From: an uncultured Bacilli bacterium
GTDB lineage: Bacteria > Bacillota_I > Bacilli_A > ML615J-28 > CAG-313
Assembly: GCA_934140285.1 (NCBI GenBank)
Contig: CAKPBI010000001.1
Coordinates: 211,515-275,514 of the forward strand
Length of the DNA stretch: 64,000 nucleotides
Direction of reading: 5' to 3'
The position numbers and the translations under genes were made by a program. This document shows positions 1 through 64,000 of this stretch, one piece after another; position 1 is the stretch's first letter; each line of letters opens with the position of its first letter. Under the pieces are notes generated by a model. The model was not told where the DNA came from. It made no database searches and saw only the letters and a program-made list of their open reading frames with translations.

Positions 1-3000
1 TTAGGCTGGTATTTAAATGATGTTCTTGTAACAACAATTAACAAAGAACAAAAAGGTGATGTTGAACTAGTCGCAAAATGGGAATATATTAAAAAATCAT
101 ATAATATTACCTACGTGCTTGATGGAGGAACAAATAGTGAGTTAAATCCATCTACATACTTAGAAGGTGAGACTGTAACTTTACATGAAGCCACAAAAGA
201 AGGATATGATTTTTTAGGTTGGTATTTAAATGATGTTCTTGTAACCACAATTGATAGTACACAGAAAGGTGATATTGAACTTACCGCAAAATTTAAGGAA
301 AAAGAAAATATCGAACTAACATATGAGTTAAATGGAGGAACATTTGAATGGACTGTTGGCGATGTAACTAATCCAAAAGGTGGAATAGCTGCAGTATCAA
401 ATCTTCCAGCAATCTTTATGCAAGATTTCTATTATTACTTAAAGACAAATAAACTACTTGAATCAGATAAAGTCGCTAAATCATTATCACAAAAAGGCTT
501 TTTATGGAGTGGTTTCAGTGCAGACTACACTGATCCTAAGGCATTATATAACTGGACATCTACAACTTATTATAGTGCTACAGATGGTTACTCTCAATTA
601 TTCTGGGATAGTCTTTCTAACAACTTACCTGTGGGAGGTTTCTTTGGTACATCTCCATATAAAGAAAAATATGCAACCCTTCATTCATTAGTATTAGCTT
701 TAACAACTATTAAATATAGTGATTTAGATATTACATCAGCCAATGGCAAGTCAGGATTTGCTTTTGTCTTAGATGGATATTTCTATGGAACCCAAGGTTT
801 AATGAGTAGTGGAAATAATAAAGATATATTTAATCAATTAAGAGGTTTAATCCCTACTATGGAAACTGGATATATTGATCCTACTAAATCATTAACAGAA
901 ATTAAAAAATATCAATATCAAGAAATAATTACTAGTGCTCCTTATGGAACAAAAATTAATTTAGTTCTTCCAACTCGTGAAGGATATGCATTTATGGGAT
1001 GGTATGATAATGCATTATTAACAGGAACTCCATTAACATCTGTATCTAATAATGCAACTGTTTATGCTAAATGGTTTGATTTAAATGCTCCGCTACCTAC
1101 TCATAACATTAGTTATGTTTTAGATGATGGTGCAGTAGAAGATGCTCCAACATCGTATATTGAAGGTATTGGAATTGAAACATTACCGACTCCAAGTAAA
1201 GCTGGGTATGATTTTTTAGGTTGGACAAAGGTAAAGGGTTCAACTGATTATGTCACTTCAATTTCTAAATATGATGATGAAGATATAACATTATATGCTA
1301 ATTTCAAAGAAGTATCCGATCTTGAAATTACATATATATATGAAGAAGGTGATACACCAACTCATAAAGCTACATCACTTGCAGAATTCGCAGAAACATT
1401 CTGGGAAGAATTCTATATTTGGAGTAAACAAACAACGGGAATTGAAGCATTTAAAACAACAGTTTTAAATTCTTGGAAATCCAATAAGGCGGGCTCATTT
1501 AAATTATATAAGGGTAATGCTAAAAATCAAATTGACAATGATTATTTTGTAAATACTAAAGGTAATGATTTATGGATGGCATGGTTCAATATCTTTGATT
1601 CTCAAGTTACATCAATAAACTCTGCACAATCAGCATGGGCATCAACTTGGGTTGGTTACATTCGTTTATATGAAGTATTCATGCAAACTAAGAGTTATTG
1701 GACTGAAGAAAGAACTAGAGCAGTTTATGAAGGTTATCCAATTCATGAAAAACTAGTAAAAAGATTTAAACCAGGTGATGAAATTACTTTAGTTGAACTT
1801 GTAGTTGAAGATGGTCGCACTTTCCTTGGTTGGTATGACAATGAAGGAAATAAGGTAGAAACAACTAAAGGACTTACAAAAAATATTACTTTAACTGCTC
1901 GTTGGAGTGCAAGTACTCCGGTTGAGAAATTTGAAGTTACTAATAAAATCAGCAAATTATTAAGACTTACTTCACATCAATTAACTTGGGAATTTACTCC
2001 AGAAAATGCAACAAATAAAAAAGTAAAATTTGTATCAAGTAATCCAGATGTAATTTCTATTGATGAAAATGGATTGATGTATGGTATAAAAGATGGAACT
2101 TCAACAATTACCGTTGAAGTATTAGATAATAGTGAATTCAATGTAAGTTTTGAAGTAACAGTATATGTAGATCCGTTTATTGATTCAACTTTCGAAGGCA
2201 ATACATGGATATCAGCTGGTGAAAAAACGCAAATTAAATCAGTAATTAGAAGTGGAAATGGAACAATAAAATATAAATCTCTTGATCCAGAGTATGCGAC
2301 TGTTGATGAATTTGGTAAAGTAACTGGCGTAAAGACAGGATATGCTCAAATCCTTGCTTATCTAGAAGAAGATGAATCAGTTAATTTGACTCTTGGTGTA
2401 ACAATTGTCGAAGCAGGAATGGAAAACATTTTTGATATTATTAGAAAAGCTCATAATACAGAAATTCATGTTATGAGAAATCTTAAAGTTGCTTATGCCT
2501 ATGATACAGATGTATACAACAGCGTATCTGATTTATTATTTAACTATGACTATAAAGTTGATGAATCATTAATAATTCCAACATCGCATGAAAATCGTCC
2601 AGGAACAAAAATCACTACAATGGAATTCATTACTGTTCATTATACCGCTGGTACTCCAGCATCATCAAATGCTAAGGCCACTGCAAATTACTTTAATAAT
2701 ACAACTGCTGCTTCAGCAAACTATTGTACTGGTAATGATGGTATATATATGTGTATTCCTGATGGTGAGGTTGCATGGCATGCTGGAGATGGAACATCAA
2801 CTAAGTTCTATTGGACAAATACAGGTGTAAAAGCAACTGCAAATGTAAAACCAGTATGGGGTGTTCAAACTAATAGTGCATCATCAACAGGTTATTACTT
2901 TACATTAAATGGACAAGCTACAACAATTGAAGTACCAACAACTGGTAAAACAAGTTCAGGTACAATTAAAACAATGACTGATCCTTCTAAATGTTTTACT

Positions 3001-3543
3001 TTTTATGGACCAGCATGGAAGGTTGTAAATGGTTATTATTACATGGGTAACACATGGGCTTGCTTTACTCAAACTCTAGCTGGTGCAATCTCAAGTAGAG
3101 GTGGAAACTTAAATAGTGTTGGTATTGAAACTGCATGTAACTATGGTAGTGACTTATGGTATACTTATCAAATAACAGCTCAACTTGTAGCAAGACTACT
3201 TGATAAATATAACCTAGATACAACAAGAGTAGTAGGACATAATATGTTCTCAGGAAAAGATTGTCCTCAAACATTACTTGCTAATGATGGTGAATTATGG
3301 TATCCATTTATGGAATGCGTAGAAGCCGAATATGCTTTATATGAATTAAAACTTGGCGATAAATATACAATTTCTTGTAAATCAAATACTCCAGAATTAG
3401 TTCAAGATAATGGCAGATTAATAAAAGTTCCTAATTATACACAAACTGCAAGTTATACGGTAACTGTAAAGAATAATGAAACAGGTGAAACAAAATCAGA
3501 AACTTACTCAACAATTATCCATGGAACATATACTGAAAAATAA
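1..3543 (+). CDS. Large secreted surface protein, 5'-partial (reading frame is open to nt 1; the track start at 115 is an internal GTG). Contains LB (Flg_new) repeats, two Big_2 Ig-like domains and a C-terminal N-acetylmuramoyl-L-alanine amidase (amidase_2/PGRP-like) domain
   Basis: Frame 1 upstream of 115 encodes a further LB repeat (LGWYLNDVLVTTINKEQKGDVELVAKW). Recurring GY-F-GW..LYA-W units are present. Big_2-like segment KFVSSNPDVISIDENG..GTSTITVEVL. Amidase_2 signature ITVHYTAG..AWHAGDG..VGIE..GHN..GKDCPQ. Confidence 0.8.
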   Translation, partial: LGWYLNDVLVTTINKEQKGDVELVAKWEYIKKSYNITYVLDGGTNSELNPSTYLEGETVTLHEATKEGYDFLGWYLNDVLVTTIDSTQKGDIELTAKFKEKENIELTYELNGGTFEWTVGDVTNPKGGIAAVSNLPAIFMQDFYYYLKTNKLLESDKVAKSLSQKGFLWSGFSADYTDPKALYNWTSTTYYSATDGYSQLFWDSLSNNLPVGGFFGTSPYKEKYATLHSLVLALTTIKYSDLDITSANGKSGFAFVLDGYFYGTQGLMSSGNNKDIFNQLRGLIPTMETGYIDPTKSLTEIKKYQYQEIITSAPYGTKINLVLPTREGYAFMGWYDNALLTGTPLTSVSNNATVYAKWFDLNAPLPTHNISYVLDDGAVEDAPTSYIEGIGIETLPTPSKAGYDFLGWTKVKGSTDYVTSISKYDDEDITLYANFKEVSDLEITYIYEEGDTPTHKATSLAEFAETFWEEFYIWSKQTTGIEAFKTTVLNSWKSNKAGSFKLYKGNAKNQIDNDYFVNTKGNDLWMAWFNIFDSQVTSINSAQSAWASTWVGYIRLYEVFMQTKSYWTEERTRAVYEGYPIHEKLVKRFKPGDEITLVELVVEDGRTFLGWYDNEGNKVETTKGLTKNITLTARWSASTPVEKFEVTNKISKLLRLTSHQLTWEFTPENATNKKVKFVSSNPDVISIDENGLMYGIKDGTSTITVEVLDNSEFNVSFEVTVYVDPFIDSTFEGNTWISAGEKTQIKSVIRSGNGTIKYKSLDPEYATVDEFGKVTGVKTGYAQILAYLEEDESVNLTLGVTIVEAGMENIFDIIRKAHNTEIHVMRNLKVAYAYDTDVYNSVSDLLFNYDYKVDESLIIPTSHENRPGTKITTMEFITVHYTAGTPASSNAKATANYFNNTTAASANYCTGNDGIYMCIPDGEVAWHAGDGTSTKFYWTNTGVKATANVKPVWGVQTNSASSTGYYFTLNGQATTIEVPTTGKTSSGTIKTMTDPSKCFTFYGPAWKVVNGYYYMGNTWACFTQTLAGAISSRGGNLNSVGIETACNYGSDLWYTYQITAQLVARLLDKYNLDTTRVVGHNMFSGKDCPQTLLANDGELWYPFMECVEAEYALYELKLGDKYTISCKSNTPELVQDNGRLIKVPNYTQTASYTVTVKNNETGETKSETYSTIIHGTYTEK
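2600..3290 (+). other. amidase_2 (MurNAc-L-Ala amidase) domain of the partial surface protein, with an inserted subdomain of about 100 aa between the AWHAGDG and GIE segments
   Basis: Motifs are visible in translation; the insertion is TKFYWTNTGVKATANVKPVWGV..GPAWKVVNGYYYMG. Confidence 0.65.
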
Positions 3544-3556
3544 TTAAATCAACAAA

Positions 3557-3593
3557 AGAATTAGCCATTAATTTTGGTTAATTCTTTTTTTTA
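3557..3593 (+). terminator. Rho-independent terminator after the surface-protein gene
   Basis: Hairpin AGAATTAGCCA-ttaattt-TGGTTAATTCT followed by T8. Confidence 0.75.
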
Positions 3594-3680
3594 TAATTAT
3601 AAATATATATTTTTGCAATTTTAATGAAAAAAACCCTAATTTATGCTATCATATATCTAATGTTATTAGGTAGGTAAAAT

Positions 3681-4022
3681 ATGAAATATTCAAGTGAAAT
3701 GTTAAGAGGAAATACAGAAACAATCATTCTAGCAATATTAATTAATAGTGATAGCTATGGATATGCAGTTTTAAAAAGAATAAATGAACGTGGTGGTGGT
3801 ATCTTTGATTTAAAAGATGCTACAATTTATACTACTATCAAAAGAATGGAAAACGATGGCTTAATTACTACATATTGGGGAGAAGAAAATACTGGTGCTC
3901 GCCGTAAATACTATCATATAACAGAACGTGGTAAAGAATATTACCAACAAAAAATAAAAGAATGGAAAGAAGTAAACCATATATTAAATAACTTAATTTT
4001 AGGTGGTGATGATAATGAGTGA
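3681..4022 (+). CDS. PadR-family transcriptional regulator
   Basis: Winged-helix PadR pattern (GYAVLKRI..TIYTTIKRMENDGLI..YYHITERG); good RBS (AGGTAGGT). Confidence 0.8.
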   Translation: MKYSSEMLRGNTETIILAILINSDSYGYAVLKRINERGGGIFDLKDATIYTTIKRMENDGLITTYWGEENTGARRKYYHITERGKEYYQQKIKEWKEVNHILNNLILGGDDNE

Positions 4023-4806
4023 TCCTCGCACAATAAATCGTATTAAAAGAGTAATTGAGAGAAAATTTTCATATTATCCTAAAACAAAAGAAGTGCTTGA
4101 CTTAAAGGAAGAATTACTATCAATAGTTTTAGATAAATATAATGATTTAGAAACAGGAACAGAAAATCAAAAATATAAAGAATGTATGGCTGTTATGATG
4201 TCATCATATAAACAAGTTCTTCATGATTTAGAAGTTGAGTCAAGTAAAAAAATCTTAAAAGATAAGTTGATGGGATTTAGTATTTTTGGAACTATATATT
4301 TTTTAATAATAATTCTTATATATATGATTGTTAGTAAATTTGTTGTAGGAAGCTTTAAGAAGACATATTTCATAGTTTTAGCTCCATCAATTATTTTCTT
4401 ATGGATTACAGCTTTATTTACCTTTACATATTGTAAGAAAATGAACTTCAAAATCCTAACAAGAGTATTTTTAGGACTATCATTTTTGACTTTTGCAGTT
4501 GCTTTATATACTGTACCTAGTCTTTATTGTTCAATATATAAGAACATAAAAATTTGGCATCCTGCTTGGTTAGTGATATTTGTTGTAGGAAGTTGCTATG
4601 TATTTGTTGACAGCTTTTTATATCCAAATAAAAAGCCATATACAAGATTAATTAGAAATTGTTTAAATCTACTTGCCTTATTTACAACTATCTATTTGAT
4701 TGTTTCAATTATTACTGGATATTGGTATGTAACTTGGTTAACCTTTGTCTTATGGTTAATTGGTTGTGAAATTAATGTGTTTTTATTTTTTAAACGTCAA
4801 ATCTAG
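4003..4806 (+). CDS. PadR-associated polytopic membrane protein (DUF1700-like)
   Basis: Overlaps the PadR stop. Soluble N-terminal part followed by 5-6 hydrophobic helices. The pairing with PadR is conserved in Firmicutes. Confidence 0.55.
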   Translation: MVMIMSDPRTINRIKRVIERKFSYYPKTKEVLDLKEELLSIVLDKYNDLETGTENQKYKECMAVMMSSYKQVLHDLEVESSKKILKDKLMGFSIFGTIYFLIIILIYMIVSKFVVGSFKKTYFIVLAPSIIFLWITALFTFTYCKKMNFKILTRVFLGLSFLTFAVALYTVPSLYCSIYKNIKIWHPAWLVIFVVGSCYVFVDSFLYPNKKPYTRLIRNCLNLLALFTTIYLIVSIITGYWYVTWLTFVLWLIGCEINVFLFFKRQI

Positions 4807-4813
4807 GTGAAAT

Positions 4814-5563
4814 ATGAAAATTATACAATCTATTCAAAATGAAACAATAAAACTAGTTGATAAATTACATGATAAAAAAGTAAGAACAAGTAAACAAAAA
4901 TTTATTGTTGAAGGTTATCATCTTGTAGAAGAAGCTTATAAACATAATCAACTAGATAGTATTTTTACAATAAATGAAGAAGACTTTAATAAATTTAAAA
5001 ATTGTGAACAATATTTAGTTACAGAACAAATCATAAAAAAACTATCAACAACTATTAATCCTCAAGGAATCATTGGAGTGGTAAAAATGCAAGAAAGTTT
5101 ACCCCTAGATTTAAATAAAGAAACAATTAAAATTGTTCTTTTAGATAATGTCAATGATCCAGGTAATTTAGGATCAATTGTACGTACAGCTGCTGCTCTT
5201 GGATATGATGCTATATATATGTCAAGTGATACAGTTGATATATATAATGAAAAAACCATAAGAGCTACCCAAGGTTCAATTTTTAAAATTCCTTTTTATT
5301 ATGGTAACTTGGAAACTTTAATTTCTAAATTAAAAAAGAATGGAATAATATGTTTTGGTACAACTCTTGAGAATTCAGTAAATCTAGAAAATGTTAAACA
5401 TTGTAAGAGATATGCTGTATGCTTTGGAAATGAAGCAAGAGGAATGAATGAGGATACAATCAAACTAATGGATAAAAATATTAAAATAGAAATGCAAAAT
5501 GATGTGGAATCACTTAATGTCTTAGCCGCATCTTCCATCGTTTTATATGAACTAAAAAAATAA
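4814..5563 (+). CDS. TrmH/SpoU-family RNA 2'-O-methyltransferase
   Basis: SpoU motifs LLDNVNDPGNLGSIVRTAAALG and ATQGSIFKIP. Confidence 0.8.
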   Translation: MKIIQSIQNETIKLVDKLHDKKVRTSKQKFIVEGYHLVEEAYKHNQLDSIFTINEEDFNKFKNCEQYLVTEQIIKKLSTTINPQGIIGVVKMQESLPLDLNKETIKIVLLDNVNDPGNLGSIVRTAAALGYDAIYMSSDTVDIYNEKTIRATQGSIFKIPFYYGNLETLISKLKKNGIICFGTTLENSVNLENVKHCKRYAVCFGNEARGMNEDTIKLMDKNIKIEMQNDVESLNVLAASSIVLYELKK

Positions 5564-5576
5564 AGGAGGGGAAAAA

Positions 5577-6848
5577 ATGAGTGAAAAATGGTATAAACTT
5601 GATAATGCTGCTAAAATCTTTCCAGCAATCTCCCATAATGATTCAAGTAATTATTTTAGATTATCTGCAGTATTAAAAGAAGAAGTTAAGCCAGAACTTT
5701 TAAAAGAGGCTGTCCATACTGCTTTAACTCGTTTTCCAATGTATTCAGTAAGATTAAAAAGGGGAATATTTTGGTATTACTTTGAGCATAATGATTTACA
5801 ACCATTAATAAGGGTAGAATCACCACAATTGTTTGATACTATTAATACAGATGAACACAATAAATTTATGTTTTGTATTGAATATAGTAAAAGAAGAATT
5901 TCACTTGAAATGTTTCACGCTTTAAGTGATGGTAATGGGGGAATTGAATTCTTTAAAACAATTATCTTCTATTATTTACAATTAGATAATAAAGAAGTAA
6001 TAAATGATGGTTCTATTATGACAACAGAATATGAACAATTATCTGATGAAGGTCAAGATAGTTTTGTCTATAATTACAATGCAAAAATAAAAACAATCAG
6101 TAAGGAAGTAAAAGCTTACAAAATTAAAGGAACTAAATATCAAGATAACTGGGTTGGTGTAATTCATGTTATGATGGATATCAAAAGTTTAAAAGAAATT
6201 GTGAATAAATTGCAAGTAACAGTAACAGAATATTTAGGAAGTGTGTTATTGTATGAAATATTACAAACTTATGATGATCCTAAAAAACGACCAATTACCC
6301 TTTTTACTCCCGTTAACGCAAGAAAATATTTTGGTAGTAAGAGTCTAAGAAACTTTATGCTATACATTAGAACATCACTCCAAATGAATCAAAACCAAGA
6401 TTATACCTTTGATGATGTTTTAAATATAACTAAAAAGAGTTTTGAAGAAAACCTAACAAAAGACCATTTAACTTCTAGACTTGTTTCTAATGTTAAGATA
6501 GAGAAAAACATTTTCATTAGAATACTACCTTTGTTTATAAAAAAGATAGCTTTAAATTTAAGTTATAAATCTTATGGAAGTGATTTAAATACAATCAGCT
6601 TTTCCAATCTTGGAATTATAAAAGTACCTAATGACTTTTATAAATATGTTGACAATATGTATTTTATGATTGGTGCAAATAGTGATGGACCAACTAATCT
6701 TTCAGCATCAACATATAATGATAAAATCACTTTAACATTTACTTCAAGAATATTTGAACGTACACTTCAAAAAAACTTTGTACGTCACTTAGTTAATGAT
6801 GGACTCCAAATAACAGTTCAATCAAATGATTTGGAGGTGGATTCATGA
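5577..6848 (+). CDS. Condensation/CAT-like CoA-dependent acyltransferase-superfamily protein (HxxxDG motif), function unknown
   Basis: Motif FHALSDGNGG at about residue 113; N-terminal WYKLDNAAKIF resembles the acceptor-binding start of C-domain/PapA5-like proteins; RBS AGGAGGGG. Confidence 0.5.
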   Translation: MSEKWYKLDNAAKIFPAISHNDSSNYFRLSAVLKEEVKPELLKEAVHTALTRFPMYSVRLKRGIFWYYFEHNDLQPLIRVESPQLFDTINTDEHNKFMFCIEYSKRRISLEMFHALSDGNGGIEFFKTIIFYYLQLDNKEVINDGSIMTTEYEQLSDEGQDSFVYNYNAKIKTISKEVKAYKIKGTKYQDNWVGVIHVMMDIKSLKEIVNKLQVTVTEYLGSVLLYEILQTYDDPKKRPITLFTPVNARKYFGSKSLRNFMLYIRTSLQMNQNQDYTFDDVLNITKKSFEENLTKDHLTSRLVSNVKIEKNIFIRILPLFIKKIALNLSYKSYGSDLNTISFSNLGIIKVPNDFYKYVDNMYFMIGANSDGPTNLSASTYNDKITLTFTSRIFERTLQKNFVRHLVNDGLQITVQSNDLEVDS

Positions 6849-7543
6849 AACATTGTAATAAATGTAACATAGATGTTGATACTACTAGAATGACATGTCC
6901 TTTATGTAGGGATGTGTTAGTGGAAAATAATAAACCTTCAACTGATTTTGAACCATATGAAGGATATAAACCAAAACCCGTAAAACTTCATATCGCAAGA
7001 AGAATTTTTATTTTCTTGTCTATTATGATATGTAGTGTTTGTGCGGTAATTAATGCTTTGACATATAAAGGAACAATATGGTCGCTTGTAGTTATTGGTG
7101 GTATCATCTATTTATGGGTATTAATTAAAGGAACAATTATTTCAAGACGTAACATTGCTTTAAAATTAGTTTTACAAGCCCTTGCGATAACAATATTACT
7201 ACTTCAAATTCAATTAATAACGCCAAATGTTCATTGGTTAACGCCCTATGCTTTACCATTTATAATGATTGGAACTATATTTTCCATTACATTGTTGATA
7301 TTTATTAAGACAATGCGTTACAAAGATTATATGTTATATTTAATCGCTGTTGCCTTGGTTGGTACTTTGCCGTTGATTCTATCATTCACTAAATCAGTTA
7401 AACCATTGTTTATTTTAAATGATAAATTAATACTATGGCCAAGTATTGCGAGTGCATTATATGCGGTATTGACAATTGTTGGAATGTTTATTTTTGGTGA
7501 TAGAGCTACCAAAGATGAATTTAAAAAAAGATTTCATATATAG
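6845..7543 (+). CDS. Zinc-ribbon (CxxC..CxxC) N-terminal domain fused to a six-helix membrane protein, function unknown
   Basis: CNKCN..CPLCRD at the N-terminus; ATGA overlap with the upstream acyltransferase indicates translational coupling. Confidence 0.5.
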   Translation: MKHCNKCNIDVDTTRMTCPLCRDVLVENNKPSTDFEPYEGYKPKPVKLHIARRIFIFLSIMICSVCAVINALTYKGTIWSLVVIGGIIYLWVLIKGTIISRRNIALKLVLQALAITILLLQIQLITPNVHWLTPYALPFIMIGTIFSITLLIFIKTMRYKDYMLYLIAVALVGTLPLILSFTKSVKPLFILNDKLILWPSIASALYAVLTIVGMFIFGDRATKDEFKKRFHI

Positions 7544-7555
7544 TGAGGTATTTGT

Positions 7556-8428
7556 ATGTATGATACAATAATTATTGGTTCAGGTCCTTCTGGAGTATCT
7601 GCTGCTGTGTATTTAAAAAGAAGTGGCTTTGATGTATTGGTTTTATCAACAAATGATAGTGCATTAAAAAAAGCAAAGATAATTGAAAATTATTATGGTT
7701 TTCCTGAAATAACAGGAAAAGAATTATATGATTTAGGAATAAAACAATTAGAACATTTGAATATTCCCTTTGATATAACAGAAGTATTAAATATTAAATC
7801 AGATTATCAAACTACACCTAAATTTACAATTGAAACTACATCAGATAGCTTTTTTGCAAAATCAATTATCCTTGCTACAGGAACCTCTAGATCTATTCCT
7901 ATGATTAGTAACATAAAAGACTATATTGATACAAATATTAGTTTTTGTGCTATTTGTGATGGCTTTTTCTACCGCAATCAAGATGTCTATGTTTTAGGCT
8001 ATGGTCCGTATGCTTTATCTGAGGCTCATGAACTTCAACATATTGCAAAAAGTGTAACCATCTTAACAAACGGAGAAACCCCAACTTTTACCCTATCTAA
8101 TGAAATAAAAGTTGAAACAAGAAAAATTAAAAAATTCTTAGGCGATAAAAAGCTTGAGGAAATAGAGTTTGAAGATGACACTAAAATTAAAGTGCCTGGA
8201 TTATTTGTCGCTTGGAAAACTCCTGGAGCATATGAGTTTTCACGTAAGGTCGGACTAGAATTTTCAGATAATCATCTTGTGGTAACTGATAAGATGGAAA
8301 CATCAGTAAAAGGAATTTTTGCTTGTGGTGATATCTTAGAACAACCATATCAAGTAAATAAAGCGGTATATGAAGGAATGATAGCCGCAACATCAATTAG
8401 TGAATATCTAAAAAGAAAACCGGATTAA
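7556..8428 (+). CDS. Thioredoxin-reductase-like flavoprotein (short form, lacks the HRRD NADPH motif)
   Basis: FAD GxGxxG motif (IIIGSGPSGVSAA), redox CAICDG, second GxGxxA motif (GYGPYA), but no HRRD following it. Confidence 0.7.
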   Translation: MYDTIIIGSGPSGVSAAVYLKRSGFDVLVLSTNDSALKKAKIIENYYGFPEITGKELYDLGIKQLEHLNIPFDITEVLNIKSDYQTTPKFTIETTSDSFFAKSIILATGTSRSIPMISNIKDYIDTNISFCAICDGFFYRNQDVYVLGYGPYALSEAHELQHIAKSVTILTNGETPTFTLSNEIKVETRKIKKFLGDKKLEEIEFEDDTKIKVPGLFVAWKTPGAYEFSRKVGLEFSDNHLVVTDKMETSVKGIFACGDILEQPYQVNKAVYEGMIAATSISEYLKRKPD

Positions 8429-8453
8429 CTTTTACGCTAATCCGGTTATTTTT
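8418..8453. terminator. Bidirectional terminator between trxB-like (+) and trxA (-)
   Basis: AACCGGATTA-N10-TAATCCGGTT followed by ATTTTT. Confidence 0.7.
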
Positions 8454-8769
8454 ACATATATTTTTTTAAAACATCAAGGACTTTTTCTTTTGATTGAAAT
8501 CCAACAAAATTATCAATCTTTTTACCATCTTTAAAGACAATAACATGAGGAATGCTGAAAATACCATATTCACGGCATAACTCTTGAGCATCATCAACAT
8601 TGACTTTTACAATCTTAATGTTTTGATGTTCTTCAGCAATTTCTTCAAGCACAGGTCCTAACATTTGGCATGGTCCACACCAATCTGCATAGAAATCAAC
8701 AACAACAGGTGTTGCACTGTTTAATACTTCTTGGTTAAATTCATCTTGTTTAATGTGTTGTAGTTTCAT
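8452..8769 (-). CDS. trxA: Thioredoxin
   Basis: WCGPCQ active site; 105 aa. Confidence 0.9.
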   Translation of the reverse strand: MKLQHIKQDEFNQEVLNSATPVVVDFYADWCGPCQMLGPVLEEIAEEHQNIKIVKVNVDDAQELCREYGIFSIPHVIVFKDGKKIDNFVGFQSKEKVLDVLKKYM

Positions 8770-8805
8770 ATTCCCTCCATTTATAATTATATTATATCCA
8801 TTTTA

Positions 8806-10464
8806 TCAAACTTTAAAACAACTTCCGCCAATAAATTCTCGTAATAAAGAATTACATGGAATTAAGTTTTCATCTTCAATTGGTCTAAAATACTTTAGAT
8901 ACTTAATTAGACGATTTGCGACTAAATATTCAGGATCAGTAGGTTTAATCTCTCTTAATGCAGGTAGAGCTTGAGTTCTAAGTACTGCAAGTTCATATGT
9001 TAATTCAGAGTTAAATACATAATTTGCTCCCTCTTGGTTAGGGTATATCCATTTAAATTCACCTTCACGTACTGATGACCACATGTTTATAGTTCCAGCA
9101 GCTGGACAATTTCTAAATTTCATATCACGAACTATACGTCTAATTAAACGTAAGTCTGTAGTAGAAAGAGGTGAATGGTTGTCAATATTAATTTGAGCCT
9201 GAGGAGCAATGTAAATTTTAAACTTTTGGTGTTTTGGAATAGAAGAAGTAAGTTTTTCATTTAAGGCATGAATTCCTTCAATAATAATTGGTGTATTATT
9301 ATCAATCTTAATTGTTTCACCAACCTCACGGATTCCTTTTGAGAAATTGAATATAGGAAGTGTTACTTCTTCACCATTAATTAAGTCAAATAGATTGCGA
9401 TTAAATAAGTCAATATCAAGAGTATTAATATGTTCTAGGTCAACCGCATCAGGAGTAGTGTTTTGAATTTTAGCAATTTCACTTCTAGTTAGATAGTAGT
9501 TATCCATAGATATCATAACAGGATTAATACCCTTTGACATTAGTTCAATTCTTAAACGATTACAAAAAGTAGTTTTGCCACTAGATGATGGTCCAGCTAT
9601 AGCTATTAATCTAATATTTTCAATATCTTTTGATATAATTTCTCCAAGTTCAGCTAACATATTGTTATGCTTTGATTCGCACATTTGAATGAAATCAACA
9701 ATATTTCCTTCTTCAATTTTTTTATTTATATCAACAATTGTTTGGCTATGAGTCATTTTACCCCATTTATAAGCTTGCCTAAGGGTTTTGCCGTATGTTG
9801 ATTCTTCAACAAAATGAGGAATCTTTGCACCTAACTCATATCTTGGGTATTGAATAATTAAGCCTGGGCTATAAGGCCTAATTACATATTCTTTTAAACA
9901 TCCAGTAGATGGAACTACATAAGCATTCATATAATTGTAATAATCTCCGACCTTATGTACATGGATGGTTTGATCAGGACGATATTTCAAAATATCAATT
10001 TTATCACAATGATTAAACTTATTATATAATTCAACTGCTTCTGGTTTAGTAATAGTAATTCTTTCAATTGGAAGATTTAATTTAATAATTCTCGCAACTT
10101 CCTTTTTAATTTCATCACATACATTTGTAATGTGAATGCCCTTTGAAAGTATTTCACACATAATAGAGCGTGAAACATTATAACTAAATCTAATATGAAG
10201 ATCAGGATATAAGTTATAAAAAGCCATCGCGATAACAAGTCTTAAACTTGCTTCATAGGCTTTTCCACCTTCCATAATCTCCAATCCTTTAAACTCAATA
10301 TGAGCTCCATTGTGTTTTTCTGTCAAACAAAATCTAAGCTCTTTTATTTGATTATTTATTTGACAAACTAAATAATTGGTTCTTTCAAAATCTGGTAGTA
10401 AGTCTAATACCATAGTTCCTTCCGGAACTTCTTTTTTAATTCCGTTAATAAAAATTTCTAGCAT
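8806..10464 (-). CDS. TGS-domain / uridine-kinase (P-loop NTP kinase) fusion protein
   Basis: N-terminal TGS-like MLEIFINGIKKEV; Walker A AIAGPSSSGKTTF in the central part. Confidence 0.65.
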   Translation of the reverse strand: MLEIFINGIKKEVPEGTMVLDLLPDFERTNYLVCQINNQIKELRFCLTEKHNGAHIEFKGLEIMEGGKAYEASLRLVIAMAFYNLYPDLHIRFSYNVSRSIMCEILSKGIHITNVCDEIKKEVARIIKLNLPIERITITKPEAVELYNKFNHCDKIDILKYRPDQTIHVHKVGDYYNYMNAYVVPSTGCLKEYVIRPYSPGLIIQYPRYELGAKIPHFVEESTYGKTLRQAYKWGKMTHSQTIVDINKKIEEGNIVDFIQMCESKHNNMLAELGEIISKDIENIRLIAIAGPSSSGKTTFCNRLRIELMSKGINPVMISMDNYYLTRSEIAKIQNTTPDAVDLEHINTLDIDLFNRNLFDLINGEEVTLPIFNFSKGIREVGETIKIDNNTPIIIEGIHALNEKLTSSIPKHQKFKIYIAPQAQINIDNHSPLSTTDLRLIRRIVRDMKFRNCPAAGTINMWSSVREGEFKWIYPNQEGANYVFNSELTYELAVLRTQALPALREIKPTDPEYLVANRLIKYLKYFRPIEDENLIPCNSLLREFIGGSCFKV

Positions 10465-10621
10465 AATCTCATTCCTTTTCTGTATATCAATATTATACGA
10501 TATTTTGATTTATTAATCAAGCAATTAACTATTGATAGGAAATTATTATTTAACAAAACACTAAACTACAAGTAATCTTTTTACGTTTTTTTTCTAAATG
10601 AAAAGAAAAAATAGGTTTTTG

Positions 10622-10650
10622 TTGACTTTTATTTTAAAATATGGTATCAT
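10622..10650 (+). promoter_or_regulatory. Sigma-A-type promoter for the rimP-nusA-infB operon
   Basis: TTGACT-17-TATCAT. Confidence 0.5.
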
Positions 10651-10726
10651 AATAATGTATGAGATATTAATTGTTGGTGAGCACGTTTAGTACTCACTTT
10701 TTAAATGTTTAGGAAAGGTGACAAAA

Positions 10727-11224
10727 ATGACTGTAAATTTAGAGGAAATGAAACGCCATACACTTAGTGTTTTGGAAAAACATCAAAAAGAATTAGTAAG
10801 TATAAAAAAAGTAAAAGAATATGGAATTGATAAAATAGTTATAATTATTGATGACCCAGAAACTTTTATTTTAGACATTGATGAAGTCGCGACTATCAAT
10901 GAAGAAATACTTGATTTAATTAATGACTTACTTCCAGATGGATACTATTTAGAGGTTTCAAGTTTAGGTGCTGAAAGAGAACTTGTAACAACCAAAGATT
11001 ATGAAAGAGCGTTAAATAAGTACATCTACATTTCAACATACCAAAAAATTAAAGAAGCAAGTAACTTAAAAGAGTTTTATGGATATTTACTAGCATATGA
11101 TGAAAGTACAGTTACAATAAATGCAGTTATTAAAACTAGAACAAAGGAAATAATAATAAATAAAGATAATATCGCAAAAATACGTTTAGCCGTAAATTTT
11201 AAGGAGAATGAAGAAAATGATTAG
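10727..11224 (+). CDS. rimP: Ribosome maturation factor RimP
   Basis: Conserved operon position; ATG at 10727 with RBS AGGAAAGGTGA (the track start at 10718 is GTG). Confidence 0.85.
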   Translation: MTVNLEEMKRHTLSVLEKHQKELVSIKKVKEYGIDKIVIIIDDPETFILDIDEVATINEEILDLINDLLPDGYYLEVSSLGAERELVTTKDYERALNKYIYISTYQKIKEASNLKEFYGYLLAYDESTVTINAVIKTRTKEIIINKDNIAKIRLAVNFKENEEND

Positions 11225-12299
11225 TAAGGGCTTTTATGAAGAATTAGTTAATATCGCAAATGAAAAACATTTAGAATTAGAAGATGTATTTAATGTTGTT
11301 ACGACAGCTATGATTAAAGCATGTAAACTTGAAGGTGCAAAAGGTGAAGTAACAGTTGAATTTAATGAAGAACAAAAGAAAATAAGAGTTTTCCAAACTT
11401 TTAGAGTTGTTGATGAAATTGATCCTGAAGGTCCTGAAGGTCAAATTCTATTAGATGAAGCTAAAGAAATGCGTGCAAGAGTTCGCTCAGGCTCAGAGTT
11501 TAGAACAGAAATTAGTATTAATTCAATCGGAAGAAAAGGGGCAACAAGATTTAAAGCTATCTTAATTCAAGGATTAAAAGAAGTTTGTGGTAAACGTGCA
11601 TTTGAATACTTTAGTTCAAAGGAAGGTGAAATTATTACCGCAACAATTGTTGGTGTAACTAACCGTGTTGTAATTGACCTAGGAATGGATACACATACCG
11701 TACTTCCAATTGAAGAGACTATCCCTGGTGAAAACTATGTAGTAGGTTCACAAATAAAGGTTTGTATTACAAAAGTAGAAGAAACTGGACGTGGACCAAA
11801 AGTATATGTATCAAGAACTCATCGTGATATAATTAAACGACTTCTTGAAACATATGTTCCTGAAGTTGCTAGTGGTGTAATTGAAGTAATTGGAATTGCT
11901 CGTGAACCTGGCAATCGTACAAAAATTGGAATTAAGAGTAATAACATAAATGTTGATGCTAAGGGTGCTTGTGTAGGTATTCAAGGTGCTCGTATTAAAC
12001 AAATCAACGAAGCATTAAATGGTGAAAGAATAGATATCTTTGAATGGAATGATGATCCAGTTAAATTAATTGCGGAATCACTTACGCCTGCTCGTGTAAT
12101 TAGTGTATTAATTAGTGATGGTGATGAAAAAAAATCAACAGTAATTGTACCTGATGATCAATTCTCACTAGCCATTGGACGTGGTGGACAAAATGCTCGT
12201 CTTGCTTCACAAGTTACAGGATGGAAAATTGATATTAGAAGTGAAAGCCAAGCCTACGAACAAGGTATTAAATTTAAACCAAATGTATATACAATTTAA
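11217..12299 (+). CDS. nusA: Transcription termination/antitermination factor NusA
   Basis: S1 plus two KH domains (GACVGIQGARIKQI); synteny. The start is probably the second ATG at 11217, 10 nt after AAGGAG. Confidence 0.9.
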   Translation: MISKGFYEELVNIANEKHLELEDVFNVVTTAMIKACKLEGAKGEVTVEFNEEQKKIRVFQTFRVVDEIDPEGPEGQILLDEAKEMRARVRSGSEFRTEISINSIGRKGATRFKAILIQGLKEVCGKRAFEYFSSKEGEIITATIVGVTNRVVIDLGMDTHTVLPIEETIPGENYVVGSQIKVCITKVEETGRGPKVYVSRTHRDIIKRLLETYVPEVASGVIEVIGIAREPGNRTKIGIKSNNINVDAKGACVGIQGARIKQINEALNGERIDIFEWNDDPVKLIAESLTPARVISVLISDGDEKKSTVIVPDDQFSLAIGRGGQNARLASQVTGWKIDIRSESQAYEQGIKFKPNVYTI

Positions 12300-12308
12300 G
12301 GTGATAAC

Positions 12309-12596
12309 GTGAAAGAACAACCAAAAGTTAAAAAGATTCCCCTTAGAAAATGTGTTGTAACAAACGAACAACACCCAAAGATGGAAATGTTCAGAGTGGT
12401 AAGAACTCCAGAAGGCAGTGTTGTTGTAGATATGACTGGTAAAGTTCGTGGACATGGAGCATATGTAACAAAAAATAAAGCGGTTATCTTAGCATCACAA
12501 AAGAAAAGAATTCTAGATAGACATCTAGAAACAATGGTTCCAGAAGAAATATATGCTCAAATGCTTGAAATTTTAGAGAAGGAAGGCAACAAATAA
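12309..12596 (+). CDS. ylxR: YlxR/RnpM (DUF448) RNA-binding protein
   Basis: IPLRKCVVT..MFRVVRTPEG motif; GTG start with RBS AAGGTGA. Confidence 0.85.
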   Translation: MKEQPKVKKIPLRKCVVTNEQHPKMEMFRVVRTPEGSVVVDMTGKVRGHGAYVTKNKAVILASQKKRILDRHLETMVPEEIYAQMLEILEKEGNK

Positions 12597-12597
12597 T

Positions 12598-12918
12598 TTG
12601 AACAAAGTATTTAATTATTTAGGTCTTGCTAAAAGAGCAGGAAAGTTAGTTCTTGGAACCGATGCAGTATTAAAAAATTTAAATCGAAATCATACACATC
12701 TAATTGTTTTAGCAAGTGATTCTTCACTAGGAACAATTGATAAAGTTGAAAAAAAGGCATTTTATTATAAAATACCAGTAATAAAAAAATATTCAACCGA
12801 TGAACTTGCCCAAGCTTTAGGAACATCAAATCCTAAGGTAATAGGAGTAAATGATTCTGGATTTACTAAAGCAATATTGGCTGAATTAGAAAGAGAAGGT
12901 AAAGCAAATGAAAGTTAA
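12598..12918 (+). CDS. ylxQ: L7Ae-family ribosomal-protein-like protein YlxQ
   Basis: [17 protein letters not shown] motif; synteny between ylxR and infB; TTG start. Confidence 0.8.
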
Positions 12919-15292
12919 AGAGTTAGCAGAAATATTTAAGGTATCCCCAGCGGAACTTTTAAAAATTCTACCTAATGTTGGTGTTGATGTATCATTAAAA
13001 GAAGAAACAATGATTGATAAGGATGTTGAAAAGAAACTAGCAAAAAGATACAATGTTCCTTATCCATTTAAGAAGGCAGCACCAAAACCAAAACCAGTTG
13101 AAGCACCTCATGTTGCACAAAAACCAACAGTCGAAGAAAAGCCAAAACCAAAATCAACTCCTAAAGCTGCAGAAACTAAAAATAAACCTGCACAAAAGCC
13201 AACACCAGACTCAAAACCAAAACCTCGTGTAACTCCTAAACCAGCAACAGAGATACCTAAAAAACCAGTGGAAACTCCTCATGTTGTTAAAAAACCAATT
13301 GTTGAAGAAATTATTCAACCACGAGTAGATGAAGAAACTCTTGAAAAATATCAAGAATTCTTAGAAGATGATGAGTATAATATTACTCGCGAAAACAAAG
13401 GACGTGGACGTAGACAAACTCAAGGTGAAGAAAATCAAACTCCACATTCTAAGAAGAAAAATAACAACAAAAATAAACAATCAAAAAATAAAGAAAGACG
13501 AACAAGTAATATTCCAACCAAAGAAGATAAAGAAGATAATGTTTTATACTATGAAAATGGAATGACGGTAATGGAAATTGCGGAAGCAATGCATTTAAGT
13601 GTTACAGAACTAGTAAAGAAATTATTCGTTTCAATGGGTATTCTAGCTAATGCTACACAAAGCTTAGACAGAGATACAGCAGAACTTGTTGCCATGGAAT
13701 ATAACTATGAATTAAAAGACAAACAAATAACTGACTTAACTAGATTCGATGAAATGACATTTGATGACGATGATGAAAAAGATTTAGTGTCACGTCCAGC
13801 AATCGTTACAATCATGGGCCATGTTGACCATGGTAAAACTACACTACTTGATACTATCCGTAGTAGTCATGTCGTAAGTGGGGAAGCGGGTGGTATTACT
13901 CAACACATTGGTGCTTACCAAGTTGAAAAAAATGGTAAATTAATTACCTTCATAGATACTCCAGGACATGCTGCATTTACTGAAATGCGTGCAAGAGGTG
14001 CTCAAATCACTGATATAGTAGTATTAGTTGTTGCGGCTGACGATGGTGTAATGCCACAAACCAAAGAAGCAATTGAACATGCTCAAGCTGCTAATGTACC
14101 AATTATTGTTGCTATCAACAAGATGGATAAACCTGGTGTTAACCCTGATCGTATTAAACAAGAATTAACTGAATATGGTCTTCTTGCTGAAGAATGGGGT
14201 GGAGATACAATCTTTGTTCCAATCTCTGCACTAACAGGTAAGGGTGTAGATGAACTTCTTGAAATGATAATCTTAGTTAGTGAAATGAAAGATTATAAAG
14301 CTAATCCAAATAGACTTGGTACAGGTACTGTTATTGAAGCAAAACTAGATAAAGGTAAAGGTCCAGTTGCAACTCTACTTGTACAAAATGGTACAATAAA
14401 AATTGGCGATATTGTAGTAGTAGGTAATACTTATGGTAAAATTCGTGCTATGCAAAATGAACTAGGTCAACCTATTAAATCTGCTGGTCCATCAAAACCA
14501 GTTGAAATCACAGGCATCATGGAAGTTCCTTTTGCTGGTGAAAAGTTTGTTGTAATCAACGATGAAAGAAAAGCAAAAACTATTGCTGAAACTCGTGCAT
14601 TCAATAAGTTTAGTCAAGAAAAGAATGGTGCAAAAGCCGCATCATTAACTGATATCTTCAAAGGTGAAGATGATGGTTCAATCAAAACACTAAACTTAAT
14701 AATTAAGTGTGATGTTCAAGGTTCCATAGAAGCAATTAAAGGGCTTTTAGACAAAATCAAAATTGAAGGAACTAGAATCAATATTGTAGGTGCCCGTGTT
14801 GGTGGTATTACTGATAATGATATTAGTCTTGCGATTGCATCAAATGCTATTATAATTGGTTTCAATATTCGTCCACTTGCTCAAATCACTGATCTCGCAA
14901 AAGAAAAGGGTGTTGAAATCAGATTATACAATATTATCTACAAACTTCAAGAAGATATCGAAAATGCTGTTAAAGGTATGTTAGATCCAGTTTATGAAGA
15001 AAAAGAATCTGGACAAGCCGAAGTTAGAGAAACATTTAAAGTTAGTAAAGTTGGTACTATTGCTGGATGTTATGTACTAAGCGGAAGTTTTGTAAGAAAT
15101 GGCGGTGTACGTGTAGTTCGTGATAGTATAGTTGTATACACTGGAAAAATCGGCTCACTAAAACGTTTTAAAGATGATGTTAAAGAAGTAAAAGCCGGCT
15201 ATGAATGTGGTATAACTATTGAAAACTTTAATGACATTAAAGTTGGCGATATACTTGAATGTTTTGTAATGGAAGAAAAAGAGAGGGAATAG
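12908..15292 (+). CDS. infB: Translation initiation factor IF-2
   Basis: G-domain [21 protein letters not shown]; Lys/Pro-rich N-terminal linker. Confidence 0.97.
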
Positions 15293-15293
15293 T

Positions 15294-15632
15294 ATGGGAT
15301 ACCGTATTGACAGAATTGAAAAAATGATTGAAAAAGAATTAGCTGTAATCTTAATGACAGAAGCTAAATCAGAATTATTAAAGTATGTATCAGTAACTAA
15401 AGTAACGGTAACAAAAGATTTATCATTAGCTACTATTTGGTATACTGTTCTTGGTAGTGAATCAGAGCAAGCCGCTACAACAAATCAATTAATCAATGCG
15501 ACAGGATTTTTAAGAAGTGAACTTGCTCATCGTCTTGATTTAAGAAAAACACCAGAACTAAGATTTAAATATGATGAGTCTTTAGCTTATGGTAATAAAA
15601 TTGATGCGATACTTGAAAGCTTAAAAAAATAA
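15294..15632 (+). CDS. rbfA: Ribosome-binding factor A
   Basis: Size and synteny after infB. Confidence 0.85.
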   Translation: MGYRIDRIEKMIEKELAVILMTEAKSELLKYVSVTKVTVTKDLSLATIWYTVLGSESEQAATTNQLINATGFLRSELAHRLDLRKTPELRFKYDESLAYGNKIDAILESLKK

Positions 15633-15656
15633 ATTAAATTAAATAGGAGAAATGAT

Positions 15657-17462
15657 ATGTTACAAAGTGAAGTAAAAGAACGTATTAAGTTAAAGCTATC
15701 ACTTGTTCCTAAAAAACCAGGTTGCTATCAAATGAAAGATGAATCTGGAACCATAATATATGTAGGAAAAGCTAAAATATTACAAAATAGATTAAAGAGC
15801 TATTTTACTGGTTCACATGATTCTAAAACGACCAAAATGGTTCAAAATGTATATGATTTTGAATATATCATTACAAGCTCAGAAAAAGAAGCCTTTCTCC
15901 TTGAACTAAACTTTATAAAGGAATATCGTCCAAAGTATAACATTATGCTAATGGATGATAAAACATATCCATATATTGTCTTAACAAATGAAACTAATCC
16001 TCGTTTATTATTAACACGAGAAGTAAAGTTAAAAGGAAAAATGCGTCCATTAAAAATATATGGACCTTTTCCTAATGTTAAGGCATGTAGAGAAACAGTT
16101 GAAGTTTTAAACAAAATATATCCTTTTAGAAAATGCAACCACATTCCTAAGAAAAGTTGTTTATACTATGATATGCATCAATGCCTTGCACCTTGTGTTA
16201 ACACGATTACTAAAAGTGATTATACAAAGTATATATCAAGTGTTCAAGAAGTTTTATCAGGAAGTAATCAAACCCTTCTAAAAGAACTTAATGAAAAAAT
16301 GAATTATTGTGCAGAAAACTTAATGTTTGAAGAAGCTATTGAATATCGTAATATCATAAATAGTATAAGTGAACTTCTAACACCACAAAAGATGACCATA
16401 ACTGATGGAAAAGATCGTGATGTCTTTGGTTATTATGTTCATGATGGACTTGTATGTGTTCAAATTCTTCATATGCGTTCTGGAAAAATCATTGAACGTA
16501 CGGGTGAGGTATTTGATATCATTGACAATTTAGATGATATTTTATGCGAGTATCTATATGAATTTTATGATGCTAGAAGAGAGTTAAAACCTAGTGAATT
16601 GTTGATACCATATATTGAAGGATATGAAATACTTAATGAACTATTAGAAATAAATATTGTTGTTCCGATAAAAGGAATAAAAAAGCAATTAGTTAAACTT
16701 GGTTGTGAAAATGCTCAAAACAATTTGGAAAACCTTCAAAAAATGCGTTTAATTAAAATCAGCAAAACAACCAAACCAATAGAAGAATTAGGAACTATAC
16801 TAAATATTCCATATCCAGAAGTAATAGAAATCTTTGATAACTCTAACATCTCTGGAGCAAGCCCTGTTTCTGCTATGGTTACATATATCAATGGTTCACC
16901 TTCACCAAAAGATTACCGAAAATATAAAGTAAAAACGGTTAATGGGGCAGATGATTTCCATACTATGCAAGAAGTAATCTTTAGAAGATATAGTAGATTA
17001 CAAAAAGAAAATGGAAGAATGCCTAACCTAATTATTGTTGATGGTGGTAAACCTCAAGTAAAAGCCGCAAAGGAAATGTTACAAAAATTAAATCTTGAAA
17101 TACCTCTAATTGGTCTTGCAAAAGATGATAATCACCGTACAGACTCAATAGTGATGAGTAATTTTGAAGAAATACATCTTGATAAAACAAGTAATTTATT
17201 CTTAATTCTTACAGCAATGCAAGATGAAGTTCACCGTTTTGCGATAACATTTTTCAAACAAACACATACCAAAAATGCTTTTACATCCATTTTTGATAAT
17301 ATTGAAGGAATCGGAAAATCAAGAAAATTATTACTAATGAAAGAATTTGAAAATTTAACTGAACTTGAAAATACAAGTGTTGAAAAACTAAAAGCTTTAG
17401 GTTTACCAGAAAAACTTGCATTAAAGATACTAGATGTTGTTAAGAATCGTGACAAATCATAA
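15657..17462 (+). CDS. uvrC: Excinuclease ABC subunit C
   Basis: GIY-YIG segment GCYQMKDESGTIIYVGKAKILQNRLKSYF; C-terminal HhH. Confidence 0.95.
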   Translation: MLQSEVKERIKLKLSLVPKKPGCYQMKDESGTIIYVGKAKILQNRLKSYFTGSHDSKTTKMVQNVYDFEYIITSSEKEAFLLELNFIKEYRPKYNIMLMDDKTYPYIVLTNETNPRLLLTREVKLKGKMRPLKIYGPFPNVKACRETVEVLNKIYPFRKCNHIPKKSCLYYDMHQCLAPCVNTITKSDYTKYISSVQEVLSGSNQTLLKELNEKMNYCAENLMFEEAIEYRNIINSISELLTPQKMTITDGKDRDVFGYYVHDGLVCVQILHMRSGKIIERTGEVFDIIDNLDDILCEYLYEFYDARRELKPSELLIPYIEGYEILNELLEINIVVPIKGIKKQLVKLGCENAQNNLENLQKMRLIKISKTTKPIEELGTILNIPYPEVIEIFDNSNISGASPVSAMVTYINGSPSPKDYRKYKVKTVNGADDFHTMQEVIFRRYSRLQKENGRMPNLIIVDGGKPQVKAAKEMLQKLNLEIPLIGLAKDDNHRTDSIVMSNFEEIHLDKTSNLFLILTAMQDEVHRFAITFFKQTHTKNAFTSIFDNIEGIGKSRKLLLMKEFENLTELENTSVEKLKALGLPEKLALKILDVVKNRDKS

Positions 17463-17502
17463 CTACCCTGCATAATATAAAAATGAAAGTGTGGGGAAGA
17501 AG

Positions 17503-17715
17503 ATGTCAAGAAAAAATTTTTTAACAACCCGAGAAAGAGAAATTTTTGAATTGCTTGTCCAAAACTATGATACAGAATTAATAGCTGATAAATTTCATAT
17601 TAGTAGTAAAACTGTTAGAAATCATATATCAAATGTGATTCAAAAACTTGGTGTAAAAGGAAGAAGCCAAGCAATTCTTGAATTAATAAAAATGAACGAA
17701 CTAAAAATAAAATAG
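17503..17715 (+). CDS. gerE: GerE (LuxR-type HTH) sporulation transcription factor
   Basis: Near-colinear with B. subtilis GerE: REREIFELLVQ..SKTVRNHISN..QKLGVKGRSQAILEL. ATG at 17503 (track start 17491 is GTG). Confidence 0.8.
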   Translation: MSRKNFLTTREREIFELLVQNYDTELIADKFHISSKTVRNHISNVIQKLGVKGRSQAILELIKMNELKIK

Positions 17716-17731
17716 AAAGTAGGCGATTAGC

Positions 17732-18595
17732 TTGCAAACAGTATGGGGGAAAATAAGATCAATTAATCTAGATGAACGTATATTTGAAGTAAAAGTTAAA
17801 AATCGCATTGAATTTTTCTATTTTGGAAGAAGCCAATATAAAAGATTTAAACCATATCTTCATGAAGGCCTTTATGTACATTTCATTTGTAAAAATGAAA
17901 AGGTAAAAAAAGATAAATGTATGGCAAGAGAAGTAGTAAGTTTTACGAAATTAATGCGTCCTACATCTAGAGGTTTCATTACGTATTTTGATATTGATAT
18001 GATAAAAAAAGGAGTAAACAAACTTCTATCAAAAGATGCATATCGAATGTTTCTTGACCTAGAGTTTACAATGCCAAGTTATTCATATGTTCATGGGGCT
18101 GGATTTAAGCCTGAAATAATTCAATATGGTATTTATCTAGAAGATAGTGAAGGAAATGTTGTATTAACTGAACATAGTAATGTTTTACCATTTAATAAGA
18201 ATGATATTACAGATAGAACCTATGACTTCCTTAATTTGACAAAAAAAGATTTTAAATATGCCCAAACATATAATCAATTTTATAAAACATTTCAAGATAT
18301 TTTAACCATGTATCAACCAATTGTTTATGTGTGGGGAAGAAATGATATATATGTAATTGATCTTTCATGTGAAATGCATCACAAGCCAAAAATACTAGAA
18401 AAAAAGCAAGTAATCAATTTAATGCAAATAATTAAAAATTATTATAGTATTAAATCAGATATTGGCCTATTTAATGCATATGGTTTATTTGGCAAGCAAG
18501 CTCCTATTGTACAAGATCATGATTCTTTAAATGATGCTGTTGCTACATCAGAAGTGTTTCATTTATTTTTAGGAGAAATCAAAAATAATAAATAA
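17732..18595 (+). CDS. KapD-like DEDDh 3'-5' exonuclease with an N-terminal extension of about 100 aa
   Basis: Exo I motif DLEFT and Exo III motif HDSLNDAVATSEVF; TTG start, start codon uncertain. Confidence 0.6.
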   Translation: MQTVWGKIRSINLDERIFEVKVKNRIEFFYFGRSQYKRFKPYLHEGLYVHFICKNEKVKKDKCMAREVVSFTKLMRPTSRGFITYFDIDMIKKGVNKLLSKDAYRMFLDLEFTMPSYSYVHGAGFKPEIIQYGIYLEDSEGNVVLTEHSNVLPFNKNDITDRTYDFLNLTKKDFKYAQTYNQFYKTFQDILTMYQPIVYVWGRNDIYVIDLSCEMHHKPKILEKKQVINLMQIIKNYYSIKSDIGLFNAYGLFGKQAPIVQDHDSLNDAVATSEVFHLFLGEIKNNK

Positions 18596-18596
18596 T

Positions 18597-18643
18597 AAAG
18601 GTATTTATGAAGAAATAATCTTATAAATACCTTTTCTTTTATT
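18597..18643 (+). terminator. Rho-independent terminator
   Basis: AAAGGTATTTAT-N14-ATAAATACCTTT followed by TCTTTTATT. Confidence 0.8.
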
Positions 18644-18712
18644 CATATTGTTGGTTTTTTTCTAATTATGTGTTAAAATAGATGTATCGAAATTGAAATG
18701 AGGTAAAATACA

Positions 18713-20062
18713 ATGGAGAAAAAACAACTAAAACTGAATTATAAAAGAACCTTTTATATGGGTTTTGCCTTCTTCGCAATCTTAATGTTATGGCAAATGT
18801 ATAATTATTATTGCCCATTATTCTTAGAAGATTTACTTGGAAAAGATAAGACTTATTTAATCGGTATAATAATGGCAGCAGATAATATGTTTGCTGTAGT
18901 CATGCTTCCTCTATTTGGAGCACTATCAGATAAAACAAAATCAAAATGGGGCCGTCGTATGCCTTATATGGTAATTGGTATGGTATTATCAGCAATTGCT
19001 TTTCCTTTTGTTGCGGTTGCATATAGCTATAGTTCATTAACAGCAGTAATAATAATGATGTTAGTAATACTATTGATAATGAATGCATATCGTAATCCTG
19101 CGGTTGCATTAATGCCAGATGTAACCCCTAAACCTCTACGTTCACAAGCTAATGGTATCATTAATTTAGTAGGTTATATCGGTGCAGTAATTGGTGGTTT
19201 AATTGCAATGATTATTAAAATCTTCTTTAAAGATTTATCATCACAAGGTATTGCTGGCTTTTTAATTGCATCATTCTTTATGATTCTTGCGGTTGTAATC
19301 TTAATTCTAAAAATTAATGAACCTAAATTAGTAAAAGAAATGGAAGAAGAAATGGAAGAAGGAGAAAAGCTAAGTGAAAGTTTTACAAAAGAAGATACTT
19401 CTTCAAATGAAAAACGTACACTTTCAAAACAAGATAAAATTAACACCCTAATATTACTTTTCTCAGTTTTATTCTGGTTTATAAGTTTTAATGCTGTTGA
19501 ATCATTCTATAGTGTTTTCTGTAAAAAAACTTTTGGCGAAGAATCATTTGTAGGTACAATTGTAATGGCTGGTCTTCCACTATCTTCAATCTTAACTTTC
19601 TTATTTACAATCAATCTACCTGCAAAAATAGGCCGTAAAAAAACGGTTCTTTTAGGACTAGGATCTCTAATACTAGGTTTCTTAATAATCATCTTAGAAG
19701 GAGTATTTAATTGGTACAATCCAATTGTCTTCATTATTGCGATAATCATTTGTGGTATTGGTTGGGCTTTAATTAATGCTAATAGTTATCCAATGTTAGT
19801 TGAAGTATCAAATAAAGATAATGTTGGAAAATACACAGGATTATACTATACATTCTCAATGGTAGCTCAAAGTATTACACCAATTGTTGTTGGTATTTTA
19901 ATTACCGTACAAGGACACTACAAAATACTATTTATCTACGCTCTTGTTACAATGATTATGGCGGCTGTCATTTTCTCATTATTTAAGGAAAATAAAAATG
20001 CTAAGATTAAAATTAAAAAGGGCATGGAAAAATTTGAAGATACTGACGATCTAGATGAATAA
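18713..20062 (+). CDS. MFS transporter
   Basis: 12 hydrophobic helices; central charged loop. Confidence 0.75.
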   Translation: MEKKQLKLNYKRTFYMGFAFFAILMLWQMYNYYCPLFLEDLLGKDKTYLIGIIMAADNMFAVVMLPLFGALSDKTKSKWGRRMPYMVIGMVLSAIAFPFVAVAYSYSSLTAVIIMMLVILLIMNAYRNPAVALMPDVTPKPLRSQANGIINLVGYIGAVIGGLIAMIIKIFFKDLSSQGIAGFLIASFFMILAVVILILKINEPKLVKEMEEEMEEGEKLSESFTKEDTSSNEKRTLSKQDKINTLILLFSVLFWFISFNAVESFYSVFCKKTFGEESFVGTIVMAGLPLSSILTFLFTINLPAKIGRKKTVLLGLGSLILGFLIIILEGVFNWYNPIVFIIAIIICGIGWALINANSYPMLVEVSNKDNVGKYTGLYYTFSMVAQSITPIVVGILITVQGHYKILFIYALVTMIMAAVIFSLFKENKNAKIKIKKGMEKFEDTDDLDE

Positions 20063-20063
20063 A

Positions 20064-20100
20064 AATAGAAGCAATGGTTTTTCATTGCTTCTATTTATTT
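20064..20100. terminator. Bidirectional terminator between the MFS gene (+) and rnj (-)
   Basis: AGAAGCAATG-gttttt-CATTGCTTCT followed by ATTTATTT. Confidence 0.8.
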
Positions 20101-21788
20101 ATAATATTAACAGTAGTTACAATTAATGGCTTTCTTTCAGTCTTATGATATATATCTTGACTTAAAGCAATACCAACTTGACGTTCAATATATTTAACAT
20201 TGATGTTTTTATATTGTCTTAAAGCATTTGCTAAAACTTCATTAGCTTTTTGCTTTAAGAATTCACAAAATTCTTGAGATAAATTAGGTACCATAAAACC
20301 TCTAGTTACAACTTGAGTTGGATAAATCATTTTCTTATCTTTATTTAAACTAAAGGTAATACTAACAAGACCTCCATCACTCATCTTAATTCTTTCTTTG
20401 ATAATATTACTATCAACATCACTTAAAGAAGAATCTAGGTAAACATCAGAAGCAACAATATCATTTTTAATAACTCTTGCTCCTTTACCATTAAAGCACA
20501 AAGAATCCCCTGGGTCTAATACAAAACAATTTTCTTTAGGCATTCCCATAGATATAGCTATATTAGCATGATGCTTAAGCATAGAGTATTCACCATGAGC
20601 AGGCATAAAATATCTTGGTTGCATAAATGAAAGCATTAAACGAATCTCGTTTTGGGAAGCATGTCCTGTAGTATGTGTATCAGTTAAAGGACTATTCTTA
20701 ATTACATGGGCACCAGCATGAACTAACATATTAATGTTACGATTTATAAATTGTTCATTTCCAGGGATTGGTTTACTTGAAAAAATAATGGTGTCATCAG
20801 GTAATAATTTAATTTGTTTATGAGTTCCTTTAGCAATCTTCGATAGTGCCGCAAGAGGTTCACCTTGTGATCCTGTACATAATATAGTAACTTTTTTAGA
20901 GTCAAGTTTACCTAAATCACGTCCAAAGTGAATTCTAGATTTTGGTATTGTAATATACTTTAATCTTGAAGCAACCTCAATTGTTTTTTCCATACTATGT
21001 CCAAATACAATAATATCACGATTAGAATTAATACTTGCTTGTAATATTTGTTGTACACGATAAACATTAGATGCGAAAGTTGCAACGATAATTCTTCCTT
21101 CAATTTGATTAAAAAGATTGTTTAAGTTTTCCCCAATCTTTCTTTCGCTTGCTGAAAATTGAGATATATCAGCATTTGTACTATCAGCTAGTAAACAAAG
21201 TACACCTTCTTTACCAAGTTTAGTCATCTTGTAGTAATCACATTTTTCACCAATTGGACTAAAATCAAATTTAAAGTCACCAGTATTAACGATATACCCA
21301 TAAGGAGTTTTACAAGCAATACCATAAGAATCAGGAATACTATGATTAGTTCTAAAGAAACTTACTTTTAAAGTTTTAAATGTAAATTCAGAGTTATCGT
21401 AAAATGGTTGAAGATTATAAGTTATATCAGGGAACTCTTGCATTTTGTTTTGGATAAGTCCAATCGCAATACCACTTGCATAAATGGCAGGGATATTTAC
21501 TTTCTTAAGTAAAAATGGTAATGCTCCAATATGATCTTCATGGCCATGGGTAATAAATAGGCCAACTATTTTGTTTTGGTTGTTGATTAAATGTGTGAAG
21601 TCAGGAATTACGTAATTAACACCTTTTTGTTCATCATCAGCGAAAAGAATACCAGCATCCATAATTAGTATTTCTGTATTACTTTCAATAACATACATAT
21701 TCATACCAACAACACCAAGGCCGCCTAGAGAATATACTTTATACTCTAGTCTATTTTGGTCTTTTCTTTTTTTGTTCTCTTTTTCCAT
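20091..21788 (-). CDS. rnj: Ribonuclease J
   Basis: Metallo-beta-lactamase motif HGHEDHIG, beta-CASP region, about 565 aa. Confidence 0.93.
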   Translation of the reverse strand: MEKENKKRKDQNRLEYKVYSLGGLGVVGMNMYVIESNTEILIMDAGILFADDEQKGVNYVIPDFTHLINNQNKIVGLFITHGHEDHIGALPFLLKKVNIPAIYASGIAIGLIQNKMQEFPDITYNLQPFYDNSEFTFKTLKVSFFRTNHSIPDSYGIACKTPYGYIVNTGDFKFDFSPIGEKCDYYKMTKLGKEGVLCLLADSTNADISQFSASERKIGENLNNLFNQIEGRIIVATFASNVYRVQQILQASINSNRDIIVFGHSMEKTIEVASRLKYITIPKSRIHFGRDLGKLDSKKVTILCTGSQGEPLAALSKIAKGTHKQIKLLPDDTIIFSSKPIPGNEQFINRNINMLVHAGAHVIKNSPLTDTHTTGHASQNEIRLMLSFMQPRYFMPAHGEYSMLKHHANIAISMGMPKENCFVLDPGDSLCFNGKGARVIKNDIVASDVYLDSSLSDVDSNIIKERIKMSDGGLVSITFSLNKDKKMIYPTQVVTRGFMVPNLSQEFCEFLKQKANEVLANALRQYKNINVKYIERQVGIALSQDIYHKTERKPLIVTTVNIINK

Positions 21789-21922
21789 TAGCTTCCTCCT
21801 TTCTTTTCTTTTTCAATCCATTATATTATATCAAAAAATTCAATATTTTCACAGTAAAAAACTTAAAAAATATATTGAAAACATTTTTATAAGTACATTA
21901 ATGTCGGAAATAGTAAAAATAA

Positions 21923-21930
21923 TGTATAAT
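21923..21930 (+). promoter_or_regulatory. Extended -10 element (TGTATAAT) upstream of the Cof hydrolase gene
   Basis: TGTATAAT lies 20 nt upstream of the ATG at 21950; no clear -35. Confidence 0.35.
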
Positions 21931-21949
21931 CGTTACAAGAGGTAAGGAT

Positions 21950-22753
21950 ATGTTAAATAATAAAAAAGCAATTTTTATAGATATTGATGGAACTCTATAT
22001 GATAGTTCCATTAAAGACTTTCGTCCAACTACTATTGAAATATTAAAAGAACTCGCCAATAATCCTGAATATGATTTATATATTGCGAGTGGTAGATCAC
22101 TTAGTACAATCGGAAGTGTAAAAAAATACTTTAATAACTTTAAAGGCTTTGTATTGACAAATGGAGAGGAAATCTACATTGATGATAAGAAGATATATCA
22201 AGGTAAGATAGCAACAAAGATACTTGAAAGATTTGTTAATTACTGTAATGAAAGAAGTTATCCAACTGTTCTCATATGTGAAGATCATTTGTTTTATAAT
22301 CAATTAAACCAAGAAATGAAAACCAACTTTGAGGAATACATTAAAGTAGAAATTGAGCCACTACAAAGTACAGAGATTCTTCCTACAATAAGTGTTTCTC
22401 AATTATGGCTTTTTGTTTCAAATGAGGAAAATGAAAAGATTCGTCAAGATTTTCCTGAACTTGAAATTATCAATTGGGGAAACTATGGAGCCGATGTTCT
22501 TGAAAAAAATCATACAAAAGGTGAAGGCGTAACAAGAGTAATTAAATTAATGAATTATAAATTAGAAAATACTTTCGCAATCGGTGATTCAGATAATGAT
22601 GTTGTAATGTTCACAAGAGTCGGTACTTCAATTTGTATGGGTAATGGCACAACCAAAGCAAAAAATGCTGCTAAAATTGTTGGATACGATATTAGTGATG
22701 AAGGCTTAATGAAAAATATTAAAGAATATATCTTAAAAGAAAAAATGAATTGA
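21950..22753 (+). CDS. Cof-type HAD-IIB phosphatase
   Basis: FIDIDGTLYD motif; GDSDND near the C-terminus. Confidence 0.85.
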   Translation: MLNNKKAIFIDIDGTLYDSSIKDFRPTTIEILKELANNPEYDLYIASGRSLSTIGSVKKYFNNFKGFVLTNGEEIYIDDKKIYQGKIATKILERFVNYCNERSYPTVLICEDHLFYNQLNQEMKTNFEEYIKVEIEPLQSTEILPTISVSQLWLFVSNEENEKIRQDFPELEIINWGNYGADVLEKNHTKGEGVTRVIKLMNYKLENTFAIGDSDNDVVMFTRVGTSICMGNGTTKAKNAAKIVGYDISDEGLMKNIKEYILKEKMN

Positions 22754-22768
22754 TAAACCAATTCATTT

Positions 22769-23344
22769 TTATTCTTCATTTTTAAAAACAATAGGACGTG
22801 AATTTTCAGGAACCTTAAATGGTTCTTTTTTATTAATTCTATCAACAAATAAGATACCATTTAAATGATCATATTCATGTTGAAATACTACCGCAGGATA
22901 ACCTTTAAGACGAAGTGATACTTTCTTTAATTCTCCATTATCGTAAAGATAGGTTTCTAAAGAAACACGACGAGGTCTATGAACATATCCATGAGTTTCA
23001 CGATTAACAGATAGGCATCCTTCTCCACAATCAAGATAAGTTAGTTCTTCAGAATAACTTATAATTCGGGGATTCACCATTGGATAATAATGCTCGTTGC
23101 CATATTCATCAGTACAATACATAACAAGCATCTTAATATTTTTACCAACTTGAGGAGCCGCAATTCCAACCGCAGGACGTAGTTTATATTTTTCAGCGAT
23201 TTCAGGGTTTATCGAATTAAATATATATTCAATCATTGATTTAAGGGTATTCTCATCTTCCTCACTTAAAGGAAGTACTACATCAACAGATTTAACTTTT
23301 AAAATTGGATTTCCTTCTTTTAGGATGTCTTTCATTGTGAGCAT
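22769..23344 (-). CDS. def: Peptide deformylase
   Basis: GIAAPQVG, EGCLS and HEYDHLNG motifs. Confidence 0.93.
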   Translation of the reverse strand: MLTMKDILKEGNPILKVKSVDVVLPLSEEDENTLKSMIEYIFNSINPEIAEKYKLRPAVGIAAPQVGKNIKMLVMYCTDEYGNEHYYPMVNPRIISYSEELTYLDCGEGCLSVNRETHGYVHRPRRVSLETYLYDNGELKKVSLRLKGYPAVVFQHEYDHLNGILFVDRINKKEPFKVPENSRPIVFKNEE

Positions 23345-23393
23345 TCTATCACCTCATTATATATATATTATACTAAAAAATACAATAATAATC

Positions 23394-23425
23394 AAGAAAA
23401 AAGAAAACTGCTGATAAACAGCAGT
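23394..23425 (-). terminator. Terminator downstream of yjcZ-like gene (minus strand)
   Basis: ACTGCTG-ataaa-CAGCAGT, with the U-tract on the minus strand (A-tract 23394-23406 on plus). Confidence 0.7.
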
Positions 23426-23436
23426 CTTTACCTTTT

Positions 23437-23583
23437 TTACCAACGAGCAGTACCAATGATAACAAGAAGAATGAATAATACAAGAATTAAAGCATATCCA
23501 TATCCTCCTGTGCCACAGCCAGTGTTACAACAGCCAGTATTAACTGGTTGACAACAATTAAATCCATAATTAGGTTGATACAT
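23437..23583 (-). CDS. YjcZ-family small sporulation membrane protein (48 aa)
   Basis: Cys/Gly-rich N-terminus followed by YALILVLFILLVIIG; strong RBS AGGAGGGGAG before the internal Met, so the longer track ORF is rejected. Confidence 0.7.
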   Translation of the reverse strand: MYQPNYGFNCCQPVNTGCCNTGCGTGGYGYALILVLFILLVIIGTARW

Positions 23584-23713
23584 AAACTCCCCTCCTTTAA
23601 TTACTATATAATATGTGCATTTTATTTTTTTGTCTATGCCTTTACCCAAAATTATAAATACAAATTAATTTATTAAATTAAATGAATATGGTAAAATGTA
23701 TTGGGTGATTAAT

Positions 23714-23983
23714 ATGAAGCAAAGACACGAAGCCGAAATGGCATTACAAATAGATTATGAGTTATTTACAACAGAAGAAATAGTTAAAATATTTAATTTC
23801 TATTCTTTAATGGAAAGAACAAAACATCAAAATATTAAAAAAGATGAATTATTAAATGCTTATAAGGAATACCGTAATATTATTAACAATATAGCTTTAC
23901 AAAAAAAATATGATAAGAATTTTGAAAAAGTATCTGGCATTTCAATTTATCAAATAATTACATCTTGTGGGGGAAAATACTAA
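23714..23983 (+). CDS. UPF0223 (YktA-like) protein
   Basis: LDYxxFTTEE..FN.Y...E...I..DE..NAYK.YR and C-terminal EKVSGISIYQI pattern typical of YktA. The start is probably the internal ATG (MKQRH). Confidence 0.7.
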   Translation: MKQRHEAEMALQIDYELFTTEEIVKIFNFYSLMERTKHQNIKKDELLNAYKEYRNIINNIALQKKYDKNFEKVSGISIYQIITSCGGKY

Positions 23984-24222
23984 TAAGTAGTATTATCATT
24001 TCCTCTTATACCTAAATAGTTTTCTAATCTACTTACACGCTTTAACATTTCATTGTTTAAGCGTTTTAATTCGTTAATCTCTGATTGTAAACGACTTAGA
24101 TCATAGTTGTTTGGGGCAACTTCTTGATAACCATACATATATCCAGGTACTCCATTATTCATAGGACCATAAGGATTTGGCATAGGGTTATTGTATCGTT
24201 CCTCTTTCTTTTTGAAAAACAT
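23980..24222 (-). CDS. Hypothetical small protein with a Tyr/Gly/Pro-rich N-terminus and a coiled-coil C-terminus
   Basis: ORF with RBS; composition reminiscent of small spore-associated proteins. Confidence 0.4.
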   Translation of the reverse strand: MFFKKKEERYNNPMPNPYGPMNNGVPGYMYGYQEVAPNNYDLSRLQSEINELKRLNNEMLKRVSRLENYLGIRGNDNTTY

Positions 24223-24314
24223 AGTAATCCTCCTTTCACCTTATATTATGAATTAATATAGTTTTTTGTCACCAAAATTAGATATTTGTAATAACTTATA
24301 GTAGGGGTGAAAGA

Positions 24315-24677
24315 ATGGCAAGTAGAATGGATGAATTTCGTGAGTTTGTATCAAAACATCCTCTTGTAAGAGATGAAGTAAAAAAAGGAACTGCGACGTG
24401 GCAACAAATTTATGAAAACTGGGTAATCCTAGGAGAAAATGATGACTCTTGGAAAAAATATGAAAAAGTAGAAACAACAGAACAACCTAAAAAACTTGAA
24501 GATTTATTAGGCCAAGCAAACTTAAAGAATATCTGGGGATATATAAAAAAGATTAATCCTGATTCAATAAGTAAGACGCTTAATACAGTACAAAAAGTTC
24601 TCCAAATAACTCAAAGTTTTGGTGGTAAAAACGTAAGTAGCCTCTATAATGCAAATTATAATAGTTGGTGGGATTAA
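24315..24677 (+). CDS. ylbD: YlbD-like putative spore-coat protein
   Basis: FREFVSKHPLVRDEVKKGTATWQQIYENWVILGENDDSW matches the conserved YlbD N-terminal pattern. Confidence 0.65.
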   Translation: MASRMDEFREFVSKHPLVRDEVKKGTATWQQIYENWVILGENDDSWKKYEKVETTEQPKKLEDLLGQANLKNIWGYIKKINPDSISKTLNTVQKVLQITQSFGGKNVSSLYNANYNSWWD

Positions 24678-24679
24678 TC

Positions 24680-24904
24680 ATGACACAAGAAATTTTAAGC
24701 AAACTTTATCAAAATGATTTATATTTAACATATTTAAGATACCATCCTAAATGGTATGTTATCTTAAACGATCATCCTAATGCATATGAGGATTTTGAAA
24801 AAGAAGTAAAAGTAAATTTAAAGTTAACAACTTACGATAAAATTGATAACTTAAGAAAACAAGTAGACTTCATAAACGGAATTATAAAATATTTAAATAG
24901 TTAG
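24680..24904 (+). CDS. ylbE: YlbE-like protein
   Basis: YLRYHPKWYVIL..HPNAYEDFEK pattern; conserved adjacency to ylbD; ATG at 24680 with RBS GGTGGG. Confidence 0.6.
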   Translation: MTQEILSKLYQNDLYLTYLRYHPKWYVILNDHPNAYEDFEKEVKVNLKLTTYDKIDNLRKQVDFINGIIKYLNS

Positions 24905-24920
24905 TGTCAAGGCAATATAC

Positions 24921-24949
24921 TTGACACCTATTTAATATTATGATATAAT
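24921..24949 (+). promoter_or_regulatory. Consensus sigma-A promoter of rpsP
   Basis: TTGACA-17-TATAAT, exact consensus, overlapping the 3' arm of a GTGTCAAG/CTTGACAC hairpin. Confidence 0.75.
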
Positions 24950-24983
24950 ACTTAAGAAATAATTACAAATAGGAGGAATTATT

Positions 24984-25259
24984 ATGTCTGTAAAATTAAG
25001 ATCTCAAAGATTTGGTTCTAAGAAAAGTCCTTTTTATCGTATCGTTGTAACTGATTCACGTAATCCTCGTGATGGTCGTTTCATCGAAATCGTAGGAACT
25101 TATAACCCTCTAACAAATCCTGCAACTGTTAAAATTGACGAAGAAAAAGTATTATCATGGTTAGAAAAAGGTGCAAAACCAACAGATACAGTTAAGTCAT
25201 TATTATCAAAACAAGGAATCATTGCAAAATTTACAAATAAAAACACTACTTCAAAATAG
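24984..25259 (+). CDS. rpsP: 30S ribosomal protein S16
   Basis: [22 protein letters not shown]; RBS AGGAGG. Confidence 0.97.
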
Positions 25260-25269
25260 GTGATAAACA

Positions 25270-25524
25270 ATGGCTGAAATTAATTATGAAAATTTAGTTA
25301 AAGAATTAGTTAAGCCACTTGTTAGTCGCCCAGAAAAAGTTATTGTTAAAGTGGAAACTATTAATGATAGAGAGATTTCTGTTGAAGTATTAGTTGATCC
25401 AATTGATCTTGGAAGAGTAATAGGAAAACATGGACGAGTAGCAAGTGCAATAAGAACTTTAGCTCATGCCGCTGCAACCCGCAATGATCAATCTGTAACA
25501 ATTGAATTTACAGGACTTGAATAG
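25270..25524 (+). CDS. ylqC: KH-domain RNA-binding protein (YlqC/UPF0109)
   Basis: GRVIGKHGRVASAIRTL motif; synteny after rpsP. Confidence 0.85.
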   Translation: MAEINYENLVKELVKPLVSRPEKVIVKVETINDREISVEVLVDPIDLGRVIGKHGRVASAIRTLAHAAATRNDQSVTIEFTGLE

Positions 25525-25565
25525 TTAGAATTTATAGGTCTACCCTATGCATTCTAACTTTTTTC
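25524..25565 (+). terminator. Terminator splitting the rpsP-KH genes from the downstream DNA
   Basis: GTTAGAAT-N19-ATTCTAAC followed by TTTTTTC. Confidence 0.75.
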
Positions 25566-25589
25566 ATCTAAAAAATTAGGAGGTTTAAT

Positions 25590-26444
25590 ATGAAGAAAAT
25601 AATTGATAAAACTTTTTCTAGTGAAAGAGCTTTATATAATGAATCAGATGTTAAATTAATTAATTGTCGTTTTGAAGGAGAAGAAGATGGCGAATCAGCA
25701 TTAAAGGAATCTACAAACGTTGATGTTGAATCTACTTACATGGATTTACGTTATCCATTTTGGCATGTTCATAATTTATATTTGAATGATGTTGAAATGA
25801 CTCCAAATTGTAGAGCAGCTTTATGGTATACGGTTAATACTACCATTGATAACTCAAAACTACATGGTATTAAAGCCATTCGTGAATGTCAAGATTTTAT
25901 CATTAATAATTGTGATATTGTTTCTCCTGAGTTTTCATGGCGTAGTAATAATATAAATTTAAATGATTCAAGTATTGTCAGTGAATATGCTTTCTTTGAA
26001 TCTCATAATGTAAGACTAAATAATTGTAAATTTTCAGGAAAATATTCGTTTCAATATGTTGAAAACTTAATAATTGATAATTCAATTCTTGATACTAAAG
26101 ATGCTTTTTGGCATGCTAAAAACACAACCGTAAAAAATTCAACAATAATTGGAGAATACCTTGGGTGGTATAGTGAAAACCTAACCTTAATTAATTGTAA
26201 GATTAAAGGAACACAACCTCTTTGTTATTGTAAGGGCCTAAAGTTAATTGATTGTTATATGGAAGATGCTGACTTAAGCTTTGAGTATAGTGAAGTTGAT
26301 GCTCACATATTAGGAAATATGATTTCTATCAAAAATCCACTATCAGGTCAAATTGTGGTAGATGGTGATTCTGAAATCATTCTTGTTGATAGTAAGTATG
26401 AAACAAAAGCTCAAGTTACTCTTCATAATAAAGAAAACAAATAA
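25590..26444 (+). CDS. DUF3737-family (parallel beta-helix) cytoplasmic protein
   Basis: Repetitive N..I.N..I beta-helix rungs; RBS AGGAGG. Confidence 0.55.
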   Translation: MKKIIDKTFSSERALYNESDVKLINCRFEGEEDGESALKESTNVDVESTYMDLRYPFWHVHNLYLNDVEMTPNCRAALWYTVNTTIDNSKLHGIKAIRECQDFIINNCDIVSPEFSWRSNNINLNDSSIVSEYAFFESHNVRLNNCKFSGKYSFQYVENLIIDNSILDTKDAFWHAKNTTVKNSTIIGEYLGWYSENLTLINCKIKGTQPLCYCKGLKLIDCYMEDADLSFEYSEVDAHILGNMISIKNPLSGQIVVDGDSEIILVDSKYETKAQVTLHNKENK

Positions 26445-26451
26445 AAATTTT

Positions 26452-26488
26452 AAACTGATATTATTTTATAGTAATATCAGTTTTTTAT
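26452..26488 (+). terminator. Rho-independent terminator
   Basis: AAACTGATATTA-N8-TAATATCAGTTT followed by TTTATT. Confidence 0.8.
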
Positions 26489-26545
26489 TATTATTTAATA
26501 AAATAAAAAGTATAGCCAATTTTGGCGTATTTAAAGTTCTTTCAA

Positions 26546-26574
26546 TTGCATTATAGTCTTAAATTTGGTATAAT
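26546..26574 (+). promoter_or_regulatory. Sigma-A promoter of the arsR-ATPase operon
   Basis: TTGCAT-17-TATAAT; followed by the imperfect inverted repeat ATATAA-N9-TTATAT (26583-26605), a candidate ArsR operator. Confidence 0.55.
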
Positions 26575-26627
26575 TATTTAGTATATATAAACATGTGCTT
26601 ATATGAGAATGAAAGAAAGGTGAAAGC

Positions 26628-26924
26628 ATGCAGATATTGAACTGTCAAAAAGTAGATCGATTAGCAAATACATTAGCAATTTTAGGGGATCCTGTTCGTT
26701 TATCAATAGTTGTATATTTAATAGAACATACGGCGAATGTTACAGAAATAACAGAATACTTGAAAATGAGTCAACCAGCAATTTCTCATCATTTACGCCT
26801 ACTGAAAACTTCAGGAATATTAAAAAGTGAAAAGAAAGGTAAACTTGTGTATTATAGTTTAGTAGATGAACATGTTAAAAACATCATTGAATCTGGTTTA
26901 GTACACATGTCAAATGGTGAATAA
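26628..26924 (+). CDS. ArsR/SmtB-family metalloregulator (alpha5-site type)
   Basis: HTH EITEYLKMSQPAISHHLRLL; C-terminal D-x-H..H ligand pattern; no alpha3 CxC. Confidence 0.8.
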   Translation: MQILNCQKVDRLANTLAILGDPVRLSIVVYLIEHTANVTEITEYLKMSQPAISHHLRLLKTSGILKSEKKGKLVYYSLVDEHVKNIIESGLVHMSNGE

Positions 26925-29442
26925 AATGCCTGAGATAATTAAGAATTTTCAACTTTCTAAGATTGAAAGTAACAATTATAAAAGAATACTTAATGAAATA
27001 AAAAAAATAAAGGGGATAAAATCGGCTACAATCAATAAAGAAAAGAATACTTTACGCATCGAAGTAAGTGTTGACCAAAATGAAAGAAAAGCTCAAGCAA
27101 GACTTGAGAAGGTAAAAGCACAAATAACAAATGCCATTTTAACATATGAGAAAAAAGCAACAATCGAAGAGATTATCGCAAAAGAAGTGTATCGTAGAGT
27201 CTTGTATTTGAATGGCCTTGATTGTGCACATTGTGCAACAAAAATAGAAACAATTGCTAAAAGAGAACTTGATTATGAAAAACTATTAGTTGATTATACA
27301 AGTTTTCGCTTTATTATTGAAAGTTCTAATAAAGAACAAATGAATAATATCATTGACCTTGTAACTAAAATAGCTCATAAGGTGGATGAAAGAATCGAAG
27401 TAACAGAAAAAGTAAAAAAAGTTGAAGAATTAAAAGAAGAAGAAAAACCAAAAAAATATTTTCGTGATTTAACAATTATATTTGGAGCCATATCATATAT
27501 CTTCTCATATTTATGTTTAATCGAATTTAGACCAGCAAATTGGCATAGAATATTTGAACATGAAGAAGCATTTAATACTGGTAGTCCATATTTAACGGCT
27601 CATATGATTCTGTTGATAATAACCTACCTACTTATTGGATATCCTATTATCATACGTTTCTTAAAGAATCTTCGTCATGGTCGATTCTTTGATGAAAATT
27701 CATTAATGACAATTGCGAGTATTGGTGCAATAGCAACTAACCATTTTTCAGAAGCAGTAATGGTCCTTGCGTTATTCCAACTTGGTGAGTACCTTCAACA
27801 TCGAGCAGTAAATAAATGCCGAAAATCTATTGAAGAATTACTTAAGATAGATATTAAAAATGCTAAAATCAAAAAAGAAGATGAAGTAATCGAAATTGAA
27901 GTAGAAAGTGTCTTACCAGATGATATTATCGTTGTTAACAAAGGTGAGATGATTCCTCTAGATGGTATTCTTTTAAATCATAAAGCAATGCTAGATACTA
28001 AAAATTTAACTGGAGAATCATTAGTTAGAGAAATCGACAAAGGCGAAGTAATAATGGCTGGTACAGTAAACATGGGTGATGTAATTGAAATTAAAGTAAT
28101 TCGCCCATATTCAGAATCAATGATAACTAAAATTCTTGATATGGTAGAAAACGCTTCTGCCTCAAAAGCAAAAGCTGAAAACTTTATAACTAAATTTTCA
28201 AGATATTATACTCCAATAATCTTAGTTCTAGCAATCATTATTGGTGTATGTGGTTATTTCATAGAAACTAACTATATAATGCCAAGTGTATCGGTTAATT
28301 ACTTGGAAAAAATTCAAGAGTGGGTTTATCGCTCAATGGTATTTTTAGTTATCTCTTGTCCTTGTGCCTTAGTTATATCAATTCCCCTATGTTTCTTTAT
28401 GGGAATAGGTATTGCTTCTAAAAGAGGTATTCTTGTGAAAGGAAGCAACTATCTTGAAACTTTAAATAAAGTAGAAAATATTGTTTTTGATAAAACTGGA
28501 ACTCTAACAAAAGGTGAATTTAAAATTCAAAAGATTGTTCCTGCATCATCAGATATCAAGGAAGACACAATTTTAAAAAATCTAATTTATGTTGAATTTT
28601 ACTCAAACCATCCTATTGGAATGTCAATTGTAGATGACTATGGAAGAGAAAATGTATTCTCAGAAATTATCAGTGATTTTACTACCTTATCAGGTGGTGC
28701 TAAAGCTTTAGTTAATGGTACTAAGTATACAGTTGGTAATCTAAAATTAATGAATGCTCTAAAATATGAAGTACCTACAGTTGAAGAAACAGGTTTAATT
28801 ATATATGTAGTAAAAGAGAAATCATATCTTGGATATGTAGTAATAGGTGATTCAATACGTGAAGAAGCAAAGGGAGCAATCCAAGAGTTACATAATCAAG
28901 GTGTTAAAAATACATATATTTTAACAGGTGATATGCGAGGAATTGCTGAAGAAACAGCTAGTCAAATTGGTGTTGATAAAGTATACTCTGAATTATTACC
29001 TGATGAAAAGGTGAAAAAACTAGAAGAAATCCGTGAATCTGCAACTATTGGTTGTACAGTATTTATCGGTGATGGAATCAATGATGCCCCTGCTATTGCC
29101 GCAAGCGATGTCGGAATTGCTATGGGTAAGGTTGGTAGTGATGCTACAATTGCTGTATCTGATGTTGTTATTATGAGTGATGATTTAAGTAAATTACCAG
29201 ATTTACTAAAGATAGCAAAGGTAACACGAAGAAAGGTAATTCAAAACATTGTTATTTCATTATCTATAAAAGTATTAGTAATGATTTCAGCAATTAATCC
29301 TGCTTTTCCACTTCCACTATGGCTTGCAATATTCTCAGATGTTGGTGTATCATTAATTGCCATCTTTAATTCTATATTTATTTTAGGTACATTTAAAAAC
29401 AAAAAAACAAACAAGAAGGAAGAAAAAACAAATGAAGAATAA
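26914..29442 (+). CDS. P1B-type heavy-metal (Zn/Cd/Co-type) translocating ATPase with an extended N-terminus
   Basis: HMA segment GLDCAHCATKIE, SCPCALV, DKTGTLT, GDGINDAPA. Confidence 0.9.
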   Translation: MVNKMPEIIKNFQLSKIESNNYKRILNEIKKIKGIKSATINKEKNTLRIEVSVDQNERKAQARLEKVKAQITNAILTYEKKATIEEIIAKEVYRRVLYLNGLDCAHCATKIETIAKRELDYEKLLVDYTSFRFIIESSNKEQMNNIIDLVTKIAHKVDERIEVTEKVKKVEELKEEEKPKKYFRDLTIIFGAISYIFSYLCLIEFRPANWHRIFEHEEAFNTGSPYLTAHMILLIITYLLIGYPIIIRFLKNLRHGRFFDENSLMTIASIGAIATNHFSEAVMVLALFQLGEYLQHRAVNKCRKSIEELLKIDIKNAKIKKEDEVIEIEVESVLPDDIIVVNKGEMIPLDGILLNHKAMLDTKNLTGESLVREIDKGEVIMAGTVNMGDVIEIKVIRPYSESMITKILDMVENASASKAKAENFITKFSRYYTPIILVLAIIIGVCGYFIETNYIMPSVSVNYLEKIQEWVYRSMVFLVISCPCALVISIPLCFFMGIGIASKRGILVKGSNYLETLNKVENIVFDKTGTLTKGEFKIQKIVPASSDIKEDTILKNLIYVEFYSNHPIGMSIVDDYGRENVFSEIISDFTTLSGGAKALVNGTKYTVGNLKLMNALKYEVPTVEETGLIIYVVKEKSYLGYVVIGDSIREEAKGAIQELHNQGVKNTYILTGDMRGIAEETASQIGVDKVYSELLPDEKVKKLEEIRESATIGCTVFIGDGINDAPAIAASDVGIAMGKVGSDATIAVSDVVIMSDDLSKLPDLLKIAKVTRRKVIQNIVISLSIKVLVMISAINPAFPLPLWLAIFSDVGVSLIAIFNSIFILGTFKNKKTNKKEEKTNEE

Positions 29443-29935
29443 TTTGATATTAATTGGTCATGTTGTTGGAACATTTGGTATTAAAGGTGAACTTAAAATA
29501 AATAGTGAAAGTGATTTTATAGAATATCGCTTTAGGGTAGGTGCAAAAATTTATTTCCAAGATTCAAAAGAATATGAAGTAACTTCTTTTAGAATTCATA
29601 AGGGTAATGTTTTAATAACAATTAATAATTTACTAAACATTAATGATGTATTAGATAAAGTAGGAATGGATGTATTTGCTTCAACAAATGATGTTCCACC
29701 AATGAAAGAAAATGAGTATTATGTTGATGATCTAGTAGGATTACAAGTATTAAATACAAATAATGAAATACTAGGAACTGTAACAGATGTAATAGATATT
29801 CCTAGTGGTTACTTACTAGAGATAACTGACAAGACAAACAATAATAGTTTTTTAGTTCCTTTTGTTGATGCTTTTGTAAAATCAATAGATGATGAGAAAA
29901 TTATAATTGAAGAAATTGAAGGTTTAAGATCATGA
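29432..29935 (+). CDS. rimM: 16S rRNA processing protein RimM
   Basis: IGHVVGTFGIKGELKI; overlaps the ATPase stop by 11 nt. Confidence 0.9.
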   Translation: MKNNLILIGHVVGTFGIKGELKINSESDFIEYRFRVGAKIYFQDSKEYEVTSFRIHKGNVLITINNLLNINDVLDKVGMDVFASTNDVPPMKENEYYVDDLVGLQVLNTNNEILGTVTDVIDIPSGYLLEITDKTNNNSFLVPFVDAFVKSIDDEKIIIEEIEGLRS

Positions 29936-30666
29936 AGTTTGATATTTTAACATTATTTCCCGAAATGTTTACTAATTATTTTAATAGTTCAATTTTAAAA
30001 AGAGCAATTAACAATAATATAATTGAATGCAATACCATTGATTTTCGTGAATACTCAGGTAATAAACATAATACTGTTGATGATTATTCATATAGTGGAG
30101 GAGCGGGAATGTTAATTCGTGTTGATCCCATTCATCGAGCTCTTACCCATATCAAAGATTATGAAAAAGCATATGTTATTTTAACATCACCTAGTGGTAC
30201 TCAATTTAATCAAAAGAAAGCCCTTGAACTTTCTAAAAAAGAACATTTAATAATTATATGTGGCCATTATGAAGGCGTTGATGCAAGAGTTCTTAACTAT
30301 GTTGATGAAGAAATATCTATTGGTGATTATGTCTTAACAGGTGGTGAAGTTCCTGCTCTTGTGATCGTCGATTCTGTGAGTCGCTTAATACCAGGTGTAA
30401 TCAGTGAGGACTCGATAAGTACAGAATCTTTCAATGATGATTTGTTAGAATATCCTCAATATACAAGACCACAGGAATATGATGGACATAGTGTCCCCGA
30501 AATCCTTTTATCAGGTCATCATGCGAAAATAAAAAAATGGCAACGATATGAAGCCCTTAAGAAAACCTTACTTGTAAGACCTGATTTATTAGAAAAAGCA
30601 ACGCTAACCCCTGAAGACTTAGCAATGATTGAGGAAATTAAAAATGAAATATGTAAAGAAGATTAG
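29932..30666 (+). CDS. trmD: tRNA (guanine37-N1)-methyltransferase
   Basis: FDILTLFPEMF motif; SPOUT fold motifs; synteny. Confidence 0.95.
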   Translation: MKFDILTLFPEMFTNYFNSSILKRAINNNIIECNTIDFREYSGNKHNTVDDYSYSGGAGMLIRVDPIHRALTHIKDYEKAYVILTSPSGTQFNQKKALELSKKEHLIIICGHYEGVDARVLNYVDEEISIGDYVLTGGEVPALVIVDSVSRLIPGVISEDSISTESFNDDLLEYPQYTRPQEYDGHSVPEILLSGHHAKIKKWQRYEALKKTLLVRPDLLEKATLTPEDLAMIEEIKNEICKED

Positions 30667-31144
30667 TTGTCTCCTTTTAGTAATAATATATATATTATCA
30701 ATTACTGGATGTAAGAAGACATATATATATCATAATGAAAAGGCAGTAGATTATTTGAATGCATATTATGAATATCTGAGTGATGAAAAACAAGATTTTA
30801 TTGGAATCGATTTAAGAGATTTAGAAACAGCATATGCTTCTGGTCACTTAAAAGGATTTATAAGTTATAACTATAACTTAAAAAGAAAAAGTACAGAAGA
30901 TGAAACTACATACTTACAAAGATGTAGTACAGCTTTTCAAAGTTGGATTCGTCAAAATGTTGATAAAAGAACAACAATCTTTTTGATTGATCAAAATGGA
31001 ACAAACGTTCTATCAGAAGCGGTAAAACTAAAATCTAGTGGATATAAAAATATTCATATTTACGCAGAAGGATATAAAACATTAAATGAATATAACCACA
31101 ACATAATCCCCATTATAACAGGAATTGAAGATTGTGGCTGTTAG
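30644..31144 (+). CDS. Lipoprotein with a rhodanese-like fold in which the active-site Cys is replaced (IDQNG)
   Basis: Lipobox ITGC; IDLRDLETAYASGHLKG pattern; start is ATG 30644 (track start 30629 is TTG). Confidence 0.5.
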   Translation: MKYVKKISCLLLVIIYILSITGCKKTYIYHNEKAVDYLNAYYEYLSDEKQDFIGIDLRDLETAYASGHLKGFISYNYNLKRKSTEDETTYLQRCSTAFQSWIRQNVDKRTTIFLIDQNGTNVLSEAVKLKSSGYKNIHIYAEGYKTLNEYNHNIIPIITGIEDCGC

Positions 31145-31155
31145 AAAGGAAAAAC

Positions 31156-34131
31156 ATGAAAAAAAGAATATTTAGTCTATTATTTTTAATATTATCTTTA
31201 GTATTAATTACCTCATGTCAATTAATAGGTACTACTACTAAATATAATATAACTTATTATGTAGATGGTGAAGTAATTGAACATACACCATCAAGTTATG
31301 AAGAAGGAAAAGTTACTAAACTTAACCCACTTGATAATGATAATTTTGAAGGATGGTATTTAAGTGAAACTTTTGAAGGAAACCCTATTGTTCAAATTGA
31401 AGTAGACCAAACTGGAGATATTAGTTTGTATGCGAAAATGAAAAATGATGTTCCAACTCCTTCAGTTAAAGAACTAGAAGATGCTCTTAATGATTTAGAA
31501 AGTTTTGCTTATAATGTTTCATACGTTATTGATGGACTTACTCGTGCTTCTTATAGTTATGAATTCTACAAAAATAGCTATAAAGCAATGTTTCAATATG
31601 AAGATTCATCAATCAATTATGAATATTTAGCATATGTTAATGATGTATACTATTATTATGGATTATATGAAGATGGCACATATTATAGTATTGATGAATC
31701 AAATCAATTCTTTAGTTCATATATTGCTTACTTGGATTTAATTGATTTATCAAGTATTGATACTTCTAAATTCATGTTCAAAAATGGTCAATACATTCTA
31801 AAAGATTCTAAACAAACATCAGAAGTTGCTAATGATATATTCTGCACTATGGATAAAGAATATACTAATTTAGCAATTGAATTATTTGAAGGTAAATTAT
31901 ATAAACTATTTGTAACTGTCGCATCATTAACTCAAAATATATCATATGAAGTAAGTTTCTCAAATCATAATAAAGTTGAATTTACTTTACCAAATGCTAC
32001 TCCACTTGAGACAGTAACAACTATCGCCAAAGCAAAAGAAGCAAGGGAAGGCGAAAGTGTAACTGTTACTGGTTCAGTATCTGGTATAGTAGGCAACAAT
32101 TTCTATATTCAAGATGAAACTGGCGGAATATATATATATTGTGGAAGCAGCAATGATGCTTTAAATGACCTTACTATAGGTACTGTTGTTACGGTAACAG
32201 GTGTTAAAGAAACATATAAAGGTCTTGTTGAAATTAAATCGATATTAAGTATTGAGATAATTGGAAATAGTGAACTTTCCACAAAAAATCTTGAAACTCT
32301 AAAAAAAGATGAATTAGACTTATATGTAGGTATGAATGTTAGTTTCCAAAACTTTTTGGTTACAGCAGTCCCTCAATCATTTAATTCTTCATCTGATAAT
32401 AGCTTTACTATTTCTGATGGTACAAACACGACAACATTATTTGTTTCTAAACATCTAAATAATGCTTTAGGTGATGAAACTTATAATTTACTTGCTTCCC
32501 TAAATGTTGGTGATGTTATCAATGTAAGTAGTGCAGTAATTAGTTATTTTAACAAACCACAAGTTGCGGTAACAGCGAATACTGTTATAACTCTTGGAAC
32601 TTTAGAAGCAACTCTTGTTGCTTCTCCTACAAGAATCCGTGTAAAAGAAAATACTTCATTTGAGGAAGCTATCAAATCTTTAGTAGTAACCTTTAATGAT
32701 GTTGATGGCACATCTAAAGTACTTTCTAGAGATGAATATACATTAAACTCTGTTGATTACAAAACAACTGAGGGAGAATACGAAATAGAAGTAACATATA
32801 ATGATTTAACTACAATCTTTGTAATTGTGGTAACAACTGGATCAACTAAACCTACAACAATCCCTAAAGATACTACACGTCTTGAAGATATCATTAGAGA
32901 TATGGGAAAAGACGAAACAACAGGTGAAGTTTATGGGGTTACTCGCGGACTTCCTTCAATTGGCAATCCTAAAGTATTAGTAATTCCTATTTCATTTACC
33001 GATTATCCTGCTCCAAGTGATATGGTAAATAATCTTGAAAGAGCCTTCTTTGGTGATTCATCTACAACAGGATGGGAAAGCTTAAGCAGTTATTATCAAA
33101 AGAGTTCATATGGAAAATTAAATATCGAAGGTACAGTATTACCAGTATTCCAAACAGGTAAAGAAGCTTCATATTATGATGCTAAAGACAAAGGTGACTA
33201 TGAAATTATTCAAGCTGCTCTAAAGTATTATGATAAAGACATTGATTATTCCGAATACGATAGTGATAAAGATGGATATATTGATTCAATATACCTTGTA
33301 TATACTTGTGAAATAAATAGAAATGATGATAATAGTATGTGGTGGGCATATACTTATGAATACTTTACAGATGATATTGAAAAATATGATAATGTTGAAG
33401 CAGACTTCTATTTACTTGCTGGTTATGACTTCTTAACAGAAATTCCAGCATCAGGTAAAACATTAAAGTATAATTTAGAAACATTCATTCATGAAACAGG
33501 TCATTTACTAGGTTTAGATGATTACTATGATACTGACACCTCAAAAGGCCCCGCAGGTGGTCTTGGTGGTGGTGACATGATGGACTATAATGTTGGTGAT
33601 CATAATCCGTTCTCTAAAGCAATCCTTGGATGGGTAGATCCACTTGTAATGGGAGATGATGATGCAACTATTACACTTAGATCATTTGGTTCTACTGGTG
33701 ATTGTTTGATTATTGCTAAAAACTTTAACAATTCATTATTTACAGAATACTTCATTATTGATTTCTATACTCCAGATGGATTAAATCAAATGGAAGCTGG
33801 TTATAGTGGTTTATTCTCAAAGAGTGGTATACGTATTTATCATATTGACGCAACCCCTAACGATCCAACAAAAGGTGTATCAATTTGGGATGTTTATAAA
33901 TATAACAATAGTAGTACTGACCATCGCCTAATCTCATTGGTAGAAGCTGATGGTAATAATGATATTGAAGGTGATGATATATATGGTGGTTCATCATCTA
34001 ATAGTGATTTATTCCAAGCAAAAGATGTTTGGTCAACTGCTAAATGGTATGATGGTAGTGATGCCGGTTTCGTTTTAGAGGTTGTATCAATCAATAATTC
34101 GGAAGCTGTAATTAATATTTCATTTAAATAA
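31156..34131 (+). CDS. Lipoprotein: LB repeat + OB-fold + M6 (immune-inhibitor-A)-like zinc metalloprotease
   Basis: Lipobox LITSC; HEXXH motif in FIHETGHLLGLDDYYD; OB-fold segment VTVTGSVSG..FYIQDETGGIYIY. Start is ATG 31156 with RBS AAAGGA. Confidence 0.7.
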   Translation: MKKRIFSLLFLILSLVLITSCQLIGTTTKYNITYYVDGEVIEHTPSSYEEGKVTKLNPLDNDNFEGWYLSETFEGNPIVQIEVDQTGDISLYAKMKNDVPTPSVKELEDALNDLESFAYNVSYVIDGLTRASYSYEFYKNSYKAMFQYEDSSINYEYLAYVNDVYYYYGLYEDGTYYSIDESNQFFSSYIAYLDLIDLSSIDTSKFMFKNGQYILKDSKQTSEVANDIFCTMDKEYTNLAIELFEGKLYKLFVTVASLTQNISYEVSFSNHNKVEFTLPNATPLETVTTIAKAKEAREGESVTVTGSVSGIVGNNFYIQDETGGIYIYCGSSNDALNDLTIGTVVTVTGVKETYKGLVEIKSILSIEIIGNSELSTKNLETLKKDELDLYVGMNVSFQNFLVTAVPQSFNSSSDNSFTISDGTNTTTLFVSKHLNNALGDETYNLLASLNVGDVINVSSAVISYFNKPQVAVTANTVITLGTLEATLVASPTRIRVKENTSFEEAIKSLVVTFNDVDGTSKVLSRDEYTLNSVDYKTTEGEYEIEVTYNDLTTIFVIVVTTGSTKPTTIPKDTTRLEDIIRDMGKDETTGEVYGVTRGLPSIGNPKVLVIPISFTDYPAPSDMVNNLERAFFGDSSTTGWESLSSYYQKSSYGKLNIEGTVLPVFQTGKEASYYDAKDKGDYEIIQAALKYYDKDIDYSEYDSDKDGYIDSIYLVYTCEINRNDDNSMWWAYTYEYFTDDIEKYDNVEADFYLLAGYDFLTEIPASGKTLKYNLETFIHETGHLLGLDDYYDTDTSKGPAGGLGGGDMMDYNVGDHNPFSKAILGWVDPLVMGDDDATITLRSFGSTGDCLIIAKNFNNSLFTEYFIIDFYTPDGLNQMEAGYSGLFSKSGIRIYHIDATPNDPTKGVSIWDVYKYNNSSTDHRLISLVEADGNNDIEGDDIYGGSSSNSDLFQAKDVWSTAKWYDGSDAGFVLEVVSINNSEAVINISFK

Positions 34132-34140
34132 AAAAGAAAA

Positions 34141-34175
34141 TAATGCCGGATAATTTATCCGACATTATTTTTCTA
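34141..34175. terminator. Bidirectional terminator between the protease gene (+) and cvfB (-)
   Basis: ATGCCGGATAA-tt-TATCCGACAT followed by TATTTTTCT. Confidence 0.7.
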
Positions 34176-35031
34176 TTAAAGTAATCTTGTAATCTTCAAT
34201 ACTAATTAAACGTTTTTTATAAAGAGCTCCAACTGCTCTTTTAAAAGCACTCTTACTCATTTTAAAAAACTTACTGATATCTTCAGGAGAAGAAGCATTA
34301 CCAAGAGGGACAATTCCTCCCATTTGTTTTAGATAGTTATATATAGTATCACTATCACTAAGTCTTGAATATTCTTTTCTTTCAATTGTTGATGCATAGT
34401 ATTCTCCATGCTCATTAATATGAATTACTTTACATGTAACTTCCTCACCCAAGTGATAGTTTTTACGAAGATAGTTTTTATGAATAAAAACAAATTGAAA
34501 CTCTCTTGTACAAACAGTAATTCCTGCTTGAGTAATCTTTGATACATTTCCACTGATTGTTTGGTCTACTTTAAGTTTTGGTGGTAAAACTTTAACATCA
34601 TTAGGAGTAATAATTCTTGCGACCAACTGATGTTGTTTTTCAATTAAAATACAAGGCACTTCCTCATCTATTTTTGGCCATGCCTTTATTGAGCTTGGTA
34701 GAAAGTCTTTGGATAATAATATGTCTTTTGCGATATTTATATTAACAAATGCTCCCGCATTTTCTAGTATATTTACCACCTTTACAAATCCATAATTAGA
34801 AGTTGTAATTAAAGGATCTTCCATAGTTGCACATAATCTTTTCTTTTGGTCATAGTAAAGAAAGGCTTTTATCTTTTCTCCTGGCTCAAGTTTTCTTGTT
34901 GCTTGATTAAAATGTAAAAAGACATAAGTAGTTAATTCATCATCATCAGGACTAAGTGTATAGCTAATGTCAGTTTCTCTTTTTACAATAAATCTATTTA
35001 CTTCTCCAATATGTAAAGGCATATATATCAC
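34165..35031 (-). CDS. cvfB: CvfB/YitL-family S1-domain RNA-binding protein
   Basis: Tandem S1-like beta-barrels plus a C-terminal winged helix (GIVPLGNASSPEDISKFFKMSKSAFKRAVGALYKKRLI). Confidence 0.75.
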   Translation of the reverse strand: MIYMPLHIGEVNRFIVKRETDISYTLSPDDDELTTYVFLHFNQATRKLEPGEKIKAFLYYDQKKRLCATMEDPLITTSNYGFVKVVNILENAGAFVNINIAKDILLSKDFLPSSIKAWPKIDEEVPCILIEKQHQLVARIITPNDVKVLPPKLKVDQTISGNVSKITQAGITVCTREFQFVFIHKNYLRKNYHLGEEVTCKVIHINEHGEYYASTIERKEYSRLSDSDTIYNYLKQMGGIVPLGNASSPEDISKFFKMSKSAFKRAVGALYKKRLISIEDYKITLIEK

Positions 35032-35187
35032 TCCTTTTTTCTTTAATATATCATATCATAAATACAAAAAAAATAAGTCATTTTTACATTTAAAGATAAA
35101 AGCCTCCAAGGTTATATTAAATAAAATAAATAATTTAAGGTTTAAAGAAAAAAATTAATCATTTAAAGGGATTAAAAAAAATAAGTA

Positions 35188-35196
35188 TGATATAAT
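35188..35196 (+). promoter_or_regulatory. Extended -10 promoter element (TGATATAAT) for the giant lipoprotein gene
   Basis: TGnTATAAT lies 50 nt upstream of the ATG; no strong -35. Confidence 0.45.
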
Positions 35197-35201
35197 CTAA
35201 A

Positions 35202-35221
35202 TTGTGAAAAGGCTTTCACAA
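35202..35221 (+). promoter_or_regulatory. cre-like perfect palindrome TTGTGAAA-aggc-TTTCACAA between the -10 and the RBS
   Basis: 8-bp perfect inverted repeat; the core TGAAAAGGCTTTCA is one mismatch from the cre consensus WTGNAANCGNWNNCW. Confidence 0.4.
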
Positions 35222-35246
35222 ATTTAAAAAGAGAAAGAGGTAAGTA

Positions 35247-38200
35247 ATGAAAAAAGGATTTTTATTATTGGTAGCATGTCTACTAACCCTTGGTATTATT
35301 GCCTGCCAAACTACATCGGCAGAGCTTAGTATCGAGAATAAAGATGTTTCTCTAGAAGTTGGAGAAACTCATAAGCTAGATGTAAAAGTCGTAAATGATG
35401 ATGATCCAATCTTTTCTTATAAGGTTGTTGACCCATCTATCGTACGTGTAGAAAAAGGCATCGTAACAGCTCTTAGAGAAGGTGAAACAGATGTTGAAAT
35501 TGGCGTAAAATATGTCAAGGGAAATAAAGTAACTGTTCACTTCACAGTAAAAGATAATCGTAAGATATCCCTAAGTGCTGATTCCGTTTATTTGAAAGCG
35601 GGAGAAACAACTAAGTTAGAGATACTTCCTAAAGATGTCTTCTTAGTAGACGATACTTGTGTTTGGTCATCAAGTGATCCAAGTGTTGCGACTGTAAAAG
35701 ATGGTATTGTTAAAGCAATAGGTGCTGGAACAGCAATCATCAGTGTTGAAGTTGATGGACTAAAAGCTGAAATTACAATTGCTGTTGAAAAAGAAGTTGA
35801 TGTAATTAAACCTGAGTTTATACTTGGTGAAGGCATTGCAGAGAAAAACTTCTTAAACTGGAATAAACCATTTAATCCACTTGATGGTATTCAAGCAATT
35901 GATAATGTTGATGGTGACATAACTTCTAAGATTGAAGTAGTAGGTGAAGTTGATAATCAAACATATGGTTTCTATGAATTAACTTATCGAGTTCAAGATG
36001 AAGCAGGTAATAAAGCTGAGTTTAAACGTACAATTGAAGTTGTATGGAACTATGATGTTACTTTCATTGGTCACGCTGGTAGTTACTACGGATTAATGAA
36101 TTCCGAAGAAGCATTCCTATATGCGGTACAAGTATTAAAATACCAAGCTTTAGAGTGTGATTTAAAACAAACATCCGATGGCGTTTTTGTAATGAGTCAT
36201 GATGAAACATTTGGTGGTTATACTATTTCAACAACTCCATGGAGTGTACTAAAAGATGTTGAAGTAACAAAGAGTAGAAAAGCTGGTTTCCCTGCACAAA
36301 ATGGAAGTGTAACCAAAGATACTTATACAACAAAACTTTGTACATTAGAGCGTTACCTAGAGATTTGTCGTCAATATAACGCAAAAGCAGTAATTGAGCT
36401 AAAATCATCAGCAGGTATTACAAACTCTGATCAATCAAGAATGCAAGCATTAATGGATGAAATTGAAAAAGCAGGAATGCGAGAAGATACTATTTTCTTA
36501 GGTTCACAATATAACTGTTTAATATGGACAAGAGAGAATGGCTATTCAGATGTTGAATGTCAATATCTAGTAAACTCATGTGAAAGCGATACAATTTTAG
36601 AAAGATGTAAAAAATATGATCTAGATGTAAGTATTAACGTTACTGCTAGCTATTCAAATAGTGAAGAATGGCTTGCTAAATACAAAGAAGCAGGATTAAA
36701 GATTTCTACATATACATTTACTCAATATGTTGATTATCCAACTGTTCAAGAATGGATCAATAAAGGTGCTGACTATGTAACATGTGATTGGCAATTAATG
36801 AGTAAACTAAATTTACCAGAATCTTCAAATGATCCTGATTCTAATATAACTCATAAAGTTATTTTTAAAGATTATGATGGAAAAGTATTAAAAGAAGCGG
36901 TAGTTAAAGATGGTCGTGCAGCCGCAGCGCCTAAAGATCCAACTCGTCTTGGATATAGATTCACTGGTTGGGATAAATCAATCGTAAATGTAAAACAAGA
37001 CCTTGAAGTAACTGCATTATATGAAATTTGTGAATACACAATTACATATGATAAAAACTTAACAACAATAATTAAATCAAAATGGAATAACAAGGATGAA
37101 TTTGTAAATGAACTTTATACTGATTTATATAATTGGTTTATAACAAATGCTGAATATATTTCAACATATGTTCAAGTTCAAAATGGTAAAGTTACAATAA
37201 CTAAGAATGGTCAAACTACTTCATTCAGTAATGTAGAAGAACTAAAAGCAATAGATATATATGTATTTGAAAAAACTGTATCTAATTTTATTTATCAACC
37301 TGTTAAACGTGATAGTGAAGGAAAAGCCGTAATAGAACATTCAGAAAGTTATTTCTTAAATAGTGATGCTTATCGTGAAAAATATCAAGCAATGGATCAA
37401 TATTTCTATAATGCTGTTAAGAATGGTTACCCAGCATATGATAATACGTATACACCAACATCAGCTGGTAAAATCCAAATTCTATTCCGTTTCCATCAAT
37501 GGGTAAAAGGAACAACAATTGCAGCATTTAATGAACTTCCTGCAAAATACATTGTAAAAGATAATAACGAAGTACAAGCAGAACTTCCAACAACTAATCT
37601 AAAATATACAGTTGAAGATGAATTTGATTTACCATCGGCAACTGCTAATGTTAATTTCTTAGGTTGGTTCTTAGATAGAGAATGTACTATAGCAATTACT
37701 AAGATAACAAAAGGTATGACTGGTAATTTAGTACTTTATGCAAAATGGGAATATACAATTCCAGTAGTAAATTCAAAAATTACATTTGAACTAGATGGTG
37801 GAGAATTTGAAGAAGGATATGTTGTTCCTACAACATATGAAGAAGGAAAAGAATTAGTCTTAGCAACTCCAGTTAAAGAAGGATATATATTCCTTGGCTG
37901 GACTCTTGAAAAAGATAGTACTGAATATATCACATCAATTTCTGCAGCTCAAACTGGTGATGTAACTGTTTATGCAGCATGGAAAGAAGAAGCAGTAGCT
38001 GTTGATGAAATTTTAGTTGGTCCTAATGAAGAGTACAAAACAATTAAAGATGCTCTTCTTGTTGCAACGACAAATACTAAGATATATGTTAAATCTGGTA
38101 CATATAGTGAAGATTTAGTTGTAGCTTATGACGGAATTCAATTAATTGGTCCAAACTCAGGAATGGATGGAACAAGTGATAAACGAGCAGTAGAAGCTAT

Positions 38201-41200
38201 AATTAGTGGAAAAATAACAATTTCTAAAAATGTGAAAGATGTTAAAATTTTAGGTTTCAACCTAACAAATACAACTTCAGTTTATGGTGAAGGTGACAAT
38301 GAAAATATTGTTGTTAAATATAATGTAATTGAAGGAACAGCTGCATCAGCTGGAACATCAGGTGCCGGAATTGGTCAAATCCATTTTGTTGGTGCCATCA
38401 TTAATTTAGTTGTTGAACACAATAAATTTACTTTAAAATCTAATGTTAATTATTATTCTTGTGTTTATAGCCAAGGCTTAATCACAGGTGCAGAAATTAA
38501 CCATAACTATGTTACAAATAATTGTTCAACATCACAAAATGTCTTTGCATTCTGGTTAAGAAATGCTGCAGGTGTTATTAATATGAATGAAAATATCGCA
38601 TATCGTTTTGCTGGAAACTACTGGACTTTCTGGGTTGGTCAAGATAAACTTGCTGAAAACACAAAGATAACAATGCGTGATAATAACTTTGATAGTGATA
38701 GTGCAGCAAATGCTGAATGTGGAATGGCTGTTCATCATGCTGAATACGAATCAATCGAAATTAATTATATTGGTAATACATTTAGTTATTGTAAGGATAC
38801 TGTATTTAGTGTACAAGGTAAATCAACTACTGATACTACATCTACTCCTCATATAACTATCATGTATAATAAAATCTTAAATACTTCTGCAAGAATGAGA
38901 TTCTGTGTTAATGCGAAAAACTTCTACTTTGGTAAGAACTATTCAGCACTTGCATACACTGATCAAGGTACACCAAATATTAAAGCAGCAGAAATTGCAA
39001 AAGATGATTTCAAATCAACAATGGAATTAGATGATGCATATGCTGAAACAAAAATGTGTGCAATTAATTATGAACTTGATGGTGGAACTCTTCCAGAAGG
39101 TGCTCCTACTAAATATCTACCAGGATATGCAACAAGATTAGTTGCTCCTACAAAAGATGGATATAAGTTCTTAGGTTGGTCACTAACAAAAGATGGTAAT
39201 GAATATATTACCCTTATTCCAGAAACTGCAACAGGAGATCTTACTCTATATGCAAAATTTAAAGAAATTAAACCATCACTAATGGTTGGTGAGGGACAAA
39301 CATACAAAACATTAGAAGAAGCCCTTGCTGCTGCAACTGATGGTGATACAATTGAATTTGTATCAGGAACTTACGCAGGTGGCACTATTGCTAAGAGCGT
39401 AACAATCATTGGTCCTAACAAGGACATTAATCCAAATAAGGATACAAGACAAAATGAAGCAATCTTTACTTCAGATCTAATTATTGAAGCAAATAATGTG
39501 GAAATCAATGGTATTACATTAACTGGTGAAGCTCGTATTGTTGGATCTGAATCAACTTCAATCGAAAACTTAACAATTAATTATATATTATTTGATAACT
39601 CTAAAGTTGCTGGTTCTAAAACTGCACCATTCTACTTTGTACCTGCTACTGGCGTATCATACAAGAATGTAGTAATTAAATATTCTCGTATAAACAAAGG
39701 TACTGGTCGTCAAATGATACTTTATGGATTAGAGTTTGAAAACTTAACAATTACAAACAATGAATTCTATGGTCCATATCAAACATATAATGATGGTATT
39801 AAAATTGATGATATCGGTGCATTTGGTACTAAAGGAGAAATAAATATTTCTGATAACGTATTTGATGGATATCAACAATATGTTATTTGGTTCTTAAGAT
39901 ATAGTTATGGTAACTATACAATTGAAAGTAATAAATACAATAACATTGGTCTTGCTGAATACCATGCAGGTGTAACATTCAAGACTTACTCAGGTTCTAA
40001 AGATGATGAACTAAAAATTAATTATCGTTTTAATAAAATTACAAATGGTTATATGCTATTTAGATTCGAAGAAGCAAAAGTTTTAAATGGCGACAATTGC
40101 ATGATTAATGTTAATTACAATATTCGTGAAAATTGTAGTGGCGATTTATTTGTTAAGAATGTAAACCCAGATGTAATAGTAAATGCTGACAAAAACTATT
40201 GGGGTACAACAACTCTATTAGAAAAGAATTTCTTAAATGTTACAACATATGCTGATGCATATCAAAATGCTCAAGATGTTCCATCAAAAGAAGAAGTTGA
40301 AGGTGGATCTAGTGAAACTAAGATTTACTCAAAAATCATCTATGTATTAGATGGTGGTGAAGTATCAGCATCAACTCGTTATTTAGAAGGAAAAGAATAT
40401 ATTCTTCCAATCCCAACAAAAGAGGATTATCGCTTTGTTGGATGGAGTTTAACTCCAGATGGAAGTCAAATTATTACAGCGATTTCTACAACAACAACAG
40501 GTGATGTTACTGTTTATGCGATTTGGGAAGCCATTGAATATTACAACATTACATATATATATAATGGAGGATATTCAAATGAAGGTCTATACCAAAATCG
40601 TGGTGAAAATCCAATTGCTATAACTATTAATAACTATAATAATAGTGATGGTTCATTCTGGAGTGGCAAATATGCAACTGACATTTTCATTACTGATTCA
40701 TCATGTGATCCAAAAGCCACTTTCTCTGACCGTATTTATATTGCTAAAAATAAAGAAAACGGATTATATGAAGTAGTAAGCTTCCTACAATCAGGTGCAT
40801 CATCATGGCCTGAAGGTGCAGAATATGTAATATCTATTTCTAATTCTTATAATGCCTATTATTTAAATATTAAGCCAATAACTAATAAAATTAAAGTTGG
40901 TCAATATGTAGTATTTGGTGGAAATATCGAATCAATTAATAATGCAAATCCTACAGAAGTATGTTTCTTTGATGAACTTCCTACATGTGATCAAGTCACA
41001 GTTAAAGTAGGAACTAACGATGAATTAATTAAACCAGGACTTCTTGGCTATAAATTCTTAGGTTGGTTTGAAAATGATAAACTCATCACATCAATCTCTG
41101 AACTAAAAGGTGATACAACACTAAGTGCTAAGTGGGAAGCTTTAAATCCTGCAACAGGCATTAAGATTGATGCTTTCAAAGACGAAATGCTTACAAATGA

Positions 41201-42797
41201 AGAATTCCAAATTATAGCTTCAATTGAACCAAGTGATGCATACTTTAAAACAGTATACTATGAATCAAGTAATACTGATATTCTTCAAGTTACATCAACA
41301 GGATTAGTAAAAGCAATCAATGTTGGTACTGCTAAGATAACTATGCGTGACTATATGAGCTTAGTTGTTGTTGAAAGAGAAATAACTGTATATTCACATG
41401 ATTCAATTGATGCAAGTTTTGAAGGTGTATACAATGGAACAATTAAGCCAGAAGATACACTCCAATTAAATGTTAAAGCATTTGGTAAAAATGCAGCCTC
41501 TGCAACATTTGTATTTGAATCATTAAATCCAGAAATTGTTTCTGTATCTGCAACTGGTTTAATTACAGCTATAAAAGATGGCTATGCAGAAATATTAATT
41601 AAGACAGTTGGTATGGAAGCTAACCTAACAATTGGTGTTACTGTTAAATCATTAGGAAATGAAACAAGTATTGATAAATTATTATCATTATTAGTAAATG
41701 GTCATTTCTCAACAGTACAAAGTGGCAACGTAAGCTTATATAATGATGGTACAACTAAAGTATTTGTTCCAACATATGGAAGTGTAAATAGATTCTTATT
41801 TGATGAATATGTTGTTAATGAAACATATTATGCAAAAACTGAAACGAACCCAAATAATCACAAAGATCGTCGTGACGTTGATACAATTGAATTCGTAACT
41901 ATTCATGATACAGCAACTCTTACTGGTACCGTTGAATCAATTGCTCAAGTAATGTCATCAGGCGAAACATCAATTCATTATACAGTTGGTAATGATGCGA
42001 TATTTGGTGTTGTACCAGAAAAATACATTGCATACCATGCTGGTGATGGAACTAAGAATACATTTGTTTGGACTAAGACAAATGCAAAAGCAACACAAAA
42101 TGTAAAACCTGAATATGATGTAGTCAATGTTGACGGAAAATACTACTTAAGTGTAAATAATGAAGTAACGACAATTACTATTCCAAGTACGGGAACAAAA
42201 GAACCAACAAAAGATTTATTCACTCATTTAGGTCCTGTATGGAAAGTTATTGATGGCTATTATTACATTGGCGGACCATTATGGTATTCTGATTATGGAA
42301 GAATTTCATCATTTGGTGGAAACTGTAATTCAATTGGTATTGAAATGTGTGTTAATACATCAGGTGATATATATGATACATGGCAAAGAACCGCAATGCT
42401 TGTTGCAGATATCTTAATTAGAAATAATCTTGATCCAACCAGAGTTAAGCAACACAATACATGGTCAGGTAAGAACTGTCCTCAATCTGTAATTGAAGGA
42501 AGCTTCTGGCAATGCATGATGGAAATGATCGAACTACAATATGAAGTAAGAACTAAATATAAAGATGCAAAAATTTCGATTGTATCTCATAATCCTGAAA
42601 TTGTTGATAACACTGGTAGAGTAATTAGTGCTCCTGAAAAAACAACAACAGTAGCTTATACATTAAAAGTTGAACTAAATGGTGAAACAAGAGAAATCAA
42701 ACTATATAGTGTTATTCCTGGTACAACTACTTGGGAACAATGGAATGGAAGCTATCCTGCAAGTAGAATTTGGAACAATAAGGTATATGCACGTTAA
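35247..42797 (+). CDS. Giant (2516 aa) surface lipoprotein. Domain order is Big_2 x2, GDPD-like phosphodiesterase, LB repeats, two right-handed beta-helix modules, Big_2 x2, and a C-terminal MurNAc-L-Ala amidase (amidase_2)
   Basis: Lipobox GIIAC; RBS AGAGGTAAG; domain motifs are listed in the sub-features. Confidence 0.9.
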   Translation: MKKGFLLLVACLLTLGIIACQTTSAELSIENKDVSLEVGETHKLDVKVVNDDDPIFSYKVVDPSIVRVEKGIVTALREGETDVEIGVKYVKGNKVTVHFTVKDNRKISLSADSVYLKAGETTKLEILPKDVFLVDDTCVWSSSDPSVATVKDGIVKAIGAGTAIISVEVDGLKAEITIAVEKEVDVIKPEFILGEGIAEKNFLNWNKPFNPLDGIQAIDNVDGDITSKIEVVGEVDNQTYGFYELTYRVQDEAGNKAEFKRTIEVVWNYDVTFIGHAGSYYGLMNSEEAFLYAVQVLKYQALECDLKQTSDGVFVMSHDETFGGYTISTTPWSVLKDVEVTKSRKAGFPAQNGSVTKDTYTTKLCTLERYLEICRQYNAKAVIELKSSAGITNSDQSRMQALMDEIEKAGMREDTIFLGSQYNCLIWTRENGYSDVECQYLVNSCESDTILERCKKYDLDVSINVTASYSNSEEWLAKYKEAGLKISTYTFTQYVDYPTVQEWINKGADYVTCDWQLMSKLNLPESSNDPDSNITHKVIFKDYDGKVLKEAVVKDGRAAAAPKDPTRLGYRFTGWDKSIVNVKQDLEVTALYEICEYTITYDKNLTTIIKSKWNNKDEFVNELYTDLYNWFITNAEYISTYVQVQNGKVTITKNGQTTSFSNVEELKAIDIYVFEKTVSNFIYQPVKRDSEGKAVIEHSESYFLNSDAYREKYQAMDQYFYNAVKNGYPAYDNTYTPTSAGKIQILFRFHQWVKGTTIAAFNELPAKYIVKDNNEVQAELPTTNLKYTVEDEFDLPSATANVNFLGWFLDRECTIAITKITKGMTGNLVLYAKWEYTIPVVNSKITFELDGGEFEEGYVVPTTYEEGKELVLATPVKEGYIFLGWTLEKDSTEYITSISAAQTGDVTVYAAWKEEAVAVDEILVGPNEEYKTIKDALLVATTNTKIYVKSGTYSEDLVVAYDGIQLIGPNSGMDGTSDKRAVEAIISGKITISKNVKDVKILGFNLTNTTSVYGEGDNENIVVKYNVIEGTAASAGTSGAGIGQIHFVGAIINLVVEHNKFTLKSNVNYYSCVYSQGLITGAEINHNYVTNNCSTSQNVFAFWLRNAAGVINMNENIAYRFAGNYWTFWVGQDKLAENTKITMRDNNFDSDSAANAECGMAVHHAEYESIEINYIGNTFSYCKDTVFSVQGKSTTDTTSTPHITIMYNKILNTSARMRFCVNAKNFYFGKNYSALAYTDQGTPNIKAAEIAKDDFKSTMELDDAYAETKMCAINYELDGGTLPEGAPTKYLPGYATRLVAPTKDGYKFLGWSLTKDGNEYITLIPETATGDLTLYAKFKEIKPSLMVGEGQTYKTLEEALAAATDGDTIEFVSGTYAGGTIAKSVTIIGPNKDINPNKDTRQNEAIFTSDLIIEANNVEINGITLTGEARIVGSESTSIENLTINYILFDNSKVAGSKTAPFYFVPATGVSYKNVVIKYSRINKGTGRQMILYGLEFENLTITNNEFYGPYQTYNDGIKIDDIGAFGTKGEINISDNVFDGYQQYVIWFLRYSYGNYTIESNKYNNIGLAEYHAGVTFKTYSGSKDDELKINYRFNKITNGYMLFRFEEAKVLNGDNCMINVNYNIRENCSGDLFVKNVNPDVIVNADKNYWGTTTLLEKNFLNVTTYADAYQNAQDVPSKEEVEGGSSETKIYSKIIYVLDGGEVSASTRYLEGKEYILPIPTKEDYRFVGWSLTPDGSQIITAISTTTTGDVTVYAIWEAIEYYNITYIYNGGYSNEGLYQNRGENPIAITINNYNNSDGSFWSGKYATDIFITDSSCDPKATFSDRIYIAKNKENGLYEVVSFLQSGASSWPEGAEYVISISNSYNAYYLNIKPITNKIKVGQYVVFGGNIESINNANPTEVCFFDELPTCDQVTVKVGTNDELIKPGLLGYKFLGWFENDKLITSISELKGDTTLSAKWEALNPATGIKIDAFKDEMLTNEEFQIIASIEPSDAYFKTVYYESSNTDILQVTSTGLVKAINVGTAKITMRDYMSLVVVEREITVYSHDSIDASFEGVYNGTIKPEDTLQLNVKAFGKNAASATFVFESLNPEIVSVSATGLITAIKDGYAEILIKTVGMEANLTIGVTVKSLGNETSIDKLLSLLVNGHFSTVQSGNVSLYNDGTTKVFVPTYGSVNRFLFDEYVVNETYYAKTETNPNNHKDRRDVDTIEFVTIHDTATLTGTVESIAQVMSSGETSIHYTVGNDAIFGVVPEKYIAYHAGDGTKNTFVWTKTNAKATQNVKPEYDVVNVDGKYYLSVNNEVTTITIPSTGTKEPTKDLFTHLGPVWKVIDGYYYIGGPLWYSDYGRISSFGGNCNSIGIEMCVNTSGDIYDTWQRTAMLVADILIRNNLDPTRVKQHNTWSGKNCPQSVIEGSFWQCMMEMIELQYEVRTKYKDAKISIVSHNPEIVDNTGRVISAPEKTTTVAYTLKVELNGETREIKLYSVIPGTTTWEQWNGSYPASRIWNNKVYAR
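36046..36795 (+). other. GDPD-like (glycerophosphodiester phosphodiesterase / PI-PLC-X-like) domain with H-A-G in place of the usual H-R-G
   Basis: FIGHAGSYYG followed by ECDLKQTSDGVFVMSHDETF, which corresponds to the E.D..T.DG..V..HD motif. Confidence 0.55.
37995..39010 (+). other. Right-handed parallel beta-helix module 1 (pectate-lyase-like)
   Basis: Opening segment VGPNEEYKTIKDALLVATTNTKIYVKSGTYSE, then repetitive rungs with N/G at turns. Confidence 0.55.
39290..40250 (+). other. Right-handed parallel beta-helix module 2
   Basis: MVGEGQTYKTLEEALAAATDGDTIEFVSGTYAG opening parallels module 1; NxxI rungs. Confidence 0.55.
41870..42520 (+). other. C-terminal amidase_2 (MurNAc-L-Ala amidase) domain carrying the same inserted subdomain as the 1-3543 protein
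   Basis: IEFVTIHDTA..AYHAGDG..IGIE..KQHN..GKNCPQ. Confidence 0.7.
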
Positions 42798-42799
42798 TA

Positions 42800-42838
42800 A
42801 AAAAGGTGTCTCATTAATTTGAGACACCTTCTCTTCAT
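42800..42838 (+). terminator. Terminator after the giant gene
   Basis: AAGGTGTCTCA-ttaattt-GAGACACCTT; weak U-tract. Confidence 0.6.
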
Positions 42839-42973
42839 AAAAATAAAAAGATATATTTCTTGCAAAAAATAAGAAGATATGATATAATAATAAAGCAATA
42901 CATGGTATTCCGCTGATATAAACCAAGTTGATATGGAATATGAATGAATACCAGAAGATAAAGGAGAGATAAT

Positions 42974-43324
42974 ATGAGTCAACAATTAATTAAAGCAGTA
43001 ACTCAATCTTACATGAGAAATGATGTTCCTGAATTCCGTCCAGGTGACACTGTAAAAGTACATGTTAAGATTAAAGAAGGTGACCGCGAAAGAATCCAAA
43101 TTTTTGAAGGATTAGTAATTGGCCGTCATGGTGGTGGCATTAGTGAAACTTACACAGTTCGTAAGATTTCATCTGGTGTTGGAGTTGAAAGAATTTTCCC
43201 TGTTCATTCACCAATGGTTGCTAAAATTGAAGTTGTACGTCTTGGTCGTGTACGTCGTGCTAAACTTAACTACATCCGTGGTTTATCAGCTAAATCTGCA
43301 AGAATCAAAGAACGTCGTAACTAA
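42974..43324 (+). CDS. rplS: 50S ribosomal protein L19
   Basis: Canonical L19 sequence ([23 protein letters not shown]). Confidence 0.97.
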
Positions 43325-43347
43325 TTTAAAACAAAAAAACGAAAAGT

Positions 43348-43382
43348 TAAAAGTGCTAGAAATAGCACTTTTTCTTTTTTTA
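43348..43382 (+). terminator. Rho-independent terminator after rplS
   Basis: AAAGTGCTA-gaaa-TAGCACTTT followed by TTCTTTTTTT. Confidence 0.85.
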
Positions 43383-43484
43383 AAAATTACATGTAATATA
43401 TATTCCTAATTTACTTGAAAATGATTAAGAAAAATGATATAATATGTAAAAGAAGTGTCTTTTATTAAAGTCTAGGAGGTCCCT

Positions 43485-45299
43485 ATGGAAGAAAGTAAAA
43501 ATAAAATGATTGTAAAAACAATAATAGGTACAGTATTATTTGTTTTAGCAATTGCTGTAATTATTGTAAGCACAATGATTAAACGTCCAGTTGTTAAATT
43601 TGTTAATGACGATGGAAGTGTAATAGCAGAGGTAAAAACTGCTATCGGTAAAGCTGCTACACAACCTGCTGTTAAGAATTTAACATCTAGTAAAACTCCT
43701 GAAAAAGGATATAGATATGTATTTGCTGGATGGGAACCAAGTATAGAAAATATTCAAAAGGATACCACTGTGACAGCAAAATATAATAAGGTTGCAGTAT
43801 TTTATACAATTACTTTTGAATTAAATGGTGGAAGTTTTAGTGCAAGTACAACTATACCAACAAATTATACAGTTGAAAAAGAAGTTAATTTACCAACTCC
43901 TACAAGAGAAGGTTGTACTTTCTTAGGTTGGAAGGATGCATCTGGAACTGCAGTTACTAAAATTGAACAAGGTGAAATTGGAAATAAAGTTTTCACAGCA
44001 TCTTGGAATGCTCCAACTCATAAGATTACCTATGAACTAAATGGTGGAACTTGTGATAACCTAGTTACTTCATTTACAATTCTAGATAGCTTTAAACTAC
44101 CAACACCAACAAAAGAAAATATGGTATTTACTGGTTGGTATACTTCACCTGATTTTAATGAAGATTCATTAATTACAGAAATTAAATTAGGCACTGATGA
44201 AGACATTACTCTTTATGCAGAATGGTCATATAATGTTACTTATGAACTAGATGGTGGTTTTAACGAAAGATTAACAGCTACTACATATAATAGTTCAAAA
44301 GGATTGAAACTTTCTGTTCCAACTAAATATGGTTATCGTTTTGATGGTTGGTATAGTGAACCTGAATTTATAAATAAAATAGAATCAATCGCCAAAGGAA
44401 CTAATGAAGATATTACTTTATATGCTAAATTCCTACCAGCTGAAGATGGCGTTGTCTTCGTTGAAAATGGCAAAAAATATGTATTCTTCGGAAGTTATGT
44501 TCAAAGTGTTGTTACAGATGCTGAAACTATCAATGCATTAAAAGCTCTTTCAACAGATGCTAAATCTGAAGAAATTGTATATAATGGTAAAAAGTATGTA
44601 AAAGTAGAACCTACCCCTGCTAATTCAATTTATCAATTTGATAGACTTACTTATTATAGAAATACTCCAACTATGACAATTGGAACAAGTAAAGAAGTTA
44701 ACTATTATTACTTCAATGTTGATCCAATTAAATGGAGAGTAATTAGTGAAGATAATGACACAATGACTTTATTTAGTGAATATGTTTTAGATGTTTATAA
44801 GTTTAATGAAACTGCAAATAACGACTACGAAAAATCACAAATTAAATCATGGTTAAATGAAGTGTTCTACAAAAATGCTTTTAGTGAAGCTCAACAACAA
44901 AGAATAGTAAAAACTAAAGTTGACAACTCTGCTTCAACAACATATGCATCAAGTAATCCAATGGCATCTAATGACACAGAAGATTTTGTTTTCTTACTAT
45001 CTTATGCTGATGTAACAAACGCAAAATATGGCTTTAGTTCTTCATTTGATGTTAATGATATTAATAGAAAAGGAATTGCAACAGAATACTTACGTGCTAA
45101 AGGAATTAAAATATCTCCACTATATGCTAACTATGCTAACTGTGACTGGATGTTAAGATCACCATTCTCAAAAGAAGATGGCATAAGTATTGTTAGAGGA
45201 ATGACAGAAAACTTCCAACTTACACCTAATACTGTTGAAAGATATTCAAATGTAACAAAAGAATATGGTGTAAGACCAGCAATTACAATTACAAAATAA
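43485..45299 (+). CDS. N-terminally membrane-anchored surface protein: 4 LB repeats plus a C-terminal DUF6273-like domain
   Basis: Signal-anchor IIGTVLFVLAIAVIIV; GY-F-GW..LYA-W repeats; C-terminal CDWMLRSP..GVRPAITI. Confidence 0.7.
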   Translation: MEESKNKMIVKTIIGTVLFVLAIAVIIVSTMIKRPVVKFVNDDGSVIAEVKTAIGKAATQPAVKNLTSSKTPEKGYRYVFAGWEPSIENIQKDTTVTAKYNKVAVFYTITFELNGGSFSASTTIPTNYTVEKEVNLPTPTREGCTFLGWKDASGTAVTKIEQGEIGNKVFTASWNAPTHKITYELNGGTCDNLVTSFTILDSFKLPTPTKENMVFTGWYTSPDFNEDSLITEIKLGTDEDITLYAEWSYNVTYELDGGFNERLTATTYNSSKGLKLSVPTKYGYRFDGWYSEPEFINKIESIAKGTNEDITLYAKFLPAEDGVVFVENGKKYVFFGSYVQSVVTDAETINALKALSTDAKSEEIVYNGKKYVKVEPTPANSIYQFDRLTYYRNTPTMTIGTSKEVNYYYFNVDPIKWRVISEDNDTMTLFSEYVLDVYKFNETANNDYEKSQIKSWLNEVFYKNAFSEAQQQRIVKTKVDNSASTTYASSNPMASNDTEDFVFLLSYADVTNAKYGFSSSFDVNDINRKGIATEYLRAKGIKISPLYANYANCDWMLRSPFSKEDGISIVRGMTENFQLTPNTVERYSNVTKEYGVRPAITITK

Positions 45300-45302
45300 C
45301 AT

Positions 45303-45330
45303 TAAAAAGCACTTAGGTGCTTTTTATTTA
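45303..45330 (+). terminator. Rho-independent terminator
   Basis: AAAAGCAC-ttag-GTGCTTTT followed by TATTT. Confidence 0.8.
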
Positions 45331-45345
45331 ATTTGGAGGAATAAA

Positions 45346-45810
45346 ATGATTAGAAAAGCAAACAAAGAAGATATTAATGCTTTGAACGAACTTTTGTATC
45401 AAGTTCATAAAGTGCATTCTGATGTAAGACCTGATTTATTTAAATCAGGTGAAAAGAAATACAATGATGAAGAATTATTAGTAATATTAAACGATGATAC
45501 TAAGCCAATCTTTGTATATGAAGAAAATAATATAATTTTAGGATATGCATTCTGTGCCATCATAGATCATAAAAATGATCATTCATTAGTAAGTTATAAA
45601 AGTCTATATATAGATGATTTATGTGTAAATAGTTCAACACGTGGTAAAGGAATAGTAAAACAACTATATGAATATGTTTTGGATTTTGCAAAATCAATAG
45701 GTTGTTATAATGTTACTTTAAATGTATGGGGCTGTAATGATAGTGCTTTAAAGTTTTATGAGAAAATAGGAATGCATATTCAAAAAATAGGAATGGAAAA
45801 AATACTATAA
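45346..45810 (+). CDS. GNAT-family N-acetyltransferase
   Basis: RGKGIVKQLYEY acetyl-CoA binding-like motif; size consistent. Confidence 0.7.
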   Translation: MIRKANKEDINALNELLYQVHKVHSDVRPDLFKSGEKKYNDEELLVILNDDTKPIFVYEENNIILGYAFCAIIDHKNDHSLVSYKSLYIDDLCVNSSTRGKGIVKQLYEYVLDFAKSIGCYNVTLNVWGCNDSALKFYEKIGMHIQKIGMEKIL

Positions 45811-45862
45811 GAAGATATCACCAAATATAGGTAAATAACATAAACTATATTAGGTGATAAAA

Positions 45863-47122
45863 ATGAATTATTTCTTAGTGGGAATTAAAGGAACTGGCAT
45901 GAGTGCTCTCGCAATGCTTCTAAAAGATTTAGGAAATAACGTAGTGGGTAGTGATGAAAATAAAGAATATTTTACAGATCCATTACTTAAAGAAAAAAGC
46001 ATTAAATGGTATCCATTTGGTTCAAAATTAAATAATGATTATATATATATTATTAGTAATGCTTATGATCAAACAAACGTCGATGTAAAAAGTATTATAG
46101 ATAATAAATTTGAATATTACTATTATCATAATTTCATTGGGAAAAAACTAAAAAAAGATATAATTGCAATTTCAGGTACTCATGGAAAAACTACTACTTC
46201 AACTTTCCTCAAAGAAATGTTAAATAATAAAACATCATTTATTATTGGTGATGGTAGTGGTGGTGGAACCAACAAATCTAATTTATTAGTTCTTGAAGCA
46301 TGTGAATATCGTGATCACTTTTTAAGTTACAAACCTAATATATTAGTAATAAATAATATTGAAATGGATCACCCTGATTACTTTAAAGATATTAATCAAA
46401 TGCTTAATTCATATCAAAGATTAGTTAATCAATCCGATTTAGTAGTAGTAAATTATGATGATTCTAATGTAAAAAAATTAAAATTTAAAGCAGTACTAAA
46501 AGTAGGTACTCAAAAAGATGCAGATGTAAAATATCATATTCTAGATGAAACAAAAGATAAAACAAAAGTTCAAATTATCATTGGTAAAACATCATATGAA
46601 ATATCAGTTCCCTTTGTTGGTAAACACTTAGTTTATGATTACGTAATGGCATATATCATATGTATCCTTCTTGGAGAAAAACCAAATGTAACAAATATTA
46701 ATCTTCCTCACCGAAGAATAGAAGAATACCAATATGGAAATACTATCTTAGTAGATGATTATGCCCATCACCCAACGGAAATTAAATCGTTAATTGAAAC
46801 GCTAAAAAAGAAATATCCTGATTATAAAATTAATGCGGTATTTCAACCACATACATATTCAAGAACATTAGCTTTAAAGAAAGAATTTAAAGAAGCTTTT
46901 GATTTGTTTGATTCAATTTATCTCGCAAAAGTATTTACTTCAAAAAGAGAAAGTGAAAATGTATATCAACAATTAAAAATAAATAAAATATTTAAAAATT
47001 ATCGTTCATTTACTCCTAAAATATTAGATTTAATTGACAAAAAGAAATTTGAATTATGGATATTCTTAGGTGCAGGAACAATAAGTAAATATATAAAAGA
47101 ATTAATAAAAAATGAAAATTAA
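45863..47122 (+). CDS. Mur-ligase-family protein (MurC-like UDP-N-acetylmuramate--L-alanine ligase)
   Basis: N-terminal FLVGIKGTGMSALA..GSDE (MurC Rossmann) and ISGTHGKTTTS P-loop. ATG at 45863 after AGGTGA (track start 45854 is GTG). Confidence 0.7.
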   Translation: MNYFLVGIKGTGMSALAMLLKDLGNNVVGSDENKEYFTDPLLKEKSIKWYPFGSKLNNDYIYIISNAYDQTNVDVKSIIDNKFEYYYYHNFIGKKLKKDIIAISGTHGKTTTSTFLKEMLNNKTSFIIGDGSGGGTNKSNLLVLEACEYRDHFLSYKPNILVINNIEMDHPDYFKDINQMLNSYQRLVNQSDLVVVNYDDSNVKKLKFKAVLKVGTQKDADVKYHILDETKDKTKVQIIIGKTSYEISVPFVGKHLVYDYVMAYIICILLGEKPNVTNINLPHRRIEEYQYGNTILVDDYAHHPTEIKSLIETLKKKYPDYKINAVFQPHTYSRTLALKKEFKEAFDLFDSIYLAKVFTSKRESENVYQQLKINKIFKNYRSFTPKILDLIDKKKFELWIFLGAGTISKYIKELIKNEN

Positions 47123-47235
47123 TATTCATAACAATTGTAATTAAATAATTCTTATGCTAAAATAATAGTGTGGTAAGTTAAATATACCCTTGATAGTTTT
47201 AAAAATTACCTAAGGGAAATAAATGCTAATATATG

Positions 47236-47270
47236 AACTCTCTTTAGGTTGAAACTAAAGAGAGTTTTAC
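47236..47270 (+). terminator. Terminator-like hairpin after the Mur-ligase gene
   Basis: AACTCTCTTTAG-N7-CTAAAGAGAGTT followed by TTAC; short U-tract. Confidence 0.5.
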
Positions 47271-47294
47271 GCATATATAAAGGGAGGTATAAAT

Positions 47295-47858
47295 ATGATA
47301 CGCAAGATCGTTAAATTGTTTCTAGTATTGGGCGTGATTCTTTTCAGCATGCTAATAACTTCTTGTTATAAAGAAGAAAAGTTTACATTTAGTGAAGAAA
47401 AATATGAATACGTAGGTGAACAATTTACATTTTATAATGATGTAGAAATTAAATATATTAGTTTGAATTTTACAAGTACAGATGATTCCAATGATAAAAC
47501 TAATATTTTAGTAAATAGAAAAAATAAAACTCCTTATTATGTTGACTTTTATTTTGAAGATGTAAATCAAAAAGGGGTGTTCTGCAATTTTCAATCTTTA
47601 GAAAAAGTTGGTGATCAAACTGACAAATATTATATAGAATTGGATATTTCAAAATTAATTAATGTTGAGAATGCCATAGCAGTAATGGTTTTAACTATTA
47701 CTAATCCTAACTATGAAAATAATGAAATAGCTACTGATGTTGCAACTAGAATAATATTGGAACTAAAAAAATTTACAATTGATAAAACTAATGTCGATGT
47801 GACAGAATATTCATTTCCTTCCAAATTGATATTACAACTAAAAAATGAAAATGAATAA
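47295..47858 (+). CDS. Hypothetical lipoprotein
   Basis: Lipobox LITSC; RBS AAGGGAGG. Confidence 0.6.
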   Translation: MIRKIVKLFLVLGVILFSMLITSCYKEEKFTFSEEKYEYVGEQFTFYNDVEIKYISLNFTSTDDSNDKTNILVNRKNKTPYYVDFYFEDVNQKGVFCNFQSLEKVGDQTDKYYIELDISKLINVENAIAVMVLTITNPNYENNEIATDVATRIILELKKFTIDKTNVDVTEYSFPSKLILQLKNENE

Positions 47859-47876
47859 AAAATTTTCATTTTTTTA
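47844..47876 (+). terminator. Terminator overlapping the lipoprotein stop codon
   Basis: AATGAAAAT-N8-ATTTTCATT followed by TTTTT. Confidence 0.6.
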
Positions 47877-47905
47877 TTGCAATAAAAATCGAAATATGGT
47901 ATAAT
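47877..47905 (+). promoter_or_regulatory. Sigma-A promoter of the LacI-family gene
   Basis: TTGCAA-17-TATAAT. Confidence 0.6.
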
Positions 47906-47936
47906 GTTATTGAAAAATAATTAAATGAGGTGCTTT

Positions 47937-48968
47937 ATGAAAGGAGATAACAAATACAGTTCACAAATTAAAATTTATGATGTAGCTGGTGCTGCAGGTG
48001 TATCGCTTGCGACTGTTTCACGTGTTCTTAATCACCCAGAAAAAGTTAAACCAGGAACAAGAGAACGCATAAACAAGATTATACGTGAATTAGGCTACAA
48101 ACCTAATCTAAATGCTAAAGGTCTTGCAAGCTCAAAATCTACGACGGTAGCAGTAGTAGTACCTGAACTAACTAGAAGTAGTATTGCTGGTATGGTAGAT
48201 GGTATTGCTGACTGTGCAATTAAACGTGGTTATTTACTAAGACTTTTTGTTAATAGACCTACACAAAATGTTGATCAAGTAAAAGACAGCGAAAAAGAAC
48301 TTTGGAGCATCGTTATGAGCTCAAGTGTTGATGGTGTTTTATATATCAATGATGAAATAACTGAAGAACACCTAGAAATCATGCGTGATTTAAATACAAG
48401 TTTAGTTTTAACAAATACAGTATGTAGTGATAAAGAAATCCCTTCTGTATCAATTGATTATTTTAAAGCGGCTTATGATATCACCAAAGAAATGATATCA
48501 CGTGGAAATAAAAAAATTTGGATTGTTACAACATTGCGTAAGTATGTTGTTAATGACTTAAAAGTAGAAGGATACTTAAAGGCAATGGAAGAAGCGGGAC
48601 TAGAACCTTATGTATTAAAAGTTCCAGGAAAAACCGAATTGAACCAACCTGAATATCGTGAACATTTAGAGAAAGATCATCCTGATGTCGCAATAGTAGT
48701 ACGTGACTCAATGGCAGTATCTTTAATCAATGTTGCAAGAATACTTCATATTGAAATCCCACAACAAATGCAAGTAATTGGTTTCCAAAATACTAAATAT
48801 GCAGAATTATCAAGACCAACACTTACATGTATCAATACTCCAATTTATGAACTTGGAGAAGCTGCAATGGATTTATTAACAGAATTAATGGAAGATCGTT
48901 TACCAGAAGGAAAATCAATTAATCAATTGATTGACTTTGATATAATTTGGCGTGATTCAACAAAATAG
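47937..48968 (+). CDS. LacI-family transcriptional regulator
   Basis: HTH IYDVAGAAGVSLATVSRVLN; periplasmic-binding-protein-like C-terminal domain. Start is probably ATG 47937 (track start 47925). Confidence 0.85.
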   Translation: MKGDNKYSSQIKIYDVAGAAGVSLATVSRVLNHPEKVKPGTRERINKIIRELGYKPNLNAKGLASSKSTTVAVVVPELTRSSIAGMVDGIADCAIKRGYLLRLFVNRPTQNVDQVKDSEKELWSIVMSSSVDGVLYINDEITEEHLEIMRDLNTSLVLTNTVCSDKEIPSVSIDYFKAAYDITKEMISRGNKKIWIVTTLRKYVVNDLKVEGYLKAMEEAGLEPYVLKVPGKTELNQPEYREHLEKDHPDVAIVVRDSMAVSLINVARILHIEIPQQMQVIGFQNTKYAELSRPTLTCINTPIYELGEAAMDLLTELMEDRLPEGKSINQLIDFDIIWRDSTK

Positions 48969-48970
48969 TA

Positions 48971-49172
48971 GTAAAATAAATGGCACATAGAGAACTACTT
49001 GGACGGTGGAAAAGTAGACAAGTTTATTTTATGAATTACATACATTCCCTATCAACAAAGTGCAAGATATATTCTTGAATGAAGGTGGTACCGCGGGAAT
49101 AATGCAATATGCATTGTTATCGTCCTTTAAAGATTGCTTTTTTAAGCATTTCTTTAGGGGACTTTTATTTTA
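48971..49172 (+). ncRNA. T-box riboswitch leader (tRNA-Tyr responsive) of tyrS
   Basis: Conserved T-box sequence AATGAAGGTGGTACCGCGGG (about 49076-49097). Candidate Stem I GTAAAATAAA...TTTATTTTAT encloses AGAGA and a UAC (Tyr) specifier at 48996-48998. Terminator GTCCTTTAAAG..CTTTAGGGGAC (49122-49162) plus a U-tract lies immediately upstream of the tyrS RBS. Confidence 0.7.
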
Positions 49173-49198
49173 TTATAAAAAGGAAAGAGGAAAACAAA

Positions 49199-50431
49199 AT
49201 GAATTTATTTGAAGAATTACAATGGCGTGGATTAATCCATAATGTTACAGATGAAAAAATTATTGATAAAATTAATAAAGGTGAAGTTACTTTCTATTTA
49301 GGTACTGACCCAACTGGCGATAGTCTACATGTTGGACATATGCTTGTCTTTCTTTTCGCAAAGCGTCTAGAAAGTGTTGGAAATAAACCAATTTTTCTAA
49401 TTGGTGGAGCAACTGGATTTATCGGTGATCCAAAGCCTAGTAGTGAAAGACAATTATTATCTCATGAAATAATTGAACATAATGCAAAGTGTTTATACAA
49501 ACAAGTTTCAAATTTATTTAAATGTGAAATGGTAAACAACTATGATTGGACACATGATATTGATATATTAACATTCCTAAGAAAATATGGTAAATTCTTT
49601 AATGTTAGTTATATGATTAACAAAGAAACAGTAAAAGCAAGACTTGATAGCGGTATTTCATACACTGAATTCTCATATCAAATTTTACAAGCATTAGATT
49701 TTGAACATCTATTAGATACTAAAAATTGTATTCTTCAAATTGGTGGACAAGACCAATGGGGTAATATTACAGGTGGACTTGAATTAATAAGAAAAATCCA
49801 TGGTGCAGATACTGAAGCATATGGTATTACAATCCCTCTTTTCACAAAGAGTGATGGTACTAAATTTGGAAAGAGTGAAGGTGGAGCAATCTGGCTTGAT
49901 CCTGAAAAAACTTCTCCTTACGCATTCTATCAATTTTGGATTAACACCCCAGATAGTGATGTTATAAGAGAATTAAAACAATTCACATTCTTAACAAAAG
50001 AACAAATAGAAGAATTAGAAAAGAGTTTTATGGAAGAACCTCATAAACGTGCTGCTCAAAAAGCTCTTGCTAAAGAAATGACAACAATGGTACATGGTGA
50101 AGAAGCCTACAACCAAGCTGTAAAATTATCAGAAGCTTTATTTAGTGGTGATATTTCTAAATTAACAAAAGCTGAAATTGAAACATTATTTAATGGTGTT
50201 CCATCTATTACAGTAGAAGAAGACCTTAATTTAATTGATGCTTTAGTTGCTGTAAAAGCCGCATCAAGTAAACGTGAAGCTCGTGACTTTATTAACAATG
50301 GTGCAACCTTAGTTAATGGTGTTCAAAATAAAGATTTGAACTTTGTCATTACCAAAGCAAATGCCATCGGTGAAACATACACAGTAATTAGAAGAGGAAA
50401 GAAAAATTACTATTTAATTATTCATAAATAA
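49199..50431 (+). CDS. tyrS: Tyrosine--tRNA ligase
   Basis: HIGH-type motif LHVGHML, KMSKS-type motif KFGKS, C-terminal S4 domain. Start is ATG 49199 after AGGAAAGAGGA. Confidence 0.95.
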   Translation: MNLFEELQWRGLIHNVTDEKIIDKINKGEVTFYLGTDPTGDSLHVGHMLVFLFAKRLESVGNKPIFLIGGATGFIGDPKPSSERQLLSHEIIEHNAKCLYKQVSNLFKCEMVNNYDWTHDIDILTFLRKYGKFFNVSYMINKETVKARLDSGISYTEFSYQILQALDFEHLLDTKNCILQIGGQDQWGNITGGLELIRKIHGADTEAYGITIPLFTKSDGTKFGKSEGGAIWLDPEKTSPYAFYQFWINTPDSDVIRELKQFTFLTKEQIEELEKSFMEEPHKRAAQKALAKEMTTMVHGEEAYNQAVKLSEALFSGDISKLTKAEIETLFNGVPSITVEEDLNLIDALVAVKAASSKREARDFINNGATLVNGVQNKDLNFVITKANAIGETYTVIRRGKKNYYLIIHK

Positions 50432-50443
50432 AAGGAGTATAAA

Positions 50444-51520
50444 ATGTCAAAAATCCAAGAATTTAACAATCTATTACAAGATGCAATTAATGAAGGAGCA
50501 TTTCCAGGTGCAAACTATGCAATAGTTTTTAAAGATAAAGTATTATTTGGTTCCTTTGGAAAGAAAAGTTTAATTCCAAATGTTGAAGAAAATGATATTG
50601 ATACAATCTATGATATGGCATCACTAACAAAAATTGTAAGCACTACAACCGCTGCCTTAAGATTAATTGAAAAAGGAAAACTTCGTTTATATGCACCAGT
50701 AAAAAAATATCTTCCTGAATTCAAATTTGATAATATTTCAATATGGAATTTAATGACACATACCTCAGGATTACCTGAAGGATTGCCTCATGCAAACACT
50801 CTAAGTGATCCAACTGAAGTATGGAATAAAATATTAAATATGGAATTAAAATATGAAACAGGAACTAAAATTCATTATTCAGATTTAGGTTATATTATCC
50901 TTGGAAAAGTTATAGAAAGTATTGTAAAGAAACCTTTAAATGAATTTGTTAAAGAGGAAATTTTTGATAAACTAAATATGAAAGATACAGGCTATCTTCC
51001 AGATTCTTTATTAAGATGTGCCCCAACTGAATATCGTGATGATGCAGTCTTTAAAGGAATTGTTCGTGGAAAAGTTCATGATGAAACATCATATGCTTTA
51101 GGTGGAGTAGCAGGTCATGCTGGTTTATTTTCAACAGTAAAAGATATGGCTAATTATTTACAAATGCTTTTAAATGATGGAATGTTTAATAATGAACACT
51201 TCTTATCAAAGGCAACAATTGATTTATTGTATACCCCACAAGTAGAAGAAAGAAATGGTGTATCATTAGTACTTGAAAGAAGATCAATCGGTTTTGTTAA
51301 TAAAGGTCCAGCCTCATCTGCTGGAGAATTAACAAGTAGTGAAACTATTCTTCATACAGGTTTTACCGGAACTAACATCTGGGTTGATCGAAAGAATGAA
51401 GTAGCTTTCGTACTACTTTCAAACCGTGTTCATCCAACTCGTAAGAATATCTTACATATGGATGCAAGAGCAAGACTTGCTAACTTTATAATCGCAAATC
51501 TTGATGAACTAAAAAAATAA
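50444..51520 (+). CDS. Class-C beta-lactamase-related serine hydrolase
   Basis: S-x-x-K motif (MASLTKIV), YxN-like and HxG elements; RBS AAGGAG; 12 nt after the tyrS stop. Confidence 0.8.
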   Translation: MSKIQEFNNLLQDAINEGAFPGANYAIVFKDKVLFGSFGKKSLIPNVEENDIDTIYDMASLTKIVSTTTAALRLIEKGKLRLYAPVKKYLPEFKFDNISIWNLMTHTSGLPEGLPHANTLSDPTEVWNKILNMELKYETGTKIHYSDLGYIILGKVIESIVKKPLNEFVKEEIFDKLNMKDTGYLPDSLLRCAPTEYRDDAVFKGIVRGKVHDETSYALGGVAGHAGLFSTVKDMANYLQMLLNDGMFNNEHFLSKATIDLLYTPQVEERNGVSLVLERRSIGFVNKGPASSAGELTSSETILHTGFTGTNIWVDRKNEVAFVLLSNRVHPTRKNILHMDARARLANFIIANLDELKK

Positions 51521-51536
51521 AGAAAGGAAAAATACA

Positions 51537-52220
51537 ATGAAAACTATTTTAGCAATCGGTGGTCACATTGGTGACATGGAACTTACCGCTGGTGGCATAA
51601 TGGCTACAAATGCAGTAAGAGGTGGAAAAAACATAATAATGGCACTAACTGCTGGTGAAAGAGGAAACCCTCCTCATATGACAATTCAAGAATACCGTAA
51701 ACAAAAGATTGAAGAAGCAAATAAGTTTGCGGAAATGGTAAATGGTGAAGCAATAGTTTTGAAATATGCTGATGGTGAGCTTCCTAATAATGATGAAGTA
51801 ATTAATGAAGTTGTTGATGTAATTGTAAAATATAAACCAAATGTAATCGTAACACATTGGCAAAGTACAATGCATCGTGACCATAACAACACCCATTTGA
51901 TTGTTCAAGAAGCCCAATTTAGAGCAGGTGTTGTAGGAAATAAAAATGGTGAAAGATTTTATGCGCCCCTTTATTTTTGTGAAAACTGGGAAGACTCAGA
52001 TAACTTTACACCATATGTTTATGTAGATATTACTGAAGGATTTGAATTATGGAAAAAAGCAATTCAAACGCATTGGTTTATTATGAATAGTAGTGACTTT
52101 AAATACTTTGATTACTATACATCACTTGCTCGCTGTCGTGGTGCTTTAATGAAAAAAGGCTATGCTGAATGCTTTGCTGTGCTCGACAGACAAAAGAAAA
52201 TATTTAAGGATGAACTATAA
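51537..52220 (+). CDS. PIG-L/LmbE-family N-acetylglucosaminyl deacetylase
   Basis: N-terminal LAIGGHIGDMELTAGG (variant of the AHPDDE segment); HxxH-type elements; 227 aa. Confidence 0.6.
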   Translation: MKTILAIGGHIGDMELTAGGIMATNAVRGGKNIIMALTAGERGNPPHMTIQEYRKQKIEEANKFAEMVNGEAIVLKYADGELPNNDEVINEVVDVIVKYKPNVIVTHWQSTMHRDHNNTHLIVQEAQFRAGVVGNKNGERFYAPLYFCENWEDSDNFTPYVYVDITEGFELWKKAIQTHWFIMNSSDFKYFDYYTSLARCRGALMKKGYAECFAVLDRQKKIFKDEL

Positions 52221-55159
52221 TGAAGAAAATATTAAGTATATTTTTAAGTCTATTTCTTCTTACAACTTTATCATTTTCTAATATTGTAAATAGTAAAAGT
52301 GATGATGAAGATTTCTTATTTTCGAATAAAAGTGGACCTCTATCAAAAATATATCATTATGGTACAGGTGAACCAGTAACTCTTCCTAAGAAATTTACTG
52401 TCTATGAATCAGAAATGCGTGGAGTATGGGTTGCTACTGTTTACAACATTGCGATTGGTAAACAAAATGGATTGGATAGTGAAGCCATCAATAGTTATAA
52501 AAAAGAATTTCTAACCATTCTTGATCGAATGGAAGAATTTGGAATGAACACATTATTCTTTCAAATAAGACCAAGTAATGATGCTTTTTATAAATCGGAA
52601 TTAAACCCATGGAGTGAATTCCTAGTTAGTGCTGGTGTTGACCCAGGATGGGATCCTCTTGAATGGATGATTGAAGAAACTCACAAACGTGGTTTTGATT
52701 TTCAATGTTGGATGAATGCTTATCGTGTAACAACATATAGTGTTTTAGATGATACAAGCAAAAAAGCAAGTACATACAGCAATGCTGACCTTTTAAAATT
52801 TAAAGAAAAAGCTATTGAAAAACTTGCTCCAAATAATTTTGCAAGGTTACATCCTGAATATGTTGTAATGGGAGAACATGATACAAGATTAATCTTAAAT
52901 CCAAGTGAAATTGCAGTTCAAGATTTTATTGTCGCAACCTTGAAAGAAATCATTGAAAATTATGATATTGACGGTATGCATTTTGATGACTACTTCTATC
53001 TAAATGGTTCTGTATCAAGTGATAAAGTTAATACTAACTTTGCTGGTGGAGAAAAATATGATAGTTCCTTATCAGGAAAAAATACCCTAAATGATTTAGG
53101 AAACTACCAAGAATACTTAAATAATGATCCTAAGTATGCTCATATGGAAAGAGGATATTCACTAGGTGATTTTAGAAGAGAAAACATCAATGTTATGATG
53201 CGTAGAATTCGTGCTATGGTTGATGAATACAATGAAACTAATAATAAAATAGTTGAATTTGGTTCCAAACCTGCTGCAGTATGGCGTAGTAATTCTGAAT
53301 ATTGTACAGAAAGTGTTGACCGTTGTTCACCAGATGGTTCTAATACCGTATCAGGTGCTTACTCATCATACTCAGATCTTTTTGCTGACACATGGAAATG
53401 GGTAGAAGAAGGATTAGTTGACTATGTAGCTCCACAAGTATATTATGCCTTTGAAGACAATGTTGCTGCCTATGCTGATATCGTTGATTGGTGGGCAAAG
53501 AAGGTAACGGAATTAAATAAAGTACGCACTAGTGAAGGGAAAAAAGAAATCAAATTGTATGTTGCTCATGGAATATATAAATATCGTGATGCTCCATCAC
53601 AATTTTATAATCCATCAGAGATTAGAAACCAAATTGTTTATAATAAAAAATATCCGGTTATTAAAGGTTCGGCTTTATATTCATATGAAAATCTTTATGT
53701 TTTCTCTAGTGAAACTCATGAAAAAGGAATATCATTCTTGAAAAACAATTGGGTTAATAATCCAGTTTATCCAATCCAACGTGGTAATGATGATTCGGAA
53801 GGTTTAGTTGTGAAAGACTATAAATTATCTATGGATACACTAGACAATAGTGTAAATATTACCTTTGATAAAATGCCTTCTTCAAGAGTGTATGGTATAT
53901 ATAAAGTTTTAAAAGGAACAGAATTTACAGCGAGTGTAGATTCACGAATTAATGTAACTTATGATCCATATGTTGCAGGTGAAAAAGCAACACTTAGAAT
54001 TTATGATTATGATGAAAACTATGATTACTATGTAAAAGTAGTATCAACAAATGGTTATGTTTCATCACTTTCAACAAAACTAGATTTTACTAATATGGAA
54101 GAATACGAATCAATTAAAATTAACTATCTATCACAACTTCCAACCGAAATTAAATGTAATGAAACAATAAATTTAAGATTTAACATCTCAAATTTAACAA
54201 ATCATAATCTAGAATATACAGTAAATTATTTTGAAAATGATGTTGACAAAAAAAGAGTAATTGCGAGTGGAAGTATTACTTCAAATACATTTGAAATTCC
54301 ATATAAAGCATACCCATATACAACATCAAATTCACAACTAAAAATAACCATTACTGATGGTACTGCTTCAATTAGTGTTCTTACAAATAAGTTTAATACG
54401 GTAAATGAATATACACAATTAAATGTCAAAGATTTTACCAAAATTCAAACAAGATTTAGTTATAAAACTCCTGTTTCAATTGATGTAAGTATAAATAGTA
54501 CAAATGATTTAGAGTATAATTATGTACTATTAGCGGTTAATGAAGCAAACTATACTACAGAAGAAGTAAAAAAAGGAACATTGAAAGGAAGTACAACCCT
54601 AACTCTTGATGATATTAAGTTAAGTGAGGGAACATACCATTTTGTTCTAAAACTTACTCAAAACGATTATTCAACAACATATACATCTAATACATTTAAA
54701 GTAATTAGAACCAACTATCTAGATAATACTAGTATAAAGATTACTGACTATAATCCAGTTGTAGGGAAAAATATAATTATTAATATTTCAACTTATGGAA
54801 TAAACGGCTATAATTATAAACTACTACTTCTTGATAATGATAATAATATAATCAAAGTTTTGGATGAAGGTATCGTTGAAGGTAATTATATAGGTACAAT
54901 GTATAAAATTAATGAAAGCGACACATCATTTAAGATAAGAGTAATAATTGACAACAAAGGCATTACTGAATATTTAGATAGCGATTTAGTTGTTGTAAAA
55001 AAAGAAGTAGAACCTGATGATCCTACCCCTACTCCAGTTCCAGATGATCCTGTAGTGGATGATAAAAAAGGATGTAATTGTAAAAAATCAATATTGGAAG
55101 TTACTACTTTAATAATTACTTTAACATGTTTTATGTTTATAGTAAGAAAAAGAAAATAG
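52220..55159 (+). CDS. GHL10 (YngK-like, 'family 10 glycosylhydrolase'-like) paralog 1: secreted, Ig/FN3-like C-terminal repeats, KGCNCKK-TM-RKRK C-terminal anchor
   Basis: Signal peptide; GHL10 motifs MRGVWVATV..N, LFFQIRPSNDAFYKSELNPWSE, DPGWDPLEWMIEE and DGMHFDDYFY. Confidence 0.75.
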   Translation: MKKILSIFLSLFLLTTLSFSNIVNSKSDDEDFLFSNKSGPLSKIYHYGTGEPVTLPKKFTVYESEMRGVWVATVYNIAIGKQNGLDSEAINSYKKEFLTILDRMEEFGMNTLFFQIRPSNDAFYKSELNPWSEFLVSAGVDPGWDPLEWMIEETHKRGFDFQCWMNAYRVTTYSVLDDTSKKASTYSNADLLKFKEKAIEKLAPNNFARLHPEYVVMGEHDTRLILNPSEIAVQDFIVATLKEIIENYDIDGMHFDDYFYLNGSVSSDKVNTNFAGGEKYDSSLSGKNTLNDLGNYQEYLNNDPKYAHMERGYSLGDFRRENINVMMRRIRAMVDEYNETNNKIVEFGSKPAAVWRSNSEYCTESVDRCSPDGSNTVSGAYSSYSDLFADTWKWVEEGLVDYVAPQVYYAFEDNVAAYADIVDWWAKKVTELNKVRTSEGKKEIKLYVAHGIYKYRDAPSQFYNPSEIRNQIVYNKKYPVIKGSALYSYENLYVFSSETHEKGISFLKNNWVNNPVYPIQRGNDDSEGLVVKDYKLSMDTLDNSVNITFDKMPSSRVYGIYKVLKGTEFTASVDSRINVTYDPYVAGEKATLRIYDYDENYDYYVKVVSTNGYVSSLSTKLDFTNMEEYESIKINYLSQLPTEIKCNETINLRFNISNLTNHNLEYTVNYFENDVDKKRVIASGSITSNTFEIPYKAYPYTTSNSQLKITITDGTASISVLTNKFNTVNEYTQLNVKDFTKIQTRFSYKTPVSIDVSINSTNDLEYNYVLLAVNEANYTTEEVKKGTLKGSTTLTLDDIKLSEGTYHFVLKLTQNDYSTTYTSNTFKVIRTNYLDNTSIKITDYNPVVGKNIIINISTYGINGYNYKLLLLDNDNNIIKVLDEGIVEGNYIGTMYKINESDTSFKIRVIIDNKGITEYLDSDLVVVKKEVEPDDPTPTPVPDDPVVDDKKGCNCKKSILEVTTLIITLTCFMFIVRKRK
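55004..55159 (+). other. C-terminal tripartite anchor of paralog 1: Pro/Asp-rich linker, KGCNCKK motif (55070), one TM helix, RKRK tail
   Basis: VEPDDPTPTPVPDDPVVDDKKGCNCKKSILEVTTLIITLTCFMFIVRKRK. Confidence 0.7.
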
Positions 55160-55164
55160 TATTT

Positions 55165-55196
55165 AGAGGGCTAAGAAATCTTAGCCCTTTTATTTC
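55165..55196 (+). terminator. Rho-independent terminator
   Basis: AGGGCTAAGA-aat-TCTTAGCCCT followed by TTTATTTCT. Confidence 0.85.
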
Positions 55197-55274
55197 TAAA
55201 ATATTTGCTATTTTAAAGAAAATATTATATAATAAAGTTACTAAAAACAAAAAATAAAAAAAGGGAGAATGACA

Positions 55275-56174
55275 ATGAAAATATATGATACACATAGTGA
55301 TGTTTTTTCAAATTTATACGAAAGAACTTTAGAAGGTATTAAAGATCCTTTTCGAAAATATCATTTAGAAGCCATGAAACAAGGGGAAATACATGGAGGA
55401 ATTTGGGTAGTTTATAGTGAGTATGATTTTAATGTACTAGAAGCCTATAAAATAGCATATGAAGCCTTTAAGCCATATAAAGATAATTATGATGTATTAC
55501 TTGGATTAGAAGGCCTTCGTAATGTTCATACATTAGATGATTTAAATGAAATGTATAATTTTGGTGTAAGACATGCTACGCTTACATGGAATGAAGAAAA
55601 TCATCTAGCAACAGGGGTTGCGGGAGACAAAGATCGTGGATTAACAAACCTTGGAAAAGAATTTTTGGATTATATGTATAAACATCATATGGTCATTGAT
55701 GTATCACACTTAAATATAAAAAGTTTTTATGATGTTTTAGAATATATGCCTCATAATATTATCGCAAGTCATTCTAATGCATATACTTTAAGTGATCATC
55801 GCCGAAACTTAAATGATGATCAACTTAGATTAATGAGAGAAGTAGGAGGATATGTAGGAGCCGTTAGTGCGAGAAACTTTGTTTCGAAAGATCCAAGCCT
55901 ACAAAACACGATCGGTCTTGCCGATCAAATCATTTATCTTGGCGAAAAAATAGGAATTGATCATGTTATGCTTGGCCTTGACATTATGGATTTCTTAAAG
56001 AGCTACGATGATCATAATGCCAACTTAGATGATTTAAGAGGCCATATGGATGCTCAAAATTTAATTAAAGAATTAACGAAGAGAAATCTAACCAAAGAAG
56101 AAATCGAAGGAATAGCTTATAATAATTTTTTAAGATATAAGAAAGGAATAAAAGTTAATGAAGAAATTATTTAA
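55275..56174 (+). CDS. Membrane-dipeptidase (peptidase M19, renal-dipeptidase-like) family protein
   Basis: N-terminal IYDTHSDVF (parallels IDGHNDL) and HSNAYTLSDHRRNLNDDQL; start ATG 55275 after AAGGGAG. Confidence 0.7.
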   Translation: MKIYDTHSDVFSNLYERTLEGIKDPFRKYHLEAMKQGEIHGGIWVVYSEYDFNVLEAYKIAYEAFKPYKDNYDVLLGLEGLRNVHTLDDLNEMYNFGVRHATLTWNEENHLATGVAGDKDRGLTNLGKEFLDYMYKHHMVIDVSHLNIKSFYDVLEYMPHNIIASHSNAYTLSDHRRNLNDDQLRLMREVGGYVGAVSARNFVSKDPSLQNTIGLADQIIYLGEKIGIDHVMLGLDIMDFLKSYDDHNANLDDLRGHMDAQNLIKELTKRNLTKEEIEGIAYNNFLRYKKGIKVNEEII

Positions 56175-58665
56175 AAAAGTAGCCCTTATGGGAATTTGTT
56201 TGTTGGCCTTCTTCATGCTAATTTGTACAACTATATCAAAAGCAGCATGGGATGGAAAATTTGTTCCATATACTCAAGTATCTACAGATATGCGAGCTGT
56301 GTGGGTTGCGACTGTCGGTAATCTTAATATTGACCGTCAACTAGGTACAGATGAAGCTGCCATTTCATCATGGAAGAATGAATATATCAAAATATTAGAT
56401 AATGCTGAAGCAAATCATTTTAATACAATCGTATTCCAAGTAAGACCTGCAAATGATGCATTTTATCCATCTAAGTATAATCCATGGAGTGAGTATTTAG
56501 CAGGATATGGTGTTGATCCTGGCTGGGATCCTCTTGAATGGATGATTGAGGTGACCCATAATAGAGGCCTTGAATATCATGCATGGCTAAATCCTTATCG
56601 TGCATCAACTGGTTCCACTACTTCTATGATGGTAAAAGATCCAGCGACAGGTATTGAAAAAATTAAAGATATTGATGTTACTGAATTAAATAACTTTAAA
56701 GACACATACTTTGGAAGAAAGAAAGAACAAGCAGAAGGCATTGATAATCCAGTTTTTGAAACTGGTAATGAACTTCATCATAATGTTGTGCTTGGAGCAG
56801 AAGATTTGTTTGTTTTAAATCCTGCATCAGAAAAAGTAAGAAATCATGTTACAAATACCATAATGGAAATTGTAGAAAACTATGACATTGATGGAATTCA
56901 TTTTGATGACTATTTTTATCCAAATGATGCATCTTATATAGGAAGTAATGCAGCTTATAAGGGTTATACCTTCTCAACAGAACCATGGGTTGATATGGCT
57001 GATTATGAACAATATGTAAGTGAAACTACGACTCCTCTTAATATATATGATTGGCGCCGTGAAAATGTAAATAAACTAATTAAACAAATTAGTGATGCAG
57101 TTAGAGAAAAGAATAATACTAAAGAAGTAAAATGTGCATTTGGCATAAGCCCCGCATCACGTTGGGCACCTACTGTTGAGGCTTGTTCAAGTGAACCTCA
57201 AAGAGGAGCAGAAGGCGGAATGCTTGGTAGTTGTAATAACTATTATTCATATTCAGACTTATTTGCTGATACCTTAAAATGGGCTAAAGAAGAATGGATA
57301 GATTATATTACTCCTCAAAATTATACTCACCTAAAAGGTGATTATGATGTTATTGCTAAATGGTGGAGTAACGCTTTAAAGGATAGCAAAACTAAACTAT
57401 ATATGGGTACTGCCCTATATCAAGTAAAGGAATCTTGGGGATATGGTTTAACAGAAATGTACTACCAAGTAACTTACAATTCTGCTCATCTTGAAAAAGT
57501 AGAAGGATATTTCATATTTAGTTATTCAAGCTTACTTACTCGTGATGGTGGCCTTGCTATGTCAACTGTCGCAAAATATGCTTGGAAATATAATGCTTTA
57601 ACTCCACTTTATGGAGCATATACATATGATAAAAAGGTAGCACAAAAGGCTACTCCTAAAAATATTAATATTGAAGAAAACCAAGTATCAATTAAAGTTA
57701 ATAAGGTTGACAAAGCTAAGGGTTATGGAATATATGAATTTGATGAACAAACTTCAAACCTTGGTGATTTTGTCCCTTCAAACCTTAGAGCCTTAGAAAT
57801 TAATCCTAATAAAGAACTAACATTTACAAAAAATGAAAACAAGGTATATGCTCTTGTAACTTTTGATCAAGATAACTCAATCTATGAAGATGTTGAATGG
57901 TTAGTACTAGAAAATAATCGCCCAACCGTAGATTTAAAAGTAAACAAAAATCAATTTTTATATGATGAAGAAATAAATGTAGATGTAACAATTGAAGATG
58001 ATGATAGTGATTATTATTATTTAACAATTATATATTCTTCAAATGGTTCATCAATTGGTACGGAAATTGTCAAGGATGAAAAAATAACATCTAAAGAATA
58101 TCATACTACATTTAAAGCACCACATTTTTCTACTAACAATGGAAAGATAATTGTAATAGTAAAAGACATAATTGATACTGTTCAAGTGGATGCACCAATT
58201 TCTATCAAGAGTGCACCACCAGTAGTCACGCTTCCAAAGATTGATGATTTTCATATAAAAACAGTTCAAAACTTTAAAGTAACGATTACAGATGATGAAC
58301 AAACAAACTTAAATTATAAACTATATATCTCTGTAGAAGATGGAGAATATGAACTAATAGATGAAGGAAAAATTAAACCTGGAGAATTAACATTTAATTA
58401 TTCAACAATTATTCCTCATATAAATTGTAAATTCAAACTCGTAGTAAGTGATAATGATAATCAAGTTGAAGTTACATCTAATACATTTAATATTACAAAA
58501 CTAGTAGAACCTGATGATCCAGGTGATAATGATCCAGATACAGAACCTGAACCAGAAGTTCCAACCAAACCAAAGGGTTGTAATTGTAAGAAAAATATTG
58601 AGCTAGTGCTTGCTGGTATAACAATTATTACTTGTGCTTTATTTATTATAAGAAAGAGAGACTAA
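56158..58665 (+). CDS. GHL10 paralog 2: secreted, Ig-like C-terminal repeats, KGCNCKK-TM-RKRD C-terminal anchor
   Basis: Signal peptide; MRAVWVATVGN, TIVFQVRPANDAFYPSKYNPWSE, DPGWDPLEWMIE and DGIHFDDYFY. Confidence 0.75.
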   Translation: MKKLFKKVALMGICLLAFFMLICTTISKAAWDGKFVPYTQVSTDMRAVWVATVGNLNIDRQLGTDEAAISSWKNEYIKILDNAEANHFNTIVFQVRPANDAFYPSKYNPWSEYLAGYGVDPGWDPLEWMIEVTHNRGLEYHAWLNPYRASTGSTTSMMVKDPATGIEKIKDIDVTELNNFKDTYFGRKKEQAEGIDNPVFETGNELHHNVVLGAEDLFVLNPASEKVRNHVTNTIMEIVENYDIDGIHFDDYFYPNDASYIGSNAAYKGYTFSTEPWVDMADYEQYVSETTTPLNIYDWRRENVNKLIKQISDAVREKNNTKEVKCAFGISPASRWAPTVEACSSEPQRGAEGGMLGSCNNYYSYSDLFADTLKWAKEEWIDYITPQNYTHLKGDYDVIAKWWSNALKDSKTKLYMGTALYQVKESWGYGLTEMYYQVTYNSAHLEKVEGYFIFSYSSLLTRDGGLAMSTVAKYAWKYNALTPLYGAYTYDKKVAQKATPKNINIEENQVSIKVNKVDKAKGYGIYEFDEQTSNLGDFVPSNLRALEINPNKELTFTKNENKVYALVTFDQDNSIYEDVEWLVLENNRPTVDLKVNKNQFLYDEEINVDVTIEDDDSDYYYLTIIYSSNGSSIGTEIVKDEKITSKEYHTTFKAPHFSTNNGKIIVIVKDIIDTVQVDAPISIKSAPPVVTLPKIDDFHIKTVQNFKVTITDDEQTNLNYKLYISVEDGEYELIDEGKIKPGELTFNYSTIIPHINCKFKLVVSDNDNQVEVTSNTFNITKLVEPDDPGDNDPDTEPEPEVPTKPKGCNCKKNIELVLAGITIITCALFIIRKRD
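58504..58665 (+). other. C-terminal tripartite anchor of paralog 2: acidic/Pro linker, KGCNCKK motif (58576), TM helix, RKRD tail
   Basis: VEPDDPGDNDPDTEPEPEVPTKPKGCNCKKNIELVLAGITIITCALFIIRKRD. Confidence 0.7.
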
Positions 58666-58667
58666 AT

Positions 58668-59918
58668 ATGAAACTAAATAAATATCGTAGTGATGAATAT
58701 GTACATTATTGGAATTCTGATGAAGTCGTAGAAATTCCTGAATATCATTTTGACAAGCAAAGTGTAAGAGGCGTATGGGTATCTACCGTAGCTAATATTG
58801 ATGTTCCTAAAGGCCTACCTGAAAATGAATATAAAGAATACTTAACAAAGATGATTGAAAATATTGCAAATTATAACATTAACACAATAATTTTCCAAGT
58901 TCGTCCTAACAATGATGCTTTCTATCCATCAAAACTAAATCCATGGTCTAGATATATAACGGGAGAAGAAGGTAAAGATCCTGGTTTTGATGTTTTAAAA
59001 TATGTCATTGAGGAAGCTAAAAAACATGATATTAAAGTACATGCTTGGATGAATCCATATAGAGTATCACAAGCATCATTAGATCAACTAAACATGACAA
59101 AAGAGGAATATTTAGCGACTCTTGCACCAAACAATTTTGCAAGACTTCATCCTGAACACACTATCTTAGATGGTGCTAATAAAATAATTCTTTCTCCAAG
59201 TCATCCCGAAGTAATTGATTTTGTTACTAAAACTATAATGGAAGTTGTTGACAACTACGATGTGGAAGGTGTTCACATAGATGATTACTTCTATCCATAT
59301 GCAAAAATCCCAGAAGAAAGAGAACAAGAAGATTATTTAAAATATCGTTTAGATGAAACACAATGCCTTGATGATTTTAGAAGAATGAATGTAAATAAAA
59401 TGATTAAGAACATTCATGATGCATTGAAAAATTCGTTTAGCAAAAATAATAAAAAAGTTTTATTTGGAATTAGTCCTTTCGCAATCTATCGTACAAATTC
59501 TGCTATTCTTGAAGGTGGTTGGGAAAAAGGATCATACAATGCTGCTGGTGCATTACAATGCTATAGTGAACTTTATTCCGATGTTTACCTTTGGATGAAG
59601 GAAAATTGGATTGATTATGTAGTACCTCAAGTATACTTCCCATTTGAAAGAAAAGATGTTACATACCATGATCTAACAAAATGGTGGAGTGATATTTGTA
59701 ATGAAACACATACGATTCTTTACATCGGTATGGGATTATATCAAATGGGTTCTAATGAAGTATGGCAAAATCCAAATGAAATTGAAAATCAATTAAGATT
59801 TAATTGTAATTTTAATAACGTTGCGGGGACAATCTTTTTCACATATCATGATCTTGTAAAAGGTCAAAATGAAATAAAAGATGAAGCATTAGATACGATT
59901 AAAAAATTATGGAAATAA
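58668..59918 (+). CDS. GHL10 paralog 3: catalytic domain only, with no signal peptide and no C-terminal anchor
   Basis: VRGVWVSTVAN, TIIFQVRPNNDAFYPSKLNPWS, DPGFDVLKYVIEE and EGVHIDDYFY; ATG 2 nt after the upstream stop. Confidence 0.7.
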   Translation: MKLNKYRSDEYVHYWNSDEVVEIPEYHFDKQSVRGVWVSTVANIDVPKGLPENEYKEYLTKMIENIANYNINTIIFQVRPNNDAFYPSKLNPWSRYITGEEGKDPGFDVLKYVIEEAKKHDIKVHAWMNPYRVSQASLDQLNMTKEEYLATLAPNNFARLHPEHTILDGANKIILSPSHPEVIDFVTKTIMEVVDNYDVEGVHIDDYFYPYAKIPEEREQEDYLKYRLDETQCLDDFRRMNVNKMIKNIHDALKNSFSKNNKKVLFGISPFAIYRTNSAILEGGWEKGSYNAAGALQCYSELYSDVYLWMKENWIDYVVPQVYFPFERKDVTYHDLTKWWSDICNETHTILYIGMGLYQMGSNEVWQNPNEIENQLRFNCNFNNVAGTIFFTYHDLVKGQNEIKDEALDTIKKLWK

Positions 59919-59922
59919 ACAA

Positions 59923-59952
59923 AGAGCATCCTAAATTGGATGCTTTTTTCTG
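59923..59952 (+). terminator. Rho-independent terminator
   Basis: AGCATCC-taaatt-GGATGCT followed by TTTTTTC. Confidence 0.85.
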
Positions 59953-59999
59953 CTTTTAGTGACAATTTTTGCTAATTTCATTTTTTTTAAGTTTATCAC

Positions 60000-60028
60000 T
60001 TGAATAAAAACGCTTACTTTGATATAAT
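60000..60028 (+). promoter_or_regulatory. Sigma-A promoter (TTGAAT-17-TATAAT with extended TG) of the GH20-like/SBP genes
   Basis: TTGAATaaaaacgcttactttgaTATAAT. Confidence 0.6.
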
Positions 60029-60078
60029 AAGTTAAGTAAATTGGGAAAAAAGCGCAAACCTTAAGGAGATGGCAAAAT

Positions 60079-61893
60079 ATGTATATAGTTCCTACCCCCA
60101 AGTCTTTCCAAACAACCTCTGGAAAATTCAATTTAAATCGTGAATTAACAATTAAAAACAATGAATTTTCTGAGAATTTAATTGAGATATTAAAGAAAGA
60201 TTTAAAGCTTAAAGACATAAAATTAAATAACGAGACATCATGTATAGATATAGAATTTATATACAGTAAAAAGTTAAAAAAAGAAGAATACTTAATAGTA
60301 GTTAATCCTAACAAAATTGAGATAACAGCATCAACTGAAGCTGGAATCTTTTATGGGATAAAAACATTAAAACAATGTGTTGAAAACAAAAACATTGAGT
60401 GTTTTGAGATAAAAGATTACCCTGATCTTGAAATCAGAGGGGCAATGATTGATATAAGTCGTTCAAAAGTTCCAACATTAAAAACTTTAAAAGAAATAGT
60501 TCAAATTTTATCAGATTTAAAATACAATCATTTAGAACTTTATGTTGAAGGCTTTTCATATGAGTATCAAAGTTTTAAAGATGTGTTAGTTGAAAAAAAT
60601 TATATAACGCTTAATGATTACCTTGAATTGGAAACGTTTACGGAAAAGAACTACATCGATCTTGTTCCAAATCAAAATGGCTTTGGTCATATGAATGCTT
60701 GGCTTATGAAAAAAGAATATCATGAACTAGCTGAATGCCCTGATGGATTTACTATATGGGGATCTCATCGCTCTTCAAGTACTTTAGATCCAACCAATCC
60801 TAAGAGTTTTAAACTTGTGAAAAAGATGTATGATGATATGCTACCACATTTCAAATCAAAATATTTTAATATGAATTTTGATGAACCTTATGAATTAGGT
60901 CACGGAAAAAGCAAAGAAGCATGTGAAAAAACATCAGTTGCGGATGTATACATTGATTTTTTACTACCACTTTATAAGGTAGTTAAAAAATATAAAAAGA
61001 CGCCACTTATGTGGGGTGATGTATTAATTCATCATCCTGAGGCTTTAAATCGTTTACCAAAAGATTTAATCTTTGTAGATTGGGGTTATAACTTAAATTA
61101 TGACTTTGAATCACATGGGAAAATGCTTAGGGAACACGATGTAAAATTTATGATGGCTCCAGGAACTTCAACATGGAGTACCATCACTTCTAGATACTAT
61201 GATATGGTTGGTTCAATAAAAAATAGTTCAGAAGCAACCAAAAAGTATCAAGGACTTGGTCTTTTAGTTACTGATTGGGGTGACATTGGTCATTTACAAT
61301 ATTTGCCATTTAGTTATCCAGGATTTATCTATGGATCTGAATGTGCATGGTCAAAGCCAAATGAAGAAATAATTAAACCATATCTTGATAAATTAGTTGG
61401 TCCTATTTCTTCAAATGCAATTTTAAAACTTGCTACATACACTACTCTTGAAGGTGAGTATCGTGACTATGGTAGCAGATTGTTCAGCGCAATTTTATGG
61501 GCTGAACACTCACAAAATCAAGGAGATCAAATTAAATACTTCTTGGAAAAAATGAAATCAAATCTAATTGAAGATAAAAACCTAAAACAATTAGAAACGA
61601 TGTTTAATGATGTAATAAGAGATATTCGTTTAGAAGACACTTTAGTTAAAGGAGAAATTGAAAACAGCATAAATTTACTTTTAACTTTAGTTGATATTCA
61701 ACGCAATCTAAAAAAAGTGCTTTTCAATGATGAACACAACGTATTTGAAAAAGACATCTTAATTCTTAATGCTTTTATTAAAAAACATCATGAATTATGG
61801 TCAATCAGAAACGTTGAAGCTGGGTTTATTCCTAGCAGTAATCGTATTAAATGGCTAATTAATATTTTGACAGCTATAGATGGAAGGAGATAA
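60079..61893 (+). CDS. GH20-like beta-N-acetylhexosaminidase-family protein (cytoplasmic) with divergent catalytic motifs
   Basis: RGAMIDISRSKVP..LKYNHLELYVEG parallels RGxMLDxxR..N.LHLHLTDD of GH20; NMNFDEPYE lies at the H-x-GGDE position; RBS TAAGGAG. Confidence 0.5.
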   Translation: MYIVPTPKSFQTTSGKFNLNRELTIKNNEFSENLIEILKKDLKLKDIKLNNETSCIDIEFIYSKKLKKEEYLIVVNPNKIEITASTEAGIFYGIKTLKQCVENKNIECFEIKDYPDLEIRGAMIDISRSKVPTLKTLKEIVQILSDLKYNHLELYVEGFSYEYQSFKDVLVEKNYITLNDYLELETFTEKNYIDLVPNQNGFGHMNAWLMKKEYHELAECPDGFTIWGSHRSSSTLDPTNPKSFKLVKKMYDDMLPHFKSKYFNMNFDEPYELGHGKSKEACEKTSVADVYIDFLLPLYKVVKKYKKTPLMWGDVLIHHPEALNRLPKDLIFVDWGYNLNYDFESHGKMLREHDVKFMMAPGTSTWSTITSRYYDMVGSIKNSSEATKKYQGLGLLVTDWGDIGHLQYLPFSYPGFIYGSECAWSKPNEEIIKPYLDKLVGPISSNAILKLATYTTLEGEYRDYGSRLFSAILWAEHSQNQGDQIKYFLEKMKSNLIEDKNLKQLETMFNDVIRDIRLEDTLVKGEIENSINLLLTLVDIQRNLKKVLFNDEHNVFEKDILILNAFIKKHHELWSIRNVEAGFIPSSNRIKWLINILTAIDGRR

Positions 61894-61896
61894 AAT

Positions 61897-64000
61897 ATGA
61901 AGAGAATTAGAAAAGTATTTATTTTTACCTTAATATTTCTTTGTGCATCTTACTTTCTTTTAAATGCTAGTGGCGTTGTAAAAAGTCATGTATATGCTGA
62001 TGATAATACAACAACAACAACTGGTACTACCTCAAGTTCTACCTCGAGTAATGGAGCTTACAGCAAATATTTAGAAGAAAAGAAAGCACACCACTTAGAA
62101 ACATATGGTAATGAGGATTATTATCCTCAAGGAGTAGAAATAATAGCTAATGCTGATAACTATGATGCTGAACATAGTGATACTGATAAATCAGGCGTTA
62201 GACCATATGACTATGAAGTAACTGAAGGAACTGATAAAGGTTCAAGACCTTATGTGGTTGATAATGCTAGTGATGAACTTAAAAATTCTAAACTAATTTA
62301 TCAAGAAGATTCAGGAAGTGTTTCACTTGCGTTTAACGTTCAAAAAGCTGGTTTCTATTCAATTTATCTAGATTATTTTACAGTTAAGGGATATAGTTCA
62401 TCAATTGAAAGAGGCATTAAAATTAATGGTGAAACACCTTTTGAAGGTACTGAAGCCTTAACCTTCTCACGTGTTTGGAAAGATTCTGAAGAATCTTTTG
62501 AAGATGGAAATTTCAAATCTGATACAAGAGGTAACCACTTAAAACCAAAACAAGTTGAAGAACATACATATACAGGAACATACATAAGAGACTATATGTA
62601 TTATGAAACAACCCCATATCAATTTTACTTTGAAGAAGGTTTAAATTATATTACATTTGATGCAGTAAAAGAACCACTTGTAATATATAAGTTAACTGTT
62701 GAAACAGCTGTTGAACAAAAAGTTTATAAGGATTATCTAAATGATTTATTAAAAACTTATCCAAATAATAATTTAACTAATTCATCATATAGATTTGAAG
62801 CAGAAAGAAGTTTATACAAATCTTCTCCTACTCTATATCCAACAACTGACCGTTCAAGTTCTTTAACAGAACCTTTCTCTTATACTAAGACTTACCTAAA
62901 CGCAATCGGTGGTACTAGTTGGAAAGTATTAGGTGATTGGATTGAATGGGAGTTCACAGTTCCTGAAGATGGTTATTATAATATTTCAATGCGTGCTAAA
63001 CAAAATATGGTAAGAGGAATGTACTCAAGCCGTATGGTTTATATTGATGATGAAATATTATTCGATGAACTAAATGACGTTCAATTCGCTTATAGTGGAA
63101 AATGGCAAAATGTAACATTAGGAAATGAAGATGGAGACTTCCTATTCTACTTTAAAGCAAAAGATGAAAGCGGAAATGCAATCAAACATACAATTCGCAT
63201 GGAAGTAACATTAGGTGAATATGCATCATTAATTAGTCGTATTCAAGATGTTGTAACAAAATTAAATAACTTATATCGTTCAATTATTAGTTATACAACT
63301 GTTACTCCAGATGCTAATCGTGACTATCAATTACATGTTCGTTTCCCTGAATATGCAGGCGAAGATGGATTAATCGCTCAATATCGTAATGAACTTCAAG
63401 ATATTTCTGATAATATTACTAGAATCTCTGGAACAAAGAGTGATAAAACTGGTGTTATCGATAGCGTAGTTGTTCAATTGACTGACTTCTTAAAAGATAA
63501 CCTTCGTTCAATTCCTAATCGTTTAAGTACATTCTCCAATAACATTTCATCTCTTGGTACCATTCTTAATGATTTAAGAGAATTACCATTAATGATTGAT
63601 TATATTGAAGTACATACTCCAGATGTAAAAATCCAAAAACCAAATGAAAGTTTCTTCCGTGGCATGTGGGATGGCGTTGTTTCATTCTTCCTATCATTCT
63701 TTATTGATTATTCATCAATTAGTAAAACTGTTGAAGGCGGAAATACTCAACGTACAATTGAAGTTTGGATGACTCAAGGTCGAGACCAAGCTAATGTTAT
63801 AAGAAACTTAATTGATACTGACTTTACTCCAAAAACCAACATTAACGTTGAATTAAAACTAACGGCAGCCGATGTATTGTTAAAAGCAACACTTGCGGGA
63901 ATCGGTCCAGATGTTGCTTTAAACGTTGATTCAAGTTTACCTGTTAACTATGCCTTAAGAAATGCCGTACTTGACCTATCATCATTCATTTATGAACTTG
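61897..64000 (+). CDS. Large secreted protein, 3'-partial: signal peptide, Thr-rich linker, N-terminal region of about 560 aa of unknown fold, then a domain with an ABC-type solute-binding-protein signature
   Basis: ORF open to the window end (not in the track); RBS GGAAGGAG; N-terminal MKRIRKVFIFTLIFLCASYFL; late segment IEVWMTQGRDQANVIRNLIDTDFTPKTNINVEL resembles family-1 SBPs. Confidence 0.55.
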   Translation, partial: MKRIRKVFIFTLIFLCASYFLLNASGVVKSHVYADDNTTTTTGTTSSSTSSNGAYSKYLEEKKAHHLETYGNEDYYPQGVEIIANADNYDAEHSDTDKSGVRPYDYEVTEGTDKGSRPYVVDNASDELKNSKLIYQEDSGSVSLAFNVQKAGFYSIYLDYFTVKGYSSSIERGIKINGETPFEGTEALTFSRVWKDSEESFEDGNFKSDTRGNHLKPKQVEEHTYTGTYIRDYMYYETTPYQFYFEEGLNYITFDAVKEPLVIYKLTVETAVEQKVYKDYLNDLLKTYPNNNLTNSSYRFEAERSLYKSSPTLYPTTDRSSSLTEPFSYTKTYLNAIGGTSWKVLGDWIEWEFTVPEDGYYNISMRAKQNMVRGMYSSRMVYIDDEILFDELNDVQFAYSGKWQNVTLGNEDGDFLFYFKAKDESGNAIKHTIRMEVTLGEYASLISRIQDVVTKLNNLYRSIISYTTVTPDANRDYQLHVRFPEYAGEDGLIAQYRNELQDISDNITRISGTKSDKTGVIDSVVVQLTDFLKDNLRSIPNRLSTFSNNISSLGTILNDLRELPLMIDYIEVHTPDVKIQKPNESFFRGMWDGVVSFFLSFFIDYSSISKTVEGGNTQRTIEVWMTQGRDQANVIRNLIDTDFTPKTNINVELKLTAADVLLKATLAGIGPDVALNVDSSLPVNYALRNAVLDLSSFIYEL

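What the first reader, a model, noticed from the sequence alone, without database searches (positions are those of the whole stretch)
58504..58665. Second copy of the KGCNCKK-TM-RKR C-terminal anchor (GHL10 paralog 2)
The paralog ends ...VEPDDPGDNDPDTEPEPEVPTKPKGCNCKKNIELVLAGITIITCALFIIRKRD. The linker and the TM helix sequences differ from those of paralog 1, but KGCNCKK, the TM length and the basic tail are exactly retained. This points to selection on the motif itself. Paralog 3 (58668-59918) lacks both the signal peptide and the anchor.
Basis: seen in the sequence. Interest (0 to 1): 0.55.

Follow-up and report, generated by a model that had tools for sequence, protein, structure and literature searches.

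The report
Cysteine-bearing C-terminal membrane anchor signal
The flagged stretch is a real copy of a short protein tail (lysine-flanked Gly-Cys motif, membrane helix, Arg/Lys end) that uncultured Mollicutes-like gut bacteria attach to several unrelated secreted enzymes; it looks like an uncatalogued relative of the cysteine-containing surface-sorting signals known from other bacteria.

Summary
Window 58504-58665 encodes the last 53 residues of an 835-aa secreted GHL10 hydrolase. These end in KGCNCKK, a 19-residue hydrophobic helix and RKRD. Paralog 1 ends the same way, and paralog 3 has neither a signal peptide nor the tail.

Codons in the motif differ synonymously between copies, so the identity reflects selection on the protein and not gene conversion.

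The conserved unit is not the heptad. Across 115 GHL10 homologs the only invariant column is one Cys, about 23 residues upstream of the terminal R-K-K/R. The consensus is KKGC-K-S / TM / LRKK. The second Cys is optional.

The same tail sits on unrelated secreted enzymes: NAGPA phosphodiester glycosidases (113/120 homologs), purple-acid phosphatases and proteins with no Pfam family. Up to three occur within 10 kb of one genome. GHL10 homologs in other phyla carry SLH domains or a T9SS sorting domain instead.

The tail meets seven of Haft's eight attributes of tripartite C-terminal sorting signals. It matches no Pfam or NCBIfam model.

Best reading: a lineage-specific, modular anchor or sorting signal, closest to MYXO-CTERM. 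Modification of the Cys and cleavage of the helix are inferred, not shown. I found no processing enzyme.

The parts
56158..58665 (+). GHL10 paralog 2, 835 aa, a secreted hydrolase that carries the tail
   Evidence: ORF. Pfam GHL10, E = 9.7e-56. A 99%-identical protein (P0001) and a 92%-identical locus (L001) exist in human-gut assemblies.
56158..56247 (+). Predicted N-terminal signal peptide (MKKLFKKVALMGICLLAFFMLICTTISKAA)
   Evidence: Read from the sequence: a basic n-region, a hydrophobic core and an SKA-A end. No predictor was run, so this is an inference.
58504..58572 (+). Acidic, Pro-rich linker (VEPDDPGDNDPDTEPEPEVPTKP)
   Evidence: The linker varies freely in orthologs and paralogs.
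58573..58593 (+). Signature motif KGCNCKK. Cys808 (58579-58581) aligns with the invariant Cys; Cys810 is the optional second Cys
   Evidence: Cys is the only invariant column. Other frequencies: G at -1 58%, K at -2 54%, K at -3 51%, K at +2 74%.
58594..58650 (+). 19-residue hydrophobic transmembrane segment (NIELVLAGITIITCALFII)
   Evidence: The Cys inside the helix is not conserved. Across tails there is periodic Ser/Ala at -19, -13, -10 and -7 from the Arg.
58651..58665 (+). Basic end RKRD plus the stop codon. These codons (AGAAAGAGAGAC) also form a Shine-Dalgarno-like AAGAGAG 7 nt upstream of the ATG of paralog 3
   Evidence: The terminal cluster is R 86% / K 88% / K or R 90% across 211 tails, and the protein ends 3-6 residues after the start of the cluster.
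52220..55159 (+). GHL10 paralog 1, 979 aa. It carries the first copy of the tail: KGCNCKK at 55067-55087, TM at 55088-55144, RKRK at 55145-55156
58668..59918 (+). GHL10 paralog 3, 416 aa, catalytic domain only, with no signal peptide and no tail

Best explanation
The stretch encodes one copy of a modular, lineage-restricted C-terminal tail. The tail has three parts: a lysine-flanked Gly-Cys motif, a transmembrane helix of about 19 residues, and an R-K-K/R end. Uncultured Mollicutes-like gut Bacilli attach it to secreted hydrolases.

Step 1 is inferred from sequence with high confidence. The N-terminal signal peptide exports the enzyme. The tail stops transfer and holds the catalytic domain on the outer face of the cytoplasmic membrane. 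The basic end lies in the cytoplasm and the invariant Cys lies exactly at the outer membrane interface.

Step 2 is inferred by analogy and is untested. The invariant Cys is the site of a post-translational modification, most likely a lipid. The helix is then recognised, and probably removed, by an intramembrane protease that I could not identify. The enzyme would then be held by a modified C-terminal Cys next to a polybasic patch. This follows the model for MYXO-CTERM and myxosortase.

I put about 0.9 on 'a conserved, selected, modular anchor signal with a functionally required Cys' and about 0.35-0.4 on the modification-plus-cleavage step.
For: - Cys conservation in GHL10: a Cys lies 19-26 residues (mode 23) upstream of the terminal basic cluster in 115 of 120 GHL10 homologs that were picked by their catalytic domain.
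- It is the only invariant column in tail alignments A1 and A2.
- Synonymous codon differences in the motif show selection at the protein level.
- A profile of the tail finds 115 proteins among 1.84 billion representatives. All but two match at the extreme C-terminus.
- The tail-bearing proteins include NAGPA glycosidases, purple-acid phosphatases and proteins with no Pfam family. They share no significant similarity once the tail is removed, and nearly all compared have signal peptides.
- In the NAGPA family, 113 of 120 homologs carry the tail, and every one of those has the Cys.
- Three tail-bearing genes lie within 10 kb in L057 and again in L063.
- GHL10 homologs in other lineages end in three SLH domains (Paenibacillus) or a T9SS Por_Secre_tail instead.
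- The helix shows position-specific Ser/Ala periodicity and a fixed L-R-K-K end. This fits a partner that reads the helix.
- The features parallel MYXO-CTERM: an invariant Cys, often a second nearby Cys (GCGC), then a TM and a basic cluster. Tails here include KKGCGCGK.
- Cleavage of MYXO-CTERM by the CPBP protease MrtX, dependent on the Cys, has been shown experimentally (PMC11980579).
Against: - Nothing here shows modification or cleavage. A permanent transmembrane anchor explains the topology equally well.
- Only the Cys is invariant. Haft's attribute of three or more nearly invariant signature residues is not met.
- No CPBP, rhomboid, sortase or exosortase gene lies in the window, or among 40 multi-pass membrane ORFs in about 535 kb around tail-bearing genes.
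- No Pfam or NCBIfam sorting-signal model reaches its cutoff.
- The known Cys-containing signals come from diderm bacteria or archaea. The advantage of swapping a helix for a lipid in a single-membrane cell is unclear.
- Conservation within the profile hits is partly circular, because those hits were selected for resembling the profile.
Confidence: 0.55

Rival explanations
1. The tail is a plain, permanent C-terminal transmembrane anchor with no dedicated sorting enzyme. The juxtamembrane Cys and lysines serve a local role. Possible roles are disulfide-linked dimerisation, thiol or metal chemistry, contact with anionic lipids or teichoic acids, or S-acylation without cleavage. The module spread between families by domain shuffling.
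For: Signal peptide plus a C-terminal helix plus a basic end is enough for type I anchoring. No processing enzyme was found near any tail gene. Only one residue is invariant. The stalk and tail move together between families: the PKTCxxCGxTEGEKL stalk precedes the tail in both GHL10 and NAGPA proteins. This fits simple module shuffling.
Against: A generic anchor needs no invariant Cys at a fixed distance from the end in unrelated families. It also needs no position-specific pattern inside the helix. Plain Cys-free anchors do exist in the same protein families and contigs: P0108, P0117, P0119 and the RCC1 protein of L057. These look different, with no Cys in the zone and, in the L057 RCC1 protein, a longer cytoplasmic end. 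From general knowledge, extracytoplasmic disulfides are uncommon in strict anaerobes.
Confidence: 0.35
2. The tail is a member of an already catalogued sorting system, such as LPXTG/sortase, MYXO-CTERM, JDVT-, Synerg- or CGP-CTERM, GlyGly-CTERM, PEP-CTERM or Loki/Heimdall-CTERM.
For: There are weak, sub-threshold similarities. The paralog 1 tail matches the C-terminus of a myxosortase-dependent phytase at E = 0.062. Consensus-like tails match Loki-CTERM at 13-16 bits (cutoff 19.9) and Heimdall-CTERM at about 14 bits (cutoff 24).
Against: No model reaches its curated cutoff. The weak matches cover only the generic helix plus the basic end. There is no LPXTG, PEP, GlyGly or CGP motif in the tail. 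The taxonomic range differs from every listed signal.
Confidence: 0.04
3. The shared heptad is a by-product of recent duplication or gene conversion between the two paralogs, or a chance match, and has no functional meaning.
For: The two genes lie 1 kb apart in one cluster.
Against: The paralogs are only 34% identical. The motif codons differ at synonymous sites. Both paralogs keep GC-x-C-x-K in a species whose orthologs are only about 52% identical (L002). The tail also occurs in unrelated families.
Confidence: 0.02

Closest known systems
MYXO-CTERM (TIGR03901, formerly GC_trans_RRR) and myxosortase MrtX, a CPBP/Rce1-like intramembrane protease (Haft 2023 bioRxiv 10.1101/2023.06.07.544157; Guo, Haft and Wall 2025, PMC11980579)
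   Same: Both are tripartite C-terminal tails with a Gly-Cys signature and an invariant Cys. Both often have a second Cys that is close but not adjacent: GCGC in MYXO-CTERM, and GCNC, GCGC or GCSKC here. Both then have a transmembrane helix and a basic cluster at the very end. Both occur on many unrelated secreted proteins per genome.
   Different: No HMM match reaches its cutoff. The motif here is flanked by lysines (KKGCKK), and the end is R-K-K rather than Arg-rich. The hosts are Mollicutes-like Bacilli, which as a group lack an outer membrane (general knowledge, not tested here), not Myxococcota, so the T2SS step to an outer membrane would have no counterpart. No cognate CPBP was identified, and neither cleavage nor lipidation has been tested.
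[quoted passage not shown]
   Same: An invariant Cys at the start of a short C-terminal helix-plus-basic tail, with lineage-restricted distribution.
   Different: Those signals have extra invariant residues (DP in the helix, a Pro in the helix, or GP after the Cys), which are absent here. They occur in Pseudomonadota, Synergistota and Thermococcales.
LPXTG/sortase A cell-wall sorting signal of Gram-positive bacteria
   Same: The overall architecture (motif, helix, basic end) is shared. So is the role of holding secreted enzymes at the surface of Bacillota, and the pattern that homologs in other lineages use different anchors.
   Different: There is no LPXTG-like motif, and there is no hydrophilic spacer between motif and helix. 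Several relatives that carry the tail are labelled Anaeroplasma, Acholeplasmataceae or Acholeplasmatales. From general knowledge these taxa are wall-less, so a wall-linking transpeptidase would have no acceptor.
Eukaryotic CAAX processing with a polybasic region, as at the K-Ras4B C-terminus (recalled from general knowledge; a lead, not a test)
   Same: A Cys next to a run of lysines close to the C-terminus. In the proposed model, a lipidated Cys plus a polybasic patch would bind the membrane after an Rce1-type cut.
   Different: A CAAX box is cytosolic and only three residues from the end. Here the Cys is extracytoplasmic and is followed by a full transmembrane helix.
Bacterial N-terminal lipoprotein signal (lipobox, Lgt/Lsp)
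   Same: A Cys at the outer end of a cleavable membrane helix, often preceded by Gly (G at -1 in 58% of tails). The same genome uses classical lipoboxes on other large surface proteins.
   Different: The orientation is mirrored, because the Cys precedes the helix. Positions -3 and -2 are Lys rather than Leu/Ala. No evidence links Lgt to this tail.

Membership tests
Tripartite C-terminal sorting signals (eight attributes of Haft 2023) | 1. [quoted passage not shown] | tested here: met
   113 of 115 profile hits match at the extreme C-terminus. The proteins end 3-6 residues after the start of the basic cluster.
Tripartite C-terminal sorting signals (Haft 2023) | 2. Multiple occurrences in one genome | tested here: met
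   Two occur in this window. Two occur in each of L001, L002 and L006-L009. Three occur within 10 kb in L057 and in L063. The count per whole genome was not obtainable.
Tripartite C-terminal sorting signals (Haft 2023) | 3. [quoted passage not shown] | tested here: not met
   Only the Cys is invariant. G at -1 is 58%, K at -2 is 54%, K at +2 is 74% and S at +4 is 52%.
Tripartite C-terminal sorting signals (Haft 2023) | 4. A strongly hydrophobic segment long enough to span the membrane | tested here: met
   A stretch of about 19 residues with no charge in its C-terminal part (last 15 residues).
Tripartite C-terminal sorting signals (Haft 2023) | 5. A cluster of 2-5 basic residues at the end | tested here: met
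   R 86%, K 88%, K/R 90%. It is richer in Lys than the typical Arg cluster.
Tripartite C-terminal sorting signals (Haft 2023) | 6. An N-terminal signal peptide on most members | tested here: met
   The N-termini are MKK followed by a hydrophobic core in GHL10, NAGPA, phosphatase and unknown-family members. This was read by eye, and no predictor was run. P0291 is an exception, or its start is miscalled.
Tripartite C-terminal sorting signals (Haft 2023) | 7. Members that share nothing but the tail | tested here: met
   The Pfam families are GHL10, NAGPA, Metallophos/Pur_ac_phosph_N or none. BLAST without the tails finds no significant similarity between the families.
Tripartite C-terminal sorting signals (Haft 2023) | 8. 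Homologs elsewhere that lack the tail or carry another sorting signal | tested here: met
   Paenibacillus GHL10 proteins end in three SLH domains. The L053 homolog ends in Por_Secre_tail. Paralog 3 has no tail. The Haloplasma homolog P0108 has a Cys-free helix.
Tripartite C-terminal sorting signals (Haft 2023) | A cognate processing enzyme co-distributed with the signal | not testable with these tools
   This needs whole-genome phylogenetic profiling. Neighbourhood inspection found none.
MYXO-CTERM (TIGR03901) | HMM score at or above the curated cutoff | tested here: not met
   There is no MYXO-CTERM hit at E <= 10. The only related match is E = 0.062 to the tail of a myxosortase-dependent phytase model.
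MYXO-CTERM (TIGR03901) | Invariant Cys in the signature, frequently with a second nearby Cys | tested here: met
   (49 of 211 tails have two Cys, mostly two residues apart).
MYXO-CTERM (TIGR03901) | Restricted to Myxococcota and dependent on an outer membrane and a T2SS | tested here: not met
   The hosts are labelled Bacilli, Mollicutes, Anaeroplasma or Acholeplasmataceae.
LPXTG/sortase signal | An LPXTG-type motif upstream of the helix | tested here: not met
   The tail sequences and position frequencies show no such motif.
GHL10 (Pfam PF02638), the host protein and not the tail | Pfam score above the gathering threshold | tested here: met
   163.5, 189.6 and 219.9 bits against a cutoff of 27.9 for paralogs 1-3.

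The most novel reading that the evidence does not exclude
The tail marks a previously undescribed protein-sorting pathway of Mollicutes-like Bacilli, a group that as a whole lacks an outer membrane. In this pathway an extracytoplasmic Cys beside a polybasic patch is lipidated. An intramembrane protease, CPBP-type or new, then cuts off the helix. This would give C-terminally lipid-anchored surface hydrolases, and would be the first Cys-CTERM system in Bacillota.
Probability: 0.35. Interest if true: 0.8.

Novelty: new variant of a known kind. Interest (0 to 1): 0.6.

Why it matters
Tripartite C-terminal sorting signals decide which proteins stay on a bacterial surface. The Cys-containing class is so far described only from diderm bacteria and one archaeal order, and only recently gained its first experimentally supported enzyme (PMC11980579).

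This tail is a cleanly defined addition to that class. It is absent from the Pfam and NCBIfam copies searched here. Its hosts are abundant, uncultured, reduced-genome gut Bacilli, for which almost nothing is known about surface biology.

An HMM built from alignment A2 could be used for three things:
- annotating the anchored exo-enzymes of these organisms, which include glycan, peptidoglycan and phosphate scavengers;
- driving phylogenetic profiling to find the processing enzyme;
- providing a testable case in cultivable relatives such as Anaeroplasma, Acholeplasma or Coprobacillus.

If it turns out to be only a permanent anchor, it is still a useful predictor of surface localisation.

Tried and rejected
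- Word-index protein search with the tail alignment (after format errors). It scored only 164 candidates and returned two C-terminal fragments, so one of the three searches was wasted.
- The search for related loci on metagenomes with the tail alignment.
- Degenerate DNA pattern for KGCKK...[L]RKK in metagenome contigs. Only 22 of 120 stretches are real ORF-terminal tails. The tails resemble those of GHL10/NAGPA/phosphatase proteins already seen, and the labelled records are human-gut assemblies. The rest are chance matches, and nothing new about a sorting enzyme emerged.
- Search for a processing enzyme by neighbourhood. I examined the window's multi-pass proteins (a no-family 6-TM protein at 4003-4806, DUF6320 at 6845-7543, a transporter and a P-type ATPase) and 40 multi-pass ORFs in about 535 kb around tail genes. 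They are ABC permeases, Yip1, DUF624, QueT, TspO, YitT, DUF1189, CDP-OH transferase and similar. None is a CPBP, rhomboid, sortase or exosortase.
- Membership in known CTERM models was rejected on NCBIfam scores.
- Gene conversion was rejected on synonymous differences.
- 'Wall-less host' as a firm premise was rejected. Relatives are labelled Mollicutes or Anaeroplasma, but the window has a murC-like ligase (276 bits, below the cutoff of 335). Whether this organism has a wall is left open.
- Cluster look-ups for organism names of the non-GHL10 hits returned no names.
Full report
**1. The observation**

Window 56158..58665 (+) is an 835-aa ORF. Its last 53 residues (58504-58662) read VEPDDPGDNDPDTEPEPEVPTKPKGCNCKKNIELVLAGITIITCALFIIRKRD, exactly as reported. 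The ORF at 52220..55159 (979 aa) ends DDKKGCNCKKSILEVTTLIITLTCFMFIVRKRK.

Both proteins start with a signal-peptide-like sequence. Both are Pfam GHL10, as is the 416-aa protein at 58668..59918, which has neither a signal peptide nor a tail. A six-frame scan finds this tail architecture at only these two ORF ends in the 64 kb.

The paralogs are 34% identical in the catalytic domain and about 24% identical further downstream, yet 7/7 identical in KGCNCKK. In a DNA alignment of both paralogs from the window and from two related genomes, the motif codons differ at synonymous sites. The identity is therefore maintained at the protein level and does not come from gene conversion.

**2. What is conserved**

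I collected 120 homologs of paralog 2, chosen by overall similarity, which the catalytic domain dominates. Of these, 115 have a Cys 19-26 residues (mode 23) upstream of a terminal R/K cluster, separated by an uncharged hydrophobic stretch. Of the other five:
- two are truncated (P0015, P0101);
- three have plain helices with no Cys in the zone (P0108 from Haloplasma, P0117 and P0119).

In alignments of 65 diverse tails the only invariant column is this Cys. It aligns with the first Cys of GCNC.

Position frequencies over 211 non-identical tails:

| Position | Residue and frequency |
|---|---|
| -3 from Cys | K 51% |
| -2 | K 54% |
| -1 | G 58% |
| 0 | C |
| +1 | K 41% or G 33% |
| +2 | K 74% |
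| +4 | S 52% |
| Helix, at -19, -13, -10 and -7 from the Arg | periodic Ser/Ala |
| Last helix residue | L 59% |
| Basic cluster | R 86%, K 88%, K/R 90% |

The protein ends 3-6 residues after the start of the basic cluster.

A second Cys is present in 49 of 211 tails, usually two residues from the first. It is kept in both paralogs of the nearest species (L001 and L002) but not more widely.

**3. Host organism**

The closest genome locus (L001, 92% identity) is a human-gut MAG labelled 'uncultured Bacilli bacterium'. Other tail-bearing relatives are labelled Mollicutes bacterium, Anaeroplasma bactoclasticum, Acholeplasmataceae, Acholeplasmatales, Staphylococcus sp. CAG:324 or Tenericutes.

The window has 30% G+C and uses UGA as a stop codon. 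It also contains a murC-like ligase that scores below the model cutoff. I therefore do not assume that the organism is wall-less.

**4. The tail is a module and is not specific to GHL10**

A profile of the tail was searched against 1.84 billion representative proteins. It gave 115 hits at E <= 1e-3, and all but two repetitive proteins match at the extreme C-terminus.

Many full-length hits do not resemble GHL10. Pfam assigns them to NAGPA phosphodiester glycosidase, to purple-acid phosphatase/Metallophos, or to no family. With the tails removed, these families share no significant similarity, and nearly all of the compared proteins have signal-peptide-like N-termini.

The NAGPA family gives an independent replicate. 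Of 120 homologs, 113 carry the tail by a strict test, and all 113 have the Cys. Three more have the tail but fail the strict test.

Single contigs carry three tail-bearing genes within 10 kb: two NAGPA genes plus a protein of about 1000 aa that is not related to them (L057, L063).

GHL10 homologs outside this lineage end differently. Paenibacillus and Cohnella proteins end in SLH-like sequence (three SLH domains confirmed by Pfam for Paenibacillus L011), and one uncultured bacterium has a T9SS Por_Secre_tail.

**5. Comparison with what is known**

Haft lists eight attributes of tripartite C-terminal sorting signals. Seven are met here. [quoted passage not shown]

No Pfam or NCBIfam (June 2026) model reaches its cutoff. 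The only matches are sub-threshold alignments of the helix plus basic end to Loki-CTERM and Heimdall-CTERM, and one at E = 0.062 to the tail of a myxosortase-dependent phytase.

The nearest analogue is MYXO-CTERM. It has a Gly-Cys signature with an invariant Cys, frequently a second Cys (GCGC), then a helix and a basic cluster. Some tails here read KKGCGCGK. Myxosortase MrtX, a CPBP protease, cleaves MYXO-CTERM in a Cys-dependent way (PMC11980579).

All four described Cys-containing signals come from diderm bacteria or archaea. A full-text search found no description of such a tail in Mollicutes or Bacilli. That library is incomplete, so this is only absence of evidence.

**6. Mechanism**

Shown or directly readable from sequence:
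- export signal plus C-terminal helix plus cytoplasmic basic end;
- a Cys at the outer interface;
- strong purifying selection on that Cys in unrelated proteins;
- modular distribution;
- replacement by other anchors in other lineages.

Inferred: the Cys is chemically modified and the helix is read, and perhaps removed, by a membrane enzyme. I rate the anchor-signal part at about 0.9 and the modification-plus-cleavage part at about 0.35-0.4.

The main rival is a permanent anchor whose Cys and lysines have a local role (0.35). I could not separate the two readings. No CPBP, rhomboid, sortase or exosortase gene lies in the window or among 40 multi-pass ORFs in about 535 kb around tail genes. This is also what one expects for a housekeeping enzyme with many clients.

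**7. Verdict**

The tail is a new variant of a known kind, namely the Cys-containing tripartite C-terminal anchor or sorting signals. It is not represented in the Pfam and NCBIfam copies searched here.

Interest is 0.6. It gives a concrete, testable handle on surface-protein sorting in an abundant, uncultured gut lineage. The step that would make it striking, processing of the tail, has no evidence yet.

Noticed in passing
window 47925-61893: The gene cluster around the paralogs reads: LacI regulator, TyrRS, a cytosolic PBP4B/AmpH-like serine hydrolase, a PIG-L/BshB1-like deacetylase, surface GHL10 paralog 1, an M19 dipeptidase, surface GHL10 paralog 2, cytosolic GHL10 paralog 3, and a GH20 hexosaminidase. 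GHL10 relatives Cwp19 and DigH cut peptidoglycan glycans. The locus therefore looks like a peptidoglycan or amino-sugar scavenging set: surface enzymes outside, trimming enzymes inside.
   Followed up: partly
window 58651-58670: The RKRD codons of the tail (AGAAAGAGAGAC) form a Shine-Dalgarno-like AAGAGAG 7 nt upstream of the ATG of paralog 3. That ATG starts 2 nt after the stop codon of paralog 2. The basic end of the tail may double as the ribosome-binding site of the next gene.
   Followed up: no
window 45854-47122: A murC-like Mur ligase scores 276 bits against a cutoff of 335 (the mpl model is much weaker). Its presence argues that this 'Mollicutes-like' organism may make or recycle peptidoglycan.
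   Followed up: partly
window 30629-31144, 31132-34131, 35247-42797, 47295-47858: Other exported proteins of the window, including ones of 999 aa and 2516 aa, begin with classical lipoprotein signals (…ITGC, …ITSC, …IIAC, …ITSC) and lack the tail. The genome therefore uses two different Cys-based ways of holding proteins at the membrane.
   Followed up: no
P0036, P0046, P0049 (GHL10) and P0441, P0444 (NAGPA): A Cys-rich, zinc-ribbon-like stalk (…PKTCxxCGxTEGEKL) immediately precedes the tail in members of both enzyme families. This indicates that stalk and tail are shuffled together as a cassette.
   Followed up: no
L057 1-22268 and L063 1-22328: A conserved glycan-utilisation locus contains a Yip1-domain membrane protein, DUF5696, ABC permeases, DUF624, two tail-bearing NAGPA genes, GH3, NagB and a tail-bearing protein of about 1000 aa with no Pfam family. 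In L057 an RCC1-repeat protein has a plain Cys-free helix with a longer cytoplasmic end, which is a useful contrast to the tail.
   Followed up: partly
L018 9866-12793; L019 4470-6227: One GHL10 homolog is fused to an Amidase_3 (N-acetylmuramoyl-L-alanine amidase) domain. Another carries a Cu_amine_oxidN1 domain at its C-terminus. The amidase fusion supports a peptidoglycan substrate for this enzyme family.
   Followed up: no
window 3681-4806 and 5577-7543: A small regulator-like ORF (not scanned against any family) is followed by a 6-TM protein with no family match. A 423-aa protein with no family match is followed by a DUF6320 membrane protein with an N-terminal CxxC…CxxC zinc-ribbon-like start. 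Both pairs are uncharacterised.
   Followed up: no
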